A stretch of DNA of 62,971 nt, counting the filler, from Licmophora abbreviata (Eukaryota): NCBI GenBank assembly GCA_900291995.1. It is 17 parts of 17 records of this genome, joined end to end, with 100 filler letters (N's around TTAATTAATTAA, not from the genome) between each part and the next. Parts side by side here need not be neighbours in the genome. Positions count along the whole stretch, not along the records: positions 29,365 to 32,604 come from OLMU01006211.1; positions 32,705 to 44,736 come from OLMU01006212.1; 15 more parts are not named here. One strand, written 5' to 3'. The position numbers and the translations under genes are program-made. The notes beneath the pieces were generated by a model that searched no databases, was not told the DNA's origin, and saw only the letters and a list, made by a program, of their open reading frames with translations. Positions 1 to 62,971 of this stretch are shown here, one piece after another; the stretch's first letter is position 1; every line of letters begins with the position of its first letter.

Positions 1-176
1 CAGCACCCCAAGAAACGAGCACAAAAAAGAAGAGTGGTTGGGGTTTCTAGCTTTGTAATTATAACAAAAGCAAAAGGGCAGCTACCATATGCTAAGTACT
101 ACTTATCTGTCAGACTCGCCGCTACTGCTATCCTCATGCAAAGATACCATCGTTCCGCAGTACGTCCAATACCTGG

Positions 177-2033
177 TCAAATCCCGTGTTCCAACTGCGA
201 ACTCGTTTCAAACACCGGTCGGAATTTGGTATTAGTCGATTCCCCAAACAAGACAGGTTTGGTCGTCGCCTTTCCTTGTGCATCAATCTTGACGAGCGTC
301 GCCTCGCACCTCAAATCCCGGAGTGCCGCATAGGCTTCGTCCACACTGCCCTGATGCCTTCCCGCGATGCGCCGCAAGACATCTTCCGCACCACTCTCCA
401 AGAGAGCTTCTCGGAGACTAGGGTTTTCCGCACTGCGACTCACCAGATTGCGGAGAGCCAAACATCCTTGTCTCTGAACCAATACATTGTCTGGATGCTT
501 CTTCATGGCTGTTAGTATGTTCACGTGCAAATAATGTTGCAGAACAATGGACTCGGCATTGCGCGGTTTGCGCAATGCCATGGCTGCCAGTGTAGCACAC
601 GCATGTTCCTGTACCAGTGCGCTCGTCCTAGCACTACTAGTAGTAGGAGAACAACTCTTCACCATGGCAGACTGGAGTGCTGGCAAGACGCTGTGAAAGT
701 CATTCGATCCCAAACACAGAGTCGTCTTGATGTCATCATTGGCCGAGAGGTTGCGCAAAAGTCCCAGTGCAGCAGCGTGCAGGTCCAGCAGAGCAGTAGA
801 ATCATTAGAATCGGTCCACGACAATGCCTGCTCTGCATACTGGAGCACCCCAGCCGCTACAAGACTCTGTACCAAGTCATCTTGAATGGCCAAGACCCGC
901 AGTGCGGAAAGAACTGTGGTGATCAATACGAGCGTGTTGTCCTTGCTGGATTCATCGTCATGATCATTGGAACAAAACTCCACACGCTCCAGGATACCCA
1001 TGAGGGCAGGTACCGCCCCGGCGTGTGCCAGTTCCAAAACATGACCGTGTGCCGAACTGACGGTTGGGGTTTGAATTGAATGAGTGGAAGTGTTGTCGCT
1101 TCGAAAGTCATCAAACTTGCACAAGACTGTAATGAGTCTTGCAGCATGAAGAGGGGTGGCGTCGTTTGTGTTGTCGGATAATTTCTTCAGAAGACTGTCC
1201 ATGCCTGTATGAATGCCAGAGGTAGTAGTAGTAGAAGAAGTAGTGGTTTTACAGCTTTTCAATGCCTGCACGAGTGCGACCTTGTTGGCTTCATGGAAAC
1301 GACACGACACGTAGGCCAACTGCAGCAGCAGAAGAGTAGAATGGTTGTCATGTTGACATTGCTCCCAGAGACGACCCCATGTGGTGTGAATGGCTTGTGT
1401 CATGATATCTCGAAAGAACTGTTGAATCTCGTGAATACGACGTGCGTTGTGGTGTTGTTGAGTACTAGTAGTCGTACTAGTACTAGTAGACGTACAGGGC
1501 GTCAAGGTGAGCACGAGGGTGGCGAGTGTTTGCTGAAAGATAGTAGTGGTGGAGTCAGGATGGTCGATTGTTGGTTGTCCCATAAAAGACAAGAGTGTGT
1601 AAAATGCGTCGTGGTGGTGGATGAGAGTAAGGTAGGCAAGTGTGGATGACTTGTCCGAGTGAGAACACGCTTGTTGAATCAGCTGGAGACTCTTCCGTAC
1701 CTCCTCTAGTTTCTCAGCATCGTCGTCCAACACCACACGTCCAGTCGCACTCGACACAGAAGCGTCCAGCGTTTCCAATGCTTGGACAAAGTCGTGTCTC
1801 TCCTGACGCTCCTTCAAGCCTTCTGTGGAGTGTGGGTGAGACAAGCACAGGTGGGAAAGAAGGAGCGGTGCTGCAGTAGAAGTGTTTTGTTCACCATCAC
1901 TAGTAGTCAGCCAAGCACTCTTTTGATACTGCTCCATGGTCTCTTGCACGGCGCCGTCTGGGTCGAGATCAAAGCATTCTTCATTTTCCAGCACGCTTTC
2001 GTCGAAGGCAGACTGCGAGATGGTAAACATCAT
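177..2033 (-). CDS. ARMC6: Armadillo repeat-containing protein 6-like
   Basis: 618-aa ORF; N-terminus TISQSAFDESVLENEECFDL..AVQET and C-terminal ARM repeats (ACATLAAMALRKPRN, QGCLALRNLVSR, AYAALRDL) resemble ARMC6. Confidence 0.8.
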   Translation of the reverse strand: MMFTISQSAFDESVLENEECFDLDPDGAVQETMEQYQKSAWLTTSDGEQNTSTAAPLLLSHLCLSHPHSTEGLKERQERHDFVQALETLDASVSSATGRVVLDDDAEKLEEVRKSLQLIQQACSHSDKSSTLAYLTLIHHHDAFYTLLSFMGQPTIDHPDSTTTIFQQTLATLVLTLTPCTSTSTSTTTSTQQHHNARRIHEIQQFFRDIMTQAIHTTWGRLWEQCQHDNHSTLLLLQLAYVSCRFHEANKVALVQALKSCKTTTSSTTTTSGIHTGMDSLLKKLSDNTNDATPLHAARLITVLCKFDDFRSDNTSTHSIQTPTVSSAHGHVLELAHAGAVPALMGILERVEFCSNDHDDESSKDNTLVLITTVLSALRVLAIQDDLVQSLVAAGVLQYAEQALSWTDSNDSTALLDLHAAALGLLRNLSANDDIKTTLCLGSNDFHSVLPALQSAMVKSCSPTTSSARTSALVQEHACATLAAMALRKPRNAESIVLQHYLHVNILTAMKKHPDNVLVQRQGCLALRNLVSRSAENPSLREALLESGAEDVLRRIAGRHQGSVDEAYAALRDLRCEATLVKIDAQGKATTKPVLFGESTNTKFRPVFETSSQLEHGI

Positions 2034-2117
2034 TCCAGAGGCAAGGCACTGAGCAAGTAAATCGAAAATGAAGGCGGTTTCTCCTCACACCATTGTCATC
2101 GCAGCATCACAATTTCA

Positions 2118-2148
2118 AATTCACAATTCACAATTCACAATTCACAAT
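2118..2148. repeat. (AATTCAC)4 heptamer microsatellite in the divergent intergenic region
   Basis: Four tandem AATTCAC units read directly. Confidence 0.9.
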
Positions 2149-2367
2149 GCTAATGAGAGGTCTACCCATTCTCTGTCGTTTCTAACAAATAGCTCGTACA
2201 TCGTTCAGATACATCCGGGTTTTCTTGAATTTTGGAAATAAGCTGGAAATTGGAAATTCACCACAAGCACACCGACACTGGACATGCCGTTGCTGCCGCC
2301 GTCTTGTGTCCTCGCTAGACTTGGACTCTTCACTCTTTCACTTCCTTTCCTCTAGTCACATCACACC

Positions 2368-2701
2368 ATGTCTTCCAAGTCCGCCGCAGCCGCCGCAGGC
2401 CACTCGCTGTGGACCAAAACTCCCAAAGTCAACGCCGAACTCTTCGCCTTGACCTACGGCTCCCTCATTGGCGAACTCTTCAAGGACAACGACGATGTCG
2501 ACAGCATCCACACTCAACTCACACTCATGGGAACTTCCATGGGAGTCCGTATGATGGACGAGTTCCTTGCCAAGTCCACCTCCACGGACAACCTCCAGCC
2601 CTGTACCAATCTCACGGAAGCCTGTCATACACTCGCCAAGAGTGCCTGTCGCATGATGCTCGGTGTCTCCTGCGATGTCGTGGTGCACAACAACGACAGC
2701 A
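2368..2701 (+). CDS. BET3: TRAPP complex subunit BET3/TRAPPC3, 3'-truncated by gap
   Basis: KVNAELFALTYGSL..MG.SMGVRMMDEFLAK motif typical of Bet3. Confidence 0.9.
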
Positions 2702-2801
2702 NNNNNNNNNNNNNNNNNNNNNNNNNNNNNNNNNNNNNNNNNNNNTTAATTAATTAANNNNNNNNNNNNNNNNNNNNNNNNNNNNNNNNNNNNNNNNNNN
2801 N
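2702..2801. other. Artificial 100-nt contig spacer (N-run + TTAATTAATTAA + N-run); 16 such spacers in the window
   Basis: Identical six-frame-stop linker at about 2746, 6983, 9311, 11533, 13675, 15033, 16195, 21169, 22619, 26069, 29309, 32649, 44781, 48986, 51269 and 61831. Confidence 0.98.
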
Positions 2802-5454
2802 CTTGGCCCAACGTTTAATCATGGAGGCCAGAACACGCGTCACCACGTGGACTTGGGAATACGTCAATAGGAGCGATGTATTGAGGCATGCAAGGGGGTT
2901 CTGCATGCTTAGATCGCACTCGACATAGCTATCCTCGCCTTCGCTTGCCATTGGGCGGGGGCAGGTAAACATGAGAATCGGGATGCGTGCCGTCAAGCGA
3001 TCTGAATTGACGTCTTTCATCCCGCTCTTTTCAAAGAGAGTTCCAAGTTTTGACATCGCAATCGCGCCAGTCGTGTCGTCCTTGTTCGCCAGACTCGTGT
3101 TTGGGGGTAACTGCAGGCACATGTCGATGTCCGAAGTGGGGGACCTGTGGCAAATGAAAAGGCAAGTTAGGTTGAATGGCGGGATTCCAACAAAGTCAAA
3201 GTCCACGTCACTAAAACGTACCCGAAGCCGTTGGCGGATGATCCAAACACAATGACCTTGGTTCCGGCGGGGAACGCTTCGCAGGAATTGACGACGCTCT
3301 CGACATGTGAGCGCACAAGTTCGCGTTGCCGATGAATACGCTCGTTTACAAAGTATTTTTGTTGATAGAGCTGCCCCATGGATGCGGACAGAGTGTTGAA
3401 TGTTTCCACGGCGCTAGGTCTCATCTGTCTCTCGCTGCCGGGTTGTCCTTGCAAGAGGATTTCTTCGAGTGAATAGCGTGTCGGAATGAAACCAAGTGAT
3501 TCAGTCTGCATCTGCTTGCGACTGGCCGCACATCTCTCAAACTGTAGTGCTGTCACGGGCAGCGGAACATGGTCTATGTTGAACGATGATTCCTCGTTGG
3601 CGAGATTGAAAGGACTCGGGGCAAACGTCTCGCAGAGCGGACACCAGAGTTCCAGCTCCAGTCGCAACATGACGATATGATCTCGCTTCAAGAGAAGAGA
3701 CATGGCTCGGTTCGTTGCCACGACTTTGAGGACAGCGGCAAAGGCACCTTGCGCATCGCGCCACTTTCGTTTGGCAGCTGCTTGTCCACCTAAGAAGATC
3801 CTCGTCTTATCACGTATTTTTGCTTCCAATCCCTCATTGTCGTCGATTCCATGTTCTCCCTCGTCAAGGTCTGTGGACGGAGCACCGCCTTCCCTTTCTT
3901 CCTGGACGGCTTTCATTTCTTCGATTTCTTTTTCTTGCTTCAAAGCCTTCTCCATCGTTTTCGTATACTCCCCTCGGCACGCTTCCAGGACTTTGCGAGA
4001 CTCGCAGATACACCCCCAAGCTGCGCGCCCACCACCATCGTAACGCCGCCCAGCAGAAGGCCGAAAGTTTTCGAGAACCAGCACCAGCGAATGCAGCGAC
4101 GATAATCCAGTTCCTTTCTTGGCTCTTAAGTTCGACAGAATGAATCGCAATGTGGTTTCAAGTTCAGCTTCTGTCACTTCGACTTTCAGTGTAGGTCCCG
4201 TCGCTAAAGTGTGCAAGGGCTTGTTTGCCCAGTAGAGCCGAAAGACCACATTCCCCGGCGTACGTGGCGCATAAAAGGGCACTGTCCCCCATACAATATC
4301 CTTTTGTCCGTCCACCTGAAAGCGCCGCGCCATTTTGGAAATAATGGACTGGGTCTCTCCATTTTCTGTGCAGCCACGTCGAAACAGTCCCACGGACAAC
4401 GTATCGAGTGCCTCCTCAATAGACGTATTGGGACTCGAAACTTGTTGGCGGAGATACTTCAATGGAAGCATCCACTTTGCTGTAAGTTCCTGTCGTGGTC
4501 GTACTTCCAACGCATGATCGTATCCCATATTGTTGGCCAGAAGCCGTCCCGGCTGCTGCTCGATGCGTGTCCAAAGCCGTTTCGGCATATATCTCGGCTT
4601 GGGTGTCGGTGTTTCTGGGGGGAATATCGACGGGGTGTCAGGTGCTGGCGTCTCTGGAATACGTTCCACCTGGTCAATGGACGATGGGGTCATGGGTTTC
4701 GAAATATCTGGTGGAGTGGAGAGAAAGCTGCCGCTAGTCTGTGGTGATCGATCGATAGGGGGAAGCACGGACATCACTCCAAGAGGCGCTACTATCGGTG
4801 ACGCCACGAGTGGCTGATGTGCGCTCTTCTTGGGTGACATACCAATGGGAGCACGTGGCGGAGTAGTCTGAGAATGGGCCACAACATGCACAATTGGATC
4901 CTCTTTCATCACCAAGTTATCCAAACGGCTGACCAGATCATCCTCTCTGACCTCAGGTGACAGCGGCGTGAGGGAACCGGCATTGGGAATGGGAGCATAT
5001 TCTGGTAAAGCAGAACGGGTATCCGTCGTGGTATTGTCCTTCCCCGATTCCTTTCGCTGTAAAAACTCAAGGGCGGCCCGGAGAAAGGCTCGTTGTCCAG
5101 CGTCAGAGTCGTTTGACTGAAACCGCTGGTGTATCGAAAGCGCCTCAGGATCCTCATTCCTTATGTAGGGTGAAAACGCAATAAGTACGTCCTGCAAGAA
5201 AGAGAGGAAAACGAATGAATACTTCATCACGAGACTGCATTTCCTGCTACAAACGCACACGATCACTCGGTTTTGTGGACATGCAGAATCAATCCATCGT
5301 TCAAACTCACTTCATCGCGCATGCTGGGATCGCCGGAGTCTGACGGCCTGCTTGATCTTGCATTTTTGCCTCCTCTGGAACGACCTCCTCTTCCGCCTCG
5401 TGATCCACGGCCGCCTCCTCGTCCCCTGGAAGACTTGCGTTTTGGAGAAGACAT
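2802..5454 (-). CDS. Cid1/TUTase-like non-canonical poly(A)/poly(U) polymerase, 3 exons, 3'-truncated
   Basis: Predicted GT-AG introns 5310-5192 and 3221-3145; splicing restores FGSSANGFGSPTSDIDMC (GS..DxD); ARIPIL, CDLS and NTSLL..Y motifs follow. Confidence 0.85.
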
Positions 5455-5825
5455 CGTCCCGGAAGCAATGGGACGTCTAAACAGATGATGACTCGACTGT
5501 CCCTTATGATCTGTTTCGGTGCGTGTTTTGTTGACTGTTGTCTTTTGGATTTTTTATGTTTTCGAAATTATTTGAAATTCGTTCAATAGACCTCTTCAAC
5601 TGTCAAATTCCAAATTCCACATTCCATTCAGCTTGAGACATTATTCCGGACGGTAGGCATTCAAACATAAACTGTCAGTTAGGCCCAAGGACATTTCCGA
5701 CGATAAGCGCCGGCAGAGCGCGTGATGCATACAGGCATATTTTTTGTCGCTCGGCGGTGCATGTCCATTCACCGTTCACACTACTCGTATTGTACCCGGT
5801 GTTGCACTACCTACAACCATCATCA

Positions 5826-6938
5826 TGGCGATTCTCCGTCACAGGCCGCTCCTGGTGGCAGTGATATGTGCTTTCGTGTTTGTTTTCAATGTCGGAATCC
5901 GCAAGGTCGAAATTTGGGAACTGGGGAAAATACGGCATATACAATGGAGTCCGTCATTATTTCATGACTCGTCGTCATCTATGCCTGTCATGCGACGACG
6001 GCTTGTCCGACAAAGCAGTCGAGCAGTGGATGGAAACCATCGTCGCAGCCAGAATCGAGAATTTCAAAAAGACTTTATACATACAAACGAGCTGGTTGGA
6101 ATGAGGACGGAAACGAGTATGGTCTTCAAGAATTCCATCTTGCGCACTGCGAATGATGGAGACGAGGACGAGGATGCTGATGTTGAAACCGAAGAAGAGG
6201 GAAAAGAAACACGGAGCGTCGTCAAACAATCAGAACGCAATGAAACTGTGCCAGACAAAGTTGAGGCTGAGGTATCTCAGGCTGCGAGCGCAACAGAATC
6301 GGCTGGACCAGACACGAAGGAATCAAGAGAATTCGTCAAAAAGTCTGATCGAAGTCAGACTTCAGGAGGCAATGAGAATATGGAGATGGGAGACGTGCAT
6401 TCCGGTCCCGCAAAAAATATGGGAGCGAAAGATTCTGACGGGATCAAAAAGGAACCCAGTGACAGGCGATGGGAGGATGAATCAACTTCGCTGCGATCTA
6501 TGTGCCGAAGGGTTGGATGTACACATGATGAGCTCCTGGACTACCTGGGGCCTACTGGGACTGCTTCGCCAGCATCAGCTCCGACTCCTCCACCTTCTCG
6601 AGTCGGAGAGGGTCGACCGGTCTCAGATAATCGATCTCAACGACCATCGGCAGTTTCGAGTGGCGTACCCAGTGCCACACCCAGCATCGACTACAATGCG
6701 GCGCCCAGCGTCAGTCAGCCTAGCTTGACGGTCCTGCCCAGTACCGCGCCCAGCGCCATGCCCAGTGTCGATCAAAGTCCCAAGACCAGTGAGCCTAGCT
6801 TGACCGTCATGCCCAGTACCGCGCCCAGCGCTATGCCCAGTATCGATCAAAGTCCCAAGACCAGTGAGCCTAGCTTGACCGTCGTGCCCAGTACTGCGCC
6901 CAGCGCCATGCCCAGTATCGATCAAAGTCCCAAGACCA
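5826..6938 (+). CDS. Membrane-anchored or secreted Ser/Pro/Thr-rich protein, 3'-truncated
   Basis: Long ORF with an N-terminal hydrophobic segment (LLVAVICAFVFVF) and C-terminal PS repeats. Confidence 0.65.
6713..6938 (+). repeat. 75-bp coding tandem repeat, at least 3 copies (S[QE]PSLTVxPSTAPSAMPS[VI]DQSPKT)
   Basis: Units start at 6713, 6788 and 6863 and run into the contig end. Confidence 0.95.
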
Positions 6939-7038
6939 NNNNNNNNNNNNNNNNNNNNNNNNNNNNNNNNNNNNNNNNNNNNTTAATTAATTAANNNNNN
7001 NNNNNNNNNNNNNNNNNNNNNNNNNNNNNNNNNNNNNN

Positions 7039-7389
7039 AGTTTCGTTCACGTTGGAGGGCGTATCACTTGGCTCTGTGTTCTTGGGGCTGGCTTCGTTTT
7101 CATCGGTGGCGGGCTGCTCTTGTGACGTCGTTCCGGCGGCGTTATTGTCGCCACCGCTGCCTTCCTTGCTGATGGGAAAATCTTTAGGCTCCACTTGGTG
7201 AGAATCATCTTCGGCTGTTTTCTTGCTACTCATCTCGGTCGTGGAAATTGGATCGCTGGGCTTGCCCCCGCTGCTTTGATTAGTGCTCAAATGCAGGGCG
7301 TGGAAACGTCTTTGTTTCCCCAAGCCCACGAGTCGCGCTTGGGCGCTTGGAGAGAGTAGAAGGACAGAAACAATGGATGAAATCTTCAT
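7039..7389 (-). CDS. Secreted low-complexity protein, 3'-truncated
   Basis: Signal-peptide-like MKISSIVSVLLLSPSAQA followed by a polar tract. Confidence 0.5.
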
Positions 7390-7962
7390 TTTGCATTTGG
7401 GAGTTTGTACCGCTGTTGCCAGGGGGGGATTTTGTGCAAACAAAGACACGCGACCCGCAATCGGGGTCTGCAATTTCTACGACCATGGTCGGCTGCGTGA
7501 AGATGAAACACATTCAATTGTGCTGGATGTTTTATGGACATGTGCTAGATACTTCTGAAAGGCATGGAAGACTGACGAGGGCATAGTCACGACTGATAGC
7601 AGTAGTTCCGGGATATGGGTGGGCCTAATCGGTTTGTAATCCTACGCATGATTTTTTTGGTTGGTGCGTTTTTCTAGGTTTCTGGTCTGGGCATAGGATT
7701 GACAAGATACTCATGGGTCAGTCTGGCAGAGTGAGTCGGAACTTCCAAAAATGTGAGCTTGATTTTGCCTTTGGGTCATCTGGAGGCATAATTGGATCAG
7801 ATTCATGCACATTATGTCTCTCTTGTTCGCCTCACTTATGGCTATTACTCCCGGCGCGCTTGTGAACTCAGAATGTCCCTCTGGACCAACTGAACTGCTT
7901 TTCTCAACTTGAAACTCTCTTCGATCGTCTCTCCTCCATGATGTCGTACGTCGAAGGTCACG

Positions 7963-10784
7963 ATGCGATCGGTATCTCAAAAAGAGCTACTAGTCCTTCT
8001 CTTTACTGTCTTTGCATTCCGAGAAGAAGCATGCCATGCCGCAAGGGACGAACGAGTGCTCACAACAGGTGCTGGAGAAGAACGGCGAACGAAGAAGTTG
8101 CGACGACGAAGGGTTGAGGAGGTGTGGACGGTACATCAGCAGCAGGAGAAAGACTATCGGAGGATCATACATTGGGTAGAGCAGCAAGGAATTAAGTATG
8201 GTGATGGGGAACCATTGGTCTACGGAACCACAGATCAAATGAATCCTGAGTCCAATACGCGGCCAGAGGAACTATGTACATCCCAGGACTGCTCCGACCA
8301 GACCATGCCGGAGTACATTGATCATCACTCAAACAGGCCATCAGCTGCGCCCACGAGCGATTCAGCGGATCAATACAGCAACCCTCATCCGCTGACGTTC
8401 TCTCCGACGTTCAACCCCGCAGAGCAGCCTAGCGTTGTACCGACTGGGATGGGCGACGAGACGTTTCTACCGTCGAGTCCCGGGGAATCGGAAGCGCCAT
8501 CTGCACTGCCGACTTTGTCGCCAGAAGCGATAACGGCATCTCCAAGTAGGAATCAGGGGACGATAGTGCCTACCAGTTCTCCTGTCGATACGTTGGCTCC
8601 TTCTGTTGCAGAGGTAGACTCAACTGCTCCGGTTGTTATCCTCATGTTGCCAACAATAGCTCCTTTTGGTACGACACCAGTACCGATATCTATGGAGCCG
8701 TCCCAAGCACCAACCTCTAGTGCTGTTGTCACTTCATTACCGAGTGAGGTAATTTTCACATCAAGTCCTTCCTTGGCTCCCGCGGAGGCGATGTCCGATA
8801 CTATGACGCCGTCTCGAGCGTCGGCTACTAGCGTTCCGACACGCACGCAAACAACGGCTAACCCGACAATTCAGCTGAGCACAGCACCCTCGCGGAAGAA
8901 AGCGTCGAAAGAGCCATCAATAAGCCCTTCACAGATAGAAATGAACAGCTTGTTGCCTTCCGTCGCTTTGGGAACCGGTAGTCCGACAGCAGCCCCCATG
9001 GCTCCTAATCCAGAACCAACTCGCGTTGGTCGGACTAGGCCTCCGACTGCTGCCCCTGTCGAGACTCAAATACCGAGTACTATCTCTGTAGAGCCATCAA
9101 AGACCACCTCCCCCTCTGCGACGGCTACGTTGGGAACTAGCGACTCGCAAGCTCCATCGCTGATTTCAAACTCGGGCAATGGACCAAGTGTGAGCCCAGC
9201 AACAGTCTCGCCCACACAAGAGAGCCTGGCTCCAGCGTTGATACCTGCTGAAACTTTCTCGCCGATNNNNNNNNNNNNNNNNNNNNNNNNNNNNNNNNNN
9301 NNNNNNNNNNTTAATTAATTAANNNNNNNNNNNNNNNNNNNNNNNNNNNNNNNNNNNNNNNNNNNNAAACTTTCTCGCCGATCAAGGATAGTGAAGTGCC
9401 GACTTTTCCCCCTATAGAAACGCCATCCCCAACAGTTTGGCCGAGTGCATCTGCCGAAGAACCTGTTGCAATAGGCCCTACGGAGCCGCCTGTTGTTCAA
9501 CGCTCGAGTATGGCCCCTTCGCAAGCAACTGGCTCACCTGAATCTACTCCAGTCCCAACAGAAACGAAAGTCCCTCAGACTGAGAGTCCCAGTACAACTC
9601 AGCCAACCGAATCCTCTTCTGCCCCAGTTGAGATCCAGGTTACAAGTGCTCCGACCCCAGCCCCTGTCCAGACCGCCGTTGAAAGTCTGGTTCCTTCGAT
9701 AAGCGCGACGGTCCCATATTGGCAACAGATTGGATCAACTATTGAGGTTAGCAGAACAGAGCTCACTACTGACAGAGATTTCGCATCCGACATCCTTGCC
9801 ATTTCAGATGACGGGAAAGTCGTTGCTGCTGCAGCGACATTGGCGGGTATTGGCGTTGGCTATGTTCAGGTCTTCCAACTCAAGGCTCAGAGCAATGAGT
9901 GGGAGACCCTAGGCTTTGAGCTAACTAGTGAGGAGGAGCTTGAAGACCCCCATACGTTTGTGGCATTGAGTGGAGACGGATTGAGCGTTTGCGTTGGATA
10001 TTTCGGAATCTTTGGAGGACGGCAGTACATGATTCTCCGTGTTTATAACTATGGGGCGACTGGAGACTGGGAGCAACGTGGAGCAGACATCGTCAGAAGC
10101 GCAGCAGTGTCACGCACGTACGGGTGGTTTGTCGAAATGTCGACTGATGGAACTACTGTCGCCGTCGCCGGACCTTTTCAGCCTGTCCCCGGAGTCTCTG
10201 TATATGCGTTTAGCGGAGGCGGGTGGAGCCAGAAAGGTGGGCGGGTGTCAACAACGAGAGTTGAAACATCTACTGATCTGAAATGTTCGTTATCTGGCGA
10301 CGGAACAGCTTTCGGATTGACGACATCTTTGTATACGCAGATTTACCGATTCCAAGATGGCTCTTGGTCTGAGCAAGGGATAAGCCTAAGTGGTGGCGAC
10401 TCCGTGTCCCTCTCGGGTGATGGGAGGGCGGTGTCGATTGCTCGCGTGAGTGGCGCGACCGCGTATACTCTTATCGGTAATAGTCAGGAGTGGGTGCAAA
10501 CTGGGGAAGAACTCGTTAGTGATCCTGAGGATTCTCTTGCTTACTACACCGTTTCGATGGCGTCAGATGGACGAAGTCTCATCGTCACCAACGTATGGCG
10601 TGGCACTGGTAGTGTCTTCCAATTTTCGGGCAGAGAGTGGTTCAGTGTTGGGTCGAATATCGTAGTGGAGGATCCTCTGCAAGTACCCATGGTGTTATCT
10701 GCTCAGGGGAACGCAGTTGTCGCCACAACCTCTGATGGTTTGCAGGTATTTATGGATGAGGTCCCAACACCGGCGCAGGCTTAG
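7963..10784 (+). CDS. Secreted mucin-like protein with C-terminal beta-propeller-like repeats (one gene across the spacer)
   Basis: AAACTTTCTCGCCGAT occurs on both sides of the 9267-9366 spacer; merging gives a continuous frame (ETFSPIKDSEVPT). Repeats of type W.Q.G / V.LSGDG..V. Confidence 0.8.
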
Positions 10785-10935
10785 GAGAAGATAGACTACT
10801 ATTGAAATTAGAATCATCCAGGGCGAGGCCTGCTGTTTACATCTAGCCCAGTACGAAGTAGTAGACTTTTCTGAAACTGCTAGTACGAACAGAATATACC
10901 TGGTACGTTTCAAAATTTTCGACATAGTTCAATGT

Positions 10936-11364
10936 TCACGGATGGACGAAGCATTTCCCCTCGGGGTGACGGCGTAGAATGGACTGGATGTCATCTTCAA
11001 GTCCAAGCGACAAGCGATGAAGCTTTCGGCGCTCCATGTCGATATGCGCCTTGTCGGTACGAATACCATGGAGCACTCGCGACATGGGTACTCCGGTGTG
11101 GTCTTTGAGGATTTCAGAAAATGAGCATCGACGGTTGTCGTGCGGGTGGAAACCAGCGCTATGGGGGGCATGATCGCGATGCCAGTCTTCAAGCACCTGT
11201 CCCTTGTAGCGCTGCGATAAGGGATCGGTTCCCAAACACTTGGGCCTGCCTGTTATGCCGGGGATGAAGAAGCACTTCGGCTTGGACGATAAACTCTCGT
11301 GACACGAGGAAGACGAGTTGGTCAAGGATGAAAGCGAGAGGTCAAGCTCCTCAGACAGTGACAT
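10936..11364 (-). CDS. Hypothetical protein, paralogue of 11755-12456
   Basis: Shares FFIPGITGxPxCL and SRVLxGIRxDxAHxDxERxKLxRL with the neighbouring ORF. Confidence 0.7.
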   Translation of the reverse strand: MSLSEELDLSLSSLTNSSSSCHESLSSKPKCFFIPGITGRPKCLGTDPLSQRYKGQVLEDWHRDHAPHSAGFHPHDNRRCSFSEILKDHTGVPMSRVLHGIRTDKAHIDMERRKLHRLSLGLEDDIQSILRRHPEGKCFVHP

Positions 11365-11754
11365 GCTGTTCGCCTTTCTTGAAGTCGATCAGCTCGTTGA
11401 CAACAAAGAGTATGTGTCTGGTCAAGTAGTGTGGGTCGCGAAGACAAGGACTTCTTGCTTTGGTTCTAAATTTGTGACGGAAAACATCNNNNNNNNNNNN
11501 NNNNNNNNNNNNNNNNNNNNNNNNNNNNNNNNTTAATTAATTAANNNNNNNNNNNNNNNNNNNNNNNNNNNNNNNNNNNNNNNNNNNNCATCTAACTTTG
11601 ATGTGTATGATGACGAAAGTCTTAAGGGTTGACCTGCCGCCAACGGCACTTTACCCTGCGGCCCGTTTGATCCGAAAATTGTACAAAGTATGCTACTTGC
11701 GCCTCTAGAGCAAGTCTCGTTGCCATTACACGTAGCAATCACAAAAACTATGCA

Positions 11755-12456
11755 TTACTTTGGATTCTCGCTTCTAATCCTGCTATTCTGCTTTCGTTTT
11801 CGATACGAATCAGCCTTGGTCAACAATGTTCTGACCTCCTTGAGGTCGTCTGACAGCATAGCCTTGGTGTCGGAAGGAAAATGACGGGATAGCACCGACT
11901 GAATGACGTCGTCAAGCTCGCACTGGAGTCGCAAAAGCTTCACTCGTTCTTGGTCCACATGAGCACGATCGACTCTAATTCCGTTCAGAACACGAGATAT
12001 GTTGGGGTTGGAAGAAGAAGAATGTTTCAAGTGGTGTGATGGCTCTCTGCGGCGACTGGACGGACCGCAACGAGATTCGCTTGAGACTTGCTCACGGAAC
12101 GGCGTTTCGTCCAACTCCAGGCATCGCGGTTTTCCTGTGATTCCAGGAATGAAAAAGGACGATCTGAAATCGTTCCGTGGTGAACTGATGGTGTCTTCAT
12201 TCAAGGAATGCGTCCTCGCAGTGGAGCAAGTAAGTGACGACTCGCTTGCAGATGATGTCTCCCCAGATGATGAGTCGGTAGTTTCGGACAACGAGGGTTC
12301 ATCGAATACAACGTTCGTTCGTCTCGATGCGCGCCTCGGCACCGGATAGATGTACGAGCGCTGTCCGTGGTGTTCTTGGTCGAGAGAATCGGTTCGGTTC
12401 ATGGTCGAATGAAGAAGTAGTGTTGGTTGTTGGTTGTTGTTTGTGCGTCTCGGCAC
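11755..12456 (-). CDS. Hypothetical protein, paralogue of 10936-11364 (start uncertain)
   Basis: Same two conserved blocks plus DD[IV]IQS-like C-terminal helix. Confidence 0.7.
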   Translation of the reverse strand: MPRRTNNNQQPTLLLHSTMNRTDSLDQEHHGQRSYIYPVPRRASRRTNVVFDEPSLSETTDSSSGETSSASESSLTCSTARTHSLNEDTISSPRNDFRSSFFIPGITGKPRCLELDETPFREQVSSESRCGPSSRRREPSHHLKHSSSSNPNISRVLNGIRVDRAHVDQERVKLLRLQCELDDVIQSVLSRHFPSDTKAMLSDDLKEVRTLLTKADSYRKRKQNSRIRSENPK

Positions 12457-12789
12457 AGATCACGAATTGAAATTGATGAGAAAGTGGCAAAGAGGCCCAA
12501 AAAGGGTTGCTGGTGACTCAAGCAATATCCAGCGCTCGTGAAAATTTTATTTTACATTTTTATATGTTTGTTCACACAAGAACGCCGAAAATTACTTCAA
12601 GCAAGATTCATTCTTGTCCATTCGCGACTGAAAATGTCACAATTCCAATTCGCGAGCTCTGCCCGAATGAAGAAAAAGTTTCGAACTTGAACGACAATGA
12701 GGATTGGGGCTACAGCGGCAGCCACATACCAGGTAGCGGCTCAGCAGCGTGTCGTCTACGAGTACGCACTTTAAGAAAATCATCGAATT

Positions 12790-13516
12790 ATGGGCGGATC
12801 CTTGAGCAGCAGTAGAAAGCAATCGAAGAAGCAGCCCCCTCCCGCAATTAGCGACGTAGATCGAGCAGTACTCGATTTGAAGAACGCTCGGGACCGCTTG
12901 ACGCGATATCGCACTAAGCTTGAACGGGACGACTCCAAGCTCGTAGAGCGGGCAAAACAGGCCAAGGCAGAAAATAAAAAGACTACAGCCTTAGGGTTGT
13001 TGCGACTAAGAAGATATAAACAGAGAGAATTGGAAACTGTAGAAGGACAGCTCTTGACTGTCTTGCAGGTGAGTACTAACGGGCGCAAAGTGGGGACACT
13101 AATTCCAGTCAGTTCGAACCCTCATTGTTCATTCTTCACGATCTTCCTAGATGGTTGAAACCATTGACTCGAAACAGAATGAACAGGAGATTGTAAAGGC
13201 GATGAGCTCTGGAAAGGATGCCTTGCACAAAATGCATCAAGAGACGACTGTCGACGATGTTTTGGAACTCATGGATCACATTCAAGAAGAACACGAGGTG
13301 GAACGCGAAATTTCCGAGATTCTGCAGGGAGTCCCCGAACTCTCTGTTGACGACGAGGCTTTGGTCGAGGCCGAGCTAGCTGAGCTTGAGAAATCTATGG
13401 AAGTGCAGCTTCCAGATGTTCCATCGACCAAGCTCCCCGAAATTGTGGCTCCCGTTGGGTCGAATCTTGCCAGCAAGACGGAAGAAAAACCTCCTCGCGT
13501 CGCATTGCCGTCGTGA
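12790..13516 (+). CDS. VPS20: ESCRT-III subunit VPS20/CHMP6, 2 exons
   Basis: MG myristoylation start, DRAVLDLKNARDRL, Snf7 coiled coil; phase-0 GT-AG intron 13069-13150. Confidence 0.9.
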
Positions 13517-13730
13517 TTGTATCTGATACGCAGGAGGAGGATCGCAGTCGATCTCATTCTTCGTTCTGTTGTGGCGATCTTTGCTTTTCAGAAGTACCTG
13601 CTGGTACGATATCGTTTGAATATTATAAGANNNNNNNNNNNNNNNNNNNNNNNNNNNNNNNNNNNNNNNNNNNNTTAATTAATTAANNNNNNNNNNNNNN
13701 NNNNNNNNNNNNNNNNNNNNNNNNNNNNNN

Positions 13731-14988
13731 GTCGAAATAATAGCAATGGAATTGGTCACGTGAGTCGAATCAGGTGCGTCTGCACTTTCAGGTTGAACAA
13801 ATCGTTCAGCATACCTTGATAAGCTGAGTGATGGCTTCAAATGCTTCAAGCTGCAGGTGCCGTGCGACTTCTCGCAGGTAAGTCGTCTCTGACGAGCCTT
13901 GCGAAGGTGAAAGCGCGTGGTTGATCGGCCGAGATTGTGACACTGTGTTGGGCGAGGGAGGCGGAACACTATTCGACATCTGAGACGATCGAATCTGCTC
14001 GCAAATCACGTCCCCGGCCTGTTCTGCGATAGTGCAAATTACCCCGCACAGGCGCTCCGTGAGCTTTACCAGGGACTCGGGAAGAAATTGCCCAGATCCA
14101 CTGTCATCGAAAGCGATCGGGGTGTCGAAGTTCAGAAACGCCTGAACAACATCCGTGGAATCAGGGTTGAACCAGCGGCCCATTTCGAATAGCACATCAA
14201 TTTGCTGCGATACGAGGGGCGATCGAACACCACGTAGTGGGCTTGCTGACAAAGCTGGATCGACAACACCACGCTCGAGATCGCTAATTATCTGAGGAGG
14301 ACGAAGCTGGGGTCCAAGCTTCAGAAGATCAATCGCAAAATGCGACATAAGAACACCAAGCTCAATTTTCATATGATTTCTGAACAAATGCGATCTCCAT
14401 AATTCAGAGATGATTCGGATGATTCGGCGAAAGACTCGGTCGTCCTCGAGTCCAGGCATAGTATTGGACAGCAGACACGGCGCAACAAGACGTCGGACAG
14501 CGAACGCCATCGTCTCCACTGCTTCGGTTTGACGATCTTTCTTTGTCAACTGGATGGTTTCAGCGTTCCAACTGGCCAGAAAATGATGAAGCAGCTCGAG
14601 GCTCAAAATCTTGCTCGCTATATCGCGCGGTGCTAAATCCAGAGAATGTGGAATGCATCGAATACGCCCGCATGACACCTTCACCAGGTTCGCCAACAGC
14701 ACGAACGACACGATGTAAACGTCCTTCCGCTCTTTATCAACGCCTTGAATGTCTCCGAAAAGTCCGTTGCCACATGAAGTCATCATATCGTACCAAAAGA
14801 GCTCGCTGCCACCAGATCTGTGGATCTGGTGAAGCGCTAGCTGTGTGTAGTTCGCCATATCGACCCGATGAACAGTGCTGTCTATCAACTCTGAAACAAT
14901 GCACTGGATGAAAGTTCCGAACTGAGAGGATTGAACCGTTTCGATGCCGGATTTGTGTCTGTCTCCCTTCCTCTCTGTTGCACTGTAC
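13731..14988 (-). CDS. Large Sec7-family ARF-GEF (BIG/GBF-like), internal fragment
   Basis: SKILSLELL and HUS-box-like AFLNFD motifs in ORF 13806-14888; exon boundaries uncertain. Confidence 0.65.
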
Positions 14989-15088
14989 NNNNNNNNNNNN
15001 NNNNNNNNNNNNNNNNNNNNNNNNNNNNNNNNTTAATTAATTAANNNNNNNNNNNNNNNNNNNNNNNNNNNNNNNNNNNNNNNNNNNN

Positions 15089-16113
15089 CGATCGCTTAGA
15101 TGTCCACCGGCGTACCTGAGGGCATTTTGAACGAACTCTACGCACCCTCCAAAGCTCGTCTCGCGAGCACTAGACATGGCGACGTCGCATACTGCCTGAG
15201 TCGCAAGGTCTAGCAGTGTCAGTCTTGAATTCTCTTCGTCCAGTGCGTTGTCGCGGGTAATGTCGGGCAGAAAGAACTCAGTTTCCATCAAGAGCTTTGT
15301 GAGCCCGTCCACAGCCACAATCGAAGACCCTCCATGATGAGTGTAGCACGCGGTAAGAATTGGGGTTAAGGCTGCAATTCTTGCTTGCTGTAAAACTGAC
15401 TCTTCTCTGTTGATATTGAGCTGTCCGCTCTCAACCCGTGGAATGAAATTTAGTGCAATGAGACATTCTTGCAACTCGTGGTTATGAGCAGAAAAAAGGG
15501 TCTCGACATTTGCCACACCCGAAGAGAACATCAACGATCCAGTGGACTGAACACGGGCATTTCCATTTGAGATATCTTCGTCTCGCACGGGCGTTTGATG
15601 AGACAAGGTGCTAAATGATTGAACCAGCGAGTGGTCTTGCGAGCTGTCAGTATGGGAACTACCTTCTGGCATGATATCACTATCCGTGGACAGCGAATGG
15701 CCGTTCCTAGAAAGGTGAATACTCGATGAAGCATTGGACGCGAAGGAGTCATTCAGACTGCTACCATCGTCTAAATCTCCTGCATACAAGTCTGAGCTTG
15801 AGGCGTACTTGTTTTCGTTGGGCTTCCGCTTCGGGACGTTTGTAGTGGCACGCTTCCGCGCTTCCTCGATCATTTCTAATCGATTTGCAATGGAACTTGG
15901 GCTCAACATGGAGTGTGTAGAGCGGTCCATAATATGAAATTGCCCTACATCGGAGGGGACGACAGTCCCACCGGTGCAATAGTAGGCTCTCAGACGTCGT
16001 CGGTGTCGGTTTCGAGAAGACAAGTTCAGTAGAGGCCCTGACTCTTCAGCCGCACCAAAGCGATTCGAATAAAGGACTGACAGCAGCAAAGGCATAGGTC
16101 GCAGAGTTTCCAA
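15089..16113 (-). CDS. Probable N-terminal part of the same Sec7-family gene
   Basis: Long ORF on the same strand, upstream across a spacer; helical DCB-like region (LTPILTAC..AVDGLTKL). Confidence 0.45.
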
Positions 16114-18969
16114 GTTAGCAAGTCTTTGGCGAAACCCTAGAAAAAGGGGTNNNNNNNNNNNNNNNNNNNNNNNNNNNNNNNNNNNNNNNNNNNNTTAATT
16201 AATTAANNNNNNNNNNNNNNNNNNNNNNNNNNNNNNNNNNNNNNNNNNNNATGGTCGATGACATCTTCAATCTACTCGTACCGGTAGTTCCGTTCCACGA
16301 TTTTGTGATGAGATTGTTTTCGGATGGAATTCAAATCTGCGTTTCCGATAGGTACCGTACACTCTAGTATGATTCCGACGCAACGGACAAAAACTCTTGT
16401 TCAAGCCACGCTTGCGCGATACGGATACTATCATACGTATACATTTTACATAGGACAGAGACACCTTAACATCGGCCTCATTATGCAATGATAGCAACCG
16501 GAAACCTATGAGGTTGTCCTGTCAGTCACAAAAGAAGCTCAGGAAGCTCTAGCACAGTGTAGAAAGAAGCTTTTCGTAAGATACAAACGATCCATAAGAT
16601 TGTTCGATAGTTGTTGAATGGACAAACTGTTCTTATCATAGAAGTTTGCTTTCTGTCAGCTAAATTCTATCATAGCTCATTCAGTCTTGTTCGAATTCAA
16701 CACGGGATCGCCAATACCCCACAATCGCCAATCATGACTGACGAACTACCAAGTACGTCATACGAAATATGTCGAAGTCAGACTCGGCATACTCGTGAGA
16801 GGCTATCTGTTACCATGGTACTCCCTCTGCCAAAACCCTACCCTCTATAGCGATAGGGTACGCCCACTTCCAATGCACCATATCTTCTGTTGTTGCATAT
16901 AGAACTAGACTCCAAGTTTCCTCGCTAGCAGTAAACATCAAGACGAACCGCCAAGTACCCACAGACCGCCCGCTCCCATAATTGCCAGCGGTAGGCATAC
17001 AGCTCCCAGAAACACCCTTTCGGCATGTTTCGCTTCCCGCGCATTCATGCCGCTAGAACGCAAGTGAAATACACTTGAAAACGAGCACTGGATTGCACGT
17101 CGTTGTAGTACGCGCGCAGCAGCTGAGGAAGGCGGCATCTGCGTCTACCGTAGTACGAGTGATATGATACGTTGCAATGTCTTGTGGATGATATCGTTCC
17201 AGGATCCAGGATGCACAGTCTTCCATTGCAATGGCCGAGTCACAGCGTGGTATGTGGCATGCGAGCGGCGGTTGAATGGTTCATTCGACTGACTCACGAT
17301 ATTCGATTGATTCAATCGATCGACAACGGGTGACGTATAGACCTATTTCAGAGGCGATGCTGTCGGCCGCATGACGATCTATCTTGCATCTTGCATCTTG
17401 CGCCTCTGCCGCTTCTCCAGCTAAGCATTTTTTTTAATTACAAAAGTCTTGTGAATGCCGTCGGTGGAGGCCATTGACCCGAGGAAACAGCCAAAAGCCA
17501 CAGAGTGGGCCGGACGAGCAACAACTGAAGAGCGATGGTGAAAACCGGAAAGGATTGAGGCGCGTATTTCCACAAAATGAAAATGAGAGCAAAACTATGC
17601 GAATACGTCGCCCAGTCAATCTGGGTCATCCTTTCGCCAAGGATTGATGCAGCGACTCTACCAGCAGGTTCAAAAGACCGGGAGCCTGATGGGTAACAAA
17701 CCACAAGGAAGTGCAATCGAGGCGGCGCTTTGTCGATTTTGTCGACAGTTTGCAAAAGTCATTTCTATCTCCACAAAATGACCCTTTTTTAAATGAACAA
17801 ACCGATGCCATCTTGAAATCTTCCTGTTTGTCCGGTTTGGTTTTGCAAACAGTCACAGTGGCCACATTACACATTACACAGCACCACCTGTTTGGAAATT
17901 GTCTCACTATTCATTTGACTAATCCACGCCTTTCACCATTACATTGATAGCATGAATGACCATCGAGTGAACCGAAGCTCGAGTTTGACCAAGCACAGCG
18001 GCTTGTCGCCTACACACGGGCGTGACACTCTGGATGGCAAGGTCGATGACAAGGTGTGTGCAACAGCGACTCTGGAAGCAAAAATGCAACAAGACTTCGA
18101 TCTCCAAAACGGGAAGAGTGCCTTTCAGGAGGAAATCGCTTTTGTTGAGATGAAAATCTCCTCTCATTCGCCGTCCTTTCGTACGCGAAAGAGATGTGAT
18201 GCAGCTGGTTCCGCCGAGGAACTTGCCAGGTCGTACATGCTTGATGGAGTCGCCAAGGTTACAAAAGACTAACGTATTCTAGCAATTCTCTATAAGAACG
18301 GTTCTATTTTCAATTAGTCGATCTCCAATGCTCGACACCGTACAGGTTGGTGTGTACGACGAAACAAGCCGACTACAGAAATCTTACGGTGTTTGAGAAG
18401 TGACCAGCCCAGGGGCGGACATCCGAATTTAGTTTGACTTTTCCCCCAGCAGCTTTCACCTACTACGTAAAGCATTATCTTTCTAGTTGCATCATATACT
18501 GAACGGTGGGCGTCCGTAGGCTATTTGATCTTGTCTTCGCCTGTCATAAGAACTATCGTCCGCGCACTTCGCGCTCACTTCGAGGTATACAGTCTTTCCG
18601 CGCGAAGCGGCCTTTGGGACTCGTGACATACGTAGGCCTTAGTCCTTCTCCTACACGGTTGCACCCAGGGTTGCAAATTATGGGCAAACGGAACCGATAC
18701 CGGGTCCTGGTACCGGTAGTCCATTGGTGGGGCGTGATCGGTGACAGCCAGGAGTCGAGTACGCCCAGCCAGTGACATCCGGGTAGGTGTGTACGATCTT
18801 GTACGAACGACTCTCTAGATGCTCTCGGTTCAAGCGCTTTTTCAGGGTAGTGAAGCAATGATGATTGCTCCAGGCAACCAAGTTTTAAAATTCTTGCAAA
18901 ATCCGCTCTCCTAGAGCCTCTATTGCAGTAGTCTCCCTCTAAATGTAACAGAAGGATGACCAAGCTCCC

Positions 18970-19609
18970 GTGCATTTTGTCCTGCCGAGCATACGAGTAT
19001 GCGTACAACAACTTGCTATATGCACCGTGTTCTTTTCCTTTGTTGGGGATAACGTGTTGGCATTGTGGGGCTCTGGTGATGCTAGTGATGGTTCACGTTT
19101 ACTGGCAACAACACTGGCGTTGCCGGCTGTAATGGGCCTAAGCTGCTTAGCCAATCTACGACAGCTCGCTCCAGCGACGGTTGTAGGCACCCTAACTCTC
19201 TTAAGCGCCTTCGGTATTGTAGGCGCCGTCATGCTGCGATACCATCCCTTTCCAGACAATCCGGACGAAGATAGTCAGGCTTCATCTTCGATGTTGAGCA
19301 TTCCGTTGGCCATGTCGTCTATTCTCTATTCTTACGAGGGAATAAATCTCATACTACCAATCGAGGTAAGCTCTAATGTTTTCAAATGAGGTCTGATCGT
19401 TGCTACTTACCGTATCTTATTTCTCTCCTCTCCCGGATTGTCTTGTCATTATCCAGTCGGCGATGCAACACCCAAAATACTTTGGAATAGTCTTTTGGCC
19501 TGCCATGTGTACAGTAATCGACGACCCCACTAAGGCCTTCGGAGTAGCACTGTGTATGACTGTGCAGCTTGTCTCCCGGCACTGCAATATACCGTACCAC
19601 ATACTGTAA
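18970..19609 (+). pseudogene. Amino-acid transporter (AAAP/SLC36-like) fragment
   Basis: QQLAICTVFFSFVGDN and LYSYEGINLILPIE|SAM with a GT-AG intron 19366-19456; N- and C-terminal TM regions are not evident. Confidence 0.6.
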
Positions 19610-21224
19610 GGTGCTGGCGCAAGGAGAATGTTTAGAAAGCCTTGAATGGCACTTCCCCGAGAAGTCAAATGTGGAACGTAAGATCTTTGACGAAACCTGA
19701 GCACATTCCTGGTACCCTGGGATTAGAAGCAATGATGTATCTTCAGTCATCTCGCGCTTCTACTGAGCTGTCGGAATTCTTATCAGAAAAAATTTGTCGC
19801 ATTCCTGTTCTTACCTGAGATAGCTTTTTCATTTCTGAATTGACGTCATTTTTCTGGCATTCTGTGATTCCATTTTAATGCCGAGTAAAAGAAAAGGCCG
19901 CCTAGACTTCTCTCGCGATCTAAGGACGCTAAGCTCTAATATGGTACCACACTATGGAACTAACACACGCTTTCGAAACAGGGCATAGTCACGCAAATCT
20001 CAAAAACCACTCCAGTTTAATAAATCAGATTCCTCTTGTTTTGAGAAGAAAGGGCCAAGAATGCAAATATTCGGTCACAGACCATAGAAAATTCGGTCGA
20101 ACATGTGCTAGGAGGTGATAATATCGGTACGCATCTGAGGTGATTCGATCTGTTCAATACTTTGAAACAAAGGTGTTTTGTCACTTGAGTTTCTCATCTC
20201 AGGTGCTTGCTTTGAGATTGGACAGCCAGATTCCAATCCAGCATAATGTGGTGGACTTCAACATTAAATCAGTATCCGGGACCCCTTAAAAGGTACTGTA
20301 TCTGGTATAGTAGACGTTGGATATACCGGTAGGTAGCAGGTATCATAGGTAGCAGGTTCTTCAAAAATTGCATCGTATTCAAAAGTATTCCAGGACAACC
20401 GGGATAGGGCAGCGTTTTGTATGTTACCTTCTGGCGGGCTCTACTGCTTTGTAGACAAAAAGGAATGGGAGCAACGTTAGGGACAGAAATGTAGTGCCCC
20501 GAGAGGAAGATGAATGTCCTGCAACCGAATTTAGCCGCTGGCTGCACCAGTACTTCACTTCCACACAACGCCAGAGGTTGGTTTGCCACAACAAGAACGA
20601 TGTGACGATCCTCTGCTTGGTTCTCGTCATATCCCTGTGGCCTTCGCGCAGGTTTCATACCTTCCGCATTTTCGCGCCAGTATCATACCTACCGTAGTCT
20701 ACCGGTATCATACTGGTTCCGTATTGCAAGTACGAGTACCAGGTACGATACTCGAACCGTTATGAGCTCCTCAGGGGTATGATACATGAAAACTGACTGG
20801 ACCCCATCTTTCGCACCAGAAATAACTTGTTGATGAGAAAAGAAAAAATGTAGAAAAAGAAGAAAAAAGTGTTTTCCAGCAAGAAAGATTGCGGCCTGAG
20901 ATGAACTTCATGTTCACCTCACGCGATCGACTTGAGACTCGACTCACACTCACTCTTCATCACTCGATTGATTCCACTAATTCCAACGCCAAAGTGAGCC
21001 GCAAGCCGCAAGGAGACCATGGCGAGGGGCAATCCTAGCGGGGCCTACAGTTTGATGGATAGCCGTGGTCTGCAATATGATACTGTTGATCCTGATGAGA
21101 CTGTTGCTACTTCGGATGTCCCTCNNNNNNNNNNNNNNNNNNNNNNNNNNNNNNNNNNNNNNNNNNNNTTAATTAATTAANNNNNNNNNNNNNNNNNNNN
21201 NNNNNNNNNNNNNNNNNNNNNNNN

Positions 21225-22574
21225 TACTCACCGCTCTCGTTCACCTTTTCCAGCTGCGGCGCTTCGCCCAACTGCAACCGGTGCACATCCCGGAAGTCGG
21301 CCACTGTGGTACGGCGCGCAAGGGGCGCGAACGTGCGCGGGGCGGTCTCATAGGCGGCACGCAGCGTCTTGTTCGTGACATTCGACAGGATCAGCGGAAA
21401 GTCGGACGTGCTGTGCAACGCCCGCGTGGCCAGTTCATCCCGGCTGAGGCCGCGCACCCGAACCCCTTCGGAGGTGAGGATTTCACGGGCCATCTCGATA
21501 AGCGACAGACCGCGCCAATCCCGCGCCGCCGCTGAGAGTTCAAACCGGCCCGGATCGTGACGATGCAGCAAAGCCGCTTCCACCGCGGCCCGGCGGGTAT
21601 CAACCTCACATTGCCCACCCATGCGGATATGCGGGCGCGTCTCTACAGCACGGTCATTCTGGGCCGCCGCGTCAATCAGCGCGCCCCGCGCCTCATCGAG
21701 ACTGACACCGCGGCGCACGAGATCCACCGTGATCTCTTCACCCACGCCCAATTTGCGCGCGGCATCCTGAATGCCGGCAATCCGTGCCCGCTCCCCTTCC
21801 ATCGCATCCTGCGCGATCCGACGGATGGCGGTTTCATCAAATGGCGCCTGGCTGGTATCAGAACGCGCATCAGCTTGCGCAGAGCGATGGTGGTTATCGA
21901 CGGGATCAGCGTGGGCAACAACTGTTTGCCCGGCCACAGGCTGATCTGCTGAGCGGGTTTCGACGCCATTTGACGCAGACTCCGCTAGGGTTGCTTTTGC
22001 CCCAGCCCTCTGGCCAGACGCGTCTGCACTGTCGATTTGATCCGTCGCTCCGCGCGCAACAGGGGTCTCTATATGCTCATCCATGGTCTTGTCCTTTTCC
22101 TGGTCTGTGACCGCTTCTTCGGTCTCGATGTTTGGCTGTGAGGGTTCGGGCGGTGCCGCGCGGGCCAGTTGGCAAAAGACCTCCGGGGCCCCACCACCCC
22201 GGAAGCCTGCGGCGGCATCTGCCCCTACGGGCACAGCCGACAGCTCCATTGGCTGCCAATCCACGGCGCGCCAGATCGGCACCTGTCCCTCTTCTTCTGT
22301 GACCTCAAAACGGCGCACGCTGTAGCCCACCGAGACATTCCGAATGATGCCCGCTTCCACATCACGCCAGATCGGCTCGACATCGGCCCGTGCCGAGAAG
22401 CGCACGCGCGCCCTGCCCTGCGCCCCATCCTCGCCACTCTCAACCCAGGCGCGCTCCACAACACCCAGCACCTGTCCCAGATCATGCGCGCCATGCGTGT
22501 TCAGAAGCGGCGCGCCCGCATTGAGCCGGCTCAGATCCACATGCCCGGCCTCAAGCGACAGCACCTCATCATAG
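21225..22574 (-). CDS. Prohead protease-major capsid protein fusion, partial at both ends
   Basis: APLLNTH, IRNVSVGY and ELSAVPVGAD protease motifs, then HSTSDFPLILSNVTNK..LEKVNESGE capsid motifs. Confidence 0.9.
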
Positions 22575-22674
22575 NNNNNNNNNNNNNNNNNNNNNNNNNN
22601 NNNNNNNNNNNNNNNNNNTTAATTAATTAANNNNNNNNNNNNNNNNNNNNNNNNNNNNNNNNNNNNNNNNNNNN

Positions 22675-24444
22675 CCAGGTCTCGCCGAGCGAGGTGTTGA
22701 CGAAGGTCTTCATCGTCTCGTCCCCGCCCGCGCGTGCCGACAAAAACGCCTTGGCCATGGCCTCGAGCCGCACCCAGGGCGAATAGATTTCGTTCAAATG
22801 GAAACCCGCCGTGCCATTGAATGGCGCGTCCGCGATCCAATGCCCCTTGGAGATGGCCGACCAGCGGGTTTCATCCTTCCAAGCCGCGTCGCACTCCGCG
22901 CAGTGATAGCGCGCGGTTTCGGGGCGGTGACCGCCGGTTTCATCCTTGTTCCATTTGACCTGCCCCCAGGTCAGGATTTGTTCGTGGCCGCAGTCGGGGC
23001 ACGGCACCCAGAACCGGCGCTGGTCGCTTTCCTCGAATGCCGCCTCGATCCGGCTGGCACCCTTGTTCGTCGGCGTCGAGACCAGCACGATCTTGCGGTT
23101 CCAGAAGGTCACCGTCCGCTTCTTCGCGAGATTAACCGGGTCGCCCTCAGCCCCGGCGCTGAACGGATAACGATCCACCTCGTCGCACAAGAGCAGCCGG
23201 ATCGGTCGGCTCGCCAGCCCCGAGGGCGCGTTGGCACCCACGATGGTCAGGTGCCCGCCCGGGAACCGCTTGTGCAGGATCTTGTTGTTGCCGTCCCGCG
23301 ACTTTGGGTTGGCGATCTTGTCCTGCAAACACGGCGTGTCCCGCGCCATCGGCGAGAAGCGGTCCTTCGACCAGGTTTCCGCGTCGCGCTCGGTCGGCAT
23401 CACCACCATGATCGGTGCCGGGTCCTGATCGATGTGGTAGCCGACGGCGTTGTTGACCATCTCCGTATTATGCGTCGGGATCATGGTCCGCCCCGCCAGA
23501 TAGAGCCGGTTTGGGCTATCGACCTGAATGCAGCGCACAGGCACGCTCTCAACCGGCTCGACAGCGACAATACGGCGCCGCTCGGTTTCCGTTGTCCGCC
23601 GTCCCTCACGGGAGACCTGGCGCGCCCGCTTCCTAGACAGTCGGAACACTGGCGTGTCGTCATAGATCATGAACGAAAACCGCGTCGCGGGTCTTCCGAA
23701 ACGCCGTTCGCCGTCGATCACCACTGACGGCTGCTTGTCGACGGCAGTGAACTTGATGCCCAACGAGGCCAACAATTCGCCAAAGCCATCCGCCAGGCGT
23801 CGGTGAATGGTGATGAACTCGCAGCGGCCGCATTCCGCGATGTAGCCGTCGGTATCCATCAGCCCTTGCAGAAGGGCCATGCGCTGATCTATCGACGCGC
23901 GCAGGTAGGCGGGCGGTATGTGTTTGCCGGTTTCTGGCGTCTTCCGATCCTTCGCCAGCCCCATCTCCCGCAAGCGCAGGCTGAACGGCTTGCCCTCCTC
24001 TAGAACAGGATCAACCGCAGAACCGTGCTTCCATTGCATCGAGAACTGCCGCCCACATTCCGCGCACTGTCCATTTCCGTGGCGACCCAGCACATTCATG
24101 TCATGCCCGCGGCGGCAGATATGCGCTGGCCAAGGCAACGTCGGCTTCAGTGTCAGGATGTGCGGAAACCGCCTGTCCTTCGACGTCACCTCAACCTCGA
24201 TGCCGCATGCGTGCAGATGGTCGGCGATTTCCAGATCATCACGATGACAGGTGATCTGCGAGCCGTAGCTGTGGCCGTCCCCAAGCCAGACACCAAGGGC
24301 ATAGGGTGGGATCGGTAAGGCCTGTTCGGGCAGCTGCAGCGCACCGGCCACAGGGATGGCATATCGGTTCCGCTTTTTCGCGCCGTAGTAATGCGCGGTT
24401 TCAGCAATCTCCTTCGTCATCAGGACCGCCCGGTGGATCGTCAT
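22675..24444 (-). CDS. terL: Intein C-part (with LAGLIDADG endonuclease) fused to terminase large subunit (GpA family) C-extein, 3'-truncated
   Basis: LGVWLGDG and LQGLMDTDG; VRCIQVD..IPTHN|T splice junction (intein ends 23467); then LLLCDEVDRY Walker B, VSTPT and VPCPDCG. Confidence 0.93.
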
Positions 24445-24985
24445 GGAACAGGTCCCTCATCGCGTCCTGCGCGCGCACTGGTGTGTCGCTGTCAACCGCC
24501 CAGAGGTGATCGGCATCGGCGATGATCGAACTGCCGTCTGAAAACCGCACCCGGTAGCAGCGCCGGTTGCGCATTACATCCGTGGCGCCCGTGACGCGGC
24601 AAGGCGCGCCGGTTTCGTCAAACAGGATGTCACCGACCTCGACCTCGCCCATCGTGGTCCAGCCGGTTGGCGTCGCCAGCGGTGTGTCGAGTGCCAGCGC
24701 CTTACCCACCTGTGAACTGGACATGATGACGACAGTTTCTGTCGCTGCATCCGAGACCGCCTCCATGATCCCGCGCTGGTATTCGGCGCGGCTGGTGCGC
24801 CATTGGCCCGGCTCGGCGCTCGCCTCAGAGCTCAGCCTCCTGTTCTGATCGGCCCAGTCACTGATCGTCAGGTCTGGCGGCGGCTTCAGCACCGCCAGTG
24901 CCTTCGCCACCGTCCGCTTCAGGATCGGCGACCCCCGCAAGGTCAATTTCGGTTTCAAATGCAATGTCTGGCTCTGCGAGATCAT
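24401..24985 (-). CDS. terL: Terminase large subunit N-extein fused to intein N-part (start may be a little downstream)
   Basis: PPPDLTISDWAD..PGQW..YQRGIM..SSQVGK then ALALDTPLATPTGW (intein starts 24700) and ADADHLW block B. Confidence 0.92.
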   Translation of the reverse strand: MISQSQTLHLKPKLTLRGSPILKRTVAKALAVLKPPPDLTISDWADQNRRLSSEASAEPGQWRTSRAEYQRGIMEAVSDAATETVVIMSSSQVGKALALDTPLATPTGWTTMGEVEVGDILFDETGAPCRVTGATDVMRNRRCYRVRFSDGSSIIADADHLWAVDSDTPVRAQDAMRDLFHDDPPGGPDDEGDC

Positions 24986-25421
24986 TGAGCACCTCGCGGA
25001 TCGCAGTTCGGATCAGGTTGCGGGTATCTCCGACGCTGGGTTGGTCAAAGGCCTGTGGGGCCAGCCGATCCGGCAGCGACAGCAGGCGGGTTCTGAGAAG
25101 CGCAAGGACCGCAATCCACGCCGCCTCAATCTGGTCAGCTGCGATCAACGAATGGCGCTTTTCTTCGGCCTCCATCTCGGCAAGGTCTGCCCGCGCCCGG
25201 ATGAAGCGCGCGCGCTCGGCCGCATAGCCCGGGGCACCTGCTTGTGCCTTGGCGGCCTGGTCTCGCAGATAGCGCACATAGCCGCGCACCGAGCCGATCA
25301 GGTCATACTGGCCGCGATCGGCCTTCGGGATCACGCCCTCGCGGCTCAGTTGCTGAACCCGCCGCTCCGAGAGGTCCAGAAGCCGCGCGATCACGCCGAT
25401 GGGTTGGGTTGCCGACGACAT
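24858..25421 (-). CDS. terS: Terminase small subunit (Nu1-like)
   Basis: N-terminal HTH (IARLLDLSERRVQQL), YDL..YVRYLR, coiled coil; directly upstream of terL. Confidence 0.88.
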   Translation of the reverse strand: MSSATQPIGVIARLLDLSERRVQQLSREGVIPKADRGQYDLIGSVRGYVRYLRDQAAKAQAGAPGYAAERARFIRARADLAEMEAEEKRHSLIAADQIEAAWIAVLALLRTRLLSLPDRLAPQAFDQPSVGDTRNLIRTAIREVLNDLAEPDIAFETEIDLAGVADPEADGGEGTGGAEAAARPDDQ

Positions 25422-25534
25422 GAAGTGATCCCAAGCCCCCGAGCAAAGCCATGTAATTGCTGCGATTATAGTGGATGAACCTGCCCGGTAGAGCGAAGCT
25501 GTGGGCATTGCACGACGCATCCACAGAGCCCACC

Positions 25535-25717
25535 ATGACCATCGCCGAGCACTACAACGAAGCCGCCGCCCGCCTGCTGCCCCACATGGCGGCCGACCTG
25601 GCTGTCGACCCCACCATCACCGACGCAAACCACATCGACGAGATCGTCTTTCGCCGCAGCGAGTATCTGGGCGGCATGGCCGTCGCCATCCTCGCCATGA
25701 TCAACCAACAGGATTGA
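25535..25717 (+). CDS. Small hypothetical phage protein
   Basis: GC3-rich ORF MTIAEHY.. preceded by a repeated upstream motif. Confidence 0.6.
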   Translation: MTIAEHYNEAAARLLPHMAADLAVDPTITDANHIDEIVFRRSEYLGGMAVAILAMINQQD

Positions 25718-25727
25718 GGCCATCGCC

Positions 25728-26012
25728 ATGAGCACACGCGCACAGATCGCCATCCAGATCGGGCCCGAGGAATGGGCCCATGTGTACTGCCATTTCGACG
25801 GCTATCCGGACCACATGCTGCCCGCACTTTCGAGCTGGACGCCCGAGGACATTCTTGCCGCCCGCGAAATCCGGCAGGTCCGCGCTGACGCGCTGGACTG
25901 TTTCGACCCGCCGCGCGCGCCGCGCACCCTGCCCCGCCCGATCTGCGAGCTGTCCCATCTCTATCTCTGGCAGGACGGGGCGTGGGTGGATGCGACCGAC
26001 CGCTCCGAATGA
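25728..26012 (+). CDS. Hypothetical phage protein (MSTR..YCHxDGYP type)
   Basis: SD GAGG; YCHFDGYP motif seen in small phage proteins. Confidence 0.7.
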   Translation: MSTRAQIAIQIGPEEWAHVYCHFDGYPDHMLPALSSWTPEDILAAREIRQVRADALDCFDPPRAPRTLPRPICELSHLYLWQDGAWVDATDRSE

Positions 26013-26215
26013 TCGAAAGCAATANNNNNNNNNNNNNNNNNNNNNNNNNNNNNNNNNNNNNNNNNNNNTTAATTAATTAANNNNNNNNNNNNNNNNNNNN
26101 NNNNNNNNNNNNNNNNNNNNNNNNAATATGGCTCTGATTTTACTACGATAATCAGCACAGTAGAGCGAAGGTCATTGCACGAAAACGATGCAACTCACCG
26201 AAGGACGCCACCCCG

Positions 26216-26563
26216 ATGACCAACACCACCGCAACCCTGATCGCCAACTTCCGTACCGCCGCCGAGGAGATCGAAGCCCACCTCGCGACAAGCGCCTGCG
26301 CCGTGATCGCCTCGCACAACTGGATCGTGATCGACGATTTCGGCCCCCTGACCTTCACGGTGACGCCAGAGGGCAAAAAACACCGCGCCACCTGCACCGG
26401 CCATGGCCGCGCGCACAGAGTCAACCGCTTCACTCGCGAGGACGCCGAGCACCTCGCCCGCGCCTGCAACGCCCGCCCCGCTTTCTGGGCCGACGCCGCG
26501 CGCGAAGAGGCCACAACGCTCCGCAGCCACATCGCCACGCTCAAAGCTCTCAGCGCCGCCTGA
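26216..26563 (+). CDS. Hypothetical protein
   Basis: 115-aa GC3-rich ORF with an upstream AAGGA. Confidence 0.65.
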   Translation: MTNTTATLIANFRTAAEEIEAHLATSACAVIASHNWIVIDDFGPLTFTVTPEGKKHRATCTGHGRAHRVNRFTREDAEHLARACNARPAFWADAAREEATTLRSHIATLKALSAA

Positions 26564-26619
26564 CCCATCCCGGGCGGGGCCAAACGCCCCGCCAAACCCT
26601 CACCCACAAGGAGCCCGCC

Positions 26620-26889
26620 ATGACCCATCTGAACCCGATTACCACGCCCCGCCACCAGCTGCGCGCCGAGAAAGCCCGCAGGAACAAGGAAGCCGCGCTG
26701 GCCGCCTTCATCGGCAAGAAGGACGAGATCGACAAGATGCTCGCCCGACTGCAGGCGCTGAGCGACGACCATTTCAACACCCAGCCCGATGAGGTCAACT
26801 GGGGCGATCTCGGCACCCTTGAACACTACTCCAGCCTGCTCAAACGCATCACCGACAGCGCCTTTGGCGAAGGCGAGCACGCCGAGTGA
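26620..26889 (+). CDS. Conserved hypothetical prophage protein
   Basis: SD AAGGAG; ALAAFIGKK.EID.MLARLQALSDDHF..PDEVNWG. Confidence 0.75.
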   Translation: MTHLNPITTPRHQLRAEKARRNKEAALAAFIGKKDEIDKMLARLQALSDDHFNTQPDEVNWGDLGTLEHYSSLLKRITDSAFGEGEHAE

Positions 26890-26979
26890 ACAAACGCCTA
26901 CCAAGTTCCGCCCGCCGTATGGCGGGCTTGGCCTCGTAGGAGGGGCGCATTCTGCGCACCTAAATACGGAGACGATCCC

Positions 26980-27546
26980 ATGACCAAGCTTTCCGACACC
27001 CAAGCCCTAATCCTCAGCGCCGCAGCACAGCGACCCGAGCACATCGTTCTGCCGCTGCCCAAGAGCCTGCGCGGTGGCGCCGCCGTCAAGGTGGTTGCAG
27101 CGATGCTCACCAAAGGCCTCCTGCAGGAGGTCGACGCCGACCTGCGCAAGAGCGAGTCGGTTTGACGTAAGACCGGCGACGGCCACGGAGTCACGCTGAT
27201 CGCCACCGACGCAGGCCTCGCCGCCATCGGCATCAAGCCGGAGGATGTGCGCACCGCGCCCACGGGCACCGACGTTGCCCAGAACGAGGGGCCCGCGACG
27301 GACACCAAGACCGAGCCGGTTCCCACACGCAAGACCCGCGCGCCGCGGGAGGGCACAAAGCAGGCAACCCTGATCGCCATGCTACGCGCCAAGGACGGGG
27401 CGACCATCGAAGAGATCGCCAGCGCTCTGGAATGGAGGCCACATACAGTCCGAGGAATGTTCTCCGGCACCCTTAAAAAGCGCCTTGGCTTCACGGTCAC
27501 CTCAGAAAAGGTCGAAGGACGCGGACGCGTTTACGCTCTGCGCTAA
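26980..27546 (+). pseudogene. DUF3489-like winged-HTH protein with an internal TGA
   Basis: MTKLSDTQ..ILSAAAQR N-terminus and REGTKQATLIAML..GATIEEI..W.PHTVRG C-terminus lie in one frame, broken by TGA at 27163-27165. Confidence 0.8.
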
Positions 27547-27560
27547 TAAAGGCACCTCTC

Positions 27561-27609
27561 GACGCGCATCGAAATCTGCATTATATTCGCACCAAATTCG
27601 ATGCGCGTC
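27561..27609. promoter_or_regulatory. 13-bp inverted repeat, probable toxin-antitoxin operator
   Basis: GACGCGCATCGAA (27561-27573) and TTCGATGCGCGTC (27597-27609) immediately upstream of the antitoxin gene. Confidence 0.7.
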
Positions 27610-27621
27610 AGAAGGTTTAGT

Positions 27622-27897
27622 ATGAACATCACCAAAGACATCAGCCCGCTGACAGAGTTCAAACGCGATTCAGCCCGGCTTATCGCCCAGATCAAGGAAA
27701 CCGGTCGCCCGCAAATCCTCACCGTCAATGGCAAGCCCTCGGTCGTTGTGATGGATGCCGCCGCGTGGCAGGAGATGCAGGAACAGCTCGATTATGCCGA
27801 AACGGTGGCCGGAATCCGCAAAGGGCTGACACAGGCCCGAGCCGATGAAGGCACAGACGCGGGCCAGTTCTTCGACAGTCTTACCCAGACGAAATGA
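27622..27897 (+). CDS. Phd/YefM family antitoxin
   Basis: DISPLTEFKR..IKETGRPQILTVNGKPSVVVMD. Confidence 0.9.
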   Translation: MNITKDISPLTEFKRDSARLIAQIKETGRPQILTVNGKPSVVVMDAAAWQEMQEQLDYAETVAGIRKGLTQARADEGTDAGQFFDSLTQTK

Positions 27898-28205
27898 CCA
27901 CCTCTCTGCCCGTGATCATTACGCCAAACGCGGCGGATGATCTGACAGATTCTTGGAACTACCTGCGCGATCGCAACCCAAGGGCGGCGGATGAATGGTT
28001 GGCGGGCATCCGCGACACGATCCTCGCACTGGGCGCGATGCCCGATGCGCATCCAGTCGCACCAGAGTCGCGCGATTTCGACCTGAGGGTCCGCCGTGCG
28101 ATCTACGGTAAGGCGACGCGCTGGCGCATCTACTATGCTTTTATCGACGGTGCGGTGCAGGTTCTTCATGTCCGCCATGGTCGCCGGAGCGATTGGCAAC
28201 CCTAA
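27894..28205 (+). CDS. RelE/ParE family toxin
   Basis: VIITPNAADDL..WRIYY..VQVLHVRHGRR; ATGA overlap with the antitoxin gene. Confidence 0.9.
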   Translation: MTTSLPVIITPNAADDLTDSWNYLRDRNPRAADEWLAGIRDTILALGAMPDAHPVAPESRDFDLRVRRAIYGKATRWRIYYAFIDGAVQVLHVRHGRRSDWQP

Positions 28206-28407
28206 TCCGTTCGAACAATCGCCGCAGCAGATAGCTGCGGGCTAGCGAGACGCAGACGAAGGCCATCCCAATGGCCAGATGCTCGCTGAGCGCGGCTTCA
28301 AGGCCGAACCATGGGAACACAATAATCTGCGTGATCACCGCGAGCCCGTAGCCGACGATCACGTTGGTGATCGCTTCAATCAGTGACATGAGCCGGGACT
28401 GTTTCAT
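28141..28407 (-). CDS. Small two-TM phage membrane protein
   Basis: MKQSRLMSLIEAITNVIVGY..SLARSYLLRRLFE; typically follows phage MTases. Confidence 0.8.
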   Translation of the reverse strand: MKQSRLMSLIEAITNVIVGYGLAVITQIIVFPWFGLEAALSEHLAIGMAFVCVSLARSYLLRRLFERIRVANRSGDHGGHEEPAPHRR

Positions 28408-28928
28408 GGCTCAAACCCCAAGCGGCTCAGGGCATGACGAAAGCTCGCTTCCTGAAACTCCCGGTTCATGCTGCCATTTTGGAGGTAACGTTCACCGGGA
28501 ACGCGCAGGGCAATGGTTTGATTGGAACAGTCGGCGGCCGGCAGATAGGCTATTGCCTGGCGATCTAGCGCGACGAGGGCATAGAGATCAAAGGCATTTT
28601 CCGGATAACGACGCCGCCCACCTTTTCCTGCACGTCGAAGGTGGAAAAAGTACCCGGGTGTCGCCCGAGTGCGTGGATCATGGTTTTTCGGCTTGCGGGT
28701 TGATTTGACCTGAACGCGAAGCAGCGCCCCATCAATATCCACCAAGATATCGTAAGGTAGCCCTTGATCGCTCAAGAACGCGCGATAGCCGCTCATGATA
28801 AGGTCGGCACACACTAAATGCTCGGCGGCCTTGCCAACCTCCAGATCATCACTGCATTCGACGTCTGGCCTGTCAAACTCGCTGTCGGGCAGATCAAACC
28901 CCAGGTGTTCAAACAGCGATTGCTGCAT
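28404..28928 (-). CDS. PD-(D/E)XK endonuclease
   Basis: GKAAEHLV..PYDILVD..RVQVKS; SD GGAGG; overlaps the MTase 3' end. Confidence 0.8.
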   Translation of the reverse strand: MQQSLFEHLGFDLPDSEFDRPDVECSDDLEVGKAAEHLVCADLIMSGYRAFLSDQGLPYDILVDIDGALLRVQVKSTRKPKNHDPRTRATPGYFFHLRRAGKGGRRRYPENAFDLYALVALDRQAIAYLPAADCSNQTIALRVPGERYLQNGSMNREFQEASFRHALSRLGFEP

Positions 28929-30265
28929 GTCCCACCTCCCGTTTCCGTTCGACGTCGTCGAAGCTCTGCCCTGTTTCAGACAACTGTGCTTCACGGCCTG
29001 TGAACTGTTGCCAACGACGGACGATGACATCGACGTATTTCGGATCGAGTTCGATCAACGACGCGTGGCGCCCCGTTTTTTCAGCAGCGATCAGCGTCGT
29101 GCCGCTGCCACCAAAGGGGTCGAACACAAGATCGCCTTTACGACTTGAGTTCCGGATAGCACGTTCGACCAGCGCCACTGGCTTCATGGTGGGGTGCAGG
29201 TCATTCTTTGAGGGCCGCTGGATGTTCCAGACATCGCCCTGATCCCGATCACCGCACCAGTGGCNNNNNNNNNNNNNNNNNNNNNNNNNNNNNNNNNNNN
29301 NNNNNNNNTTAATTAATTAANNNNNNNNNNNNNNNNNNNNNNNNNNNNNNNNNNNNNNNNNNNNGTTTCACCCCCTCAGGCCAGCCATAGAGGATCGGCT
29401 CGTATTGCCGCTGATAATCGGCTCGCCCCAATGTGAAGCGGTCCTTCGCCCAGATGATGAAGGTCGACCAATGGCCACCTGCGGACTTGAATGCTGCCTG
29501 CAGCGTCTGCAGCTCGCTGGACGACATGCAGATGTAAACCGCGCCATCTGTGTGCATGTTGATCAGCACGCAGGCGTCGTAGAGAAACTGCCCGAATGCA
29601 TCGCCCAGGGAATCGTTCTTGATACGACGGGCCTTGCCCGCTTTTTCGGCCCCAACGCCACCGGCGTAATCAACGTTATAGGGTGGATCGCAAAAACAGA
29701 GATCCGCTTTTACGCCCCCAAGTACCTTCTCGTAGTCGGTCACAACGGTGCTGTCGCCGCAAAGCAGCCGGTGGTTGCCGAGCACCCAGAGATCGCCCGG
29801 GCGGCTGATCGGATCTTCGGGCGTTTCCGGTACATCGTCCTCACCCTCCTGTGGGCCGATGCCTTCCTCGAGGCTCGTCATCAGCGCGTTCAGCTCATCG
29901 TCGGTGAAGCCGGTCAGGCCAAGGTCAAAATCCGCCTCCAACAAGTCCGCCAGTTCGAGGTTCAAGAGGTCCTTGTCCCACTCGGCATTCTCGCTGGAGC
30001 GGTTGTCCATGATCCGGAACGCGCGCGCCTGATTGGCTGTCAGCCCCTTGGCGACATGCACCGGCGCTGTCTTGAAGCCGAGTTTGCGCGCCGCCTCGAG
30101 CCGTGTGTGGCCTGCCAGCACGACCATGGCCTCATCCACCACGATGGGCTGGCGCCAGCCAAACTCCTGGATCGAGGCCGCAACCGTGGAAACTGCCTCA
30201 GCATTGTGCCGTGGGTTGCGCGCATAGGGAATGATCTGCTCGAGCGGCAGGTCGACGACGTCCAT
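28909..30265 (-). CDS. ParB-N domain / N6-N4 DNA methyltransferase fusion (one gene across the spacer)
   Basis: IPYARNPR..AGHTRL (ParB), CDPPY, HPTMKP and DPFGGSGTT; the two contig ends join in frame (VK-R-HW). Confidence 0.92.
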
Positions 30266-30290
30266 GAGTGATGTCCTTGAATTTGACCCA

Positions 30291-30486
30291 AAACGAAACG
30301 GGTTAACCGCGCAAAGCGAAATGGGGTCCGACCCCCGTTTCGGTTCAGGCGTGGTTTATCAGGCCCTCAAGCCCTTGTTTCATTGAGGTTGCGCGCAAAG
30401 CGAAACGAAACGGGTGTTTTTGCCGGTGTCACTGGGAAACCCTCGCGCCCAGCCCCCCCGTATACGGTTTCCGCAAGGAAGGACCC
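30291..30486 (-). other. Lambda-like cos packaging site (cosQ, cosN, cosB-like repeats)
   Basis: Minus strand GGGTCCT..TACGGGGGGGCTGGGCGCG parallels lambda GGGTCCT..TACG GGGCGGCGACCT CGCG; three CGAAACGGG repeats follow. Confidence 0.75.
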
Positions 30487-30623
30487 ATTAAATTTCAATG
30501 GGTTAGATGTATCACAAAATCGACTAGAGACGTTTTTTTGAGATACCGGTTACCATTTACACCGCCGCAAACCCGTTCAAACCGACCCTGCTCTCTCAGC
30601 CACACGACGGTCATCATATCGTT

Positions 30624-30683
30624 TTTATAGCCTCTCAATCGGAATCTGTCACAGCTTACAGTGTCTCACCGAAAAGTGTCTCA
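30624..30683 (-). promoter_or_regulatory. Putative late promoter with three TG[AT]GACA repeats at 15-bp pitch
   Basis: Plus-strand ctgtcaca 30646, gtgtctca 30661, gtgtctca 30676; minus-strand TATAAA at 30629-30624. Confidence 0.55.
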
Positions 30684-30716
30684 GACGCACGAGCGGGGTT
30701 GACAGTTTCTGACCGA

Positions 30717-31892
30717 TCAGATCGGCAAAGGCTCAGTGCCGCGGTCCAGCAGAGCCAGGTAATTCGAATAGGCATAGATGCGACCGCGCTGTTTCCCGGT
30801 CGTCTCTCGAATGATGCCTAGCTCCGCGAGCTTCTCAAGGGCGCCGCTCGCGGTCGGAAATGAGGTATTAAGGCCATCTGCAACCGCCTGGATTGTGACG
30901 ACCGGCCGGGCCTGCATAAATTCATGCACGCGCAGCGCCGAAGGCGCCGAGCGGCCAAGCGTGGAAATCTGCTGGCGATGCCCCTCGAACATCGCGATCA
31001 GCTCGCGGGCTGTGTCGGCAGCCTGTTCGGCGGTTTCCGCGACACCGGAGAGGAAAAACTCCATCCAAGTCTCCCAGGCACCGGCTTGACGGACTTCCTG
31101 CAGAAGCCGGTAGTAATCGTCTCGCCGCGATTTCAGGAACAAGCTGAGATAGAGGATCGGTTCATGCAGCACGCCTGCTTCGACCAGGATCAGGGTGATG
31201 AGCAATCGCCCGAGCCGGCCATTGCCGTCGAGGAAGGGGTGTATGGTCTCGAACTGAACATGGGCGAGGCCCGCGCGGATAAGCGGTGGCAGTCCGGCAT
31301 CGTCGGCATGCAGAAACCTTTCAAAGGCATCGAGACAGTCATCGAGGTGGTTTGGCGGCGGCGGCACGAACAAGGCGTTACCGGGGCGAGTGCCCCCTAT
31401 CCAATTCTGTGAACGGCGGAATTCACCAGGCTGTTTCGTGACACCGCGCCCGGATCTTAAGATGATCTGATGCATCTCGCGGATCAGTCGGAGCGAGAGC
31501 GGAAAACCGCCACGGATGCGCGCAACCCCATGCTCGATTGCAGCAACATAGTTGGATACCTCGGTGACATCTTCGAGTTCTACCGATGGTTTCTCATCGT
31601 TCTCGTAAAGCAGGAGATCGGACAACGAGGACTGAGTTCCCTCGATCTGAGATGACAGAAGCGCCTCCTTGCGCACGTACATGTAAAGAAAGAGCGGCGT
31701 GGACGGCAGGATCGTCGTAACGCCATCCAGCCGACCCACAGCGGCCACCGCGCGCTCGTAGATACTCATGAATTGCGGCAGTTCCAGTGGTGGGATTGGC
31801 GGGAGTGGCGCAGGAACATAGGCACGCAGGCGTTCGCCGCCTGCGCTTGTTTCAACGAAGGTGCCCAGCCTTTGATTGCGCTTTTCCGCCAT
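30717..31892 (-). CDS. Fic family protein (class II) with C-terminal HTH
   Basis: HPFLDGNGRLGR catalytic motif; SSQIEG inhibitory motif. Confidence 0.93.
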   Translation of the reverse strand: MAEKRNQRLGTFVETSAGGERLRAYVPAPLPPIPPLELPQFMSIYERAVAAVGRLDGVTTILPSTPLFLYMYVRKEALLSSQIEGTQSSLSDLLLYENDEKPSVELEDVTEVSNYVAAIEHGVARIRGGFPLSLRLIREMHQIILRSGRGVTKQPGEFRRSQNWIGGTRPGNALFVPPPPNHLDDCLDAFERFLHADDAGLPPLIRAGLAHVQFETIHPFLDGNGRLGRLLITLILVEAGVLHEPILYLSLFLKSRRDDYYRLLQEVRQAGAWETWMEFFLSGVAETAEQAADTARELIAMFEGHRQQISTLGRSAPSALRVHEFMQARPVVTIQAVADGLNTSFPTASGALEKLAELGIIRETTGKQRGRIYAYSNYLALLDRGTEPLPI

Positions 31893-31966
31893 TGTGCGAA
31901 CCTTTAATAGCCACCACACCTTATTAAACTATTTTGGCTCAAGCTTGAATAGTAAACCTCCTTTAT

Positions 31967-32398
31967 TCAAGAGCCACGCGTCTTTGCGACCACAAAGTCC
32001 ATTGACCGTTTGCGTGGCGCGGTTCGGCCGTTCAATCTCCAAACGATCACGGCCAAACCATACTCATGCCTCCGGTTCGCCGTGGCCCTGCTGATGCCAT
32101 GCTCCCAGCAGATCCCCTTCCAGGCCTTGCGGTTGGCGCGCGCCCAGAGGATCTGACCGATATCCTTGTCCACCCACCGCAGCCAGAGCATCGCCTCATC
32201 TGCATCGGTGATCATGCGAGGAGATGGAAGCGGCTTTTTCATCCGAGGTTCCTGTCCCACCTGATCGGCAAAGGTGGAAAGGTATTCCGGCCAAGCGCTG
32301 ACATAGCCCTGCGGGCGCACCGGTGGCATTGAGCGCATGACGTCTGCTGCAAGGTCCAACCTGTCAGCCACCATTGCCCGGGTCCATTCATCGGCCAT
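31967..32398 (-). CDS. DUF6362-like HTH protein, candidate late regulator
   Basis: LPSPRMIT..EAMLWLRW and HTH ICWEHGISRATANRR; last gene of the replication operon. Confidence 0.7.
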   Translation of the reverse strand: MADEWTRAMVADRLDLAADVMRSMPPVRPQGYVSAWPEYLSTFADQVGQEPRMKKPLPSPRMITDADEAMLWLRWVDKDIGQILWARANRKAWKGICWEHGISRATANRRHEYGLAVIVWRLNGRTAPRKRSMDFVVAKTRGS

Positions 32399-32597
32399 GG
32401 CGCACCTCCCTTCCCTGCGGGCGCTTGCCATAGAGTTTCGTTCCCAGCTGTTCGACCAATTCGCGCTCGGGCCAGGTCAGCCGGTGGTCCTCCACGCTCA
32501 CCGCCAGCACGCCCTGCTCCTGCCAGCCATCGCGCTTGACCTGTTCAGGGTCACGGCGGTTGCCGCCGTAACCCTTGGGAGTGAACCGCATACCCAT
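32388..32597 (-). CDS. Conserved hypothetical phage protein
   Basis: PKGYGG.RR.PEQVKRDGW..LTWPERE; translationally coupled on both sides. Confidence 0.75.
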   Translation of the reverse strand: MGMRFTPKGYGGNRRDPEQVKRDGWQEQGVLAVSVEDHRLTWPERELVEQLGTKLYGKRPQGREVRHGR

Positions 32598-32731
32598 CAG
32601 GCCANNNNNNNNNNNNNNNNNNNNNNNNNNNNNNNNNNNNNNNNNNNNTTAATTAATTAANNNNNNNNNNNNNNNNNNNNNNNNNNNNNNNNNNNNNNNN
32701 NNNNAACCCTTGGGAGTGAACCGCATACCCA

Positions 32732-33265
32732 TCAGGCCAGCCCTCCCTGCGTCTTGATGGCCCAAAGCAGGATGGCGATGGCATCCGCCTCGTTGTCATC
32801 GGCGGGGCTGAAGCCGCGCTGGCGCGCCGCATCGATCATGGCCTGCTTGGACGCGTTACCTTTACCCGTTGCATGGCGCTTGATGGTGCCGACCGGGACG
32901 CCCTGGTAAGGCACGCCGCGCAGCTCGGCCCAACTGGTCAGGACCGCCAGCAGCCCGCCAAAGACATGAGCCGCGTCCGTTCCAACATGCCGACGAACCT
33001 CCTCAAAATAGATCGCCTCGAGCGGGCCCGACAGACGGTCGATCTCCGTCAGCCAGTTGGTGAACCGCAGATACCGCATGCCGCCGCCGTCGTAGCGGCC
33101 GGGCTTGAAGCTGACGGTGCCGCTGATGATCAGGCCGTCGAAGCCGCGCAGAGCCCAGCCGGTAGTGGTGCCGAGGTCGAGCGCAAGGATTGTGCGGCCG
33201 CGCTCAGGCGGCGGCATTTTCGGGGTTGCGCCAACTGCGGCGCTGGACAGAGTCGTATCAGCCAT
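32732..33265 (-). CDS. RuvC-like Holliday junction resolvase
   Basis: ILALDLGTTTGWA, FEEV, TIKRHATGKGNASK and DDNEADA; SD AAAGGAG. Confidence 0.85.
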   Translation of the reverse strand: MADTTLSSAAVGATPKMPPPERGRTILALDLGTTTGWALRGFDGLIISGTVSFKPGRYDGGGMRYLRFTNWLTEIDRLSGPLEAIYFEEVRRHVGTDAAHVFGGLLAVLTSWAELRGVPYQGVPVGTIKRHATGKGNASKQAMIDAARQRGFSPADDNEADAIAILLWAIKTQGGLA

Positions 33266-33387
33266 GAGTGGTCTCCTTTTCTGGTTGGCTGCTCGGGTGG
33301 AAGACGACGGCGGTTGATGCTTGGCGGTACCGGCCGCCGTCGTCGGATTGATCTCGAGCCAGAACTTCGGCCCGAGCAGATTGCCCA

Positions 33388-33655
33388 GGGGTGGGTGGTG
33401 GACCTCCTCCCTTGCGGGGGAGTCCACCCACCCCTTTAGGGGTGCTTTTTCTGAAATCTGAAATCTGGCGCAGATCACTGATTTCATTGAGATTTTCCAG
33501 ATTTTGGAGCAGATTTTGCAAACCCCGTTCCGAAATCTGGAAACTGGCTCTCAACCCACTGAAAGATAATGGAAAAAACCAGATCTCAGATTTTTCGCGG
33601 CAGCCAGATTTTGCAAAATCTGGCCAGATTTCGGAACATGGACCCCAGATTTTGG
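33388..33655. repeat. Iteron-like CAGATTT/AAATCTG cluster with hairpins; putative replication origin
   Basis: Ten exact heptamers in both orientations between 33454 and 33652, directly downstream of the primase-helicase gene. Confidence 0.75.
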
Positions 33656-33673
33656 AAGGCAAAACAGCGTGTT

Positions 33674-36085
33674 TCATCGTGCCTCCTCCGTGTCGCGATA
33701 GACCCACACAGACGGGTTTTCGACGGGTAGAACGGCGCCGGTCTGGGGGCATTTGTAATGGCTGGGGAGCACGTCAATCAGCTCCGGTGTAATCTCCCCG
33801 GTATCGAAGTCGACTTGCTCCCGGCTGGTCGCAAGACGCATAGCCTCGACGCAAAGATAGCCGTATTTGCTGCGTTCGGTGGCGAGGTCCAGCGCTGTCG
33901 CAGCGGCCCCGCGGACGAACTTCACGTAGCCTTTCGTGGTCAGCACGTTCAGCCGTTCGCGGATGATCGATTGCCCGCCCAACCCTGCGGTGTTCTCGAA
34001 GGTCTCAGCGAACAAGGTCATGGTGTACATCCGGCCCTGAAGGGCCTCCTCGTGCAAAAGGCCGCAGATGACATCACCTTTGCGGTCGCGTTCGGCATCG
34101 TGCTTTGACCCGACCTCCTGACGAGCCAGCCGTTCGTTCATCGGGTTGATCTCGACCCAATCGCCCTTGACCTTGTCGATGATCTTCGCCGCCAGCGCCG
34201 GCCCATTGCGCAACTCGATTTCCAATTTTCGCTGCGGGCTTTCCTCATCGGGGCGGTGGAGAATGAGCCCCGAGGTGTAGAAGCCGCGCAGGGCGCTGGC
34301 GCCGGAGAGTGCCAGAAACGGGTCATCCTTGACCTGCTGCTTGCTGAGCTTCTTGGTGTGGTGGACCAGGATGACCCCGCAATCAGGGTTGATGTGATCG
34401 CGCAGAACCTCGACCCGATCCTTGAGGAAGAACATCATCGCGGCATTGTCGTTTTCACCGGCGCCCTCGGGACCGCCGTCAAAGAGATTGCGGATCGGGT
34501 CGATGCAGATGATGTCAACAGGATCCGCTGAGAAGGCGCTCCGGATGGCTTCCGCCACGCGAACACTGCCCTCGGTGTCGAGCAGCATTTTCAGCTTCGG
34601 CGTGGCCACGAGGTTGTCACGGGCAGCCGCCATCAGGCTTGGTGGCAGCGTGATCTGCTGCATGCGCTCGCGCAGATAGTGATACTGGATCTCCGCCTGG
34701 AGATAGAAGATCCGTAGCGGGCGTGGCGGCGTGAAGCCAAGGAAGGGCTGGCCAGCGGCCATGTGCACCAGCCAGGAGATCAGCAGGTCGCTCTTGCCCA
34801 CCTTGGGTGCGCCCCCCAGCACCAGAAGCCCGCCCGGCGTCAGCACGCGTGGCGCAATGATATCCGCTGGCATCGGGCTCGTGTCATCGAGGAGCGCGCC
34901 GAGGGTGAAGGTGGGCATGTCGTCCGGGGCGGGTGCTGCGCTGTCGAGCCGGATTAGGGGTGGACCGTGCTTTTCGACATGGATGGCCCAGAGGCGCTCG
35001 GACTCACGCTTGAGCCGCTCCACCGGCCATTGGGGCCGCAGCATGGCGGCATTGTAGCCGCAGATCGCTTCCCAGCCTTCGTCCTTCGACAGCCGTCCCT
35101 CATGGACCATACGGATAAAATAGCCGATCGCGGCCGAGGCGCCCTCGAAGCGGGACCAGTCATCCTGACCGCCCTCGCGCACCGGCGTGACCAGCACCTC
35201 GTCCACGCGGGGCTTGTCAGGCGCGGTGAAATCCGGCGCGAGATTGACGCCCGGCGCGGGCGGCATATCGGCCACGGCCTCGATGAACTCGTCCAGTTCG
35301 CGTTCGCTCTCGCCGTTCAACTCCACAATCTGAACCTGGGTCTTGAGATTGTTCTTGTAATAGACGGACCCTGCCACGCGGATGGGCTGATGGGCGGAGC
35401 GGAAATGCATGTCACCGCCAACCTTGGCGGCAATGTCGCCCCGCAGGCGGGTCACGCGCGCAATTTCGCTGTCCTCTGCGGGCTCGGTGAGCTTCCACCA
35501 TACATGCGCCTTGCGCTGGCCCTCAGGCGTGATGCCACCGCTTTCCACAACCATGGTGGGCGGCCCAAGATGGCGCTCTAGATGGGCTCGTTTGGCGGCA
35601 ATGTCTCCGTTGTCGATGTCGACAACAATGGCCTGCATCTGCAGCACTTCGGCGGCCTTGGCTTGCCCTGCGGCAGCGACCGTGCCGGGGATCACATAGA
35701 CCGCTGCCCACTCACGCGCCGCCCAGTTGGCGAAGGTCGCCATCTTGTCGGTGGTGTTTTCACCGGCCTCGATCCAGATGTTATGGGGCCGGCCGTCGAT
35801 GCCCTGGCCCTTGTCGATGAAACTGCGCACCGGGATCAGCCCGTCGCAATAGCCGAAGACCACCTCCATGAACTGGGCGATCTGTTCTGGATCAGGTTCA
35901 TCACCGAAGACATCGGCCATGGGGGCGGCATCGTTGAAATCGCGCCAAGGGTTGAAGTGGATCAGGTTTTCCTTTGGCGCATCCGGCGCGCTTTCGCTCG
36001 CATCTTTGGGATCATCACTCTTAGCCACTTTAGCCTCCTTCCCTGTGTCGTCGTATTCAGGCGGGTCTTTCGGGGCGTCGGTCAT
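33674..36085 (-). CDS. Primase (RepB'-like) - AAA_25/RepA-like helicase fusion
   Basis: VVDID, VESGG..HVWW and IRVAGS primase motifs; GAPKVGKS Walker A, IICIDP Walker B, LVHHTKK and SGASAL. Confidence 0.88.
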   Translation of the reverse strand: MTDAPKDPPEYDDTGKEAKVAKSDDPKDASESAPDAPKENLIHFNPWRDFNDAAPMADVFGDEPDPEQIAQFMEVVFGYCDGLIPVRSFIDKGQGIDGRPHNIWIEAGENTTDKMATFANWAAREWAAVYVIPGTVAAAGQAKAAEVLQMQAIVVDIDNGDIAAKRAHLERHLGPPTMVVESGGITPEGQRKAHVWWKLTEPAEDSEIARVTRLRGDIAAKVGGDMHFRSAHQPIRVAGSVYYKNNLKTQVQIVELNGESERELDEFIEAVADMPPAPGVNLAPDFTAPDKPRVDEVLVTPVREGGQDDWSRFEGASAAIGYFIRMVHEGRLSKDEGWEAICGYNAAMLRPQWPVERLKRESERLWAIHVEKHGPPLIRLDSAAPAPDDMPTFTLGALLDDTSPMPADIIAPRVLTPGGLLVLGGAPKVGKSDLLISWLVHMAAGQPFLGFTPPRPLRIFYLQAEIQYHYLRERMQQITLPPSLMAAARDNLVATPKLKMLLDTEGSVRVAEAIRSAFSADPVDIICIDPIRNLFDGGPEGAGENDNAAMMFFLKDRVEVLRDHINPDCGVILVHHTKKLSKQQVKDDPFLALSGASALRGFYTSGLILHRPDEESPQRKLEIELRNGPALAAKIIDKVKGDWVEINPMNERLARQEVGSKHDAERDRKGDVICGLLHEEALQGRMYTMTLFAETFENTAGLGGQSIIRERLNVLTTKGYVKFVRGAAATALDLATERSKYGYLCVEAMRLATSREQVDFDTGEITPELIDVLPSHYKCPQTGAVLPVENPSVWVYRDTEEAR

Positions 36086-36852
36086 GTGGGCAGGCCCCAA
36101 CAGCGCTCGACCCAGGGGCAGAAGCGGCATTCGAAAAAGTCGCGATTGGCGGCGATGCGGGGCAGCAGTTCCCTGGCTTCTGTGGCGCGAAGGATGCGCA
36201 CACCGCGATCCGACATGCGCTGAGCCAGCTCGGCGTCGAACGGGACTTGCTCGTGGTAAAGCTCGGCCGTGTCCTTGTTGATCGCGGTGAACATGGCCGG
36301 GTTCGCGGAAATCCCCGGCACCTGCGCTTCCATATAGGCTTGATAGACGGCGATCTGGGCGGCGTAGATCGGCTTGGACTTGGTCACGCCGTCCTTAACG
36401 CAAGCGCGCCAGTTCTTCGCGTTCATGGTCTTGCATTCCCAGAGCGCAGGAACGGGAAGGCCAATGCCCTCGGGGCCACTGGCGATTATACCATCGACAT
36501 GGCCCCGAATGCGCCCACCCGCGACCGAGAAGCCGAACTGTTCGCCATCAGGGCGATTGCCCTTGCGGGTGTAGAGATCGAAGCCTGCCTGTCTGAGCCA
36601 GGCGACCGCCAGATCCTCCAGCGCGTGGCCGATGGCGAAGATGCGCAATGACTGGCCTGAGAAATCCTGGCCCTCGTCTTTGGGCGTGGCCGTGAACTCG
36701 AATTGCAGGGCGCGTTCGCAAGCATGGCCAAGGCGCGAGCCACCAAGATAATCGCGGGGTGTGCGGGTGGCGTTCTCGGTCGTGATCGCCGCGTCGACGG
36801 CTTCATTGACACGCTCGGCAAAGCTGGGTGCGTGGTTGAAATCCAGGGTCAA
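36082..36852 (-). CDS. Cas4-like PD-(D/E)XK exonuclease
   Basis: YLGGSRLGHACER, GHVDG, WECKT, YAAQIAVY and CRFCPW..RC. Confidence 0.85.
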   Translation of the reverse strand: MTLDFNHAPSFAERVNEAVDAAITTENATRTPRDYLGGSRLGHACERALQFEFTATPKDEGQDFSGQSLRIFAIGHALEDLAVAWLRQAGFDLYTRKGNRPDGEQFGFSVAGGRIRGHVDGIIASGPEGIGLPVPALWECKTMNAKNWRACVKDGVTKSKPIYAAQIAVYQAYMEAQVPGISANPAMFTAINKDTAELYHEQVPFDAELAQRMSDRGVRILRATEARELLPRIAANRDFFECRFCPWVERCWGLPT

Positions 36853-37283
36853 AACGGAACTCCCTCGCCGAGTTCCGCATTGATTTCGAACATCTCGTTG
36901 CGGAAGGTGTCGATGGCCACGACTAGCAGGGCGTGCATTTGATACTCTGTCAGATCCGCAAAAGTTCGATCCCAACCGATATCATCAATTTCCCGGCCGA
37001 CTGCGCGCATGACGGCAGGCATCGCCATTGCTTCTTCTTCGGTTATCTCTGCCATGTTCAGTCCTTTCCTGGCTTTTCGGATGAAGGCCGACTGGCATTG
37101 CTGGGAGCAAAACCAGCGGGATGTGCGTTTGCCGCGGGGCTTGTGCGGATCGAACCAGCCAAAGCCGCGCGTGCGCGATGTGCAGGCGGCGCAAAGCTGA
37201 CCTCGCGGATGCCAGAGGCGATCAAAGCCCGGGCGATCCGCAGCCTCTGCGGGCGGAGATTGCATTTGCGCGACATGGCTCAT
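36849..37283 (-). CDS. Zn-finger / DUF6511-like protein
   Basis: CAAC..FCSQQCQ and C-terminal GVPF; overlaps both neighbours. Confidence 0.65.
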   Translation of the reverse strand: MSHVAQMQSPPAEAADRPGFDRLWHPRGQLCAACTSRTRGFGWFDPHKPRGKRTSRWFCSQQCQSAFIRKARKGLNMAEITEEEAMAMPAVMRAVGREIDDIGWDRTFADLTEYQMHALLVVAIDTFRNEMFEINAELGEGVPF

Positions 37284-38974
37284 GCCGCCTCCCGCGCGGT
37301 TGGTGCCGCAGCCATGATCAAGCTGCGGATCTCGCGCTTGTTGAAGGTGAAGGTCATCAGCGCCGAGGCCTTGTAGCGGGTCAGGCCATAGTCGCTGCGC
37401 GCATCAGGAGAGAGGTATTGCAGTTGCTTGTCTGTGGCGGGCTGGCTCAGCCAGCCGCGCGTCTTGAAGGCACTCTCGTCAGTTTCATGCTCATTGAGCC
37501 AGTCATCGGCCTGCGCAAGACACACGGACCGCTCGCCAATGCCCAGAAGTCGGGTCTGGGCTCCTTTGCGGCCACCAACCGCATACCACTGGCCCTGATA
37601 CCAGAAGATGCCACCCCAGGCCGTGAAGCCCGTGGCCATCAGCGCATCCTCCGAGCCGAAGAGGTCGACCCATTCGAAACTCGAGCGCTTCAGAAGGTCG
37701 ATTTCCGTCATCACGAAGCCGGAGAGCGCATCTCCCAGCTCTCCCTCCTGGCTCTCCGCCTCATCCTCTTCGACGAGCAACGCCCCGCAGATGGGACATT
37801 CGCGTGCCGCCAAGGGAATATCAGCCGCGCAGTCCGGGCAGGTCTTTGTCAGGGCATCCCCGCTGCCGGTAGCCCCGTCGAGATCCACATCCTGTTCCAG
37901 CGTGCCATGGGTCAGGCTCGACGTCCCGAAATCCAGCACGATACAGTCGGTCTTGATCACGCCCGCGAACTCGGCGGGATCGACAGTGCGCAGGCCCCGG
38001 CCCACCATCTGGATCATGGTCGATTTGTAGGAGCTGGGGCGCAGCAGCACGACGCAGGAAGTGGGCGGGTGGTCCCAACCCTCAGTGAGCACGGCCACGT
38101 TGGTGATGACGCGGATTTCGCCGTGGGCGAAGGCGGCCAGAATGTTGCGCCGTTCCTCGCCGGGCAGATCACCATGGATCCGCCCCGTAGGGATGCCGGC
38201 TGCGTTGAATGCCTCGGCCACATGCGCCGCATGCGCCACTGTGGAGCAGAAGACGACAGTCGGGCGATCCTTGGCCTTGTCCTGCCAATGGCGGATCACC
38301 TCCTCTGTTATTGGCGCGCGGTCCATGATCTCGGCCACTTCGGCCATGTCGAAATCCGACACGGTCTTGCGCACGGCCTTGAGCTTGTCCTGCACGCCGA
38401 CATCGATCACGAAGGTGCGCGGCGGCACCAGGTGACCCGAGGCGATCAACTCACCCAGCCGCACCTGGTCGGCGACATTGTCGAAGACCGCCCGCAGCCC
38501 CTTTTTGTCGCCCCGGTTCGGTGTGGCCGTGACCCCGAAAATGCGTGCCTCTGGATTGGCATCGCGCACATGATCGATGAGGCGACGGTAACTGTCAGCC
38601 ACGGCATGATGCGCCTCATCGATGACCAGCAGGTCTAGCTTCGGCATGGCAGCCAGATTGCGTTCGCGCGTCAGCGTCGGGACCATCGCGAAAGTCACCT
38701 GCCCGCCCCAGGACTTGGTCGTGGCATCTACTACGGAGGTGGTGATTGCCGGATTGACCCGTCCGAACTTCTCCCGGTTCTGTGCGGTCAACTCGTCACG
38801 GTGGGCGAGCACACAGGCCTTGGCGTCAGTGTCGCCGATGCTTTCGCCGGTGACCGCCGACAGCATGATCGTCTTGCCCGCTCCCGTCGGCGCGATGCCG
38901 AGCGTGTTGTTGCGGGTGCCGAGCGCAGACAGGCTGCGCTCGACGAAGAGTTTCTGGCGGGGACGCAATCGCAT
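37280..38974 (-). CDS. SF2 DEAH-box helicase
   Basis: PTGAGKT, IDEAHH, TATP, LTEGWD and QMVGRGLR motifs plus a Zn finger. Confidence 0.95.
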   Translation of the reverse strand: MRLRPRQKLFVERSLSALGTRNNTLGIAPTGAGKTIMLSAVTGESIGDTDAKACVLAHRDELTAQNREKFGRVNPAITTSVVDATTKSWGGQVTFAMVPTLTRERNLAAMPKLDLLVIDEAHHAVADSYRRLIDHVRDANPEARIFGVTATPNRGDKKGLRAVFDNVADQVRLGELIASGHLVPPRTFVIDVGVQDKLKAVRKTVSDFDMAEVAEIMDRAPITEEVIRHWQDKAKDRPTVVFCSTVAHAAHVAEAFNAAGIPTGRIHGDLPGEERRNILAAFAHGEIRVITNVAVLTEGWDHPPTSCVVLLRPSSYKSTMIQMVGRGLRTVDPAEFAGVIKTDCIVLDFGTSSLTHGTLEQDVDLDGATGSGDALTKTCPDCAADIPLAARECPICGALLVEEDEAESQEGELGDALSGFVMTEIDLLKRSSFEWVDLFGSEDALMATGFTAWGGIFWYQGQWYAVGGRKGAQTRLLGIGERSVCLAQADDWLNEHETDESAFKTRGWLSQPATDKQLQYLSPDARSDYGLTRYKASALMTFTFNKREIRSLIMAAAPTAREAA

Positions 38975-38985
38975 GGCGTGTCCCC

Positions 38986-39600
38986 TCACTCAGCCCAGCT
39001 GGGCCGGCCGGTGAACCCGGGGCTGGCTGGCGGTTGCGCCGGCGCTTGGGCGGTCTGTTGCGGGGATTGCGGCGCGGCGGGGGCACTCGGCAGAGTGGAC
39101 GCCGCAAGCCCCATGACAGACGCGTAATCGCGATGGTTTGGCGCCAGTGCGCTTTTGATCTCGTTTTTCTCCTCCCCATTGCTGTCGGTGCCGACATCGA
39201 TGCGGGCAACAAATTCCAGGCCATCAAGTTCGTGGAAGCCGGCAATCCGGCGCCGCGCCTGGGCCTCGGGCGAGTTGTCCTTGTCGGAAATCCCGCGAGA
39301 CGAATTGAGGATACCCCGGATCAGGCTGCGCCCCATATTGGCCCAGTTCGGGCCATTGGGGCTGTAGAGCCCGATCATCGACCAGATCTTACGCTTGGCG
39401 TAAGGCCCTTCGAGCACCGTGAATTCGGCATCGAGATAGACAGCGCCCGTGCCGCCGCGCTTGGCATAGCCGCCGGTCCAGCCCTGCGCCGGATCGTCAA
39501 ACCCGCCCGGGCGGATGGTCAGGCGCACCTTGGCGATCGTGCCTTTGGGGATCAGATTGATGTTTGACTGTGCGTCGTTGAAATCGTTCCAGAGAGACAT
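38986..39600 (-). CDS. Putative phage single-stranded DNA-binding protein
   Basis: LIPKG..YLDAEFTVLEGPYAKRKIW; Pro/Ala tail ending RPSWAE; follows the AAA ATPase. Confidence 0.65.
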   Translation of the reverse strand: MSLWNDFNDAQSNINLIPKGTIAKVRLTIRPGGFDDPAQGWTGGYAKRGGTGAVYLDAEFTVLEGPYAKRKIWSMIGLYSPNGPNWANMGRSLIRGILNSSRGISDKDNSPEAQARRRIAGFHELDGLEFVARIDVGTDSNGEEKNEIKSALAPNHRDYASVMGLAASTLPSAPAAPQSPQQTAQAPAQPPASPGFTGRPSWAE

Positions 39601-39613
39601 CGCTCAAGTCCTT

Positions 39614-40507
39614 TCAGTTGGCGGAAACGTTGGGGGTGTCAGCCATCGCAGGGGACGGCTTTGGGAGTTGCGGTGACTGGTAGATCAGCCGGCGTTCGGC
39701 GGGCGCGAGGGGGCCACGGATCTTGTCCATCAGCTGACCCAGATGCGGCGGCTCGGTCAGATCGAGACGACCGGAGCGATCCTTGGCAGGGAAGCCCCAG
39801 GGGTTGAGGGTTTGGCAAACGAAGCCGCGCTGGAGCTGCCCGTCCTCACCCTTGATCTCGGCCATGGTAATGACCTGATCAACGATGCCCGGCAGCTCGA
39901 GCCCGGTCTTGGACCCATCGATCTGCGGCATGAAGACCTTGCGATTGAAGTCGTCGAGCTTCTCGTCGAGGATGCCGACAAACCAAACATTCTTGCCGCG
40001 CGTGTGCTGCAGATGGGTCAGCCAAGCGATCATCTCGCGCCCATGCAAGCCGTAGGCGCCGCGCACATCGGGCTTTCCTGTTTTTTCTGAATGCGCCTCA
40101 GGCTGCCCCTTGCACCATTGAAAGCAGAGCCGCCCGGCCACGGTGATCGAGTCGATGAAGACCGTGTCATACTTGTCGAGCGCGGCTGGATCGCCGAACT
40201 TCTGGCAAACGGCCGCATAATGCGCGGGGCTATAGGCTTGATCATCGCGCAGCGCCGGGTTCGGCCCGCCAATAAACACCGCGAAATCCCGGCATTCGGT
40301 CCAGGTGCGCGGCCGGATGGCGTCGATCGCCAGCCCTTCGATGGCCAGGTCCCCAGCTTCTAGATCAAAAAACAGCGTGGTGGAGGCGTTCAGCGTCCAG
40401 AGCAGGCTGGTCTTGCCGATACCAGAACGACCGAAAATCACGCCCTTGATGCCCCGGGCCTCAGCCAAACGCTGATCGGCAGTGATGATGGGAAGCGCGC
40501 CGGTCAT
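39614..40507 (-). CDS. AAA_24/Sak4-like ATPase
   Basis: GRSGIGKT, DLEAG, VFIDSIT and PAKDRSG. Confidence 0.85.
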   Translation of the reverse strand: MTGALPIITADQRLAEARGIKGVIFGRSGIGKTSLLWTLNASTTLFFDLEAGDLAIEGLAIDAIRPRTWTECRDFAVFIGGPNPALRDDQAYSPAHYAAVCQKFGDPAALDKYDTVFIDSITVAGRLCFQWCKGQPEAHSEKTGKPDVRGAYGLHGREMIAWLTHLQHTRGKNVWFVGILDEKLDDFNRKVFMPQIDGSKTGLELPGIVDQVITMAEIKGEDGQLQRGFVCQTLNPWGFPAKDRSGRLDLTEPPHLGQLMDKIRGPLAPAERRLIYQSPQLPKPSPAMADTPNVSAN

Positions 40508-40989
40508 GCCGCCTCTCCCGGTTCAAGCGTGATCTTCAGCGCCCCAACTCTTACGGTGCGCGCGGGCTCGAACCCCTTCCGCCAAGCCTCGGGCAGTGCG
40601 CCGTATTTGCGCTCCGAAACCGTCAGCTTGGTGTCGATGAACTCAGATGGATCCTCACCGCTGTCAGCGATGTTGGCTGCGATCTGCGCAAGCTTCTCTT
40701 GGTTCCAGTCGACGCGTTTCGGCAGATCGGCCACCACGGTGTAATAACCGTCAGCCAGCCGCACAGTACCAGTGTCCTTACCACAGGCACGGCGGGCCTC
40801 GGCGGCGCGCGTGGAGTAGCGCACCTCGAGGGCTGCGTTGAAACGTGCGGTGGCGGATTTGTGCTGGCGGGCGGCATGCGTGAGTTCCGCCTGCAAACCT
40901 GCCAGCAACTCAACCGGCATTTGAGCCAACTCGCCAATCGGCATGTTGAGCATGTCATCCACGCTCCGGGTGTTTTGAGGATAAGGCAT
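40504..40989 (-). CDS. Conserved hypothetical phage protein
   Basis: SD AGGAG; GKDTGTV..LPKRVDWNQ..VSERKY..F.PARTV. Confidence 0.75.
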   Translation of the reverse strand: MPYPQNTRSVDDMLNMPIGELAQMPVELLAGLQAELTHAARQHKSATARFNAALEVRYSTRAAEARRACGKDTGTVRLADGYYTVVADLPKRVDWNQEKLAQIAANIADSGEDPSEFIDTKLTVSERKYGALPEAWRKGFEPARTVRVGALKITLEPGEAA

Positions 40990-41012
40990 GGGGTCTCCTT
41001 TCTTGGGGTAAG

Positions 41013-41348
41013 TCAGGCCGCTTCTGCGAGCTGCTTGACGGCTTTTTCCGTGCGGGGTGTCTTGGGTCGGGCGATGGCCTGGTAGGAAAACAGGTCTGGG
41101 CCCAGCCGTTTCTGGACGAGGTGCACGAGCCCATGGCATTCGCTCCAGAAGGCGCGGTCGCGCAGCAGCGCCAGTTCAGCGCGGGCATTGAGATCCAAAC
41201 CTGACGTGACCTTGTCGGCATCCACCGCGAGATGGCCGCGATGGTATTCCAGGCAGTCGCCTGGCACAGCCTGAGCCACCCAGGCACAAAACTGGATCTC
41301 CGTCAGAGCGCGGCTGGCGCGTACGGTGGCAAAACGGGTGTGTTGCAT
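41013..41348 (-). CDS. Conserved hypothetical phage protein, first gene of the replication operon
   Basis: SD GAGGAGG; FCAWV.QA.PGD.LEYHRG.L..LVHLVQ.R. Confidence 0.75.
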   Translation of the reverse strand: MQHTRFATVRASRALTEIQFCAWVAQAVPGDCLEYHRGHLAVDADKVTSGLDLNARAELALLRDRAFWSECHGLVHLVQKRLGPDLFSYQAIARPKTPRTEKAVKQLAEAA

Positions 41349-41369
41349 GAAATTGGCCTCCTCAATATT

Positions 41370-41400
41370 CTCCTACTCACGCCGAAGCGAAATCGTCCCA
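41370..41400 (-). promoter_or_regulatory. Bipartite promoter-like site, copy 1 (TGGGACG-N14-TGAGTAGGAG)
   Basis: Same boxes and spacing as 44310-44340; lies 22 nt upstream of ORF 41348. Confidence 0.75.
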
Positions 41401-41973
41401 TGAGGGGCCGACGCCGAAGGCGGTCAGCACAGGTCGAAGGTCCGCAAGGCGCCGATAAAGTGCCGAGCGGCTGGCAAAACCCTCAGAAACAAGCTCGGCA
41501 ACAGAGCGATGAGCAAGAGCCCGGCAGAGTGAGCGCTGATCGGCTGAGAGGAGCGATACCGCGCAGTGCAGCGCATGTTGACGCTCGAAGGCGAGATGCT
41601 TGCAGGTTGGCTGGCCATACCAGGCTGCAAGGCCGTCATCTTCTGACAGGGTTTCGCAGAGAGGACGCGGATCGGCCTCGTCGCGGGGGGCATCTAGGGA
41701 CAGATGCCCGCCGTTTTCCACGTCTCGGGTCCGCATGATGCGCAGCGCGATGCGCGACGACTGGTTTTTTAGGATGATGCCAGCGAACGCACCCAAGCTG
41801 CCACGCGATCTGTCGAAGGCCGGCAGGCGGCGCAGCAGATCCACCAGCAGGTCCTGGCCAAGATCCTCGACTTCGCGACTAGGCAGACCCAGTCTGCGCC
41901 GCAACTTGCGTGCGGCCATGTTGGCCTCGAAGATGAGGGTTTCAATATCGTCTGGGGTGAGCTCGATCTGCAT
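41377..41973 (-). CDS. Phage-encoded ECF-like sigma-70 factor
   Basis: Region-2-like EDLGQDLLVDLLRRLPAFDRSRGSLGAF, LSLDAP, and region-4-like L..DQR.L..SRSALYRRL. Confidence 0.75.
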   Translation of the reverse strand: MQIELTPDDIETLIFEANMAARKLRRRLGLPSREVEDLGQDLLVDLLRRLPAFDRSRGSLGAFAGIILKNQSSRIALRIMRTRDVENGGHLSLDAPRDEADPRPLCETLSEDDGLAAWYGQPTCKHLAFERQHALHCAVSLLSADQRSLCRALAHRSVAELVSEGFASRSALYRRLADLRPVLTAFGVGPSWDDFASA

Positions 41974-42079
41974 TGTTGCGGTCCTTGGTCATCGTTTCGG
42001 ATGAGCCCAAGGTGCCGGATGCAGCGTCCCCTTCGGTGGGAACTGGGTGGGAATATGGTGGGCGTTTGGTGGAAACGCG

Positions 42080-43030
42080 TCAGCCGTCGATCACGATTTC
42101 GGTGGCGGGAATGCTCAGATAATACCCTCGATTGCGCGCGACCACGATCAGCGCCATCACCTCTTCCTTCGAGAAACCCGCCGCTTTGAATGCGTCGCGC
42201 AGTTCCCGGATCAAATCTTTTGCCTCGCGTCCCGACGTGCCCTCAAGCTTCGGGCCAGAAACGATGGGATCGCGGGTTCTGCCTGCATCTGCGAGCTGGC
42301 GAAACACCGGAAACAGTTGATGCGAGAGGATGACCGAACGGCCCATCCATTGAACTTCGCCGGTTCCTGAACGAAGCTGAAGCTTCGGTTTCGATGCTGC
42401 AGGCTCAATCACACCGCCATCGACCGTGGCCCCAAAGGGCCCTGAGCCCGGGATCAGCGCATGCGCTGTCTCAACGGCAAGAATGCCCGCGTCCTCAAAG
42501 GTCAGTGCGATATTGGTCGGCAGCTTCGGGCCAAGAAGCGTGATGCCTTGCTCTTTTGCCGCCTGTCGAAGGCGCAGCAGCGCGCCGTCATACGCGACCG
42601 AACGCACCTCCAGCGTCAAGAACACACTCCGGCCAGAAGCCATACTACCGAGCATCCAAAGGCCTGCAGCGATTTCCGGCGGGTCTGCCGAGAAGCCCGC
42701 AGTGATGCCGATTGCAGAGGCCAAACTCCCCGCTTCGATGGAATAGGCCCGCAGATCATCCTCGCTGAGATCGATATCACGACGGCGATCCAGCGGACAT
42801 TCCGCCCGAAACCCGGTGCCGTTGGGGCGAATTTTGCGCGCCGCCAGCCCACAATCACACAGGTCGCAGGTATCCCAATGTGTCAACGAGGCCTGCTCGA
42901 TGAGCACGCCCCGCGCAAGCAAGCGTTTGAAAACTGGCTCCGGGATCGAAGCCGCCATATCGCCGGCAAGGATTGCGTCGTTCCCGGCTTCACTCAGCCG
43001 CGTCAACAACCTCAAAATCGTCTCGGTCAT
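42080..43030 (-). CDS. Hypothetical protein with Cys cluster and C-terminal winged-helix domain
   Basis: CDLCDC..ECP; C-terminal IRELR..RNRGYYL resembles an OmpR-type wHTH. Confidence 0.6.
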   Translation of the reverse strand: MTETILRLLTRLSEAGNDAILAGDMAASIPEPVFKRLLARGVLIEQASLTHWDTCDLCDCGLAARKIRPNGTGFRAECPLDRRRDIDLSEDDLRAYSIEAGSLASAIGITAGFSADPPEIAAGLWMLGSMASGRSVFLTLEVRSVAYDGALLRLRQAAKEQGITLLGPKLPTNIALTFEDAGILAVETAHALIPGSGPFGATVDGGVIEPAASKPKLQLRSGTGEVQWMGRSVILSHQLFPVFRQLADAGRTRDPIVSGPKLEGTSGREAKDLIRELRDAFKAAGFSKEEVMALIVVARNRGYYLSIPATEIVIDG

Positions 43031-44231
43031 TCACCAGTCCATTGCGTTCGATCAAGGTCATGACACGCCCTTCGAATTGGGTGCGGCGGAATTGGACCAC
43101 GCCCGGCGGGCGCAACTTCACGGTCACCTGCGGCTGTCGCTTGCCATCCCCCTTGAAGACGATGCGGAATACCAATTCACCCAGCCGCCACGATCCATTG
43201 AAGGTCACCGGCATGGAGGCGAAATGTCTGAGCGCTTGCCCGGAAACGTCCCGCGACCGCAGGGTGCGGGCTACACGCGGATATCCACTTTTACCCGGGA
43301 CCATGAAATCGGCGGCCGCCTCGATAATCTGAACGCTCTCGATGGTCGGATCATAACTGTGCCTGAATGTGAAATTGGGCCCCGCAAGCTCGACAGGGCG
43401 CAAGGTGTAGAGGTCTTGCGCGTCATCCCCGTCGAAAAAGCCAGGCCGCTCCAGAATGATCGTCGCAAAGAACTCCGCGATTTCAGCCTGATGCGCTTTG
43501 CGGATGCGTGCGAGCCTCAACATGCCAGTGCTTTCCGAATAGCGCAGAACCGCGTGCGAGATCTGTCTCACGCTGATGACCCGCTCTTGTTGTCCCTCGA
43601 CGACCGGCATGGTCGACACTGTGGCGCCATGGCTGACCACGAGATTGATCTCGTCGCCATCGGCGTAATCACCAACACGGCAGTAATCCCCCTGAAACGC
43701 CTTGCAGAAGAGCTTGCCAACGGCGGCGCGGAACGCCTCCACCTTTTCCCGTGTCAGGTCGATCAGGACACCGCGTTCACGGCCGGCATATTCGTGCAGG
43801 CGATCTGCCGTCATCATTGCCATGTGATCGGCTGCGGCGTCGAAAAGGTCGGGATGTTCCAGGAACACGCGCAGCGCCATGTGCTTGGGGTCATGCGCTG
43901 CCGGTGCGGTTTCGTCATCGCTTGTCTTGAGCTCGGGGAAAAGATCAATACCTGCGCGGTCCGCCTGCGTCAGAATGATCTCGAGGCCGCGTGCATCGCC
44001 CAGCGATGCAATACGGTGCAGGTCTTCGCGCAGCCCCTCAGGATAGCTGTCTTCATCGCCAGCCAGCAATTCCTGCAAGGCTTCGCGGGCCCTGGCCTCC
44101 TCCTGATCAAGGATTGCAGGTGAAAACCCGATATATTCCCCGGCATGGCGCTCCATCAACAGCTTCATGACGGTGAGGTCGATTGTCTTGATGAACCGAG
44201 GGTTCACGAACTTCTTCAAATTGCTGGCCAC
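42990..44231 (-). CDS. Hypothetical protein, first gene of the LexA-box operon
   Basis: About 410-aa ORF; GTG start at 44231 with SD GAGGGAG; overlaps the next gene. Confidence 0.75.
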   Translation of the reverse strand: MASNLKKFVNPRFIKTIDLTVMKLLMERHAGEYIGFSPAILDQEEARAREALQELLAGDEDSYPEGLREDLHRIASLGDARGLEIILTQADRAGIDLFPELKTSDDETAPAAHDPKHMALRVFLEHPDLFDAAADHMAMMTADRLHEYAGRERGVLIDLTREKVEAFRAAVGKLFCKAFQGDYCRVGDYADGDEINLVVSHGATVSTMPVVEGQQERVISVRQISHAVLRYSESTGMLRLARIRKAHQAEIAEFFATIILERPGFFDGDDAQDLYTLRPVELAGPNFTFRHSYDPTIESVQIIEAAADFMVPGKSGYPRVARTLRSRDVSGQALRHFASMPVTFNGSWRLGELVFRIVFKGDGKRQPQVTVKLRPPGVVQFRRTQFEGRVMTLIERNGLVNDRDDFEVVDAAE

Positions 44232-44262
44232 AGCGAATCTCCCTCTGCCCAAGCTCCGAAAA

Positions 44263-44277
44263 GTTCACTATATGTTC
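44263..44277 (-). promoter_or_regulatory. Alphaproteobacterial LexA (SOS) box
   Basis: GTTC-actatat-GTTC matches GTTC-N7-GTTC exactly; overlaps a minus-strand TATAGT -10 with TTGCTG 16 nt upstream. Confidence 0.8.
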
Positions 44278-44309
44278 TCATTTCAATTCAGCAAGACCGA
44301 CACGGGTCG

Positions 44310-44340
44310 TGGGACGCTTTACCGATACCATGAGTAGGAG
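44310..44340 (+). promoter_or_regulatory. Bipartite promoter-like site, copy 2 (TGGGACG-N14-TGAGTAGGAG)
   Basis: Matches 41400-41370; upstream of ORF 44370 and the DUF2924-like gene. Confidence 0.75.
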
Positions 44341-44369
44341 CCTTAGGAGAAGACCGCTCCGAGGCCCCC

Positions 44370-44573
44370 ATGAAACGACCCAACCCACTGCCACCGGACA
44401 AGATGACCGCCATGGAACGGCGCGCAGAAATGTGCCGCCTGCTGGCGCTTGGCCTGATCCGCCTCCACCAGCGGGACTTCGCACAACTATCTGACGTAAA
44501 AGGAGAAAGTTGGCTACACAACTCAGCCGACCAGAGCTTTCATGCAACTCCTATAGAAAAGGAGACCGCATGA
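44370..44573 (+). CDS. Small hypothetical protein
   Basis: MKRPNPLPPDKMT..ERRAE.C.LLALGLIRL; SD GAGG; ATGA overlap with the next gene. Confidence 0.65.
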   Translation: MKRPNPLPPDKMTAMERRAEMCRLLALGLIRLHQRDFAQLSDVKGESWLHNSADQSFHATPIEKETA

Positions 44574-44736
44574 CACACCATGATCCCATCCCGGCGCGAC
44601 TGGCCGCGCTGAAGACTACGTCGACACGCGACCTCAAGGCACAATGGCGCGAGCTGTTCGACAGCGAGCCGCCACCCTTCAACCGACGTTATCTCGAAAG
44701 CCGCCTCGCATACCGCATTCAGGAACTGGCCTATGG
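44570..44736 (+). CDS. DUF2924-like protein (usually upstream of a serine recombinase), truncated
   Basis: LK.QWRELF..EPPPFNRRYLESRLAYRIQELAY; SD AAGGAG. Confidence 0.85.
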
Positions 44737-44836
44737 NNNNNNNNNNNNNNNNNNNNNNNNNNNNNNNNNNNNNNNNNNNNTTAATTAATTAANNNNNNNN
44801 NNNNNNNNNNNNNNNNNNNNNNNNNNNNNNNNNNNN

Positions 44837-47287
44837 CATGGCTTTCTGTTGGGAGACCAGAGACGAGGGCCATCGCGTACGTTGCGGAATTCTTCGTCGT
44901 ACGACTCGCTGCTCTCGATGGGTGCGGTCGTGCAGTGGCGTGACCTTTTGCAGCAGTCGATTCGGCGTGGTCTCTCCAAGCTACGACAGGCATTGGTCAA
45001 CCACCCTCCTCCTTGGTGGCTGCTCTTGACTTCGACGTTTCCGTTTTGCAACTGCAGCAACGCCTTGACGCAGATACAATCTTTCTTTTGGTATCCGCTC
45101 GCCTTATGGTGGACTCTGTGTAGTGTTGAGGACGGACAGGGCGGAGAAAATGGAAATTCTCATTCCAAGGGAGGCGCTTCTCGTACTGTCACCGCCTTGC
45201 CACAGGAAGAAGAACCGGTCCATAGTACCAACGCGAGTCTCAACGAAGAGGATCAACGAAACGATCTCTCTAAAGCTTTCCCGCTTCAGCAGCAACGATA
45301 CCTCGAACTCCTCGTGCACAATGTGTCCCATACTGACATGGTCCTGAGTGTAGAGGCTCCTACAAGTGCGAGTACTATCGAGGAAGACGCAGACAGCGAA
45401 GACGAGTATTGCATGTGCCAGCCACGATTCTCGGCCTTTGACATGTACGCTCGAAGGATTCTGGAGAGTCTCCAAGACAGTACGGGGACATCGTCATCGT
45501 CATCGATTGTTTCGTTTCCTCGCTACGAACGAGCCGGTGATACACGATTCAGCATTGTCACTCCCAAGGCGCCATCGCGACGGACGCAAGTTCCCACAGG
45601 TATTCAATTGCCATACGAGCATGCGGCACTCGAGATCATTCCCGATGAACTCTCAAGTTTGAGATTTCGGGGAAAAGATGCGCCCCGCATGACCGATCCG
45701 AATGCTATGACAACCACCACGTACATGAACTATGTTTTCTTTCCGCTCCTTGCGACCTTGCTGCCCCGATGGCATCAACGCATGCAGGACACACATGCGA
45801 CAAACAACCGTCACCATGTAAAGAAGGTGCTACTGCTTGTGACTGGTGTAGGAACTCCGCGGAACTGGACGCACAGCATAACAGGAAACTCCACTGAGTT
45901 GTGTGCGCAGATCATGGAGAAGTTCGTCGCAATGGTGTATCCGGATGTGACGGTGGTCAGGTAAATCCTGTCTGCTGATCAGGGCCTCGCTCGTATCTTG
46001 TACTTCCTGCCTGTGTCTCAACCCTTTCGTACTGGCCGCTCACACAGAATTCATTCCGACACAAATCTCTTTCGTTACGACGAAAACATACTTTTTGTCA
46101 ACCGGGAGCTTATGCCGTGTATCGACGCGTATCGTGATGCCCATGCTCGTGGACTACCTTACCCAGATGAAAGTGAAAAAAGCGCGTCTCAGATTTTTAC
46201 AAAGACGGACCACCCATTCTCGACCAACTGGAAGCAGTCGTTTTCCGTCACATTGAGTTTCGCGGATGGTTCTCCGGCGCGCACGCACGCAATTCAGGCT
46301 AGTCTACGTCCGTATCGCCCCACATACTTCCATGTTTGGCAGCTGAAGACTTTCTGGCATGATACCAAGATTGTTGATGACGATATTGAAGTACATTCGT
46401 TTGAAGAGATGGAAACTGTTCCAGCCATGGAGACTTCGGAAGTGACTGATGTGGGAGTGCAAATGGTAGTAGAGGAAATAAAGCAGTTTCGACAAAACTT
46501 TCTAGAGACGATTCTGGAGGATCGCAATGACATTCGAAGGTTCTGGCTACGCAAAACGATGAAACCAGTCCTGGCGGTACTCCTGGTGAACGATACCAAT
46601 GGCAAACCTGTCCTCTACCGGGGCACCAACATGGAAGTGAGCATGCCGACAGGATCCTTGTGTGCGGAACGGAACGTTATTGGAAGTGCGCTCGCGATGA
46701 ATCCTGGTTTGAAGCGAGAAGACTTGCGCATGGTGGCAGTACTAGCAGTGCCACTGCCTAGTGATACGAGCAACGTTGAGGAATCCGTTGTTCGGGACCC
46801 CAACATGAGCCGTTCCGATAGCGTGCACAGCTTCTCGAGCATCGTGCAGGATACATCACATGAGGAAGAGGAATGGATCTTGGCACAGGAGGCGCCAACT
46901 ACTGGCGAGGAGCGTGTGGCGAGCCTGGTGACGGCGGCCAGAAACGCTATTTCAGCGAAGGAGCTTCCCATTGGTGCCCCGCCGCTCCATCGAAAACCGT
47001 CGATATCGAGCCCCCCTGGAACTCCCATGCGATGTACGCCCATCTCACTGTATTCCCAGAACAGCGAGACAAACTTGCGAGCTCTTGACAGTAATAGCAA
47101 GACCAGTCGCAAGCAGAAACGTACGGTCCTGCTGAATCACGGCATGAACGATCTCAATCCTCTCATGCCATGTGGCAGCTGCAATGAGTGGCTGAAGAAA
47201 ATTGCCGAGTCGAATCCGTACTTCAAGGTCGTTACGTTCACCGACGCGGAGTGTACGGGGATTTTCATAAATCCCTGCCAAGAGTAA
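44837..47287 (+). CDS. Large protein with a C-terminal cytidine-deaminase-like domain, 2 exons, 5'-truncated
   Basis: GT-AG intron 45961-46047; GTNME..SLCAERN and PCGSC Zn motifs. Confidence 0.75.
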
Positions 47288-47707
47288 AAGTAGTAAGAAA
47301 GCGGCACCCGTTACATGTAGTCAAGTGCTGTGAGAGGCGCTCCTAACGCTAGAAGATTACGAAAAGTACCATGTTTCGAGGGTGATTGAGCTCATGTAGC
47401 TCATGATGCCCGCCTAAGGCTCTTGTGCCATACGTAGTCCCAGGAGCCTAGTCTCGCTGAAGTTGGTAGAGACAACCGTTAGACCCCTCAACAGTCCCTC
47501 ACCTCAATGCGACAGTGGAAAAGTCGATCGAGTCGAACTAGTCCCATTGAGTCGAGTAAGTCGTGACGATCGACTCGACCCACTTCGCGCTTTCGTGGGA
47601 CACACAATGACCGTGGCAGCGCCGTCGAAGCAAGCGGCCATTGATGTAGCCTGTTCTTCGCGATCTCTGTCCCCTTGACGTCCACGCTTGCTGTTCTTAC
47701 GCTCGCC

Positions 47708-48941
47708 ATGCGCCGCACAGCTACTGCGACGCGTTCGAATAGTCTCGAAAGTGCTGCTGACGCGAGTAGCAATCCGACAACGAGTGCTCCCCGACGGCGA
47801 CCAGACGACACTAACACCACGGCCGAGTCGAGCACCATGAGTGCCTCGCTGCTCTTGTCGTCTCGTCAACGGCGGAAGATACCAGGTGGAGATCCGAAAA
47901 GGCGACTACTGCAGTTCTTTCTGTGTCTTCCGTGCATGGGGCTCTTTCTCATGTACGCAGTGTTCCTCTTGCAGCAGCCCTCGTCGGTGGACATGATTCG
48001 AGAGGGCGTGCACGCGTTGGAGCAGTCACTCGTCATCAGCGGGAGTCACACGTCGGAATCGACCATTGTCACTGCTTACTTCCCCTTGGACGGATCCAAG
48101 TACACAAAGGGCACATACAATGACTGGATGAAAACCATGCTCAGTCTGCAGGACAGCATGCTCATCTACACGACGCCAGACATGAAGCCAGTCATGCAAG
48201 AGCTGCGGCGCCACGCTCAAAATCGAACGGAAATCGTCACCTTGCGCAGTATAGAGAACGTTCCCATGTTACAAGAGTTTCAACAGCAGCAACCTGACTT
48301 TTGGATCTCACAACTCCAAAAGGACCCAGAACGACGCCTGCATAAGTCCTATGCGTTATTTCAGATTTGGCTCAGCAAGCCTTGGTTCGTTTCGGATGCT
48401 GCCCGTCGCAATCCATTTGGATCCCAATATTTCGTGTGGAGTGACATTGGCTGTTTTCGAACGAAACAAATACAAAGTATGTATGGAGGTCGTCAGCTAA
48501 TACAACATGTCGACGTGATTCCCTCTTCGAACGTCCTGTTCCTGGCCCATCATGATCCGAATCCGCCCGACACTCCGTGGTGGACGGACAAGATCGTTGA
48601 CAAGCCTCATTTTTATCATTCGGGCAGTGTCATGGCGGGCAATGTGGCAAGTTGGGCCGCATTGTATGATGCCTATGTAGAGACGTTGCGTGGTTATGTG
48701 GAACGGGGCCTCTTTGTAGGAGACGATCAGGTGGTCATGCAGTCTACCTGTCTACAGCATCCAGCTCTTTGTGCGTACATTACGCGGGAGCAGGTCAAGG
48801 ATAATCATTACTTTGGATTGAGGTATGCACTCTTTCAGGGAGGCGAGTATAAGTATTGGCATCCACCCAGCGTGACACAACAGCAGAAGGAGACGACCAC
48901 CTCGAATACCATTGCGGACAAGTCCATCATTGAGTCGAATT
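47708..48941 (+). CDS. Type II membrane protein with HtrL/YibB-like glycosyltransferase domain
   Basis: TM segment, then TIVTAYF, SKPWF..NPFGS.YFVWSDIGCFR and GDDQ. Confidence 0.65.
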
Positions 48942-49041
48942 NNNNNNNNNNNNNNNNNNNNNNNNNNNNNNNNNNNNNNNNNNNNTTAATTAATTAANNN
49001 NNNNNNNNNNNNNNNNNNNNNNNNNNNNNNNNNNNNNNNNN

Positions 49042-49921
49042 ACCGCAGCTACGAGTTATTTATATGGATGATTCCTTTTCCGCATCCTCATTGCAATCTG
49101 CGCCGAATACCGTCGTGACTGCTTACTTTACATTACAAAGCAAGTTTCCCAGTACAGAATACAACAAGTGGATGACGCATATGCTAAGTTTGCAAGATCC
49201 AATGGTGATCTTCACGTCTGCCGCTTTGGTCGACCAAATGAAGAGCTTAAGGAAGCATGCGATGCAGAAGACGGTCATTATTGCAATGGAATTGGAGCAA
49301 GTGCCCTTGGCGCAAGAGTATGATGTCAAGTTTTGGGAGCATCAGTTGGATATCGACCCAGAGAAGAAGCGTCATCAGTCGTATCAGCTCTTCTGGGTAT
49401 GGCTCAGCAAATCTTGGTTTGTGACGGAATCGATTCGGCAGAACTTTTTCGACAGTGACCTGTACATGTGGAGCGACATTGGATGCTTTCGCAGAGGCGT
49501 GTACGATGGGAAGGAAATGATTCAGCATCGTGAACAAATACCGCGTACCGCGATTGTGCAAATGGCTCATCACCCGCCCAATCCACCCCCGACCGTCTGG
49601 TGGAACGACAAGTACAGTCAAAAGGAACACTTCTATCATTCAGGGTCGCAATCGGCTGGGTACAAGGACGTGTGGATAAGATTTCACAACGAGTTCCAAA
49701 AGACGATACACGGCTTCGTAAACAGAAGTATGTTCATGGGAGAAGATCAGGCAGTGATGCAGTCGACGTGTGTGAGAGTTCCTGATCTTTGTGCCTATGT
49801 CCCGCATGATCAAGTACAGCCACATGACAATCACTATTTTGGCTTACGCTATGTCGTCCACCACGGTGGCAGCTACAAGCTATGGAGTCCACCGGCACGA
49901 GCGGAAGGAGGGGTGGAGTGA
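49042..49921 (+). CDS. Second HtrL/YibB-like domain (same gene or tandem paralogue)
   Basis: TVVTAYF, WSDIGCFR, HFYHSGS and DNHYFGLRY are shared with the preceding ORF; frame is open to the contig start. Confidence 0.65.
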
Positions 49922-50428
49922 ACGGCGCTTTGGGACACTGTCTTCGCTGCCGCACTTCGGGGCCAGAACGCACTCTCCCCTCGAGAAGGCAACAAAGTGA
50001 TAAAGGGCAGATACTTCTTGTGTTTGACAACAAATAAAAGACGCATCGTCGCTCCGTCGCAATGATGCAATCGAATGTCCCGTTCGGCGGTGAGTTCGTC
50101 TTGAGAAGCCACCTTAAGTTTCCTTCCCCAGTCAGATCGAATCAAATCGACTCGTTTCACGAGGAGATGCACCTGTACCGACAAGGGTTCGCGGGTACAC
50201 AGCGGCTACGCTACCGTAAGTCTTTTGCAGCTCGTGAACTGGTGGCAGCAGGGTCCCACTACTACGAGGAATGAACGAATGAACACTATGCCGAGAATAG
50301 AAATACAATACTTGTACCGGTACATTGAAAAAGCCTTTATAGAATTATAATTCATCGATCTAAGTCGACGGCTACGTCAACGTTCCCACTGTATAATCAA
50401 TCATTCGGGAACATCGGGATTAGTTTGT

Positions 50429-51582
50429 TCAGGCCTCAGCTTCCACGTCGACAAACTCCATGTCACTTTGCTCCACATCGGTCTCTCCATCATGGATGGA
50501 TGCCATGTACTTGGCGACGTTGGCATCGGACTTCATGAGCTCCTGCAGGGAGGAGGGTGCGTTCTCGGCGAACGGGGGAAGCTTGACCATGTGGCCAGCT
50601 CCGAGATGAAGCTGATCTTCGTCGTCCTCCATGTTCTTGGCGCGACGTTCTTCGGCAGTTCCAATGTAGACCTCGTCACGCTGGAAGCCAGCAATCTTCT
50701 TGTGGCACTCGGCAAGGACCCAGGCTCCATGACAGAGTCCAGTCCACTCCAAGGCAAGACAGATGCGGAGGAAGATGTAGACCAACGGGTTGGACAGAAA
50801 GGCAATAGGGAAGGCCGAAGCGACAAGCTGCCATGCGATGGAACCAACAATGGTGACAATGAGAGCACCGAGCAGGCCAGTGTCGAAGAATTTCTGAAGT
50901 CCGTCCGAAACGCCAAAGATGTTGCTCTCTCCGTCCTCAATCTTGACGGAAGTAATACGGGCAACGAAGAACATGCATGATACGACAGAGAGCTGACGAC
51001 CAATCATGAAACCGGAAAGGTTGTGCGCCTTGCCGCGGAAGAGAAGTTCGCAAGTCAACTTGGCGAATCGAGCATCTCCACGCTCTTCCTTGGTAACCTT
51101 GGCGACGGCAAAGAAGGCAATCTGCATACCCTCAAGCATACCGACGACGCACAAGAGGACGAAGAAGATGACAACAGAGGCACCGGCAGGGAAGAAGGAC
51201 CAGATGGTGGTCTTGCCGTCGAACNNNNNNNNNNNNNNNNNNNNNNNNNNNNNNNNNNNNNNNNNNNNTTAATTAATTAANNNNNNNNNNNNNNNNNNNN
51301 NNNNNNNNNNNNNNNNNNNNNNNNGTAGGTGATGGGGTGGCTTTCCTTGTAGAGCTCTCTGTTGACAGGTGCGAGTCCGACCAATGCGCCTTGGCCTCCC
51401 TCAACCATGGTAAGCCAGGCAACTGCGATGATTAGCAGGATGAAGGCGAAGGCAGGGTGCACATCCAGGGAGACCTTGGTCTGTTCGGTGAAGATGAGAC
51501 CAGCAACGATGGCCACTGAGAAGACCAGTAGGATCATCGAGTACGTGTACTTGAAGATCGCAAGGGGGCTGTTTCCGCGCAT
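50429..51582 (-). CDS. SIT: Diatom silicon transporter, middle missing in gap
   Basis: EGGQ, LEGMQIAFFAVAK, FMIGRQL and AGFQRDEVYIGT: the GXQ motifs diagnostic of SITs. Confidence 0.95.
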
Positions 51583-52458
51583 CTTGAGATATTGTTTTGC
51601 TGTTTAGCTTCTGTCGTTCAAGAAAGAGATGGAAGAACCAGAGGACAAGAGCTGTGAGTGTGCTGCTGTAAGAACTGGCTTAGCCATCATGCGTCGTCCC
51701 CAAGAACTGACTCTACTCACCTGCTGAGCGCAAGTCACTATTCACAATCGACTGTCGAGAAGATTGTGTGAGGATTGTTGTTGCCGAAAATTTGTGACAG
51801 GCGTGACGGCCGAATCGCAAAACTATCGAACTTATAACGGTTGAAATAACCGTTTTCCTTATATCAGTCCAATCTCTCTTAAGTAGTACGAATCTTCTAC
51901 GTTTAGGGAAGTTGCAGTAGACGTAGAACCACACGTTGCTGACTACCAATCTTGCAAATGAGTTTAAATAGCCATCCCTTAAACACACTATCAATATATT
52001 TTTGCGATTGCGATCGCCAATGCTCACTTTCGGTGAGACTTCTGTGAAATGAAAGGCCGCTGCTGACTCGCAGAGTAGAAACTACTTATGGAAGGCCACT
52101 GAATTTCAGCCAGGATTTAGCTCCTGATATATCAAAATCTTGATATATTATAAATGCATGTTTCAGCGAGAGAGTAGAAAGAAGCGCTCGCCGGCCTTCG
52201 ATAACGTTGCCATGAGCGAGCTCGTGGTCATGGAGAAGAGAGCACGATTCCATGCGAAGAAGAGAAAGTCCACCGTGCGTCCGCGTCACTCCACAACACG
52301 AAGTTCAAATTATGATGCGCGGTACCTGGAACCGGCAGTAGACTACGACTGTGGTACATACTCTTTACGCTTCCGCCGCTCTCACACAATTAGTTCCTTT
52401 GAAGTTGTACGTCTCATATGTTGTAGTCCAGTCTCTTGAGCAGGGCGCATATCCAGTG

Positions 52459-53133
52459 ATGACTTCTGCAAGTTTGGGGAGTAAAAGTAGATTCCTTCTT
52501 CTCTTGACGACGACAGCGACGGAAATCAACCATCACCCCCCGTTGGCTTGTGCGCGTCTCCTGTCATCGAACTCGTTCCTCAACGACCCATGTCCTTTTC
52601 AAGTACTGGGTGTCGAGCGGAACGGACCGTACGATACCGTCAAGAAGGCGTTCGTGAAGTTGGCCCTCCTGCATCATCCCGATGTGGCCATGGCCAAGCA
52701 CAATACGCCTCGAACACGGCAGAACAGCTCATCCACAGATGATCACGATACGTTTCTAAGGATTCGACGAGCTTTCGAAACGATTCAGAATGAGAATGGT
52801 CAGGCTGTGTATAGACAGACTCGCACTTCTACTGGTAATGAAGGTCACTGGACGGACGAGAGTCTCGCGACGTGGTTTCAACAGCAAACTGGTCGACACT
52901 TGTCTTTTCACATGGACTCTTCCACGCGACGACAAGTGGCTGCTGTGGCTAATACCATGGCGCCGGGAGGTCTAGATAAAGGGGGTATGTGGGAGCTGGC
53001 GCAAAGCGTAGCAAGACAGGAAAATCAGACGGGAAATGTGATGGATCCTCTGGCGATCTCGACTGAGTCCTCATGCGATACGTCGTCGCCGTCGCCCTCC
53101 TCTACTAGGCGTGCACGACGGAAGCGCAAGTAA
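52459..53133 (+). CDS. DnaJ-domain protein
   Basis: PFQVLGV..VKKAFVKLALLHHPD..FLRIRRAFE. Confidence 0.85.
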   Translation: MTSASLGSKSRFLLLLTTTATEINHHPPLACARLLSSNSFLNDPCPFQVLGVERNGPYDTVKKAFVKLALLHHPDVAMAKHNTPRTRQNSSSTDDHDTFLRIRRAFETIQNENGQAVYRQTRTSTGNEGHWTDESLATWFQQQTGRHLSFHMDSSTRRQVAAVANTMAPGGLDKGGMWELAQSVARQENQTGNVMDPLAISTESSCDTSSPSPSSTRRARRKRK

Positions 53134-53225
53134 AAGTCCATTGGAAGATGGTTTTGCTAAAGGTTAAAATTACTAAGATAGACCATGTGTATTCTGTCGA
53201 GACTCTTTGGAGAGGGTGCCTGAAA

Positions 53226-54185
53226 TTATTGATGCTGTTGTGGTTGTTGTTCGCCATGACGATAGTCGCTTTTTTGTCGTTGGTCATACAAAGGAGGAGG
53301 CCGAACCGATGCCCATTCAAAGAGACCATCCAGATAGCAAGATTTGGGAGACTTGCCACCAATATCGGATTGGACTCCTGTTGGAGAGTTCCTCTTTTGA
53401 CTGAATGGGGAGAAAGAGTATCCTGGGACTCGACGGGACGAGGCTGGAGACGACGGGGGCGCTTGGGGGTGGTAAGATTCATTGGAATGGCGGCGAGCCA
53501 TAGCTGATATATGCTGACTGTCCAATGCCAATGAGTAGTGATATCTTGCAGAAGCTGATCGACCATGGGAGGCCAGCGGAAAGTGGTGTTGGGCATCGGG
53601 TTTGTGTACCATTCCCGTACTGTTTCTCCTTGTCAAATGCGGTGGTGGCTTACTTTCGAAATTCGGTCGAAAGGAAGTGAAACCCTGTGTCATCTCATTT
53701 CGCCCAGAAATCTGGAGTTGTGCGTCATGGCGATACCTGTCCGCTGCCGTTGGACCTTGACCGCAACGAAGACGTGTGGGCGTGGCACGCGACACGGAGC
53801 GACTCCGGGGAAGACGGAAGGCAGCGGCACCTTCAGAAACGAATCCAGAGATCTCCCGCTGCAAAGAAGATACCCCTTCACGAACCGCGTTCGTAAAGCT
53901 GTTTCTCCGTTCTACACTTTGGCGGCGGGGCCGCTGCAATGGTTTCCTTGGAAACTCTTCAAGCAACTCACCGTGTGTATGTTGTGATCTCTTGTTGGTT
54001 CTGTGTTTGTTGTTGGTGGGCTGCCGTCGCTGCCAGTTTCGTTCAATGTCACGTGGTGTGATGCGATGGTCTCTCTGGACAACTTGCATGTTGACAATGA
54101 CAACAGACTGTTGCGCATAAAGTTGATGTTGGACTACGTCGTAGAGTCCTGCATCCTCTTCGAGAGATTCGATCGACGAGTCCAT
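53226..54185 (-). CDS. Hypothetical Arg/Ser-rich protein
   Basis: 319-aa ATG ORF with no recognised domain. Confidence 0.45.
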   Translation of the reverse strand: MDSSIESLEEDAGLYDVVQHQLYAQQSVVIVNMQVVQRDHRITPRDIERNWQRRQPTNNKHRTNKRSQHTHGELLEEFPRKPLQRPRRQSVERRNSFTNAVREGVSSLQREISGFVSEGAAAFRLPRSRSVSRATPTRLRCGQGPTAADRYRHDAQLQISGRNEMTQGFTSFRPNFESKPPPHLTRRNSTGMVHKPDAQHHFPLASHGRSASARYHYSLALDSQHISAMARRHSNESYHPQAPPSSPASSRRVPGYSFSPFSQKRNSPTGVQSDIGGKSPKSCYLDGLFEWASVRPPPLYDQRQKSDYRHGEQQPQQHQ

Positions 54186-55125
54186 TGTAACGTGATGTCG
54201 AGAGTGGAAAGAATGAATGCGTTTCTATGCACACCCAACTTGCTCACATGACGCTCGCAACAAGCGCGATACACGGCTGCGTGACGACTATCGCGATTGA
54301 TTGTGTGGCTTCCAAACAGTCGTGATGATTGCTAACCTTATGTATGTATACAATCATTTGACTTGGTCTTAATAGTGAAACGTGATACAGCCTGTCACGG
54401 CCACGATCCATAAGTGGCTCTGCAGTATAATATTGCCTCCCTTGGTACACTTTCGTCGTTGAGTTCTACTTGCGTTCCCATTCTTCATTCGAAACACACG
54501 AACGCTCTCAACTCTCACAAAGCTATAGTAGAAGTCTGATGCTGGTGATCGACGACGGTGTCAATCATGTGTGTCGTCGACGACGTTACCGTACTGCGCA
54601 GCTGTTTTTTCTCGATAATCTCGACTTGAATCACACTACAATGTCGTCTGAGGAAGAATGCGTTGAAGTCAAGCGCGAGCACAAGCGCCCTCGGTTCGAG
54701 AAAGATATCGATGTTGAAGGAGGAAAAAGAAAAACAACTATTCGGATATGGTAGAGACTGTTGAGAAGACTGGCATCACCGCGCGGAAGCCATCAGCAAC
54801 GTCATCTTCAGCCGCGACAGTCAGTACGAGTGAGTCGCCAACGTCAGCATTTCTCCATCCGCCTGCTAGAGTCCAAGTAGTTGGTCGCAAAGGAAAAAAC
54901 AGAGGACAAGTCCACGATCAGTGCTCGCCTTGACAAACCTTGCACCGAACAGAAGAATATTGACAACCCGCAGAAACTGGCAAAGCTTCAAGTGGACAAT
55001 GTAAGACATATCCAACAATATCTGCTCAGCTCGTTACTTTATCGTTAACCGCCCTGGAAGTGTTGTGTCGTCTATCTACTCTCAAGTCGATCAGAGCGAC
55101 CCACCTCGCGTTACCAGCACCTCCA

Positions 55126-57321
55126 CTACAACGACACCGTGTATGACCGTCCGTTTGGATTGTGAACAGATGTCGCGGCGATAGCGTCACCGTTCGGTTC
55201 TGCCACGACAGCCAACCATTCGTACCAGACTCGCCCGCTCGTCCCCGTGGTATTCGTTTCCGCTCGTCGCCAAACGCTGCACAGCAGCGACGCTCCTGCA
55301 GGGACAATAAGCGGTTCTCGTAGCGGGAAGTAGAGTGGGAACCAACTGAACATGCCTTTGGAAAATTCGCTCGGTCGCGTGCTAATCAACACAGGGGGCT
55401 CTGATGACGTTGGCTCGTACAAGACCGCCGTAAAGGTCCCGACAAAGCCATGAACGGTCACAGTACCACCTGTCCCTGTCACATGCTTCACCAAATCCAC
55501 CATGATTGCTGTATCGACTGGACCATAGCCTGATCCATATCCAGCTCCATGTCGCGGGTCAGGTTTGAACTCGAGATGGGCCGTTCGTTCCTGACTCGCG
55601 TCCATGCTGGTTGGATGAACAAAGTCCCAACACGCCTGCTCCACGTGAGTCTGACATGCAGCATGTGTTCTCACCACATATGGGGTCTCCATAGCCCGGA
55701 GATTTCCCATCGGGGCCGAGTCCATGCCGTCCGTCGCGTTCGAAGGAAAGTACGCTTGCGCACGAGCTTCACTGTGCAATCGCATACTCGAAACAGGGGC
55801 CAGATAGGCTGTATATTTCTGCGGAATACAGACAGTCGACTCTTTCCATAAGCCTGTGTGGTAGAAGCCATCAAGACATTCCGGTGACAGCTCATTGTCC
55901 CCAAAGCTCCCCAACAATTCGGAGACGACAATATCAGCTTGACGATCGTTGAAAGACTGTGGTGAGAGCTGCCGCATGTCCGATTGAACAATCTGCACGG
56001 TTCCCTTCCACTTCGGGTCATGATGCGCCCGACTTTGTAGATAAACAACTGCAGAAGGATTCTTCTCGACGGCGTAGATCTGAAACTGCACAAAGAAGGG
56101 AACTGAGGAAAGATCAGCAATAGCCTGCAATGCGGCGGAAACAAGCGGGCCTCGTCCCGCTCCCACCACGACAAGCACCACAGTAGAAGAAGCACCACTC
56201 GGTTTTAGCTGGTTGAGTCCATCATGAAGTGCACATCCAATTGCTTTCTCGTACTGATCGTATTTCACAGGATCCTTTTCAAACGTTTCGTACGTCTGGA
56301 ATTCCAACTGATCCGCGAGGGGTTGCAATGGCCGCTGCAAATGATCCAAGTATGCTTCCTCCATGCTTGCTTCTGCGGAGTCTAACAAAGTTGTGATTTC
56401 CGGTCGCTGTCGAACATGACGAATGTACTGGAGATAAGGCAGGCACTGACTTTGTCCCATGTGTTGTGGATCAGGCAATGTGTGTACGGTAGGTCCTTCA
56501 ACGAGTACGCGCAACGTCCGTCCCAGTCGTCGCAGCACTTCGGTCAATATCACCTGGTGCGTCTTGGAAAGAGCAGGAAATCCTCGTTTATTGGTGAGAA
56601 AGATACTGGTGGGGATGCAGATACACTTGAGTTGCAGCCCGATCGCCTTGTGCAAGAGGATGAGCAGGGACGCCAGTGCGTGTTTGCTCGACTCGGCACC
56701 AGTACTGCTTTCGTTCGCACTGAGAACCAGCATCATTCCGACATTGTTGGCACCATCGCAGTGACGATGTAGCCTTTGGAAGTGATGAAGCGACTTTTCA
56801 GTGAGATAAACGGGAACCCACACGTTGCCACCGGTGGCGCTCGCTTGCAGTGCTAGAGATGAAATCAATTGTGCATGGTTGTGGAGTGCTGAGTGAGTAG
56901 TCGCATCGGACGAAGCCTGTGGTGGTGGAGGGACTAATACAGCTGGGAGATTCATGTGATTTGCCCATTCCATCTGGTCCGATGTGATCTGAGTATCCTT
57001 CGGCACATGCCCGACGACGCTGGTGCGCCACCAGCGAGCGTCGAGTACTGTCACGTCAGCGCGGGGTTCTTGTTCATGTGCGGTCGAGGGAAGCTGTGTC
57101 GTGACATAATCAAATCCATCGGCGCGAGCAACCTTTAATAGCTGAGCGGCATCTATTGGAAGCAAGAAAGGAGCATAGAAACAGACAGTTGAATGACGCG
57201 AAACGAGTGAATCCCCGTTTTGGTACCGGTATGACTGCCGGCTGCCGTGTCGAACTGACCCACCTTGAGAATCAGGGATGGAAAGTCCCACAACTAAATT
57301 TCCTTTCTCGTCGTTCGACAT
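55126..57321 (-). CDS. PRMT5: Protein arginine N-methyltransferase 5
   Basis: PLQPL.DQLE..TYETFEKDPVKY, VVGAGRGPLV, AVEKN, DIVVSELLGSFGDNELSPECLD and GMFSWFP; probable in-frame intron 57263-57153. Confidence 0.97.
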   Translation of the reverse strand: MSNDEKGNLVVGLSIPDSQGGSVRHGSRQSYRYQNGDSLVSRHSTVCFYAPFLLPIDAAQLLKVARADGFDYVTTQLPSTAHEQEPRADVTVLDARWWRTSVVGHVPKDTQITSDQMEWANHMNLPAVLVPPPPQASSDATTHSALHNHAQLISSLALQASATGGNVWVPVYLTEKSLHHFQRLHRHCDGANNVGMMLVLSANESSTGAESSKHALASLLILLHKAIGLQLKCICIPTSIFLTNKRGFPALSKTHQVILTEVLRRLGRTLRVLVEGPTVHTLPDPQHMGQSQCLPYLQYIRHVRQRPEITTLLDSAEASMEEAYLDHLQRPLQPLADQLEFQTYETFEKDPVKYDQYEKAIGCALHDGLNQLKPSGASSTVVLVVVGAGRGPLVSAALQAIADLSSVPFFVQFQIYAVEKNPSAVVYLQSRAHHDPKWKGTVQIVQSDMRQLSPQSFNDRQADIVVSELLGSFGDNELSPECLDGFYHTGLWKESTVCIPQKYTAYLAPVSSMRLHSEARAQAYFPSNATDGMDSAPMGNLRAMETPYVVRTHAACQTHVEQACWDFVHPTSMDASQERTAHLEFKPDPRHGAGYGSGYGPVDTAIMVDLVKHVTGTGGTVTVHGFVGTFTAVLYEPTSSEPPVLISTRPSEFSKGMFSWFPLYFPLREPLIVPAGASLLCSVWRRAETNTTGTSGRVWYEWLAVVAEPNGDAIAATSVHNPNGRSYTVSL

Positions 57322-57657
57322 GATAGTTAGCGAAGATACAATGCGATGGCAGCGGGGAAGTATCAGGCAAGGCCTTCGCAAGGGTACTTTTGCAATGAGA
57401 CGGTCCCGAGCCGCATTCTGTTTTTCTGAGTTTGATGAGAGGCGCGCGCAGTTTGCTTGCTCATCAAAGCCCAGAACCCGTTCTCACAGTTCTCTTTTTC
57501 AAGTATTTTTGAAATTTCGAAACTAATAAAAAAATTCGAAATTTCATATTTTGAACCCAAACACACTGAACACTGCTGTACCCATCTCACACCAATGCCG
57601 CAGCAGCATGATGATGAGATATTTCTTGTCGCTGCTTTCATCAGCAACCTCAGAGAT

Positions 57658-58326
57658 ATGCCTGGACCCAGTCAGAGCGACCTAGAGGCTGCAATCAGTA
57701 AGCCAGATCAGACGGCCATGGACGGACATGTAGAAAATGCCGGCACTGGCTGCCCTCTCTCCAAGGAGCTTTCACCTGCTGCTGGTGCCTCTTTGCAATC
57801 TCATGATCTAGTGGGCGGTCTGCCAAGTGCTCGCGACGAGGGGAATCCAGTAGAAGACTCCGCAGTCGACCAGTCGGTCGCGCCTACCTTGGGGCCTATG
57901 GAGCGCAGGGGCGCGCATACGATATACCCTGTCATTCCGAGCATTGGAGAACGAAAGGAGCGAGTTCGTCGCTTCATCTCAGAGCAAAGCGAACTCGACA
58001 GCAACCCATCATTAGAAGACGAGGTTGGGGCTGCTGGTGCTAGGCACAAGAAGAATCGCCTGCGGGATGTCTTTATTCCGCGTCGTATACGACGAAGACT
58101 TGTAGACGGCTACTATCAAGAGTTTCTGCCGGAGCATGGCGAGATTCGTAGCTTCTCACAGTTGCAAGAGCGACTTGAGGAACAATACAATTCTCACCAT
58201 GAGGACGTTGGTAACAAGCTATTGTGGGATCCATGTGAAGAATATGCATGGCAACTGATGAACATGGAATTTGAGAACCGAGACTTCAATGGCTCGAAGG
58301 GGTCAGTCGAACTTTTAAAACTATGA
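57658..58326 (+). CDS. Hypothetical protein
   Basis: Long ORF divergent from PRMT5; start uncertain. Confidence 0.45.
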   Translation: MPGPSQSDLEAAISKPDQTAMDGHVENAGTGCPLSKELSPAAGASLQSHDLVGGLPSARDEGNPVEDSAVDQSVAPTLGPMERRGAHTIYPVIPSIGERKERVRRFISEQSELDSNPSLEDEVGAAGARHKKNRLRDVFIPRRIRRRLVDGYYQEFLPEHGEIRSFSQLQERLEEQYNSHHEDVGNKLLWDPCEEYAWQLMNMEFENRDFNGSKGSVELLKL

Positions 58327-58479
58327 CATGGGACTCATGGGTACCAGGTAGAGCATCCTAAGCTTCCAGGCGCCCCGCTAGCTCGAACCGTCTCGAGGTA
58401 CCTGGTACTTCTCTTTCACTCTCTAGTTCTATGCTCTTTCACTTGCCGTATATGCTAGTGCGCCGCTCGACCATTAGTT

Positions 58480-59643
58480 CTACACACTAGCGTCCTCAAT
58501 CTTTTCCAAAAGCGCTCGTATCAAAAACTGTTTCTTCGACAACTGCCGAACGTGTTTCAGGTGCACCAGCAGGTCAATGCTGCTTTTTTGCAAAGCTAAG
58601 TCCATGAAGTAGAGCGCGTCAGTGAGAGATGCATTCTGTGCCGTCAAGTCGAGTTGCTGTTTGTCGAGGACACTCGAAGGCACACAGAGATCATCAACAG
58701 ACTGCGATTGAGGCTCGTTCTCCACCGTACTCTTCTTCGCGACTCGGGTCCGCTCCAAGGCCTCTTGCATGTCCACTAGCGCTTTATCGATGGTTTCATG
58801 GTGCCCTTTCAGCTGCGTTTCTTGGCTGGACAGGAATTCAAGTTGCTGCGTAAGTCCACTCTCTTGTTCGAGTTTCCGTTGGTCTTGAAGATCCTGAATC
58901 AAAGTCTGTTTCGTCTGCTGTTGAAGTTGACGTAGCTGCGACTCGAGCTTCTGGCCGACCTGCTCTTGGAGCTGTTTGAGCTTGTCTCGTTCGAATCGTT
59001 GCTGCGCTTGTCGCTGTTGTTCTTTTTCTCGTTCGAGTCGTTCGGCCTCGCGCGCCGCTTCTGCAGCGCGGTTCGCCTCCGCTACCTCACGTGCCACCAC
59101 CTGCTGGACTTGTGCGAGACTGTCGCGATCCAAATTTGAGGATGAAGCAGTAGTGGCGGTCGCAGTGGTGGTGCTGCTTGCACTTCTACCGGTGCGAGTG
59201 AACACGGGAGGATCTGCACTGAATACAGAGCTCATGTTGACAATGAGCTCTATAAGATCGTGTGTGTGCGGTCTCCACTCGTGTAAGTAGGGTAGGTACA
59301 CACAGCCGTCGCTTCCCACGTGAGCATGGCGTTCCTTGTAATACATATTCTTCGCTCCAAGCCTAACGAAACACACGGGCGTCCGTACGGGGTATCCCGG
59401 CGGTAAGTATATGTCTACCATCAATTGATACGTATTTCCCTTAAAATGTATGGCGATGGTTCCTTGTAAACAAAGAGTTTGAGAGGAAGAGCCGTCGTTT
59501 TCGACCAGCTGCTGCAATTTGGGCTGCAGGTGCTGACCAACAGGACTTCGCAGCGCAGCGCTGGCATCGCGGTCCACTCGAGACGGATCCCGATACAAGC
59601 CGCCGAGACGATTCAGCAAAGCTGACACCCGAGGATCCGACAT
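58480..59643 (-). CDS. TSG101: ESCRT-I subunit TSG101/Vps23
   Basis: UEV domain (L.GTI..F.GNTY, YP...P.CFV, G.VYLPYLHEW), coiled coil and steadiness box (LKHVRQLSKKQF..RAL). Confidence 0.93.
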   Translation of the reverse strand: MSDPRVSALLNRLGGLYRDPSRVDRDASAALRSPVGQHLQPKLQQLVENDGSSSQTLCLQGTIAIHFKGNTYQLMVDIYLPPGYPVRTPVCFVRLGAKNMYYKERHAHVGSDGCVYLPYLHEWRPHTHDLIELIVNMSSVFSADPPVFTRTGRSASSTTTATATTASSSNLDRDSLAQVQQVVAREVAEANRAAEAAREAERLEREKEQQRQAQQRFERDKLKQLQEQVGQKLESQLRQLQQQTKQTLIQDLQDQRKLEQESGLTQQLEFLSSQETQLKGHHETIDKALVDMQEALERTRVAKKSTVENEPQSQSVDDLCVPSSVLDKQQLDLTAQNASLTDALYFMDLALQKSSIDLLVHLKHVRQLSKKQFLIRALLEKIEDASV

Positions 59644-60147
59644 GAAACGAATTTAAATACGCAGAAGTGGTTGAGCGTTCTCGAGCAGGGACTACAATGG
59701 CGGTCTTCACTCACGTGTCACTGCATCTCGGTCAAGTCGTGCCGTTGTGCACATCATCAACCTTGAAATCGGAAGTCTGTCCATCTTCCAGCTCACAAAG
59801 CGAATGAATGAATCATTCGACTCAACACTCCCTTTTGGTCTACGAAATCGCTCATTGGGCCTTTCTAAATCTTATGGATTTCTAAAAGCGCATATATATC
59901 CAACGCATGACTGGACTATCAATGCCGCCAATAAACTTTCATACACGTATTAGTATACGTTTACAATAATTAAATTTGATGCATCTGAGTACCTAGGGCG
60001 TTCCAACATTTGGCGAGAGACATCGGACGCACCTCACTTTTTCAATCACCGCACATGGTGGGGAACGTTCCACATCGGCGTTGAAAAGGGAAGTTATTGA
60101 TACCTAATTTGAACGTGTCACTTTACAAATAGAATTAAGCATCCACC

Positions 60148-61742
60148 ATGAGCCGCTTTGTCTGCAACGGACTTGTGGTGATGTCGCTCTGCACGAGCAT
60201 CCTGGTAGCAGCGGTTGAACACGAAGCGAAGTCCGGTCACGCTCGTTCCATCGACTCATCGAGCCCTCGCAGACTGCGCCACCGGCGCGCTTTCCGGCAA
60301 CCGAGTCCCCTTGATTTCATTCTTATCGATGAAAATGAAGAAGCAAGCAAACAGTTTAGGGTCGATCCAACATTCGTGTCTGACTACTGGGACCGTGATG
60401 ACAGCATGAGCGTTCCAACCATGCCCTTCCTCGCCATCTCCCACGCTCACTCCACCCCTTTCACCAGCACCGACGATTGCTGATTTGACGCCAGCTCCTA
60501 CTCCAGAGCCAACGGAGTCGATACCGACTAGTCCGCCCCTGACGGCGACTCCAACCGTGGTGCCTGTGGCGACGCCTGCTCCTACCATGGTGGCCACTAC
60601 CCTCCCTCCGACGTCTCCTACTACATCCCCCTCCACGCTCTCACCGACTCAAGGCCCCTCAGGCATCCCCAGTCAGGCACCCTCTGTTGCGCCATCGGAC
60701 ATTCCTACAAGTTTTCCCACCAGCTTTCCTACGCAAACCTGTAACCTCTCAGAAGAAGACCGTGCTTTTCTGATCCGTTCCTTCTTGGAGGTTGTAAGCG
60801 ACCCTGATGAGTTAGACGAGGAAGGTTCGCCCCAGAATCTAGCCATGACATGGTTGCTAGAGGAAGATATGGCGTACATGTGCCCACAGGATGGGAACTT
60901 GATTCAGAGATATGTATTAGCGGTATTCTATTATAGCACGGAAGGAGATGACTGGAGAGAATGCTCGGCACCTGATGACTTCGAGAGCTCAGAGAGCATT
61001 GCAGAAGCCAATGAAGCGTGTATGATTGAAGTGGTTGGTGCGGAGGGCAACGATGCATGGCTAAGCCCAAGCAGCGAATGTCTCTGGGGCGGTTTGGTGT
61101 GCAACAGTGACGGTTGGATTGATCGGGTTGACCTTGGTAAGCATGTTCAGCGCATATGTCGAATCGAATTGGGAAGACTCTGTTGCTGACCGTTTTCCTC
61201 ACGCTGCTCGATCTCTGTGTCCATTTTCATCTCCAGAAACAAACGAGGTGTCTGGTACTCTTCCTGGCGAGCTCGGTCGCTTGAACAGTATGCGCTTCTT
61301 TCTTGTTGAGGATGGACTCGTAACGGGTACCATCCCCACCGAGATTGGCGGCATCAGCTCACTCCGTGAGTTTGATCTCAATGCCAACTCCTTGACTGGA
61401 CCCATCCCCGAGAGCATCTACGGACTGAGTAATCTCAAAGAGCTGGACCTTGATGATAACCTACTCACTGGCTCGATTAGTACCAGGATTGAGCAGTTGA
61501 GCCAGCTGGCCTTCTTGCAAGTCAATACGAACAAACTAACTGGCAATATCCCCACCAGTGTAGGAAACCTCTTCTTGCTCGAGTTTGCGTTGTTCGACAA
61601 CAACCAGTTTTCGGGGAGTGTCCCCGATCTTTTGTGCCAGAATAGATCAGGATTACTGGAGCTTGTGACGGCGGACTGTCTGGGTGCCCCGGGGCGTCCT
61701 TCGCCGCCCTTCGTGAGCTGCACATGTTGCACCTGTTTCTAA
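60148..61742 (+). CDS. Secreted diatom LRR protein with Pro/Thr stalk; apparent 1-nt frameshift near 60410-60425
   Basis: Signal peptide, SPQ..A..WL, LIQRYVLAVFYYST, EC.W.G, plant-type LRRs and C.CC..C end; GT-AG intron 61137-61236. Confidence 0.85.
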
Positions 61743-62024
61743 AATTGAAAATGAGAAGAACTGTGCCTGATACATGACTCATACACNNNNNNNNNNNNNN
61801 NNNNNNNNNNNNNNNNNNNNNNNNNNNNNNTTAATTAATTAANNNNNNNNNNNNNNNNNNNNNNNNNNNNNNNNNNNNNNNNNNNNCTGCTCGTCTTTCA
61901 AATAGCGTTTCGACTTCTATGGAGCGCTGAAACATCATCATGCCCCGTTAAATCAGCGAGACTGCGGCAGAAACGACCCCTCCTACCTCACAGCTACCTC
62001 AGTGTCGGCAAAGAAGAGGAACTC

Positions 62025-62879
62025 TTGTTTTCTCCTCCGTCCATCCCTCCGCCGTACCCAGGTTTACATCAACACGAACTGAGTGCTCTAATCATGCTAC
62101 GCGTCTTCCCAGAAGACATGCTGAAGTTTTCTCGAGACGAAATTGATCAGTGGATGGCCTACATGTCCTTTGCCGGCGTCACGCATTTCTATGTCTACGA
62201 CAACTGTTTACGGGAAGCAGAGTGCCAGACGTATCTATCGAAACACCCGAATATCACCTATACCCGATGGTCCGTGCCAGACTATAAAGACGCACAGACA
62301 CCGGCATACAATCACCATTGGCAGACTCATTTTCCCCAATCTCGATACGAAATCTTGTTGGACGTGGATGAGTACCCCTTCATGCCCAACGATACAAAGG
62401 AAGACTTTCTACTGCGATATGTCTTGCAACGCGACAGCGGTCAGTTGCTGCTCCGAACCATGTTCTTTGGGGGTAAAGCCGACTCGAATCACTCGCATAG
62501 AGTAATGCGCTATCGATATCGACGAGCGGAACCACACGAGCCTGAAGCACGAACGAAGCCGATATATCGACCAGAACTAGTCGACTACCACAATCCGATC
62601 AATCTTCATCAAGTTGCGTTTTGGCCTGCTGCTGGGGAAGAATTACTTGCGCAGAAACTGGAGGAGCACCCCTCAGAGAAACAAGGAGGAGTGGTGGACG
62701 ATTTAGCAGGAGTAATGCCTAGGTTTTTTGACTGGACGGAGAACCCCAACGTCATTCGGCTCAATCACTACTGGTGTGAGCGACTAATCGACGAAGATCC
62801 GAAAGCGACCGTGTTTGACGACTCGATACACAACGTACTCGACGAAATGAAAGTCGCAAATCGACTTGGTTACTTGTAA
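62025..62879 (+). CDS. Glycosyltransferase family 92 / GT-A-like protein, start uncertain
   Basis: W.AY...GV.HFYVYDN, Q..AYN, LDVDEY and RLNHY motifs. Confidence 0.75.
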   Translation: MFSPPSIPPPYPGLHQHELSALIMLRVFPEDMLKFSRDEIDQWMAYMSFAGVTHFYVYDNCLREAECQTYLSKHPNITYTRWSVPDYKDAQTPAYNHHWQTHFPQSRYEILLDVDEYPFMPNDTKEDFLLRYVLQRDSGQLLLRTMFFGGKADSNHSHRVMRYRYRRAEPHEPEARTKPIYRPELVDYHNPINLHQVAFWPAAGEELLAQKLEEHPSEKQGGVVDDLAGVMPRFFDWTENPNVIRLNHYWCERLIDEDPKATVFDDSIHNVLDEMKVANRLGYL

Positions 62880-62971
62880 ATTAGACAGTGATGAACGTGA
62901 CGTCGTGCATTGGGCTGTGGACGTCCGCTCTCCCGATCACTCGCACTGCATCAATCATTGTGATCCCGATG

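What the first reader, a model, noticed from the sequence alone, without database searches (positions are those of the whole stretch)
23464..24703. Candidate natural split class 3 intein in terminase, with the homing endonuclease on the C-half
Seen: the TerL Walker A motif (SSQVGK|T) is interrupted by an intein that starts with Ala (24700), ends HN|T (23467) and has Trp in block B (DHLW), Cys in block F (VRCIQV) and Thr in block G (PTHN). It is encoded by two ORFs that overlap by 44 nt in +1 frame: a 99-aa IntN and a 326-aa IntC. The second ORF has its own ATG (24444), a GAGGG SD-like site 9 nt upstream and an in-frame TGA five codons upstream. IntN ends in an acidic tail (DDPPGGPDDEGDC) and IntC begins basic (HR..KKRNR). 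Established: Ala1 plus WCT defines class 3 inteins, and split-intein halves often associate by charge complementarity. The natural split inteins I know are class 1 and lack a fused nuclease. Inference: an active packaging ATPase would form only by protein trans-splicing (or +1 recoding), which could gate virion packaging.
Basis: partly seen in the sequence, partly recalled or inferred. Interest (0 to 1): 0.92.

Follow-up and report, generated by a model that had tools for sequence, protein, structure and literature searches.

The report
Split class 3 intein in terminase
The DNA-packaging enzyme gene of a group of marine Rhodobacterales prophages is stably encoded as two overlapping genes broken inside a self-splicing protein element, so the enzyme is most likely stitched together after translation by a rare kind of split intein that still carries its own homing nuclease.

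Summary
A GpA-type large terminase is interrupted between GK and T of Walker A by an intein with Ala1, Trp B12, Cys F4 and Thr G5-His-Asn. The intein is encoded by two ORFs that overlap by 44 nt, the second in the +1 frame.

The break is not an error. It is present in 68 of 68 close related loci (35 distinct sequences, synonymous divergence about 1). All 167 more distant loci are contiguous. Contigs of two DNA runs and one RNA library show no indel at the junction.

Both exteins and both intein halves are under strong purifying selection (dN/dS 0.065-0.13). The coding frame switches exactly at a conserved ATG (TTG once). A divergent lineage has its ATG three codons away and no shared slippery sequence.

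The two halves are predicted to form one Hint domain (ipSAE 0.87, best control 0.33).

Best reading: a naturally split, trans-splicing class 3 intein. It is broken in the loop after block B, and the LAGLIDADG nuclease stays on the C-half. Splicing itself is not shown.

One natural split class 3 intein is published (AceL NrdHF, 2020). This scan noted other split terminase inteins on unrelated DNA. The charge-complementarity idea is not supported.

The parts
24858..25520 (-). Small terminase subunit gene, upstream of ORF1 on the same contig
   Evidence: phrog_57 terminase small subunit, E 3.3e-30
24701..24985 (-). N-extein: terminase large subunit residues up to Walker A ...SSSQVGK. The true start may lie some 20-25 codons downstream of 24985.
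   Evidence: GpA_ATPase profile 1-45. [quoted passage not shown] NCBI and other sources-174 aa versions.
24404..24700 (-). IntN (99 aa): block A ALALDTP (24700-24680), block B DADHLW with Trp B12 (24517-24500), then a poorly conserved tail. The stop is TGA 24403-24401.
   Evidence: Residues 6-81 of the query align to residues 1-76 of the class 3 DnaB mini-intein 6BS8, E 6e-24. dN/dS 0.128 for A1..DLF.
24453..24458 (-). Purine-rich SD-like GAGGGA, 8 nt upstream of the ORF2 ATG
   Evidence: Kept as GAGGGA, GAAGGA, GAAGGG, GGGGGA or GGGAGA in all 29 sequences. It is weak: -4.5 to -8.4 kcal/mol, and a median 16% of internal windows are as strong.
24442..24444 (-). Start codon of ORF2 (IntC), embedded in the ORF1 codons CAT-GAC
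   Evidence: ATG in 27 and TTG in 1 of 28 distinct junction sequences. Selection switches from the ORF1 frame to the ORF2 frame at this point.
24401..24444 (-). 44-nt overlap of ORF1 and ORF2 (ORF2 in the +1 frame)
   Evidence: dN/dS is 0.53 in the ORF1 frame against 0.21 in the ORF2 frame.
24331..24441 (-). N-terminal about 38 residues of IntC (TIHRAVLMTKEIAE...RNRYAIPVAGALQL). These are Hint-domain strands and a helix that lie before the nuclease domain.
   Evidence: IntC residues 3-38 are in the confident predicted interface with IntN. The equivalent residues 93-122 of the contiguous sister intein fold as four strands plus a helix of the Hint lobe.
23539..24330 (-). LAGLIDADG homing endonuclease domain: motif 1 LGVWLGDG (24297-24274) and motif 2 LLQGLMDTDG (23874-23845). 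A conserved Cys/His cluster (C110, H114, C127, C130) lies between them.
   Evidence: PF14528 LAGLIDADG_3. Matches PI-SceI, E 1e-5. The motif Gly and Asp residues are invariant or nearly so in 33 sequences. dN/dS 0.088 for IntC+HEN.
23467..23538 (-). Blocks F and G: VRCIQV (Cys F4 = ORF2 C305, 23532-23530) ... IPTHN (Thr G5, His, terminal Asn326)
   Evidence: Aligns to 6BS8 residues 103-139, with C305 on C118, the proven initiating nucleophile of M. smegmatis DnaBi1 (PMC10559147). C305, T324, H325 and N326 are invariant in 33 sequences.
22675..23466 (-). C-extein: the terminase from Thr+1 (TEMVNN...), cut by the contig end at 22675
   Evidence: GpA_ATPase 40-247 and the start of GpA_nuclease. 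56% identical to Paracoccus phage TerL from T64. In L005 the same ORF is 899 aa with complete ATPase and nuclease domains and is followed by a lambda-family portal. dN/dS 0.080.

Best explanation
This is a naturally split class 3 intein that a clade of temperate phages of Rhodobacterales (families Roseobacteraceae and Paracoccaceae by the treekit labels) needs to make its large terminase.

Proposed steps:
1. The terS-terL mRNA is translated into two polypeptides. ORF1 gives TerL residues 1-95 (ending in Walker A GK) fused to IntN.
2. A second initiation at the internal ATG, in the +1 frame inside ORF1, gives IntC. IntC holds the last strands of the N-lobe of the Hint fold, a LAGLIDADG homing endonuclease and blocks F and G. 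It is fused to the rest of TerL, which starts with Thr+1.
3. IntN and IntC associate into one Hint domain.
4. Cys F4 (C305) attacks the K95-A96 peptide bond. The N-extein is passed to Thr+1, Asn326 cyclises, and an O-to-N shift yields contiguous TerL with an intact GKT P-loop. Both nucleophiles and the Asn sit on the C-fragment.
5. The released IntN-IntC complex keeps the nuclease, so the element can still home into intein-less alleles.

Shown here: the architecture, its conservation, selection on every part, the start codon, the catalytic residues and the predicted association. Inferred: initiation at the ATG, trans-splicing and nuclease activity.
For: (a) The break is conserved. 68 of 68 close loci (35 distinct sequences; IntN 69-96% and the first 117 aa of IntC 67-98% identical to the window) are shifted by +1. 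167 of 167 distant loci are contiguous (earlier subsets). Separate ORF1-only and ORF2-only proteins are on record from many sources, including NCBI annotations.

(b) There is no indel at the junction in contigs of DNA run X1, DNA metagenome X2 or RNA library X15.

(c) Selection acts on all parts. dN/dS is 0.065 for the N-extein, 0.128 for IntN, 0.088 for IntC+HEN and 0.080 for the C-extein, at dS about 0.85-1.16, in 29 sequences. An N-extein of 95 residues is useless unless it is joined to the rest.

(d) The frame switch is at the ATG. Upstream of it the ORF1 frame gives 0.35, and the ORF2 frame has stops in most sequences or a ratio above 1. Downstream, the ORF2 frame fits better. The start is ATG in 27 and TTG in 1 of 28 distinct junctions, while ORF2 residues 2-3 vary.

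(e) The divergent lineage L185 (= P0006, about 65% identical) keeps the +1 break. Its ATG lies three codons further upstream, its overlap is 119 nt, and the loop DNA between is not alignable with the main clade. The ORF1 stop lies 41-53 codons later in L014, L015 and L051.

(f) The catalytic set is intact and invariant: A1, H-L-W in block B, C305, T324-H325-N326, and Thr or Ser at +1. C305 aligns with C118 of DnaBi1.

(g) Predicted complex of IntC(1-331) with IntN(91-194): ipSAE 0.87, 0.87 and 0.86 against a best control of 0.33. The mark was reached by 116 of 157 solved complexes and 2 of 215 mismatched pairs. The runs share at least 91% of contacts, and the partner's pLDDT is at least 77. 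Halves of one domain with solved relatives can pass from likeness alone.

(h) The closest solved relative, DnaBi1, trans-splices when cut artificially (PMC10559147, text read).

(i) In a complete chromosome (L005) the C-extein is a full GpA ATPase plus nuclease, next to a portal gene.
Against: No protein-level evidence exists for two polypeptides or for a spliced product. The SD-like site is weak: 4-29% (median 16%) of internal windows pair with the anti-SD as well, and in L185 the value is only -4.0 kcal/mol. So efficient independent initiation is not assured.

The break is not at the usual split site (the nuclease insertion loop) but about 40 residues before the nuclease domain. No engineered cut at this site came up in the papers I read. 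The complex prediction may reflect memory of solved cis-inteins. The RNA-library contig does not prove transcription and cannot exclude rare edited or slipped transcripts. The sequences are related, so counts of loci are not independent events.
Confidence: 0.72

Rival explanations
1. Programmed +1 ribosomal frameshifting (or another recoding event) near the ATG makes one contiguous precursor that splices in cis. The internal ATG would then be incidental, or would serve only to express the nuclease half.
For: ORF2 is in the +1 frame and overlaps ORF1 in every shifted locus. So a frameshift is geometrically possible everywhere I could see DNA. A purine-rich SD-like element lies upstream, as in prfB-type shifts (recalled). 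The SD is weak for an initiation site.
Against: There is no homopolymer or known slippery motif. The only window open to a shift in most loci is about 21 nt, between the TGA in the ORF2 frame and the conserved HR. Its sequence varies (CTG TTC CAT GAC, CGC TTT GAT GAA, CTG TTT CTT GAA). It has no counterpart in L185, where this DNA is not alignable. The Met codon is conserved although its neighbours vary. No in-frame stop or other usual stimulator of +1 shifts lies at the site.
Confidence: 0.08
2. The terminase is dead. The frameshift is a disabling mutation carried in cryptic prophages, perhaps spread further by the still-active homing endonuclease. No joined enzyme is made.
For: Frameshifts in prophage genes are common. 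Most copies come from bacterial genomes and MAGs or from predicted proviruses. The window's contig is short and truncated.
Against: dN/dS is 0.065-0.13 on both exteins and both intein halves, at dS about 1. There are 35 distinct sequences and no further disabling mutation in ORF1 or ORF2 in the 26-29 sequences examined for each region. The 888-902 aa ORF2 is intact in genomes of about ten genera. Indels in the loop kept both frames open. The catalytic residues are invariant.
Confidence: 0.06
3. Two polypeptides are made and the intein halves only hold them together. The terminase works as a non-covalent heterodimer without splicing.
For: Split-intein halves bind tightly (PMC7891396 abstract). 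The predicted complex is confident.
Against: The cut lies between Lys and Thr of the Walker A P-loop, and an intein of about 425 residues would stay wedged in the ATP site. All residues needed only for splicing chemistry (Cys F4, Thr G5, His, Asn, Thr/Ser +1) are invariant across split and contiguous relatives.
Confidence: 0.05
4. The break is an assembly or sequencing artefact of this window.
For: The window is a draft made of short contigs.
Against: The same break is present in 68 loci from isolate genomes, MAGs, IMG/VR and metagenomes. Contigs of three runs show no indel.
Confidence: 0.01

Closest known systems
AceL NrdHF intein (Hoffmann et al. 2020, PMC7891396; abstract and sections 4, 6, 7 read)
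   Same: Both are naturally split class 3 inteins of probable phage origin. Both have Ala at position 1 and a block F (C2:4) cysteine, with both nucleophiles on the C-fragment. IntN is about 98-99 aa in each.
   Different: AceL NrdHF has MCT instead of WCT and lacks two conserved histidines. It is broken at the usual nuclease-insertion site. It has a 48-aa IntC and a free-standing GIY-YIG gene between the halves, and it sits in a ribonucleotide reductase gene. Here the WCT and HN motifs are canonical. The break is about 40 residues before the nuclease. The LAGLIDADG domain stays in frame inside a 326-aa IntC. The two genes overlap, and the host gene is a GpA terminase.
M. smegmatis DnaBi1 (PDB 6BS8) and M. 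chimaera DnaB (6RIX) class 3 mini-inteins; artificially split DnaBi1 (PMC10559147, text read)
   Same: These are the closest solved relatives by sequence (E 6e-24 for IntN, 2e-7 to 9e-8 for blocks F-G). A1, W, C118/C305 and THN align residue for residue. DnaBi1 cut into two pieces trans-splices, and this requires C118.
   Different: They are cis-splicing mini-inteins without a nuclease, in a helicase. The artificial cut is at 94/95 in the disordered nuclease loop. The natural break here maps to about residue 72-76 of DnaBi1, inside a loop that is about 20 residues longer in the terminase inteins.
Contiguous class 3 LAGLIDADG inteins in the Walker A (GK|T) of phage terminases (Kelley et al. 2016, PMC5050341, passages; bioRxiv 10.1101/2025.01.02.630785, passages) and the contiguous relatives found here
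   Same: The 'classic' P-loop insertion point, the splicing class and the nuclease type are the same. P0053 and P0094 are the contiguous sister group (72% IntN identity).
   Different: Those are single ORFs. In this clade the loop after block B carries a +1 break with its own start codon.
Fractured genes and atypically split terminase inteins (Dassa et al. 2009, PMC2677866, passages; AceL-TerL and GOS-TerL recalled, not read)
   Same: A phage terminase is split by an intein. The GOS terminase intein is also broken away from the usual N4-C2 region.
   Different: Those have a free-standing nuclease gene between the halves and a very short IntN. AceL-TerL and GOS-TerL are class 1 by recall; no paper that I read gives their class. 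Here there is no intervening gene, and the nuclease is part of IntC.

Membership tests
Class 3 inteins | No Cys/Ser/Thr nucleophile at intein position 1 | tested here: met
   Ala96 of ORF1 follows GK. The boundary is fixed by the intein-less Paracoccus phage TerL. A96 is invariant in 27 sequences.
Class 3 inteins | Trp at block B position 12, Cys at block F position 4, Thr at block G position 5 (WCT; definition in PMC5050341 and PMC7891396) | tested here: met
   DADHLW, VRCIQV and IPTHN. W162, C305 and T324 are invariant. C305 aligns with C118 of DnaBi1, and W aligns with the W of 6BS8/6RIX.
Class 3 inteins | Splicing through a branched thioester on the block F cysteine | not testable with these tools
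   Needs C305A and related mutants and detection of the intermediate.
Naturally split (trans-splicing) inteins | The two intein parts are encoded by separate genes, each fused to one extein | tested here: met
   Two ORFs in different frames in 68 of 68 close loci. The start codon is conserved. Separate proteins are on record.
Naturally split (trans-splicing) inteins | Each part is translated on its own (own initiation site) | tested here: inconclusive
   ATG or TTG is conserved, and the selection switch lies at it. The SD-like site is weak. There are no protein or ribosome data.
Naturally split (trans-splicing) inteins | The parts associate and ligate the exteins | not testable with these tools
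   Association is predicted (ipSAE 0.87 against a best control of 0.33). Ligation is inferred from selection on the N-extein.
Naturally split (trans-splicing) inteins | [quoted passage not shown] | tested here: not met
   The break lies in the loop right after the block B strand. Four Hint strands and a helix follow in IntC before the nuclease.
LAGLIDADG homing endonuclease inteins | Two LAGLIDADG motifs with their acidic residues, inserted in the Hint domain | tested here: met
   PF14528. LGVWLGDG and LLQGLMDTDG are conserved. Matches PI-SceI. Nuclease activity was not tested.
GpA-type (lambda-like) large terminase | GpA ATPase and GpA nuclease domains | tested here: met
   PF05876 is split 1-45 and 40-247 over the two ORFs, and PF20454 is partial in the window. 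Both are complete in L005.
Fractured genes (Dassa 2009) | Free-standing endonuclease gene between the two gene halves | tested here: not met
   The halves overlap by 44-203 nt, and the nuclease is in frame within IntC.

The most novel reading that the evidence does not exclude
A whole clade of Rhodobacterales temperate phages depends on protein trans-splicing by a canonical-WCT class 3 intein. The intein is broken at a non-canonical site (between blocks N3 and N4) and has kept an intact, probably active LAGLIDADG nuclease fused to its C-half. That would make it a split intein that is still mobile. The split state may have arisen more than once in the same loop. P0007 and P0008 are frame-broken forms that the quick tree places apart from the main clade.
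Probability: 0.6. Interest if true: 0.78.

Novelty: new variant of a known kind. Interest (0 to 1): 0.7.

Why it matters
In the literature I could search only one natural split class 3 intein is described. It has atypical motifs and no attached nuclease, and its authors found no split form among 1701 class 3 inteins in nr.

If the present family splices in trans, four things follow. Split class 3 inteins would not be a one-off. A Hint domain would be shown to tolerate breakage in nature in the loop after block B. A split intein would be shown to retain its homing nuclease, a stage that models of intein decay place before nuclease loss. And there would be culturable lysogens, with dozens of natural sequence variants, for study and for protein-ligation tools in which both nucleophiles sit on one fragment.

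It would also mean that virion production in these prophages requires two polypeptides to meet.

Tried and rejected
- No whole genome is held for the window, so searches of 'own' and 'family' were not possible.
- A search of 401 genomes of the order around G001 found only G001 itself and one weak partial hit.
- I did not get the DNA of the divergent split proteins P0007 and P0008. Scans of viral contigs and metagenome contigs with the P0007 intein part did not return its contig. The P0006 lineage was recovered as L185.
- P0005 (1111 aa, 75% identical) looked like a contiguous close relative. It is N-terminally truncated inside IntC and tells nothing about the junction.
- The SD test did not single out the site.
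- The careful tree search did not finish. Only the quick tree is reported. It needs 3 changes of the split label, but its well-supported branches force only 1, so the number of origins is open.
- Run X16 does not cover the junction.
- I found no published report of this arrangement. That rests only on the four full-text searches named above and on the passages read. Supplements of the papers were not opened.
Full report
**What is in the sequence.**

On the minus strand, ORF1 (24985..24401, 194 aa) carries the start of a lambda-type (GpA) large terminase up to the Walker A residues SSSQVGK. It then continues with ALALDTP...DADHLW...DLFHDDPPGGPDDEGDC and a stop.

ORF2 starts at ATG 24444, in the +1 frame, 44 nt before the ORF1 stop. 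It reads MTIHRAVLMTKEIAE..., then a LAGLIDADG domain, then VRCIQV...IPTHN, and then TEMVNN... of the terminase.

Pfam finds GpA_ATPase positions 1-45 in ORF1. In ORF2 it finds positions 40-247, the start of the GpA nuclease domain and LAGLIDADG_3.

The terminase of the intein-less Paracoccus phage vB_PyeM_Pyei1 aligns as ...QVG-A|TEM... across the site. This fixes the intein as A96 of ORF1 to N326 of ORF2.

The window itself is a chain of short contigs joined by N44-TTAATTAATTAA-N44 linkers. The relevant contig is 22675-26024 and holds terS, ORF1 and a truncated ORF2.

**The break is real and old.**

Searches with IntC and with two divergent relatives brought in loci from isolate genomes, MAGs, IMG/VR and metagenomes. 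The same contig can appear under several locus ids.

I classified all 265 loci held by the frames of the tblastn matches to IntN and to the first 117 residues of IntC:
- 68 loci (35 distinct sequences) have the +1 shift. IntN is 69-96% and IntC 67-98% identical to the window.
- 167 loci (130 distinct) are in one frame. IntC is 32-55% identical to the window.
- 30 loci are incomplete.
- No close relative is contiguous, and no distant one is broken.

Named hosts include Thalassovita, Thalassobius, Yoonia, Marivivens, Seohaeicola, Defluviimonas and Albidovulum.

Contigs of the probable source run X1, of DNA metagenome X2 and of RNA library X15 cross 24400-24460 without any inserted or missing letter. 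X1 is not independent of the window. The RNA contig does not prove transcription.

Run X2 also holds a low-depth contig that joins 24710 to 23447 with 28 other letters between. This is what a related intein-less allele with an exact empty site would give.

**Selection.**

I used the window and 28 loci, about one per distinct junction sequence. Duplicates and L048 were left out, and L185 was not yet known.

dN/dS by region, with dS between 0.85 and 1.16 for the four main regions:

| Region | dN/dS |
|---|---|
| N-extein | 0.065 |
| IntN | 0.128 |
| IntC plus nuclease | 0.088 |
| C-extein | 0.080 |

- In the 13 codons before the ATG, the ORF1 frame gives 0.35. The ORF2 frame has stops in most sequences and a ratio above 1 in the rest.
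- In the 14 overlap codons, the ORF2 frame gives 0.21 and the ORF1 frame 0.53.

So the translated frame changes at the ATG. The 95-residue N-extein is kept under selection as strict as that on the rest of the terminase. That makes sense only if the N-extein is joined to the rest.

**Start codon against slippery site.**

In 28 distinct junction sequences the start is ATG 27 times and TTG once, while ORF2 residues 2 and 3 vary.

The T of the ATG is a third codon position in ORF1 and never varies. For comparison, 80 of 85 third positions vary in IntN.

A purine-rich element (GAGGGA and variants) is always present. It is weak, at -4.5 to -8.4 kcal/mol. A median 16% of internal windows score as well.

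The upstream stop in the ORF2 frame and the ORF1 stop are not fixed. Several loci are open for about 45 codons upstream. In L014, L015 and L051 the ORF1 stop lies 41-53 codons later.

The divergent lineage L185 encodes P0006 and a P0164-like ORF1. It keeps the +1 relation, but its ATG is three codons further upstream relative to the conserved GGCG-TCCTG anchor. Its overlap is 119 nt, and the loop DNA has several indels and no similarity to the main clade.

I see no homopolymer and no known shift motif. The only window in which a shift could work in most loci is about 21 nt long and variable in sequence. This speaks for independent initiation and against a programmed frameshift. It does not exclude one.

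**Class and fold.**

The best solved relatives are the class 3 DnaB mini-inteins 6BS8 and 6RIX:
- IntN residues 1-76 align to their residues 1-76 (E 6e-24).
- IntC residues 290-326 align to 6BS8 residues 103-139.
- C305 falls on C118, the proven initiating nucleophile. THN falls on THN.

A1, the block B His-Leu-Trp, C305, T324, H325 and N326 are invariant in the alignments. The +1 residue is Thr in the 6 other split ORF2 proteins read. It is Ser in P0009 and Thr in the other three contiguous relatives whose sequences I read.

I made an AlphaFold model of the contiguous sister intein, P0094, with an alignment of 35 rows (mean pLDDT 89.8, pTM 0.90):
- The block B strand (model residues 71-76) is followed by a 16-residue loop of low confidence (block mean 63).
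- Then come the strand GVLTT, a helix and three more strands.
- Only then does the nuclease start.

The break of the window's clade maps into that loop. IntC therefore carries about 38 residues of the Hint N-lobe, the nuclease and the C-lobe.

This is not the usual break point of natural split inteins (PMC2677866, passages). It is also not the 94/95 cut used to split DnaBi1 artificially (PMC10559147).

**Predicted association.**

IntC(1-331) with IntN(91-194), each given with its alignment, scored ipSAE 0.87, 0.87 and 0.86 against a best control of 0.33.
- The mark was reached by 116 of 157 solved complexes and 2 of 215 mismatched pairs.
- The runs agree in at least 91% of contacts, and the partner's pLDDT is at least 77.
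- The interface uses IntC 3-38 and 289-328 and IntN 93-170. The ORF1 tail 171-194 is not in it.
- These are halves of a domain with solved relatives, so the pass shows likeness to a Hint fold rather than proof of binding.

**Phylogeny.**

In a quick maximum-likelihood tree of the IntC region (76 rows; the careful search did not finish), the main split clade (21 rows, SH-aLRT 96) plus P0006 is sister to the contiguous P0053 and P0094.

P0007 and P0008 start at or out of frame over the same place. The tree places them elsewhere with weaker support. The label needs three changes on this tree, but the well-supported branches force only one. One origin or several both remain possible.

**Literature.**

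- Hoffmann et al. 2020 describe AceL NrdHF as the first natural split class 3 intein. It has 98 + 48 aa, MCT instead of WCT, and a free-standing GIY-YIG gene between the halves. They found no split form among 1701 class 3 inteins (PMC7891396; abstract and sections 4, 6, 7).
- Class 3 LAGLIDADG inteins at the GK|T site of phage terminases are well known as single ORFs (PMC5050341 and bioRxiv 10.1101/2025.01.02.630785, passages).
- I found no report of a split class 3 intein with the nuclease retained in IntC, nor of this Rhodobacterales family, in four full-text searches.
- Earlier notes of this scan (unchecked AI notes) describe other split terminase inteins on unrelated DNA, including class 3-type ones with a nuclease gene between the halves. 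A look-up by sequence found no look-alike of this one.

**Verdict.**

The most likely explanation (about 0.72) is a naturally split, trans-splicing class 3 intein with a fused homing nuclease, fixed in a clade of temperate phages.

The rivals are +1 recoding (0.08), a dead gene (0.06), non-covalent complementation (0.05) and an artefact (0.01).

Noticed in passing
window, 16 sites, e.g. 22575-22674 and 26025-26124: The window is a chain of short contigs joined by linkers of 44 N + TTAATTAATTAA + 44 N (a six-frame stop spacer). Genes on either side of a linker need not be neighbours. ORF2 is truncated by one such joint.
   Followed up: partly
window 23447-24710 (run X2): A low-depth metagenome contig joins 24710 to 23447 with 28 other letters between. 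This is the length expected for a related intein-less terminase allele with an exact empty site. Intein-containing and empty alleles would then co-occur in one sample.
   Followed up: no
window about 24117-24055 (ORF2 residues 110-130): A conserved Cys/His cluster (C110, H114, C127, C130; CRRGHD...CAEC) lies between the two LAGLIDADG motifs and looks like a small zinc-binding insert. It is nearly invariant in 33 relatives but absent from the contiguous sister inteins P0053 and P0094.
   Followed up: no
proteins P0007 and P0008: Two more divergent terminase proteins (57-59% identical in the intein) also begin at, or out of frame over, the same loop. The quick tree does not group them with the main split clade. 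This may mean independent breaks at the same place. Their DNA could not be fetched.
   Followed up: partly
L014, L015, L051; L185 1288-1406: In some lineages the ORF1 stop is lost, and ORF1 runs 39-53 codons further out of frame over IntC. Its C-terminal tail is therefore highly variable.
   Followed up: yes
protein P0161: This is an ORF1-like protein of 271 aa. After ...RAMRDL its sequence runs into text that resembles out-of-frame or degenerate terminase C-extein. It may be a derivative with most of the intein deleted.
   Followed up: no
window 21225-22564 (-), neighbouring contig: This is a fused head-maturation protease and major head protein (phrog_4523, E 3e-118).
   Followed up: no
window 29365-30265 (-): This is a ParB-like nuclease domain fused to a DNA methyltransferase (phrog_498, E 9e-103), on another contig of the chain.
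   Followed up: no
IntN, window 24404-24700; The N-half of this terminase intein is 55-70% identical to the N-parts of class 3 inteins in actinobacterial DnaB helicases. This fits exchange of this intein lineage between P-loop hosts.
   Followed up: no

Follow-up and report, generated by a model that had tools for sequence, protein, structure and literature searches.

A prophage region within the window (the whole stretch of 62,971 nucleotides, about 63 kb, from the Licmophora abbreviata assembly GCA_900291995.1) appears to carry a switch cassette without a CI-like repressor of its own and to be silenced by host LexA. Motif conservation and structure models make it probable that the switch has four tiers, in which LexA would repress the genes A413 and B316, this pair would turn on a sigma factor gene, the sigma factor would serve the integration and replication genes together with the DUF6362 gene, and DUF6362 would open the late operon. 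The original prediction had three tiers, running from LexA through a sigma factor to a late regulator. That order stands, and the count is most likely four because its two unknown genes, which are indeed present, are now predicted to code for one protein that is RdgC-like and one with an OmpR-type winged helix, and because the sigma gene has its own predicted phased operator.

Origin of the element and its relatives

The region is probably an alphaproteobacterial prophage within a eukaryotic draft assembly, with a co-assembled bacterium as its source. The bacterial contigs had a GC content of 59-64%, versus 47-52% for the rest of the eukaryote-like scaffold. Horizontal transfer into the eukaryote was ruled out because N-linkers bound the bacterial contigs, and it is also countered by a contig of 63% GC with an alphaproteobacterial-type lexA elsewhere in the same assembly. 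Jointly with the cascade as a whole, a cos-type, serine-recombinase prophage of Alphaproteobacteria is the probable identity of the element. About 80% of the sampled words were found in two DNA or unlabelled sequencing runs, all runs being represented by contigs, and a 4.3-kb contig of a relative spanned the cassette in an RNA-labelled run, which is not proof of transcription.

The comparison set consisted of 85 non-redundant sigma-type relatives, and 139 slots of all types were compared (85 sigma-type, 28 CI-type, 18 fusion-type, 1 CI-plus-sigma hybrid, plus others), of which 86 were sigma-bearing and 53 lacked this sigma. When 301 genomes from the family of one relative were sampled, 23 had the sigma of this cassette, and the 73 slots returned by cassette-neutral queries included 21 like this one, 26 CI-type and 18 fusion-type. 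In siblings, this slot is taken either by a true CI or by a fused ring-activator that comes with a different sigma and motif, which makes the cassette swappable; the CI-type siblings combine their HTH-plus-S24 CI with a LexA box and a winged-helix activator there. One close relative had 89-97% identity across A413, B316 and sigma versus 49-60% in the flanking genes, which means that the cassette moves as a unit, and the A413/B316 pair was strictly linked to the sigma (85/85). A search of a plasmid collection gave no match for A413, none of A413, this sigma and the sibling winged-helix activator was matched among 50,697 phage records, and a viral scan with a single sigma sequence gave 1 locus.

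LexA box and search for a repressor

The divergent slot carries the LexA box that had been predicted, GTTC-N7-GTTC at 44263-44277 (GAAC-N7-GAAC on the minus strand), identified by motif and conservation. The window's bacterial contigs hold no other exact copy. The box overlaps the -10-like TATAGT of the A413/B316 operon, and it was present in 79/85 relatives versus 0.78 expected from shuffles, with 28 different spacers. A matching box precedes 11 of 12 host lexA genes and also the lexA in the element's own assembly. The feature thus matches the box of the Alphaproteobacterial LexA regulon and is a putative LexA site, at which host LexA would cover the A413/B316 promoter as the first step of the cascade. 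An exact box was also found in 19/28 CI-bearing siblings, so it does not set this element apart.

On the other side of the slot, the leftward (integration/excision) operon starts with a 67-aa gene (44370..44573, plus strand) that is present in all cassette types, followed by a DUF2924 gene identified by Pfam (44570..44736, plus strand) and truncated by the contig end. In relatives, a large serine recombinase gene and then an HTH gene of ~130 aa come after the DUF2924 gene. There was no Cro-like small HTH gene at the divergence, since neither of the two divergent genes, the 67-aa gene and A413, matched an HTH family, and the absence of a CI/Cro-like HTH-peptidase gene at this point, as originally described, was borne out by a search for HTH/S24 genes there. 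A generic sigma-70 scan detected no promoter in 44150-44400 or in 30260-30760, so the slot and late promoters are placed by eye and conservation only.

It had also been suggested that a repressor could lie in an unsequenced part of the element. This idea found no support: no S24 repressor was found in the window, in the rest of its own assembly or in the 13 assembled relative elements used for this search, although in two neighbouring sibling elements, which served as positive controls, the CI was recovered. In 7 of the 13 relative genomes there was a single S24 match each, at lexA. No conserved XRE protein was found among 150 small-protein family representatives, the Pfam scan covering these 150 out of 169 small families, with 100 families of more than 300 aa outside it. 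A small non-S24 repressor could instead maintain lysogeny from among the conserved genes that have no assigned family, namely the 67-aa, 111-aa and 69-aa genes and the ~130-aa gene after the recombinase, the last of which has weak HTH matches (E 0.08-0.1). But sigma-type motifs, not a maintenance promoter, precede all of them, CI-bearing siblings have the 67-aa, 111-aa and ~130-aa genes as well, and we regard such a repressor as very unlikely. Silencing by host LexA is the reading we retain.

The A413 and B316 pair

A413 (413 aa, 42990..44231, minus strand) has a helical N-domain and an RdgC-like domain. Its structure model had a pLDDT of 81 and matched RdgC with a Foldseek E of 5.8e-6 and, by VIA, with Z 9.9 (rmsd 5.3, 225 aligned, 7% identity; CENP-N tied within 1 Z). 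No Pfam (E up to 1), NCBIfam or PADLOC family was found for A413, and 28 distant relatives of it gave no family match at a meaningful score. A413 is modelled as an RdgC-like ring protein, the ring itself being a prediction.

B316 (316 aa, 42080..43030, minus strand) has four invariant Cys, an alpha/beta middle domain and a C-terminal OmpR/PhoB winged helix. By VIA, residues 215-315 matched BaeR with Z 10.3 (rmsd 2.7, 90 aligned), and Foldseek agreed on an OmpR-type winged helix. The middle domain had no Pfam match, and its receiver-like match (Z 6.5) tied with endonuclease-like folds (Z 5.7-7.2). We therefore treat B316 as a predicted activator on the basis of its model. After DNA damage, A413 and B316, which are fused in relatives, would act as one activator. 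A natural 755-aa fusion combines an A413-like N-part (E 3.4e-25) with a Trans_reg_C match, and profile comparison of A413 with a 716-aa fusion gave a probability of 38% (E 3e-4). Comparisons with the B316 alignment profile were weak (probabilities of 0.4% for the 716-aa fusion, 3.5% for the 755-aa fusion and 2.2% for a 227-aa sibling activator), so the homology of the C-terminal halves of the fusions is based on architecture and weak HMM matches. A single run of complex prediction for A413 with B316 gave a score of 0.09 and a mark of 0.34, which counts neither for nor against a complex.

The pair could also be an SOS-induced defence or DNA-damage-sensing nuclease pair like GAPS4 with no tie to prophage activation. 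Among named Atlas clusters, GAPS4b_N comes nearest (0.79), which is no more than a lead; a ring that encircles DNA is predicted for GAPS4b, and residues 1-212 of B316 weakly resemble the restriction-endonuclease-like proteins mentioned above. The invariant columns of B316 hold no HGxD-SxK motif, which belongs to the PD-(D/E)xK nuclease of GAPS4. But PADLOC gave 1 weak match among 18 proteins and none for A413 or B316. The fixed position, the strict sigma linkage and the operator covariation described below fit a regulator, and it is other, defence-like cargo that varies at this locus, so that we consider a defence role the least probable of all readings.

The foremost rival, itself unlikely, makes A413 a brake encoded by the element in the place of CI, which would hold B316 inactive, aid LexA or damp RecA and leave the cascade below unchanged; LexA would then not be the sole basis of silence. 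RdgC of E. coli inhibits RecA, and the RdgC-like fold of A413 is consistent with such a role. A413-like and CI-S24 genes never shared a slot among the 139, and gp7 of GIL01 is a precedent for a LexA co-repressor in the available part of PMC6182141. But A413 is itself preceded by the LexA box, and in relatives it forms a fusion with its winged-helix partner. At one locus (L131), moreover, an A413/B316-like pair adjoins two genes that were taken, by eye, for those of an XRE repressor and an ImmA-type protease, so such a pair can coexist with a repressor.

With A413 and B316 as activators, we also propose, as a doubtful extension, that the phage encodes, in the RdgC-like ring, a sensor of DNA damage which replaces a RecA-cleavable repressor. 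It would be made after LexA release and would need broken or replicating DNA before licensing its winged-helix partner, which would give an activator-only switch with two keys, perhaps derived from a GAPS4-like sensor-nuclease pair.

Sigma gene, predicted phased operator and twin promoter motif

The sigma gene of the original prediction was verified at 41377..41973 (minus strand), where it encodes an ECF-like factor of 198 aa (Pfam Sigma70_r2, E 2e-6). Sigma70_r2 was found in 18/18 members of the sigma family; Sigma70_r4 gave no match in these 18, only generic HTH matches. The best PDB match was SigE (E 0.009) over regions 2 and 4, with a weak alignment of region 4, and the TIGR02937 score was below its cut-off. 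No anti-sigma factor was recognised.

Upstream of the sigma gene there are four CCCAC-type pentamers with an 11-bp period (42036..42073, minus strand), which we predict to be the B316 operator. At least 3 exact copies were present in 65/85 relatives versus 0.04 expected, and the last of the four repeats lies at the -35 position. OmpR/PhoB-type activators use direct repeats at an 11-bp period near -35, and the repeats and winged helix found here fit this pattern. Binding of the B316 winged helix to the four repeats would switch on the sigma gene. The repeat unit changes with the winged-helix (B316) clade; because the relatives share ancestry, this covariation reflects few independent changes, approximately three for B316 and one for the DUF6362 repeats described below.

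The gap between B316 and sigma is just 106 nt in the window, so read-through from B316 is possible, and the gap is at most 300 nt in 45/85 relatives. There might thus be three tiers only, with sigma as the third cistron of a LexA-repressed operon and A413/B316 doing something else, and SigN is directly LexA-repressed according to the available part of PMC6751061. But the gap exceeds 300 nt in the other 40/85, often with an opposite-strand gene between, and in 35 of these 40 the repeats adjoin sigma; the repeat unit, as described, follows the B316 clade. We find a three-tier cascade quite unlikely and keep the activator tier in the scheme.

The two matching promoter-like sites noted earlier also proved real. 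The leftward motif GGGAC-N16-GAGTA (TGGGACG-N14-TGAGTAG) lies at 44310-44337 on the plus strand, and the early promoter motif, with the same consensus, lies at 41373..41400 on the minus strand, where it overlaps the sigma gene's final codons and stop codon; these were the only two strict matches in all 63 kb. By conservation, the leftward motif was found in 84/85 sigma-type relatives versus 0.06 expected, and in 0/28 CI-type and 0/18 fusion-type slots (0/46 in the two main sibling cassettes). With the CI-plus-sigma hybrid (1/1) included, it was present in 85/86 sigma-bearing slots versus 0/53 slots without this sigma. The early motif was present in 81/85 relatives and also in slots without this sigma (12/18 fusion-type, 2/28 CI-type, 3/3 others), which we read as a recombination relic. 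Mere protein conservation (Trp-Asp) of the early motif was ruled out by codon bias, as the Asp codon inside it is GAC in 81/81 cases versus 670/1253 elsewhere in these genes. Slots with a different sigma had a different twin motif at both places in 17/18 cases. No sigma motif occurred within 300 nt upstream of the sigma gene (0/85 slots). Motif and co-occurrence thus point to an ECF (group 4)-like sigma that is private to the element and has two promoters, from which it would transcribe the DUF2924-recombinase operon and the replication operon.

Early operon and predicted late regulator

The early operon (32732..41348, minus strand) contains the 111-aa gene, a 161-aa gene, a Sak4-like annealase, a 204-aa gene, a helicase, DUF6511, a Cas4-like nuclease, a primase/AAA_25 and a RuvC-like resolvase, and its gene order is kept in relatives. 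Behind the primase gene, CCAGATTT repeats in direct and inverted orientation (33461..33660) mark the probable replication origin.

The HTH gene, phased repeats and cos that had been predicted to follow in this order were all recovered. The gene (31967..32398, minus strand) encodes a DUF6362 protein with a C-terminal HTH by Pfam and is the predicted late regulator; it was present in 13/13 assembled relatives, gave nothing meaningful against PDB sequences and had no NCBIfam match at E up to 0.1. Its Atlas neighbours include an antiterminator-Q cluster (PF06530; score 0.95, family on 42% of members). A Fic-family cargo gene (Pfam; 30717..31919, minus strand) lies between DUF6362 and the late promoter, and the same site in relatives has other cargo or none. 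Three GAGACA-type repeats with a 15-bp period (30647..30682, minus strand) cover roughly positions -76 to -41 relative to the predicted late promoter (TATGAT), and in two clades the repeats vary with the DUF6362 HTH helix. By eye and conservation, two -10-like hexamers were placed at 30613..30629 (minus strand), TATAAA and then TATGAT 11 nt further, and this spacing is also seen in relatives. Downstream of the late promoter we found only a 5-bp hairpin, which was no better than shuffles. Then comes a site with a cosQ-like GGGTCCT and a G-rich 12-mer (30448..30486, minus strand), which we take to resemble lambda cos, with a gpA-type terminase downstream. In the last step, DUF6362, as the last early gene product, would bind the three repeats before cos and open the late operon. 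At a late promoter with a poor -35, DUF6362 is more likely an activator, to which we lean, than a Q-like antiterminator, which is possible with lesser weight.

Meaning and comparison with known systems

For each of the four tiers the analysis predicts an operator at base level, and it proposes functions for several families that had no annotation; if the cascade holds, it would account for the decision of an uncultured virus family to start replication. The same prophage backbone occurs with a CI, with a CI-free sigma or with a fused activator as its switch, a natural experiment that makes silence, establishment of lysogeny and immunity without an own repressor directly testable. LexA-only silencing, if true, could explain why such common prophages are absent from plaque-isolated collections.

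The original prediction did not recognise the cascade from characterised temperate phages. Its logic does have precedents, since LexA-only lysogeny (GIL01) and a LexA-repressed sigma (pBS32 SigN) are known; for the whole architecture no paper was found, nor was any for DUF6362, and the papers on DUF2924 with a recombinase all concerned Wolbachia (mostly open-access coverage). In pBS32 of Bacillus subtilis, host LexA likewise gates an element sigma (SigN, or ZpdN) whose regulon has replication-type genes; according to the available part of PMC6751061, LexA represses sigN directly, SigN activates itself and the regulon is largely without the prophage region. In our element, which is an integrated cos phage, LexA and sigma are predicted to be separated by an activator tier, and the sigma gene has no sigma motif in front of it. 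In the Betatectivirus GIL01, a linear tectivirus, host LexA also keeps lysogeny without a dedicated phage repressor, LexA with gp7 represses the early and late promoters, and the phage activator gp6 delays late genes; in contrast to our element, no sigma factor, winged-helix or ring protein is described in the available part of PMC6182141.

With the lambdoid CI/Cro switch, the element shares the divergent slot between integration and replication operons, a late regulator as the last early gene, cargo ahead of the late promoter, cos and a gpA terminase, but this cassette has no CI or Cro. The late tier resembles TP901-1 Alt and RinA, each an HTH protein encoded by the last early gene that acts at a promoter before packaging genes; as far as the available part of PMC3152322 describes, Alt binds repeats from -76 to -32, which matches the repeats at -76 to -41 here. 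In both cases a late promoter with a poor -35 has repeats upstream of it, DUF6362 being without a sequence family match. Q-type systems (Q21, BrrG, GafZ) use a second -10-like element, as may exist here (available parts of bioRxiv 10.1101/2024.11.20.624540 and PMC11150451). In Wolbachia phage WO, DUF2924 stands beside a serine recombinase (34-39%), and A413 and sigma were unmatched in the phage collection including the WO records.

The Acidithiobacillus phage AcaML1 (JX507079) shares the backbone of small subunit, serine recombinase, DUF2924, 67-aa-like gene, Sak4, SSB-like protein, RuvC, methylases and terminase, and its first 24 kb gave no CI match. Its late-regulator slot holds a weak DUF6456 protein, and DUF6362 did not match AcaML1 Gp20. 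AcaML1 differs in that Gp6 lies on the recombinase strand behind an HTH_17/PIN pair, with no LexA box of either type tested and no sigma. Over its full length, Gp6 itself is related to the fused ring-activator (24% over 677 aa, E 9e-39), and this recurrence in sibling cassettes and AcaML1 would, if true, reveal an overlooked class of master activators across proteobacterial prophages.

Prophage setting and host

The window is a chain of contigs linked by N-linkers, in which the contigs from 21225 to 44736 have a GC content of 59-64% and the rest 47-52%. The high-GC contigs carry cos-type prophage genes (gpA terminase, methylases, RuvC-like, primase, helicase and Sak4), and an overlap of about 35 nt between two contigs within the finding means that their join is real. 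The assembly totals 29 Mb over 7,734 contigs; the contig bearing the cassette (LexA box, A413, B316 and sigma gene, about 41377-44337) stops within DUF2924. Also in the assembly are an alphaproteobacterial-type lexA, on a contig of GC 63%, and related serine recombinases in at least three copies. In GTDB genomes, A413 matched 40 loci (74-83% identity), almost all of which carry the label Alphaproteobacteria. We read the element as a prophage of a co-assembled bacterium rather than a eukaryotic feature. Two GTDB records containing it have Bacillota names (Oceanobacillus, L026; Exiguobacterium, L028) and are probably mislabelled or contaminated.

The gpA terminase (22627-24985) is split over two overlapping frames with a LAGLIDADG-like stretch (Pfam E 2.6e-5), possibly an intein or intron plus frameshift. 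At 27247-29030, DUF3489 and then a Phd/ParE toxin-antitoxin pair lie opposite the late operon; the methylase is followed by a PD-(D/E)XK nuclease. Past the linker, a eukaryote-like gene (45998-47287; cytidine-deaminase motif by eye) is unconnected with the prophage. Four relative loci (L047, L050, L075, L081) carry heavy-metal cargo (mer, ars, copper/chromate-type, MerR/ArsR regulators) in the late region or past the lysis genes.

Swappable cassette slot

The cassette occupies a slot between the integration and replication operons. Of 284 loci, 203 covered DUF2924 through the first early genes; at 95%, 139 of these were non-redundant. Type S (A413, B316 and sigma) filled 85/139 slots with the window counted in, type C (CI, a winged-helix gene of about 230 aa and an HTH_17 gene) 28/139, type F (a fusion of about 720 aa, a zinc-ribbon gene and a different sigma-like gene of 240 aa) 18/139 and other types 8/139, including one CI, winged-helix and sigma hybrid; because 63 slots were retrieved with A413 or sigma as the query, this split is not a frequency. 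Neutral queries gave 73 slots (21 S, 26 C, 18 F and 8 other). Sigma70_r4 was found in 8/8 type F sigma-like proteins. In one relative, A413, B316 and sigma were 89-97% identical and the flanking genes on either side 49-60%, so this comparison of identities shows a cassette that moves as a unit.

Examples of type C (L044:1387-3338 and L048:2465-4444) have CI-S24, a LexA box, the winged-helix gene and the HTH_17 gene, with clade-dependent direct and inverted 11-bp-phased repeats ahead of the last. Type C would be an activator switch under a double lock, CI plus LexA, and its activator had no match among 50,697 phage records. Type F, as at L193:6268-6990 and L096:8549-9268, has a ring-activator fusion, the zinc-ribbon gene and the sigma-like gene. 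The slot of L131 has no LexA box and an A413/B316-like pair beside two genes that resemble, by eye, those of an XRE repressor and of an ImmA-type protease. In four genomes (G001:C11, G003:C11, G004:C15 and G005:C14) two family members are arranged in tandem, 63-68 kb apart, and their cassettes differ, which suggests a common integration site and coexisting switch types. The B316-sigma interval is a hot spot of variable defence-like cargo in 40/85 relatives (L002-L039; HNH nuclease, beta-protein with M78 peptidase, others).

Search for a CI repressor

Thirteen relatives were built from adjoining stretches, and in ten of them the sequence starts at the recombinase and reaches roughly the tail and lysis region. 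Searching the whole genomes for S24 gave 0 matches within the 13 elements; seven genomes had one match each on a separate contig, and all six of the seven inspected were lexA. As a positive control, the search recovered the CI genes of two sibling elements in tandem. The S24 matches in the own assembly were lexA and one weak match on a GC 52% contig. Pfam analysis confined to small proteins (150/169 family representatives from the ten elements) gave metal-regulator cargo and a single HTH_3 protein, which sits next to a RelE toxin in one of the elements. Because these searches gave no CI, one elsewhere in the element is unlikely; a repressor of unfamiliar fold is possible. The cassette is real, conserved and CI-free.

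Proposed regulatory tiers

The LexA-type box, twin motif, sigma-like gene, DUF6362 and phased repeats were all found where they had been predicted. Of the three tiers proposed, LexA, sigma and late regulator stood, and the tier count probably did not, since a predicted B316/A413 tier before sigma had been missed; the cascade is probably four-tiered. These features are observed directly, and the regulatory arrows between them are our interpretation.

An exact LexA box precedes the first rightward gene in 79/85 S, 19/28 C and 16/18 F slots (<1 expected in each), with 28 different spacers in type S. The same box is upstream of 11/12 host lexA genes and of the own assembly's lexA. Because of these boxes in S, C and F slots and ahead of host lexA, LexA control would be common to the whole family; types S and F differ from type C by the absence of CI.

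In the model of B316 (42080..43030, - strand), residues 215-315 form an OmpR/PhoB winged helix, and for the middle domain receiver-like and endonuclease-like folds tie; the protein has four invariant cysteines. The best structural match of the A413 model (42990..44231, - strand) was RdgC, tied with CENP-N; RdgC inhibits RecA. The A413 profile found 847 clusters at 50% identity, one being a protein of 755 aa that begins like A413 and has a Trans_reg_C match. Upstream of the sigma gene are four pentamers with an 11-bp period, which is also the period of PhoB boxes. At least three exact copies occurred in 65/85 type S slots (0.04 expected), and in 35/40 slots with a B316-sigma gap >300 nt. Most clades have CCCAC as the unit, one has CACAC and another a G-rich unit, in step with the winged-helix tree; type C has its own clade-specific phased repeats upstream of the HTH_17 gene. 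We infer that B316, together with A413, would activate the sigma gene.

Sigma region 2 was present in 18/18 members, with region 4 weakly supported (sigma gene 41377..41973, - strand). The leftward copy of the twin motif GGGAC-N16-GAGTA (44310..44337, + strand) was found in 84/85 S slots, in the hybrid slot and in 0/53 slots without this cassette's sigma. Type F has TGTCCC then TGGCTTT at both corresponding places in 17/18 slots (0/85 S, 0/28 C). However, the early copy (41373..41400, - strand) also occurs without the cassette sigma in 12/18 F, 2/28 C and 3 other slots, which counts against a clean sigma-motif story; it sits at the edge of the cassette, possibly as the relic of a crossover. 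Its Asp codon is GAC in 81/81 cases versus 53% elsewhere in the same genes. Ahead of the sigma gene itself, the twin motif was found in 0/85 type S slots.

DUF6362 (31967..32398, - strand) is the last early-operon gene in 13/13 assembled relatives. Across 19 distinct late regions, phased repeats (30647..30682, - strand here) keep to the promoter before cos, with or without cargo after DUF6362; we take the cos-like site (30448..30486, - strand) to resemble the lambda cos layout. GAGACA repeats pair with the DUF6362 helix GISRATANRR, and the TACA-type variant pairs with GLSRTAATKR; this amounts to a single independent change. A search for a terminator at the late promoter gave nothing above chance. 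With TATGAT as -10, the repeats lie at -76 to -41 and the -35 is poor, a layout resembling the repeats at -76 to -32 bound by TP901-1 Alt (PMC3152322). If TATAAA serves as -10 instead, the -35 falls on the third repeat and TATGAT becomes a pause-like element of the kind seen in Q-type systems (bioRxiv 10.1101/2024.11.20.624540); an antiterminator-Q cluster is among the Atlas neighbours of DUF6362. Judged from these layouts, Alt-like activation and Q-type antitermination are both possible.

Comparison with known systems

A413 and the type S sigma had no match among 50,697 phage records, and the nearest records were AcaML1 and Wolbachia WO. AcaML1 has a backbone in common with the prophage, and its Gp6 (L341:3281-5536, annotated hypothetical) is related over its full length to the type F ring-activator fusion and is a candidate master activator. 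Gp6 is located behind an HTH_17/PIN pair. The AcaML1 late-regulator slot has a weak DUF6456 protein, DUF6456 being the domain name given to GafA homologues (PMC9638019). No description of the cassette was found in open-access papers, and its parts and swappability appear new to the literature. The ring around DNA predicted for GAPS4b, part of a damage-triggered nuclease (PMC13748975), is a loose analogy to the cassette's RdgC-like protein. By analogy, the mode of action would resemble known host-LexA-gated activator and sigma switches: GIL01 maintains lysogeny via host LexA and has no dedicated repressor (PMC6182141), and SigN of pBS32, a plasmid with a prophage, is a LexA-repressed sigma (PMC6751061).

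Follow-up and report, generated by a model that had tools for sequence, protein, structure and literature searches.

The prophage region described here carries two matching sites, TGGGACG-N14-TGAGTAGGAG, that probably serve as cognate promoters for the ECF-like sigma factor encoded by the prophage itself and would be the final tier in a cascade set off by the SOS response. Both lie in the window, by which we mean the whole 62,971-nucleotide stretch of DNA that was analysed, assembled from 17 contig pieces (Table 1). The initial annotation proposed that the sigma factor switches on replication and excision together through these twin sites, and this reading is supported, if indirectly, by the conservation, exclusivity and geometry of the sites.

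In the lysogen, host LexA would occupy a GTTC-N7-GTTC box that overlaps the -10 element of the putative promoter of the p420-p316-sigma operon, and would be removed from it upon DNA damage. The OmpR/PhoB-like protein p316 would then probably bind four 11-nt-spaced repeats before the sigma gene and raise the level of sigma, which in turn would bring host RNA polymerase to site 2, ahead of p67, DUF2924 and a large serine recombinase, and to site 1, ahead of the replication and recombination genes. The identity of the binders and the order of these events are what we infer. The strict conservation of the sites in related prophages suggests that the sigma factor may turn on the phage replication and recombination genes after DNA damage. 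Tentatively, and with more doubt than confidence, the scheme may extend to a widespread family of Rhodobacterales prophages that have no repressor of their own at the switch, in which LexA of the host restrains a relay running from a winged-helix activator through an ECF-like sigma to two promoters, with excision or integration and replication fired together. One of the promoters would have been absorbed into the sigma reading frame, the disordered C-terminal tail of sigma being nothing but the translation of its target promoter. If the model holds, it would offer a complete and easily tested wiring of DNA damage sensing, excision and replication start in marine and soil prophages.

Table 1. 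Positions of the features discussed, counted along the window
Feature	Position	Strand	Basis or detail
Site 1, putative sigma-dependent internal promoter of the replication operon	41370..41400	-	exact match
Elements of site 1	TGGGAC 41400-41395; GAGTAG 41378-41373; sigma stop TGA 41379-41377; p111 ATG 41348	-	
Site 2, putative sigma-dependent promoter of the p67/DUF2924/(recombinase) operon	44310..44340	+	exact match
Hexamers of site 2	-35-like TGGGAC 44310-44315; -10-like GAGTAG 44332-44337	+	
LexA (SOS) box, alphaproteobacterial type, GTTC-N7-GTTC (GTTCACTATATGTTC)	44263..44277	.	conserved in relatives
Putative housekeeping-type promoter of the p420-p316-sigma operon	44267..44294	-	inferred, read from sequence
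p420, first gene of the operon	42990..44252	-	ORF; homologue in 73/80 loci
p316, with Cys-rich N-terminal, middle alpha/beta and C-terminal OmpR/PhoB-type winged-helix DNA-binding domains	42080..43030	-	predicted fold
Four direct repeats (T/C)CCACC in 11-nt steps, starting at 42073/42062/42051/42040	42035..42073	-	putative p316 binding array
Inverted repeat TCATC-N6-GATGA, directly preceding the ribosome-binding site of sigma	41989..42004	-	relatives keep TCATCAGAAACGATGA
Sigma-70 family, ECF-like two-domain sigma factor gene, 198 aa	41377..41973	-	Pfam Sigma70_r2
Operon of replication and recombination genes behind site 1	32732..41348	-	synteny in relatives
p67, small protein, first gene after site 2	44370..44573	+	homologue in 69/80 loci
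DUF2924 gene, 5' part only	44570..44736	+	Pfam DUF2924 positions 2-49 of 135

The paired sites in the window and in relatives

The window holds exactly two copies of the motif, TGGGACGATTTCGCTTCGGCGTGAGTAGGAG at 41400-41370 on the minus strand (site 1) and TGGGACGCTTTACCGATACCATGAGTAGGAG at 44310-44340 on the plus strand (site 2). As first annotated, they match exactly in both boxes and in the 14-nt spacing and differ in their spacers, which have 5 of 14 bases in common. No third copy was found in the window, even with up to three mismatches, and in a scan with a weight matrix built from 91 unique sites from relatives the two scored 31.6 and 30.4 bits, with everything else in the window at 8 bits or less. 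The same scan gave no copy before the terminase or elsewhere in the window, and the late genes would therefore need another switch. Shuffled sequence contained a mean of 0.13 motif matches, with two or more in 1 of 100 shuffles. By itself, within one window, the twin is not significant beyond chance, because the pattern was picked after being seen and resampling often produces such twins: when the window's 17 contig pieces were resampled 40 times with a first-order Markov model, an exact 7+N14+10 twin of any word arose 1.2 times on average and at least once in 26 of the 40 resamples. What makes the twin real, as judged by sequence comparison, is its position and its conservation in relatives. 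An RNA element was ruled out by the absence of an Rfam match at gathering score and of a consensus fold.

The operon behind site 1 comprises p111, p211, a Sak4-like annealing protein, p204, a helicase, a Cas4-like exonuclease, a primase/helicase and a RuvC-like resolvase. Behind site 2, 32 nt separate GAGTAG from the ATG of p67, whose stop codon overlaps the DUF2924 start (ATGA). Since the window is a chain of contigs, with a linker from 44737, the apparent truncation of DUF2924 is a contig end; in one relative (L015) the gene is full and is followed by a serine recombinase. The downstream operons are those proposed at the outset: replication and recombination genes follow site 1, and p67, DUF2924 and a large serine recombinase follow site 2 in relatives, the recombinase itself lying outside the window, where the contig piece stops at 44736.

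Lack of conservation in relatives had been named in the initial annotation as a result that would count against the proposal; boxes, gap and orientation turned out to be kept at both places. The core TGGGAC-N16-GAGTAG was found at the 3' end of the sigma gene in 78 of 81 sources, the remaining three being cut before that end. Upstream of the p67 homologue, within 75 nt, YGRGAC-N16-GAGTAG was present in 72 of 73 sources, a count anchored on the p67 protein homologue and not on the motif, and in the single exception (L005) box 2 carries one inserted base. The 16-nt gap between the hexamers is constant in all 78 copies of site 1 and in all copies of site 2, 69 or 72 depending on the count; the spacer sequence is free to vary, with a mean of 4.5 of 14 bases in common between the two spacers of a locus. 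The boxes do not resemble each other, and both sites always face the next gene, GAGTAG standing 31-32 nt from the p67 start in 63 of 69 sources and 18-24 nt from the first p111 ATG. DNA upstream of box 1 of site 2 has no information content among relatives. Boxes, 14-nt gap and orientation are kept at both places in relatives with a 47-67% identical sigma, and site 2 is also kept in three relatives at 40-44% identity. The boxes are unchanged even at 40% sigma identity and, as they never vary, cannot co-vary with the sigma sequence. Of the three most distant relatives, two lack site 1 and have hardly any sequence between sigma and p111; site 2 is therefore the universal target. In many relatives the likeness between the two sites extends past the -10 (GAGTAGAGGC..GGAG), a stretch that could be a site for another protein.

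The layout of the sites is that of an ECF-type promoter: a short T-tract comes directly after the -35-like TGGGAC, and the -10-like GAGTAG stands at a constant distance of 16 nt from that hexamer. It is unlikely that the motif is instead the binding site of another protein of the element, such as p67, DUF2924 or p111, acting on both operons as a repressor or an activator. Each of the three accompanies the motif with a regularity close to that of sigma (of 80 loci, 74 have p111, 69 p67 and 67 DUF2924), all three are without an assigned fold or family, and the likeness of the sites beyond the -10-like box would suit such a binder. The boxes, however, are not repeats of each other, direct or inverted, an arrangement uncommon among dimeric regulators, whereas the T-tract, the gap of 16 nt and the constant distance to the start codon suit a promoter, and the sigma gene lies between the sites in every case. 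The motif is also unchanged in loci that lack p316 or have another protein in its place, and in loci whose p420 is down to 24% identity, and these two proteins are therefore not its reader. Association and geometry together suggest that the sigma factor itself reads the sites.

Site 1 in the sigma gene and exclusivity of the motif

Box 1 of site 1 coincides with codons W192-D193 and the first base of D194, and the TGA within box 2 is the sigma stop codon. This overlap invites the explanation that only site 2 is functional and that site 1 is conserved merely through the W-D codons and the stop. The W-D pair encoded in box 1 is invariant, two distant relatives do without site 1, and read-through from the upstream promoter into the replication genes could occur because no terminator-like site lies between, in which case site 1 could be dispensable. 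Several features of the gene end nevertheless make this explanation distinctly improbable. The GTAG after the stop codon is non-coding and is kept in 78 of 78 sources. The sigma tail always reads W-D-x5-stop, with 19 different tails among 78, so that its sequence varies and its length does not; in the AF2 model residues 186-198 are predicted to be disordered (pLDDT <50). Codon 193 is GAC in all 33 unique sigma genes counted (45 loci were left out), although GAT is commoner elsewhere in the gene, where 44% of the Asp codons are GAC; the stop codon is TGA in the same 33 of 33. In one relative (L117), sigma ends at TGA where others have TGG, and TGAGACG-N14-TGAGTAGGAG survives there in fully non-coding DNA. 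To judge from these comparisons, the constraint at site 1 acts on DNA, and the C-terminal tail of sigma is largely a translated promoter spacer, its last seven codons and the stop carrying site 1. It would be a clear case of a protein whose end is constrained, and in part made, by a promoter.

Exactly two motif copies were found in each of five host genomes of relatives, against a single match in all of them for a reversed-pattern control. The sigma is carried by 16 of 401 sampled Rhodobacterales genomes; the motif is present in 15 of these 16, in 10 of them with at least two copies, and paired sites occur solely in sigma-bearing genomes. Among the 385 genomes without the sigma the motif was found in 17, three with prophage-type spacers and 14 with single copies and unrelated spacers, and the reversed-pattern control gave about 78 matches in the Rhodobacterales set. 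That the sites are read by a host sigma, with the prophage protein serving another role, is accordingly hard to credit: nothing direct speaks for it beyond a loose likeness of the boxes to ECF promoters in general, whereas copies ahead of host genes would be expected of a host regulon, no further copies were found in any of the five host genomes, and the 14 single copies fall below the control rate. A chance twin or a neutral duplication remnant without function is, given the comparative data, very unlikely to the point of being negligible, since boxes, spacing, orientation and position are kept in about 70 independent genomes with diverged spacers, frequent though exact twins were among the resampled windows. 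The sigma/promoter pair is compact and absent from the host genomes searched, and may thus not cross-talk with host promoters.

The sigma factor

The gene proposed to encode the reader of both sites was confirmed as an ORF at 41377-41973 on the minus strand, 198 codons for amino acids in length, and its product is a sigma by its Pfam Sigma70_r2 score (27.9 bits, cut-off 24) and the predicted fold of domain 2. Against TIGR02937, the NCBIfam ECF model, it scored 26.2 bits, below the cut-off of 42.9, and it is therefore called ECF-like and not filed as a curated ECF member. A Foldseek search with the AF2 model (pLDDT 68.6) returned sigma chains for 50 of 50 among the matches listed, at E-values from 5.5e-3 to 0.23 and none at or below 0.001. 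Residues 4-80 of the model align with the N-terminal domain of SigE (Z 8.4, rmsd 2.4 Å, 73 residues); VIA-align gave Z of about 8 for sigma chains and 7.0 for one unrelated helical protein. No Pfam region-4 match was obtained at E ≤0.01, and the structural alignments to sigma chains extend to model residue 187-188, sigma-70 residue 604. The most conserved C-terminal stretch, G-S-R-x-x-L-Y-R-R at 167-175, is kept in 35-50% identical relatives, and its retention in distant relatives fits the invariant boxes. No motif copy precedes the sigma gene or its operon in the window or the five host genomes, which argues that sigma is not autoregulated, and no anti-sigma gene was recognised, the downstream p111 being without a family; autoregulation and an anti-sigma gene transcribed together with the sigma are customary in ECF operons, though they do not define the group. 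Relatives of the protein are numerous (549 matches in one protein search and 2375 cluster representatives in another), with none among 50,697 sequenced phage records, and our literature search found no paper on the family. In public RNA-labelled runs, relatives are represented by contigs.

Phage sigma factors such as SPO1 gp28 and gp33/34 and T4 gp55 replace the host sigma and serve the middle or late genes of virulent phages in a timed cascade. The sigma described here would likewise be a phage protein redirecting host RNA polymerase to phage promoters, but its element is temperate and its targets would be the replication and integrase/recombinase modules, with no motif copy at packaging genes. 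UviA of the Clostridium perfringens plasmid pIP404, a member of the TcdR family, is an SOS-controlled alternative sigma with a bacteriocin target. It shares with our model the LexA-type repression of a sigma gene on a mobile element and the use of a few dedicated promoters after DNA damage, but belongs to a different sigma group, has another target and is not known to have either an intermediate winged-helix regulator or a promoter inside the sigma gene. In the promoter descriptions of PMC5758882 that were used for comparison, ECF promoters have spacers of 14-17 bp, and Bacillus subtilis sigma-W and sigma-V (ECF group 4) use a -35 of tGAAACnTTTt and a -10 of CGTA. Set against these descriptions, the present system is similar in its small two-domain sigma, its TGnnAC -35 with a T-tract, its GTA-containing -10 and its fixed spacer in the 14-17 bp range; TGnnAC and GTA are all that it shares with the sigma-W type promoters given there, its boxes TGGGAC/GAGTAG being without the AAC (-35) and CGT (-10) of that canon. 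It further departs from ECF systems in that the sigma is prophage-borne, is not autoregulated, has no recognised anti-sigma gene and falls below the NCBIfam cut-off.

The upstream regulatory operon

The GTTC-N7-GTTC box between the regulatory operon and site 2 has the form of the Caulobacter SOS box, GTTCN7GTTC (PMC9578287, Table 1). All 69 sources have it no more than 200 nt upstream of site 2 (background: 118 matches in 1.77 Mb of strand scanned), and the same box stands upstream of lexA in 5/5 and of recA in 4/5 host genomes of relatives. It encloses the -10 TATAGT (44272-44267) of the putative p420 promoter, which is preceded at N16 by TTGCTG (44294-44289) and which scored below threshold in a consensus scan. 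Translation of p420 probably begins at a GTG (44231) that follows the ribosome-binding site GGGAGA; family and structure searches found no family or solved relative of this protein. Host LexA itself acts as the repressor in prophages such as CTXphi and, in Bacillus thuringiensis, GIL01. Here too a host LexA box lies at what would be the key early promoter of a temperate element, with no classical CI-type repressor in view; unlike in those phages, LexA would control a regulator and a sigma and not the lytic genes directly, through the alphaproteobacterial direct repeat.

p316 has, by its predicted structure, an OmpR/PhoB winged-helix fold. Trans_reg_C was matched by 8 of 15 p316 homologues at E ≤1 (best 1.1e-4), with no match in the window's own p316. 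With the AF2 model (pLDDT 82.7), Foldseek found eight response-regulator chains at E ≤0.001 (CosR, RpaA, BaeR); the model aligned with isolated DNA-binding domains at an rmsd of 2.8-3.0 Å over ~100 residues, and with full-length response regulators over ~180-200 columns. Activators of the OmpR/PhoB family bind direct repeats one helical turn apart, the pho-box arrangement. p316 differs from them in having no partner kinase in view and an extra Cys-rich N-terminal domain, and resembles them in its modelled fold and in the four 11-nt-step repeats before the gene that it would control. Relatives conserve these repeats, which are located in the interval from the stop codon of p316 to the start of sigma. 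CCCAC repeats were found in 32 of 32 loci with p316 at ≥50% identity, CACAC repeats solely with divergent p316 (11/33) and GGGAGGTTTTC repeats solely where p316 is absent (6/17), so that the repeat word tracks the type of upstream regulator in part.

The twin sites and the genes they face

Both copies of the promoter-like motif lie where the initial annotation had placed them, with zero mismatches, and each combines a box 1 that contains a -35-like TGGGAC with a box 2 that contains a -10-like GAGTAG. The window holds no third copy, even with up to three mismatches allowed. Scored with a weight matrix of 91 unique sites from relatives, site 1 reaches 31.6 bits and site 2 30.4 bits, and everything else in the window stays at or below 8 bits. 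The annotation had further described site 1 as overlapping the end of the prophage sigma-factor gene and preceding replication genes, and site 2 as preceding a DUF2924-like module. The overlap is exact: TGG-GAC of box 1 forms codons W192-D193 of the 198-residue sigma, whose stop codon is the TGA within box 2. The gene order on the piece and in one relative (locus L015) shows site 1 facing the replication genes and site 2 a recombination module: in L015 the DUF2924 gene is complete, and the next gene encodes a large serine recombinase of 493 aa with the domains Resolvase, Recombinase and Zn_ribbon_recom. A recombinase homologue occurs in 68 of 84 sources (loci of sigma relatives, in some counts with the window); most of the others, including the window, end too early. 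For p420, p67, p111 and p211, proteins named by residue count, a family, a solved relative and an informative Atlas neighbour were all looked for, and none was found.

Coordinates of the sites, genes and other features in the window
Feature	Position	Strand	Remarks
Site 1	41400-41370	minus	TGGGACG-N14-TGAGTAGGAG
Site 2	44310-44340	plus	TGGGACG-N14-TGAGTAGGAG
p420	42990-44252	minus	first in minus-strand order; real start probably GTG at 44231
p316	42080-43030	minus	after p420
Sigma gene	41377-41973	minus	after p316
p111, p211, Sak4-like annealing protein, p204, helicase, Cas4-like exonuclease, primase/helicase, RuvC-like resolvase	to 32732	minus	tight row, in this order
p67	44370-44573	plus	divergent from p420
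DUF2924 gene, start	44570 onward	plus	coupled to p67 by ATGA overlap
LexA box GTTC-N7-GTTC	44263-44277		divergent promoter region
Four (T/C)CCACC direct repeats	42073-42035	minus	exact 11-nt steps, directly past p316 stop
Inverted repeat TCATC-N6-GATGA	42004-41989	minus	between repeats and sigma start, abutting sigma ribosome-binding site
Linker blocks, examples	44737-44836, 22575-22674, 32605-32704		between contig pieces

By itself the twin carries little weight, since the pattern was picked after the fact: an exact 7+N14+10 twin arose in 26 of 40 Markov resamples of the window pieces (mean 1.2 pairs). Chance twins being common, the case stands on position and on relatives. In the real window, 109 pairs have an exact 7+N14+10 word in common, far above that resample mean, and these derive from longer repeats, since most of the listed words are consecutive and overlapping. 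No consensus RNA fold was found at either site, and no Rfam family reached its gathering score, the sole match being a snoRNA model (19.5 vs 37 bits) elsewhere in the piece. Of 24 runs listed, only two with an RNA label carry part of the stretch (shares 0.13 and 0.06). The RNA-labelled runs yield contigs of relatives, 85-95% alike, which carry neither starts nor strand. One of these, a 4338-nt contig from a run with a metatranscriptomic label (X20), covers 41235-44527 and spans both divergent operons, with 278 bases differing across ~3.2 kb aligned to the window; it could stem from carried-over DNA or from both strands being transcribed.

The sites and the sigma locus all lie on a single piece (32705-44736) of a window made of 17 contig pieces; each of the 16 joints is the same block, TTAATTAATTAA flanked by 44 N on either side. 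The G+C content is ~60% in the pieces from 22675 to 44736 and ~49% in the remaining ones; as contigs are strung together here, these jumps are changes from piece to piece, and the assembly may combine two kinds of DNA. A prophage deletion at 44737, considered from the G+C drop and the short DUF2924 gene, was ruled out: this position is the start of a linker block, and the gene is short because the contig ends. Reading frames that cross linkers (44510-44788, 22627-24444 and 47675-48997, for example) are artefacts. The terminase large subunit appears as two overlapping frames on the minus strand (24401-24985 and 22627-24444), of which the second enters a linker, and a frameshift or a fault of the assembly may explain the split. 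The lower-G+C right-hand pieces carry an LmjF365940-family deaminase and two HtrL/YibB-family proteins (45998-47287, 47675-48997 and 49064-49921) and have no relation to the prophage piece.

Conservation and exclusivity of the motif

Conservation was assessed in the best 80 of 115 confirmed loci, from bacterial genomes with a sigma identity of 47-67%; phylogeny links these relatives, and the counts are thus not independent trials. The neighbourhood is kept among the 80 loci (p111 in 74, p420 in 73, p67 in 69, DUF2924 in 67 and p316 in 65). Absence of the sites from relatives, which the initial annotation had named as evidence against its proposal, is not what was found. The site 1 core, [TC]GGGAC-N16-GAGTAG, is present at the 3' end of the sigma gene in 78 of 81 sources (the 80 loci and the window), the exceptions (L051, L063 and L064) being contigs that end within that gene. 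Site 2 was found in 69 of the 81; nine of the 12 exceptions are short of upstream DNA, L043 and L066 are rearranged, with neither p67 nor p420 found, and in L005 one inserted base interrupts box 2. When the search was anchored on p67 and included three distant relatives, YGRGAC-N16-GAGTAG occurred no more than 75 nt from the start in 72 of 73 sources.

Both hexamers of site 2 are invariant, the DNA before box 1 holds no information, and the spacer is variable except for a short T-run after box 1. In 63 of 69 sources GAGTAG precedes the start of p67 by 31-32 nt, and the spacers of sites 1 and 2 within one genome have on average 4.5 of 14 bases in common. The three distant relatives, obtained by whole-genome profile searches, have a sigma identity of 40-44% and still read TG(G/A)GAC(G/A)-N14-TGAGTAG at site 2. 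As the boxes stay the same at this distance, there is no co-variation between boxes and sigma.

At site 1, sigma ends in W-D-x5-stop in 78 of 78 sources, with 19 different tails, and disorder is predicted for the tail in the model. Among 33 unique parsed genes (45 loci were left out), codon 193 is GAC and the stop is TGA in every case, where other Asp codons are GAC in 44% (177 GAC, 227 GAT), and the GTAG beyond the stop is kept although non-coding. Nine of the distant full-length representatives among those listed also end in W-D-x5, and one (P0133) has a longer tail. A promoter spacer would hold the length constant and leave the sequence free, as is seen here, and the tail resembles a promoter that is translated. 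In the distant locus L117, sigma ends at a TGA where others read TGG, and TGAGACG-N14-TGAGTAGGAG is kept outside any gene. Two further distant loci (L118 and L119) lack site 1, and sigma and p111 almost abut; site 2 is therefore the universal element and site 1 a lineage feature.

The motif is also characteristic of the element. Five of five host genomes, of 3.5-4.8 Mb, have exactly two copies of the 12-base core, which are the two sites, and a reversed-pattern control gave one match across all five. Across 401 evenly sampled Rhodobacterales genomes, the sigma occurred in 16 and the motif in 32. The motif is present in 15 of the 16 sigma genomes, with at least two copies in ten, and the one without an exact copy (G669) has the variant TGAGACA. 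A match was present in 17 of the 385 genomes with no detected sigma. Three of these (G682, G733 and G739) have spacers identical or near-identical to those of prophage sites and are probably fragments overlooked by the sigma search, which scored only eight candidates per genome; the remaining 14 show one match apiece, and their spacers are unrelated. For the reversed control, ~78 matches in ~70 genomes of this sample were counted (by hand from the table). The counts in the host genomes and the survey argue that the motif is the element's own and not that of a host regulon.

The sigma factor as candidate reader of the sites

Both sites read TGGGAC, G, n, TTT, a gap and GAGTAG, with 16 nt separating the hexamers. 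ECF promoters are described with a -35 of tGAAACnTTTt, a -10 of CGTA or CGTC and an optimal spacer of 14-17 bp (PMC5758882). Common to these and the present sites are the TGnnAC frame, the T-run and GTA; AAC and CGT are missing from the sites.

Readers other than sigma were considered among the conserved neighbours. Loci with another protein in place of p316, or with none, and loci in which p420 falls to 24% identity keep the motif unchanged, which excludes both. Sigma, p111, p67 and DUF2924 remain as candidates, and among these four only the fold of sigma suits promoter reading, which is an association and not proof. Pfam Sigma70_r2 matches the protein above its cut-off (27.9 vs 24 bits), the NCBIfam ECF superfamily model covers residues 21-161 at 26.2 bits, below its cut-off of 42.9, and a profile search of PDB sequences gave only weak matches, to region 2 of SigH and RpoE. 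The AlphaFold model (mean pLDDT 68.6) has two helical domains, with low confidence at 84-98, 112-128 and 186-198. Foldseek returned no match to it at E <=0.001, and all 50 among the matches listed were sigma chains. VIA-align superimposed residues 4-80 on the N-terminal domain of SigE (Z 8.4, rmsd 2.4 A, 73 residues), a Z that is modest for helical proteins, one unrelated protein reaching 7.0. We read the protein as a divergent two-domain ECF-like sigma, on moderate fold evidence. In its C-terminal part, conservation peaks at G-S-R-x-x-L-Y-R-R, which is retained at 35-50% identity, in agreement with the invariant boxes. Taken together, the twin sites are probably promoters read by the prophage sigma.

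One search for the family gave 549 matches, with sources mostly named Paracoccaceae and Roseobacteraceae, and a second gave 2375 cluster representatives. Protein and DNA searches of 50,697 phage records returned no relative of sigma, and the literature search found no paper on the family; among the papers it listed, DUF2924 occurs in three, each of them on Wolbachia.

Proposed tiers above the sigma and their cascade

GTTC-N7-GTTC is present in 69 of 69 divergent regions, 46-80 nt upstream of site 2, against a background of 118 matches in the 1.77 Mb of strand scanned. The same pattern is the Caulobacter SOS box (PMC9578287, Table 1), and it lies upstream of lexA in five of five and of recA in four of five host genomes of relatives. 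In the window it encloses TATAGT, 16 nt after TTGCTG on the p420 strand, a putative promoter seen by eye that falls below the scan threshold. LexA quite likely controls the p420-p316-sigma operon. Apparent LexA boxes ahead of the L118 sigma were rejected as part of a four-fold AGGTTCG repeat.

p316 has an OmpR/PhoB winged helix. With E allowed up to 1, Trans_reg_C matched eight of the 15 homologues (best value 1.1e-4) and gave no match to the p316 of the window, whose model (pLDDT 82.7) retrieved eight response-regulator chains at E <=0.001; an Atlas lead agrees. Before this response-regulator-like body lies an N-terminal domain with a conserved cysteine cluster (C55, C58, C60 and C78), which could act as an input for metal or redox signals. 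The direct repeats ahead of sigma vary across relatives by type of upstream regulator, the words being CCCAC, CACAC, GGGAGGTTTTC and AGGTTCG, and the inverted repeat is kept as TCATCAGAAACGATGA. Two sources with too little upstream DNA apart, CCCAC-type repeats occur wherever p316 reaches at least 50% identity (32 of 32 loci). At 28-45% identity (n=33), 10 are CCCAC-type, 11 CACAC-type, one has a different word and 11 lack an exact threefold word; where p316 is absent (n=17), six are GGGAGGTTTTC-type, two CCCAC-type, two have other words and seven none. The tendency of the word to follow the regulator suggests, and does not show, binding, and on balance we lean towards p316 as the putative ligand of the four repeats.

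In the cascade that we propose, LexA would hold the p420-p316-sigma operon repressed until DNA damage lifted the repression, and p316 would then raise the level of sigma. Sigma would fire site 2, for p67, DUF2924 and the serine recombinase, and site 1, for the replication genes. No motif copy precedes any of the packaging genes, found on other window pieces, and late genes would therefore need a separate switch. The closest known systems are ECF sigma factors and their promoters; related ones are the phage sigma cascades of SPO1 and T4, the SOS-controlled sigma UviA, and the prophages GIL01 and CTXphi, which are under host LexA repression. Unusual features here would be sigma targets in recombination and replication rather than late genes, a relay that passes via a winged-helix protein, and a promoter within the reading frame of its own sigma.

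A remote sigma subfamily (L095-L098, L102 and L120-L132) has its own conserved two-part motif immediately past the stop codon, CCGACAG ... GGTAAGTAAC or CCAGACG ... GTATGTAAC, ahead of a gene that begins MPG[SL]RGN and which we take to be a P27-type terminase small subunit. This motif differs in spacing by 4 nt, aligns with no confidence and is a lead only; in two of the loci, the sigma reading frame passes through it.
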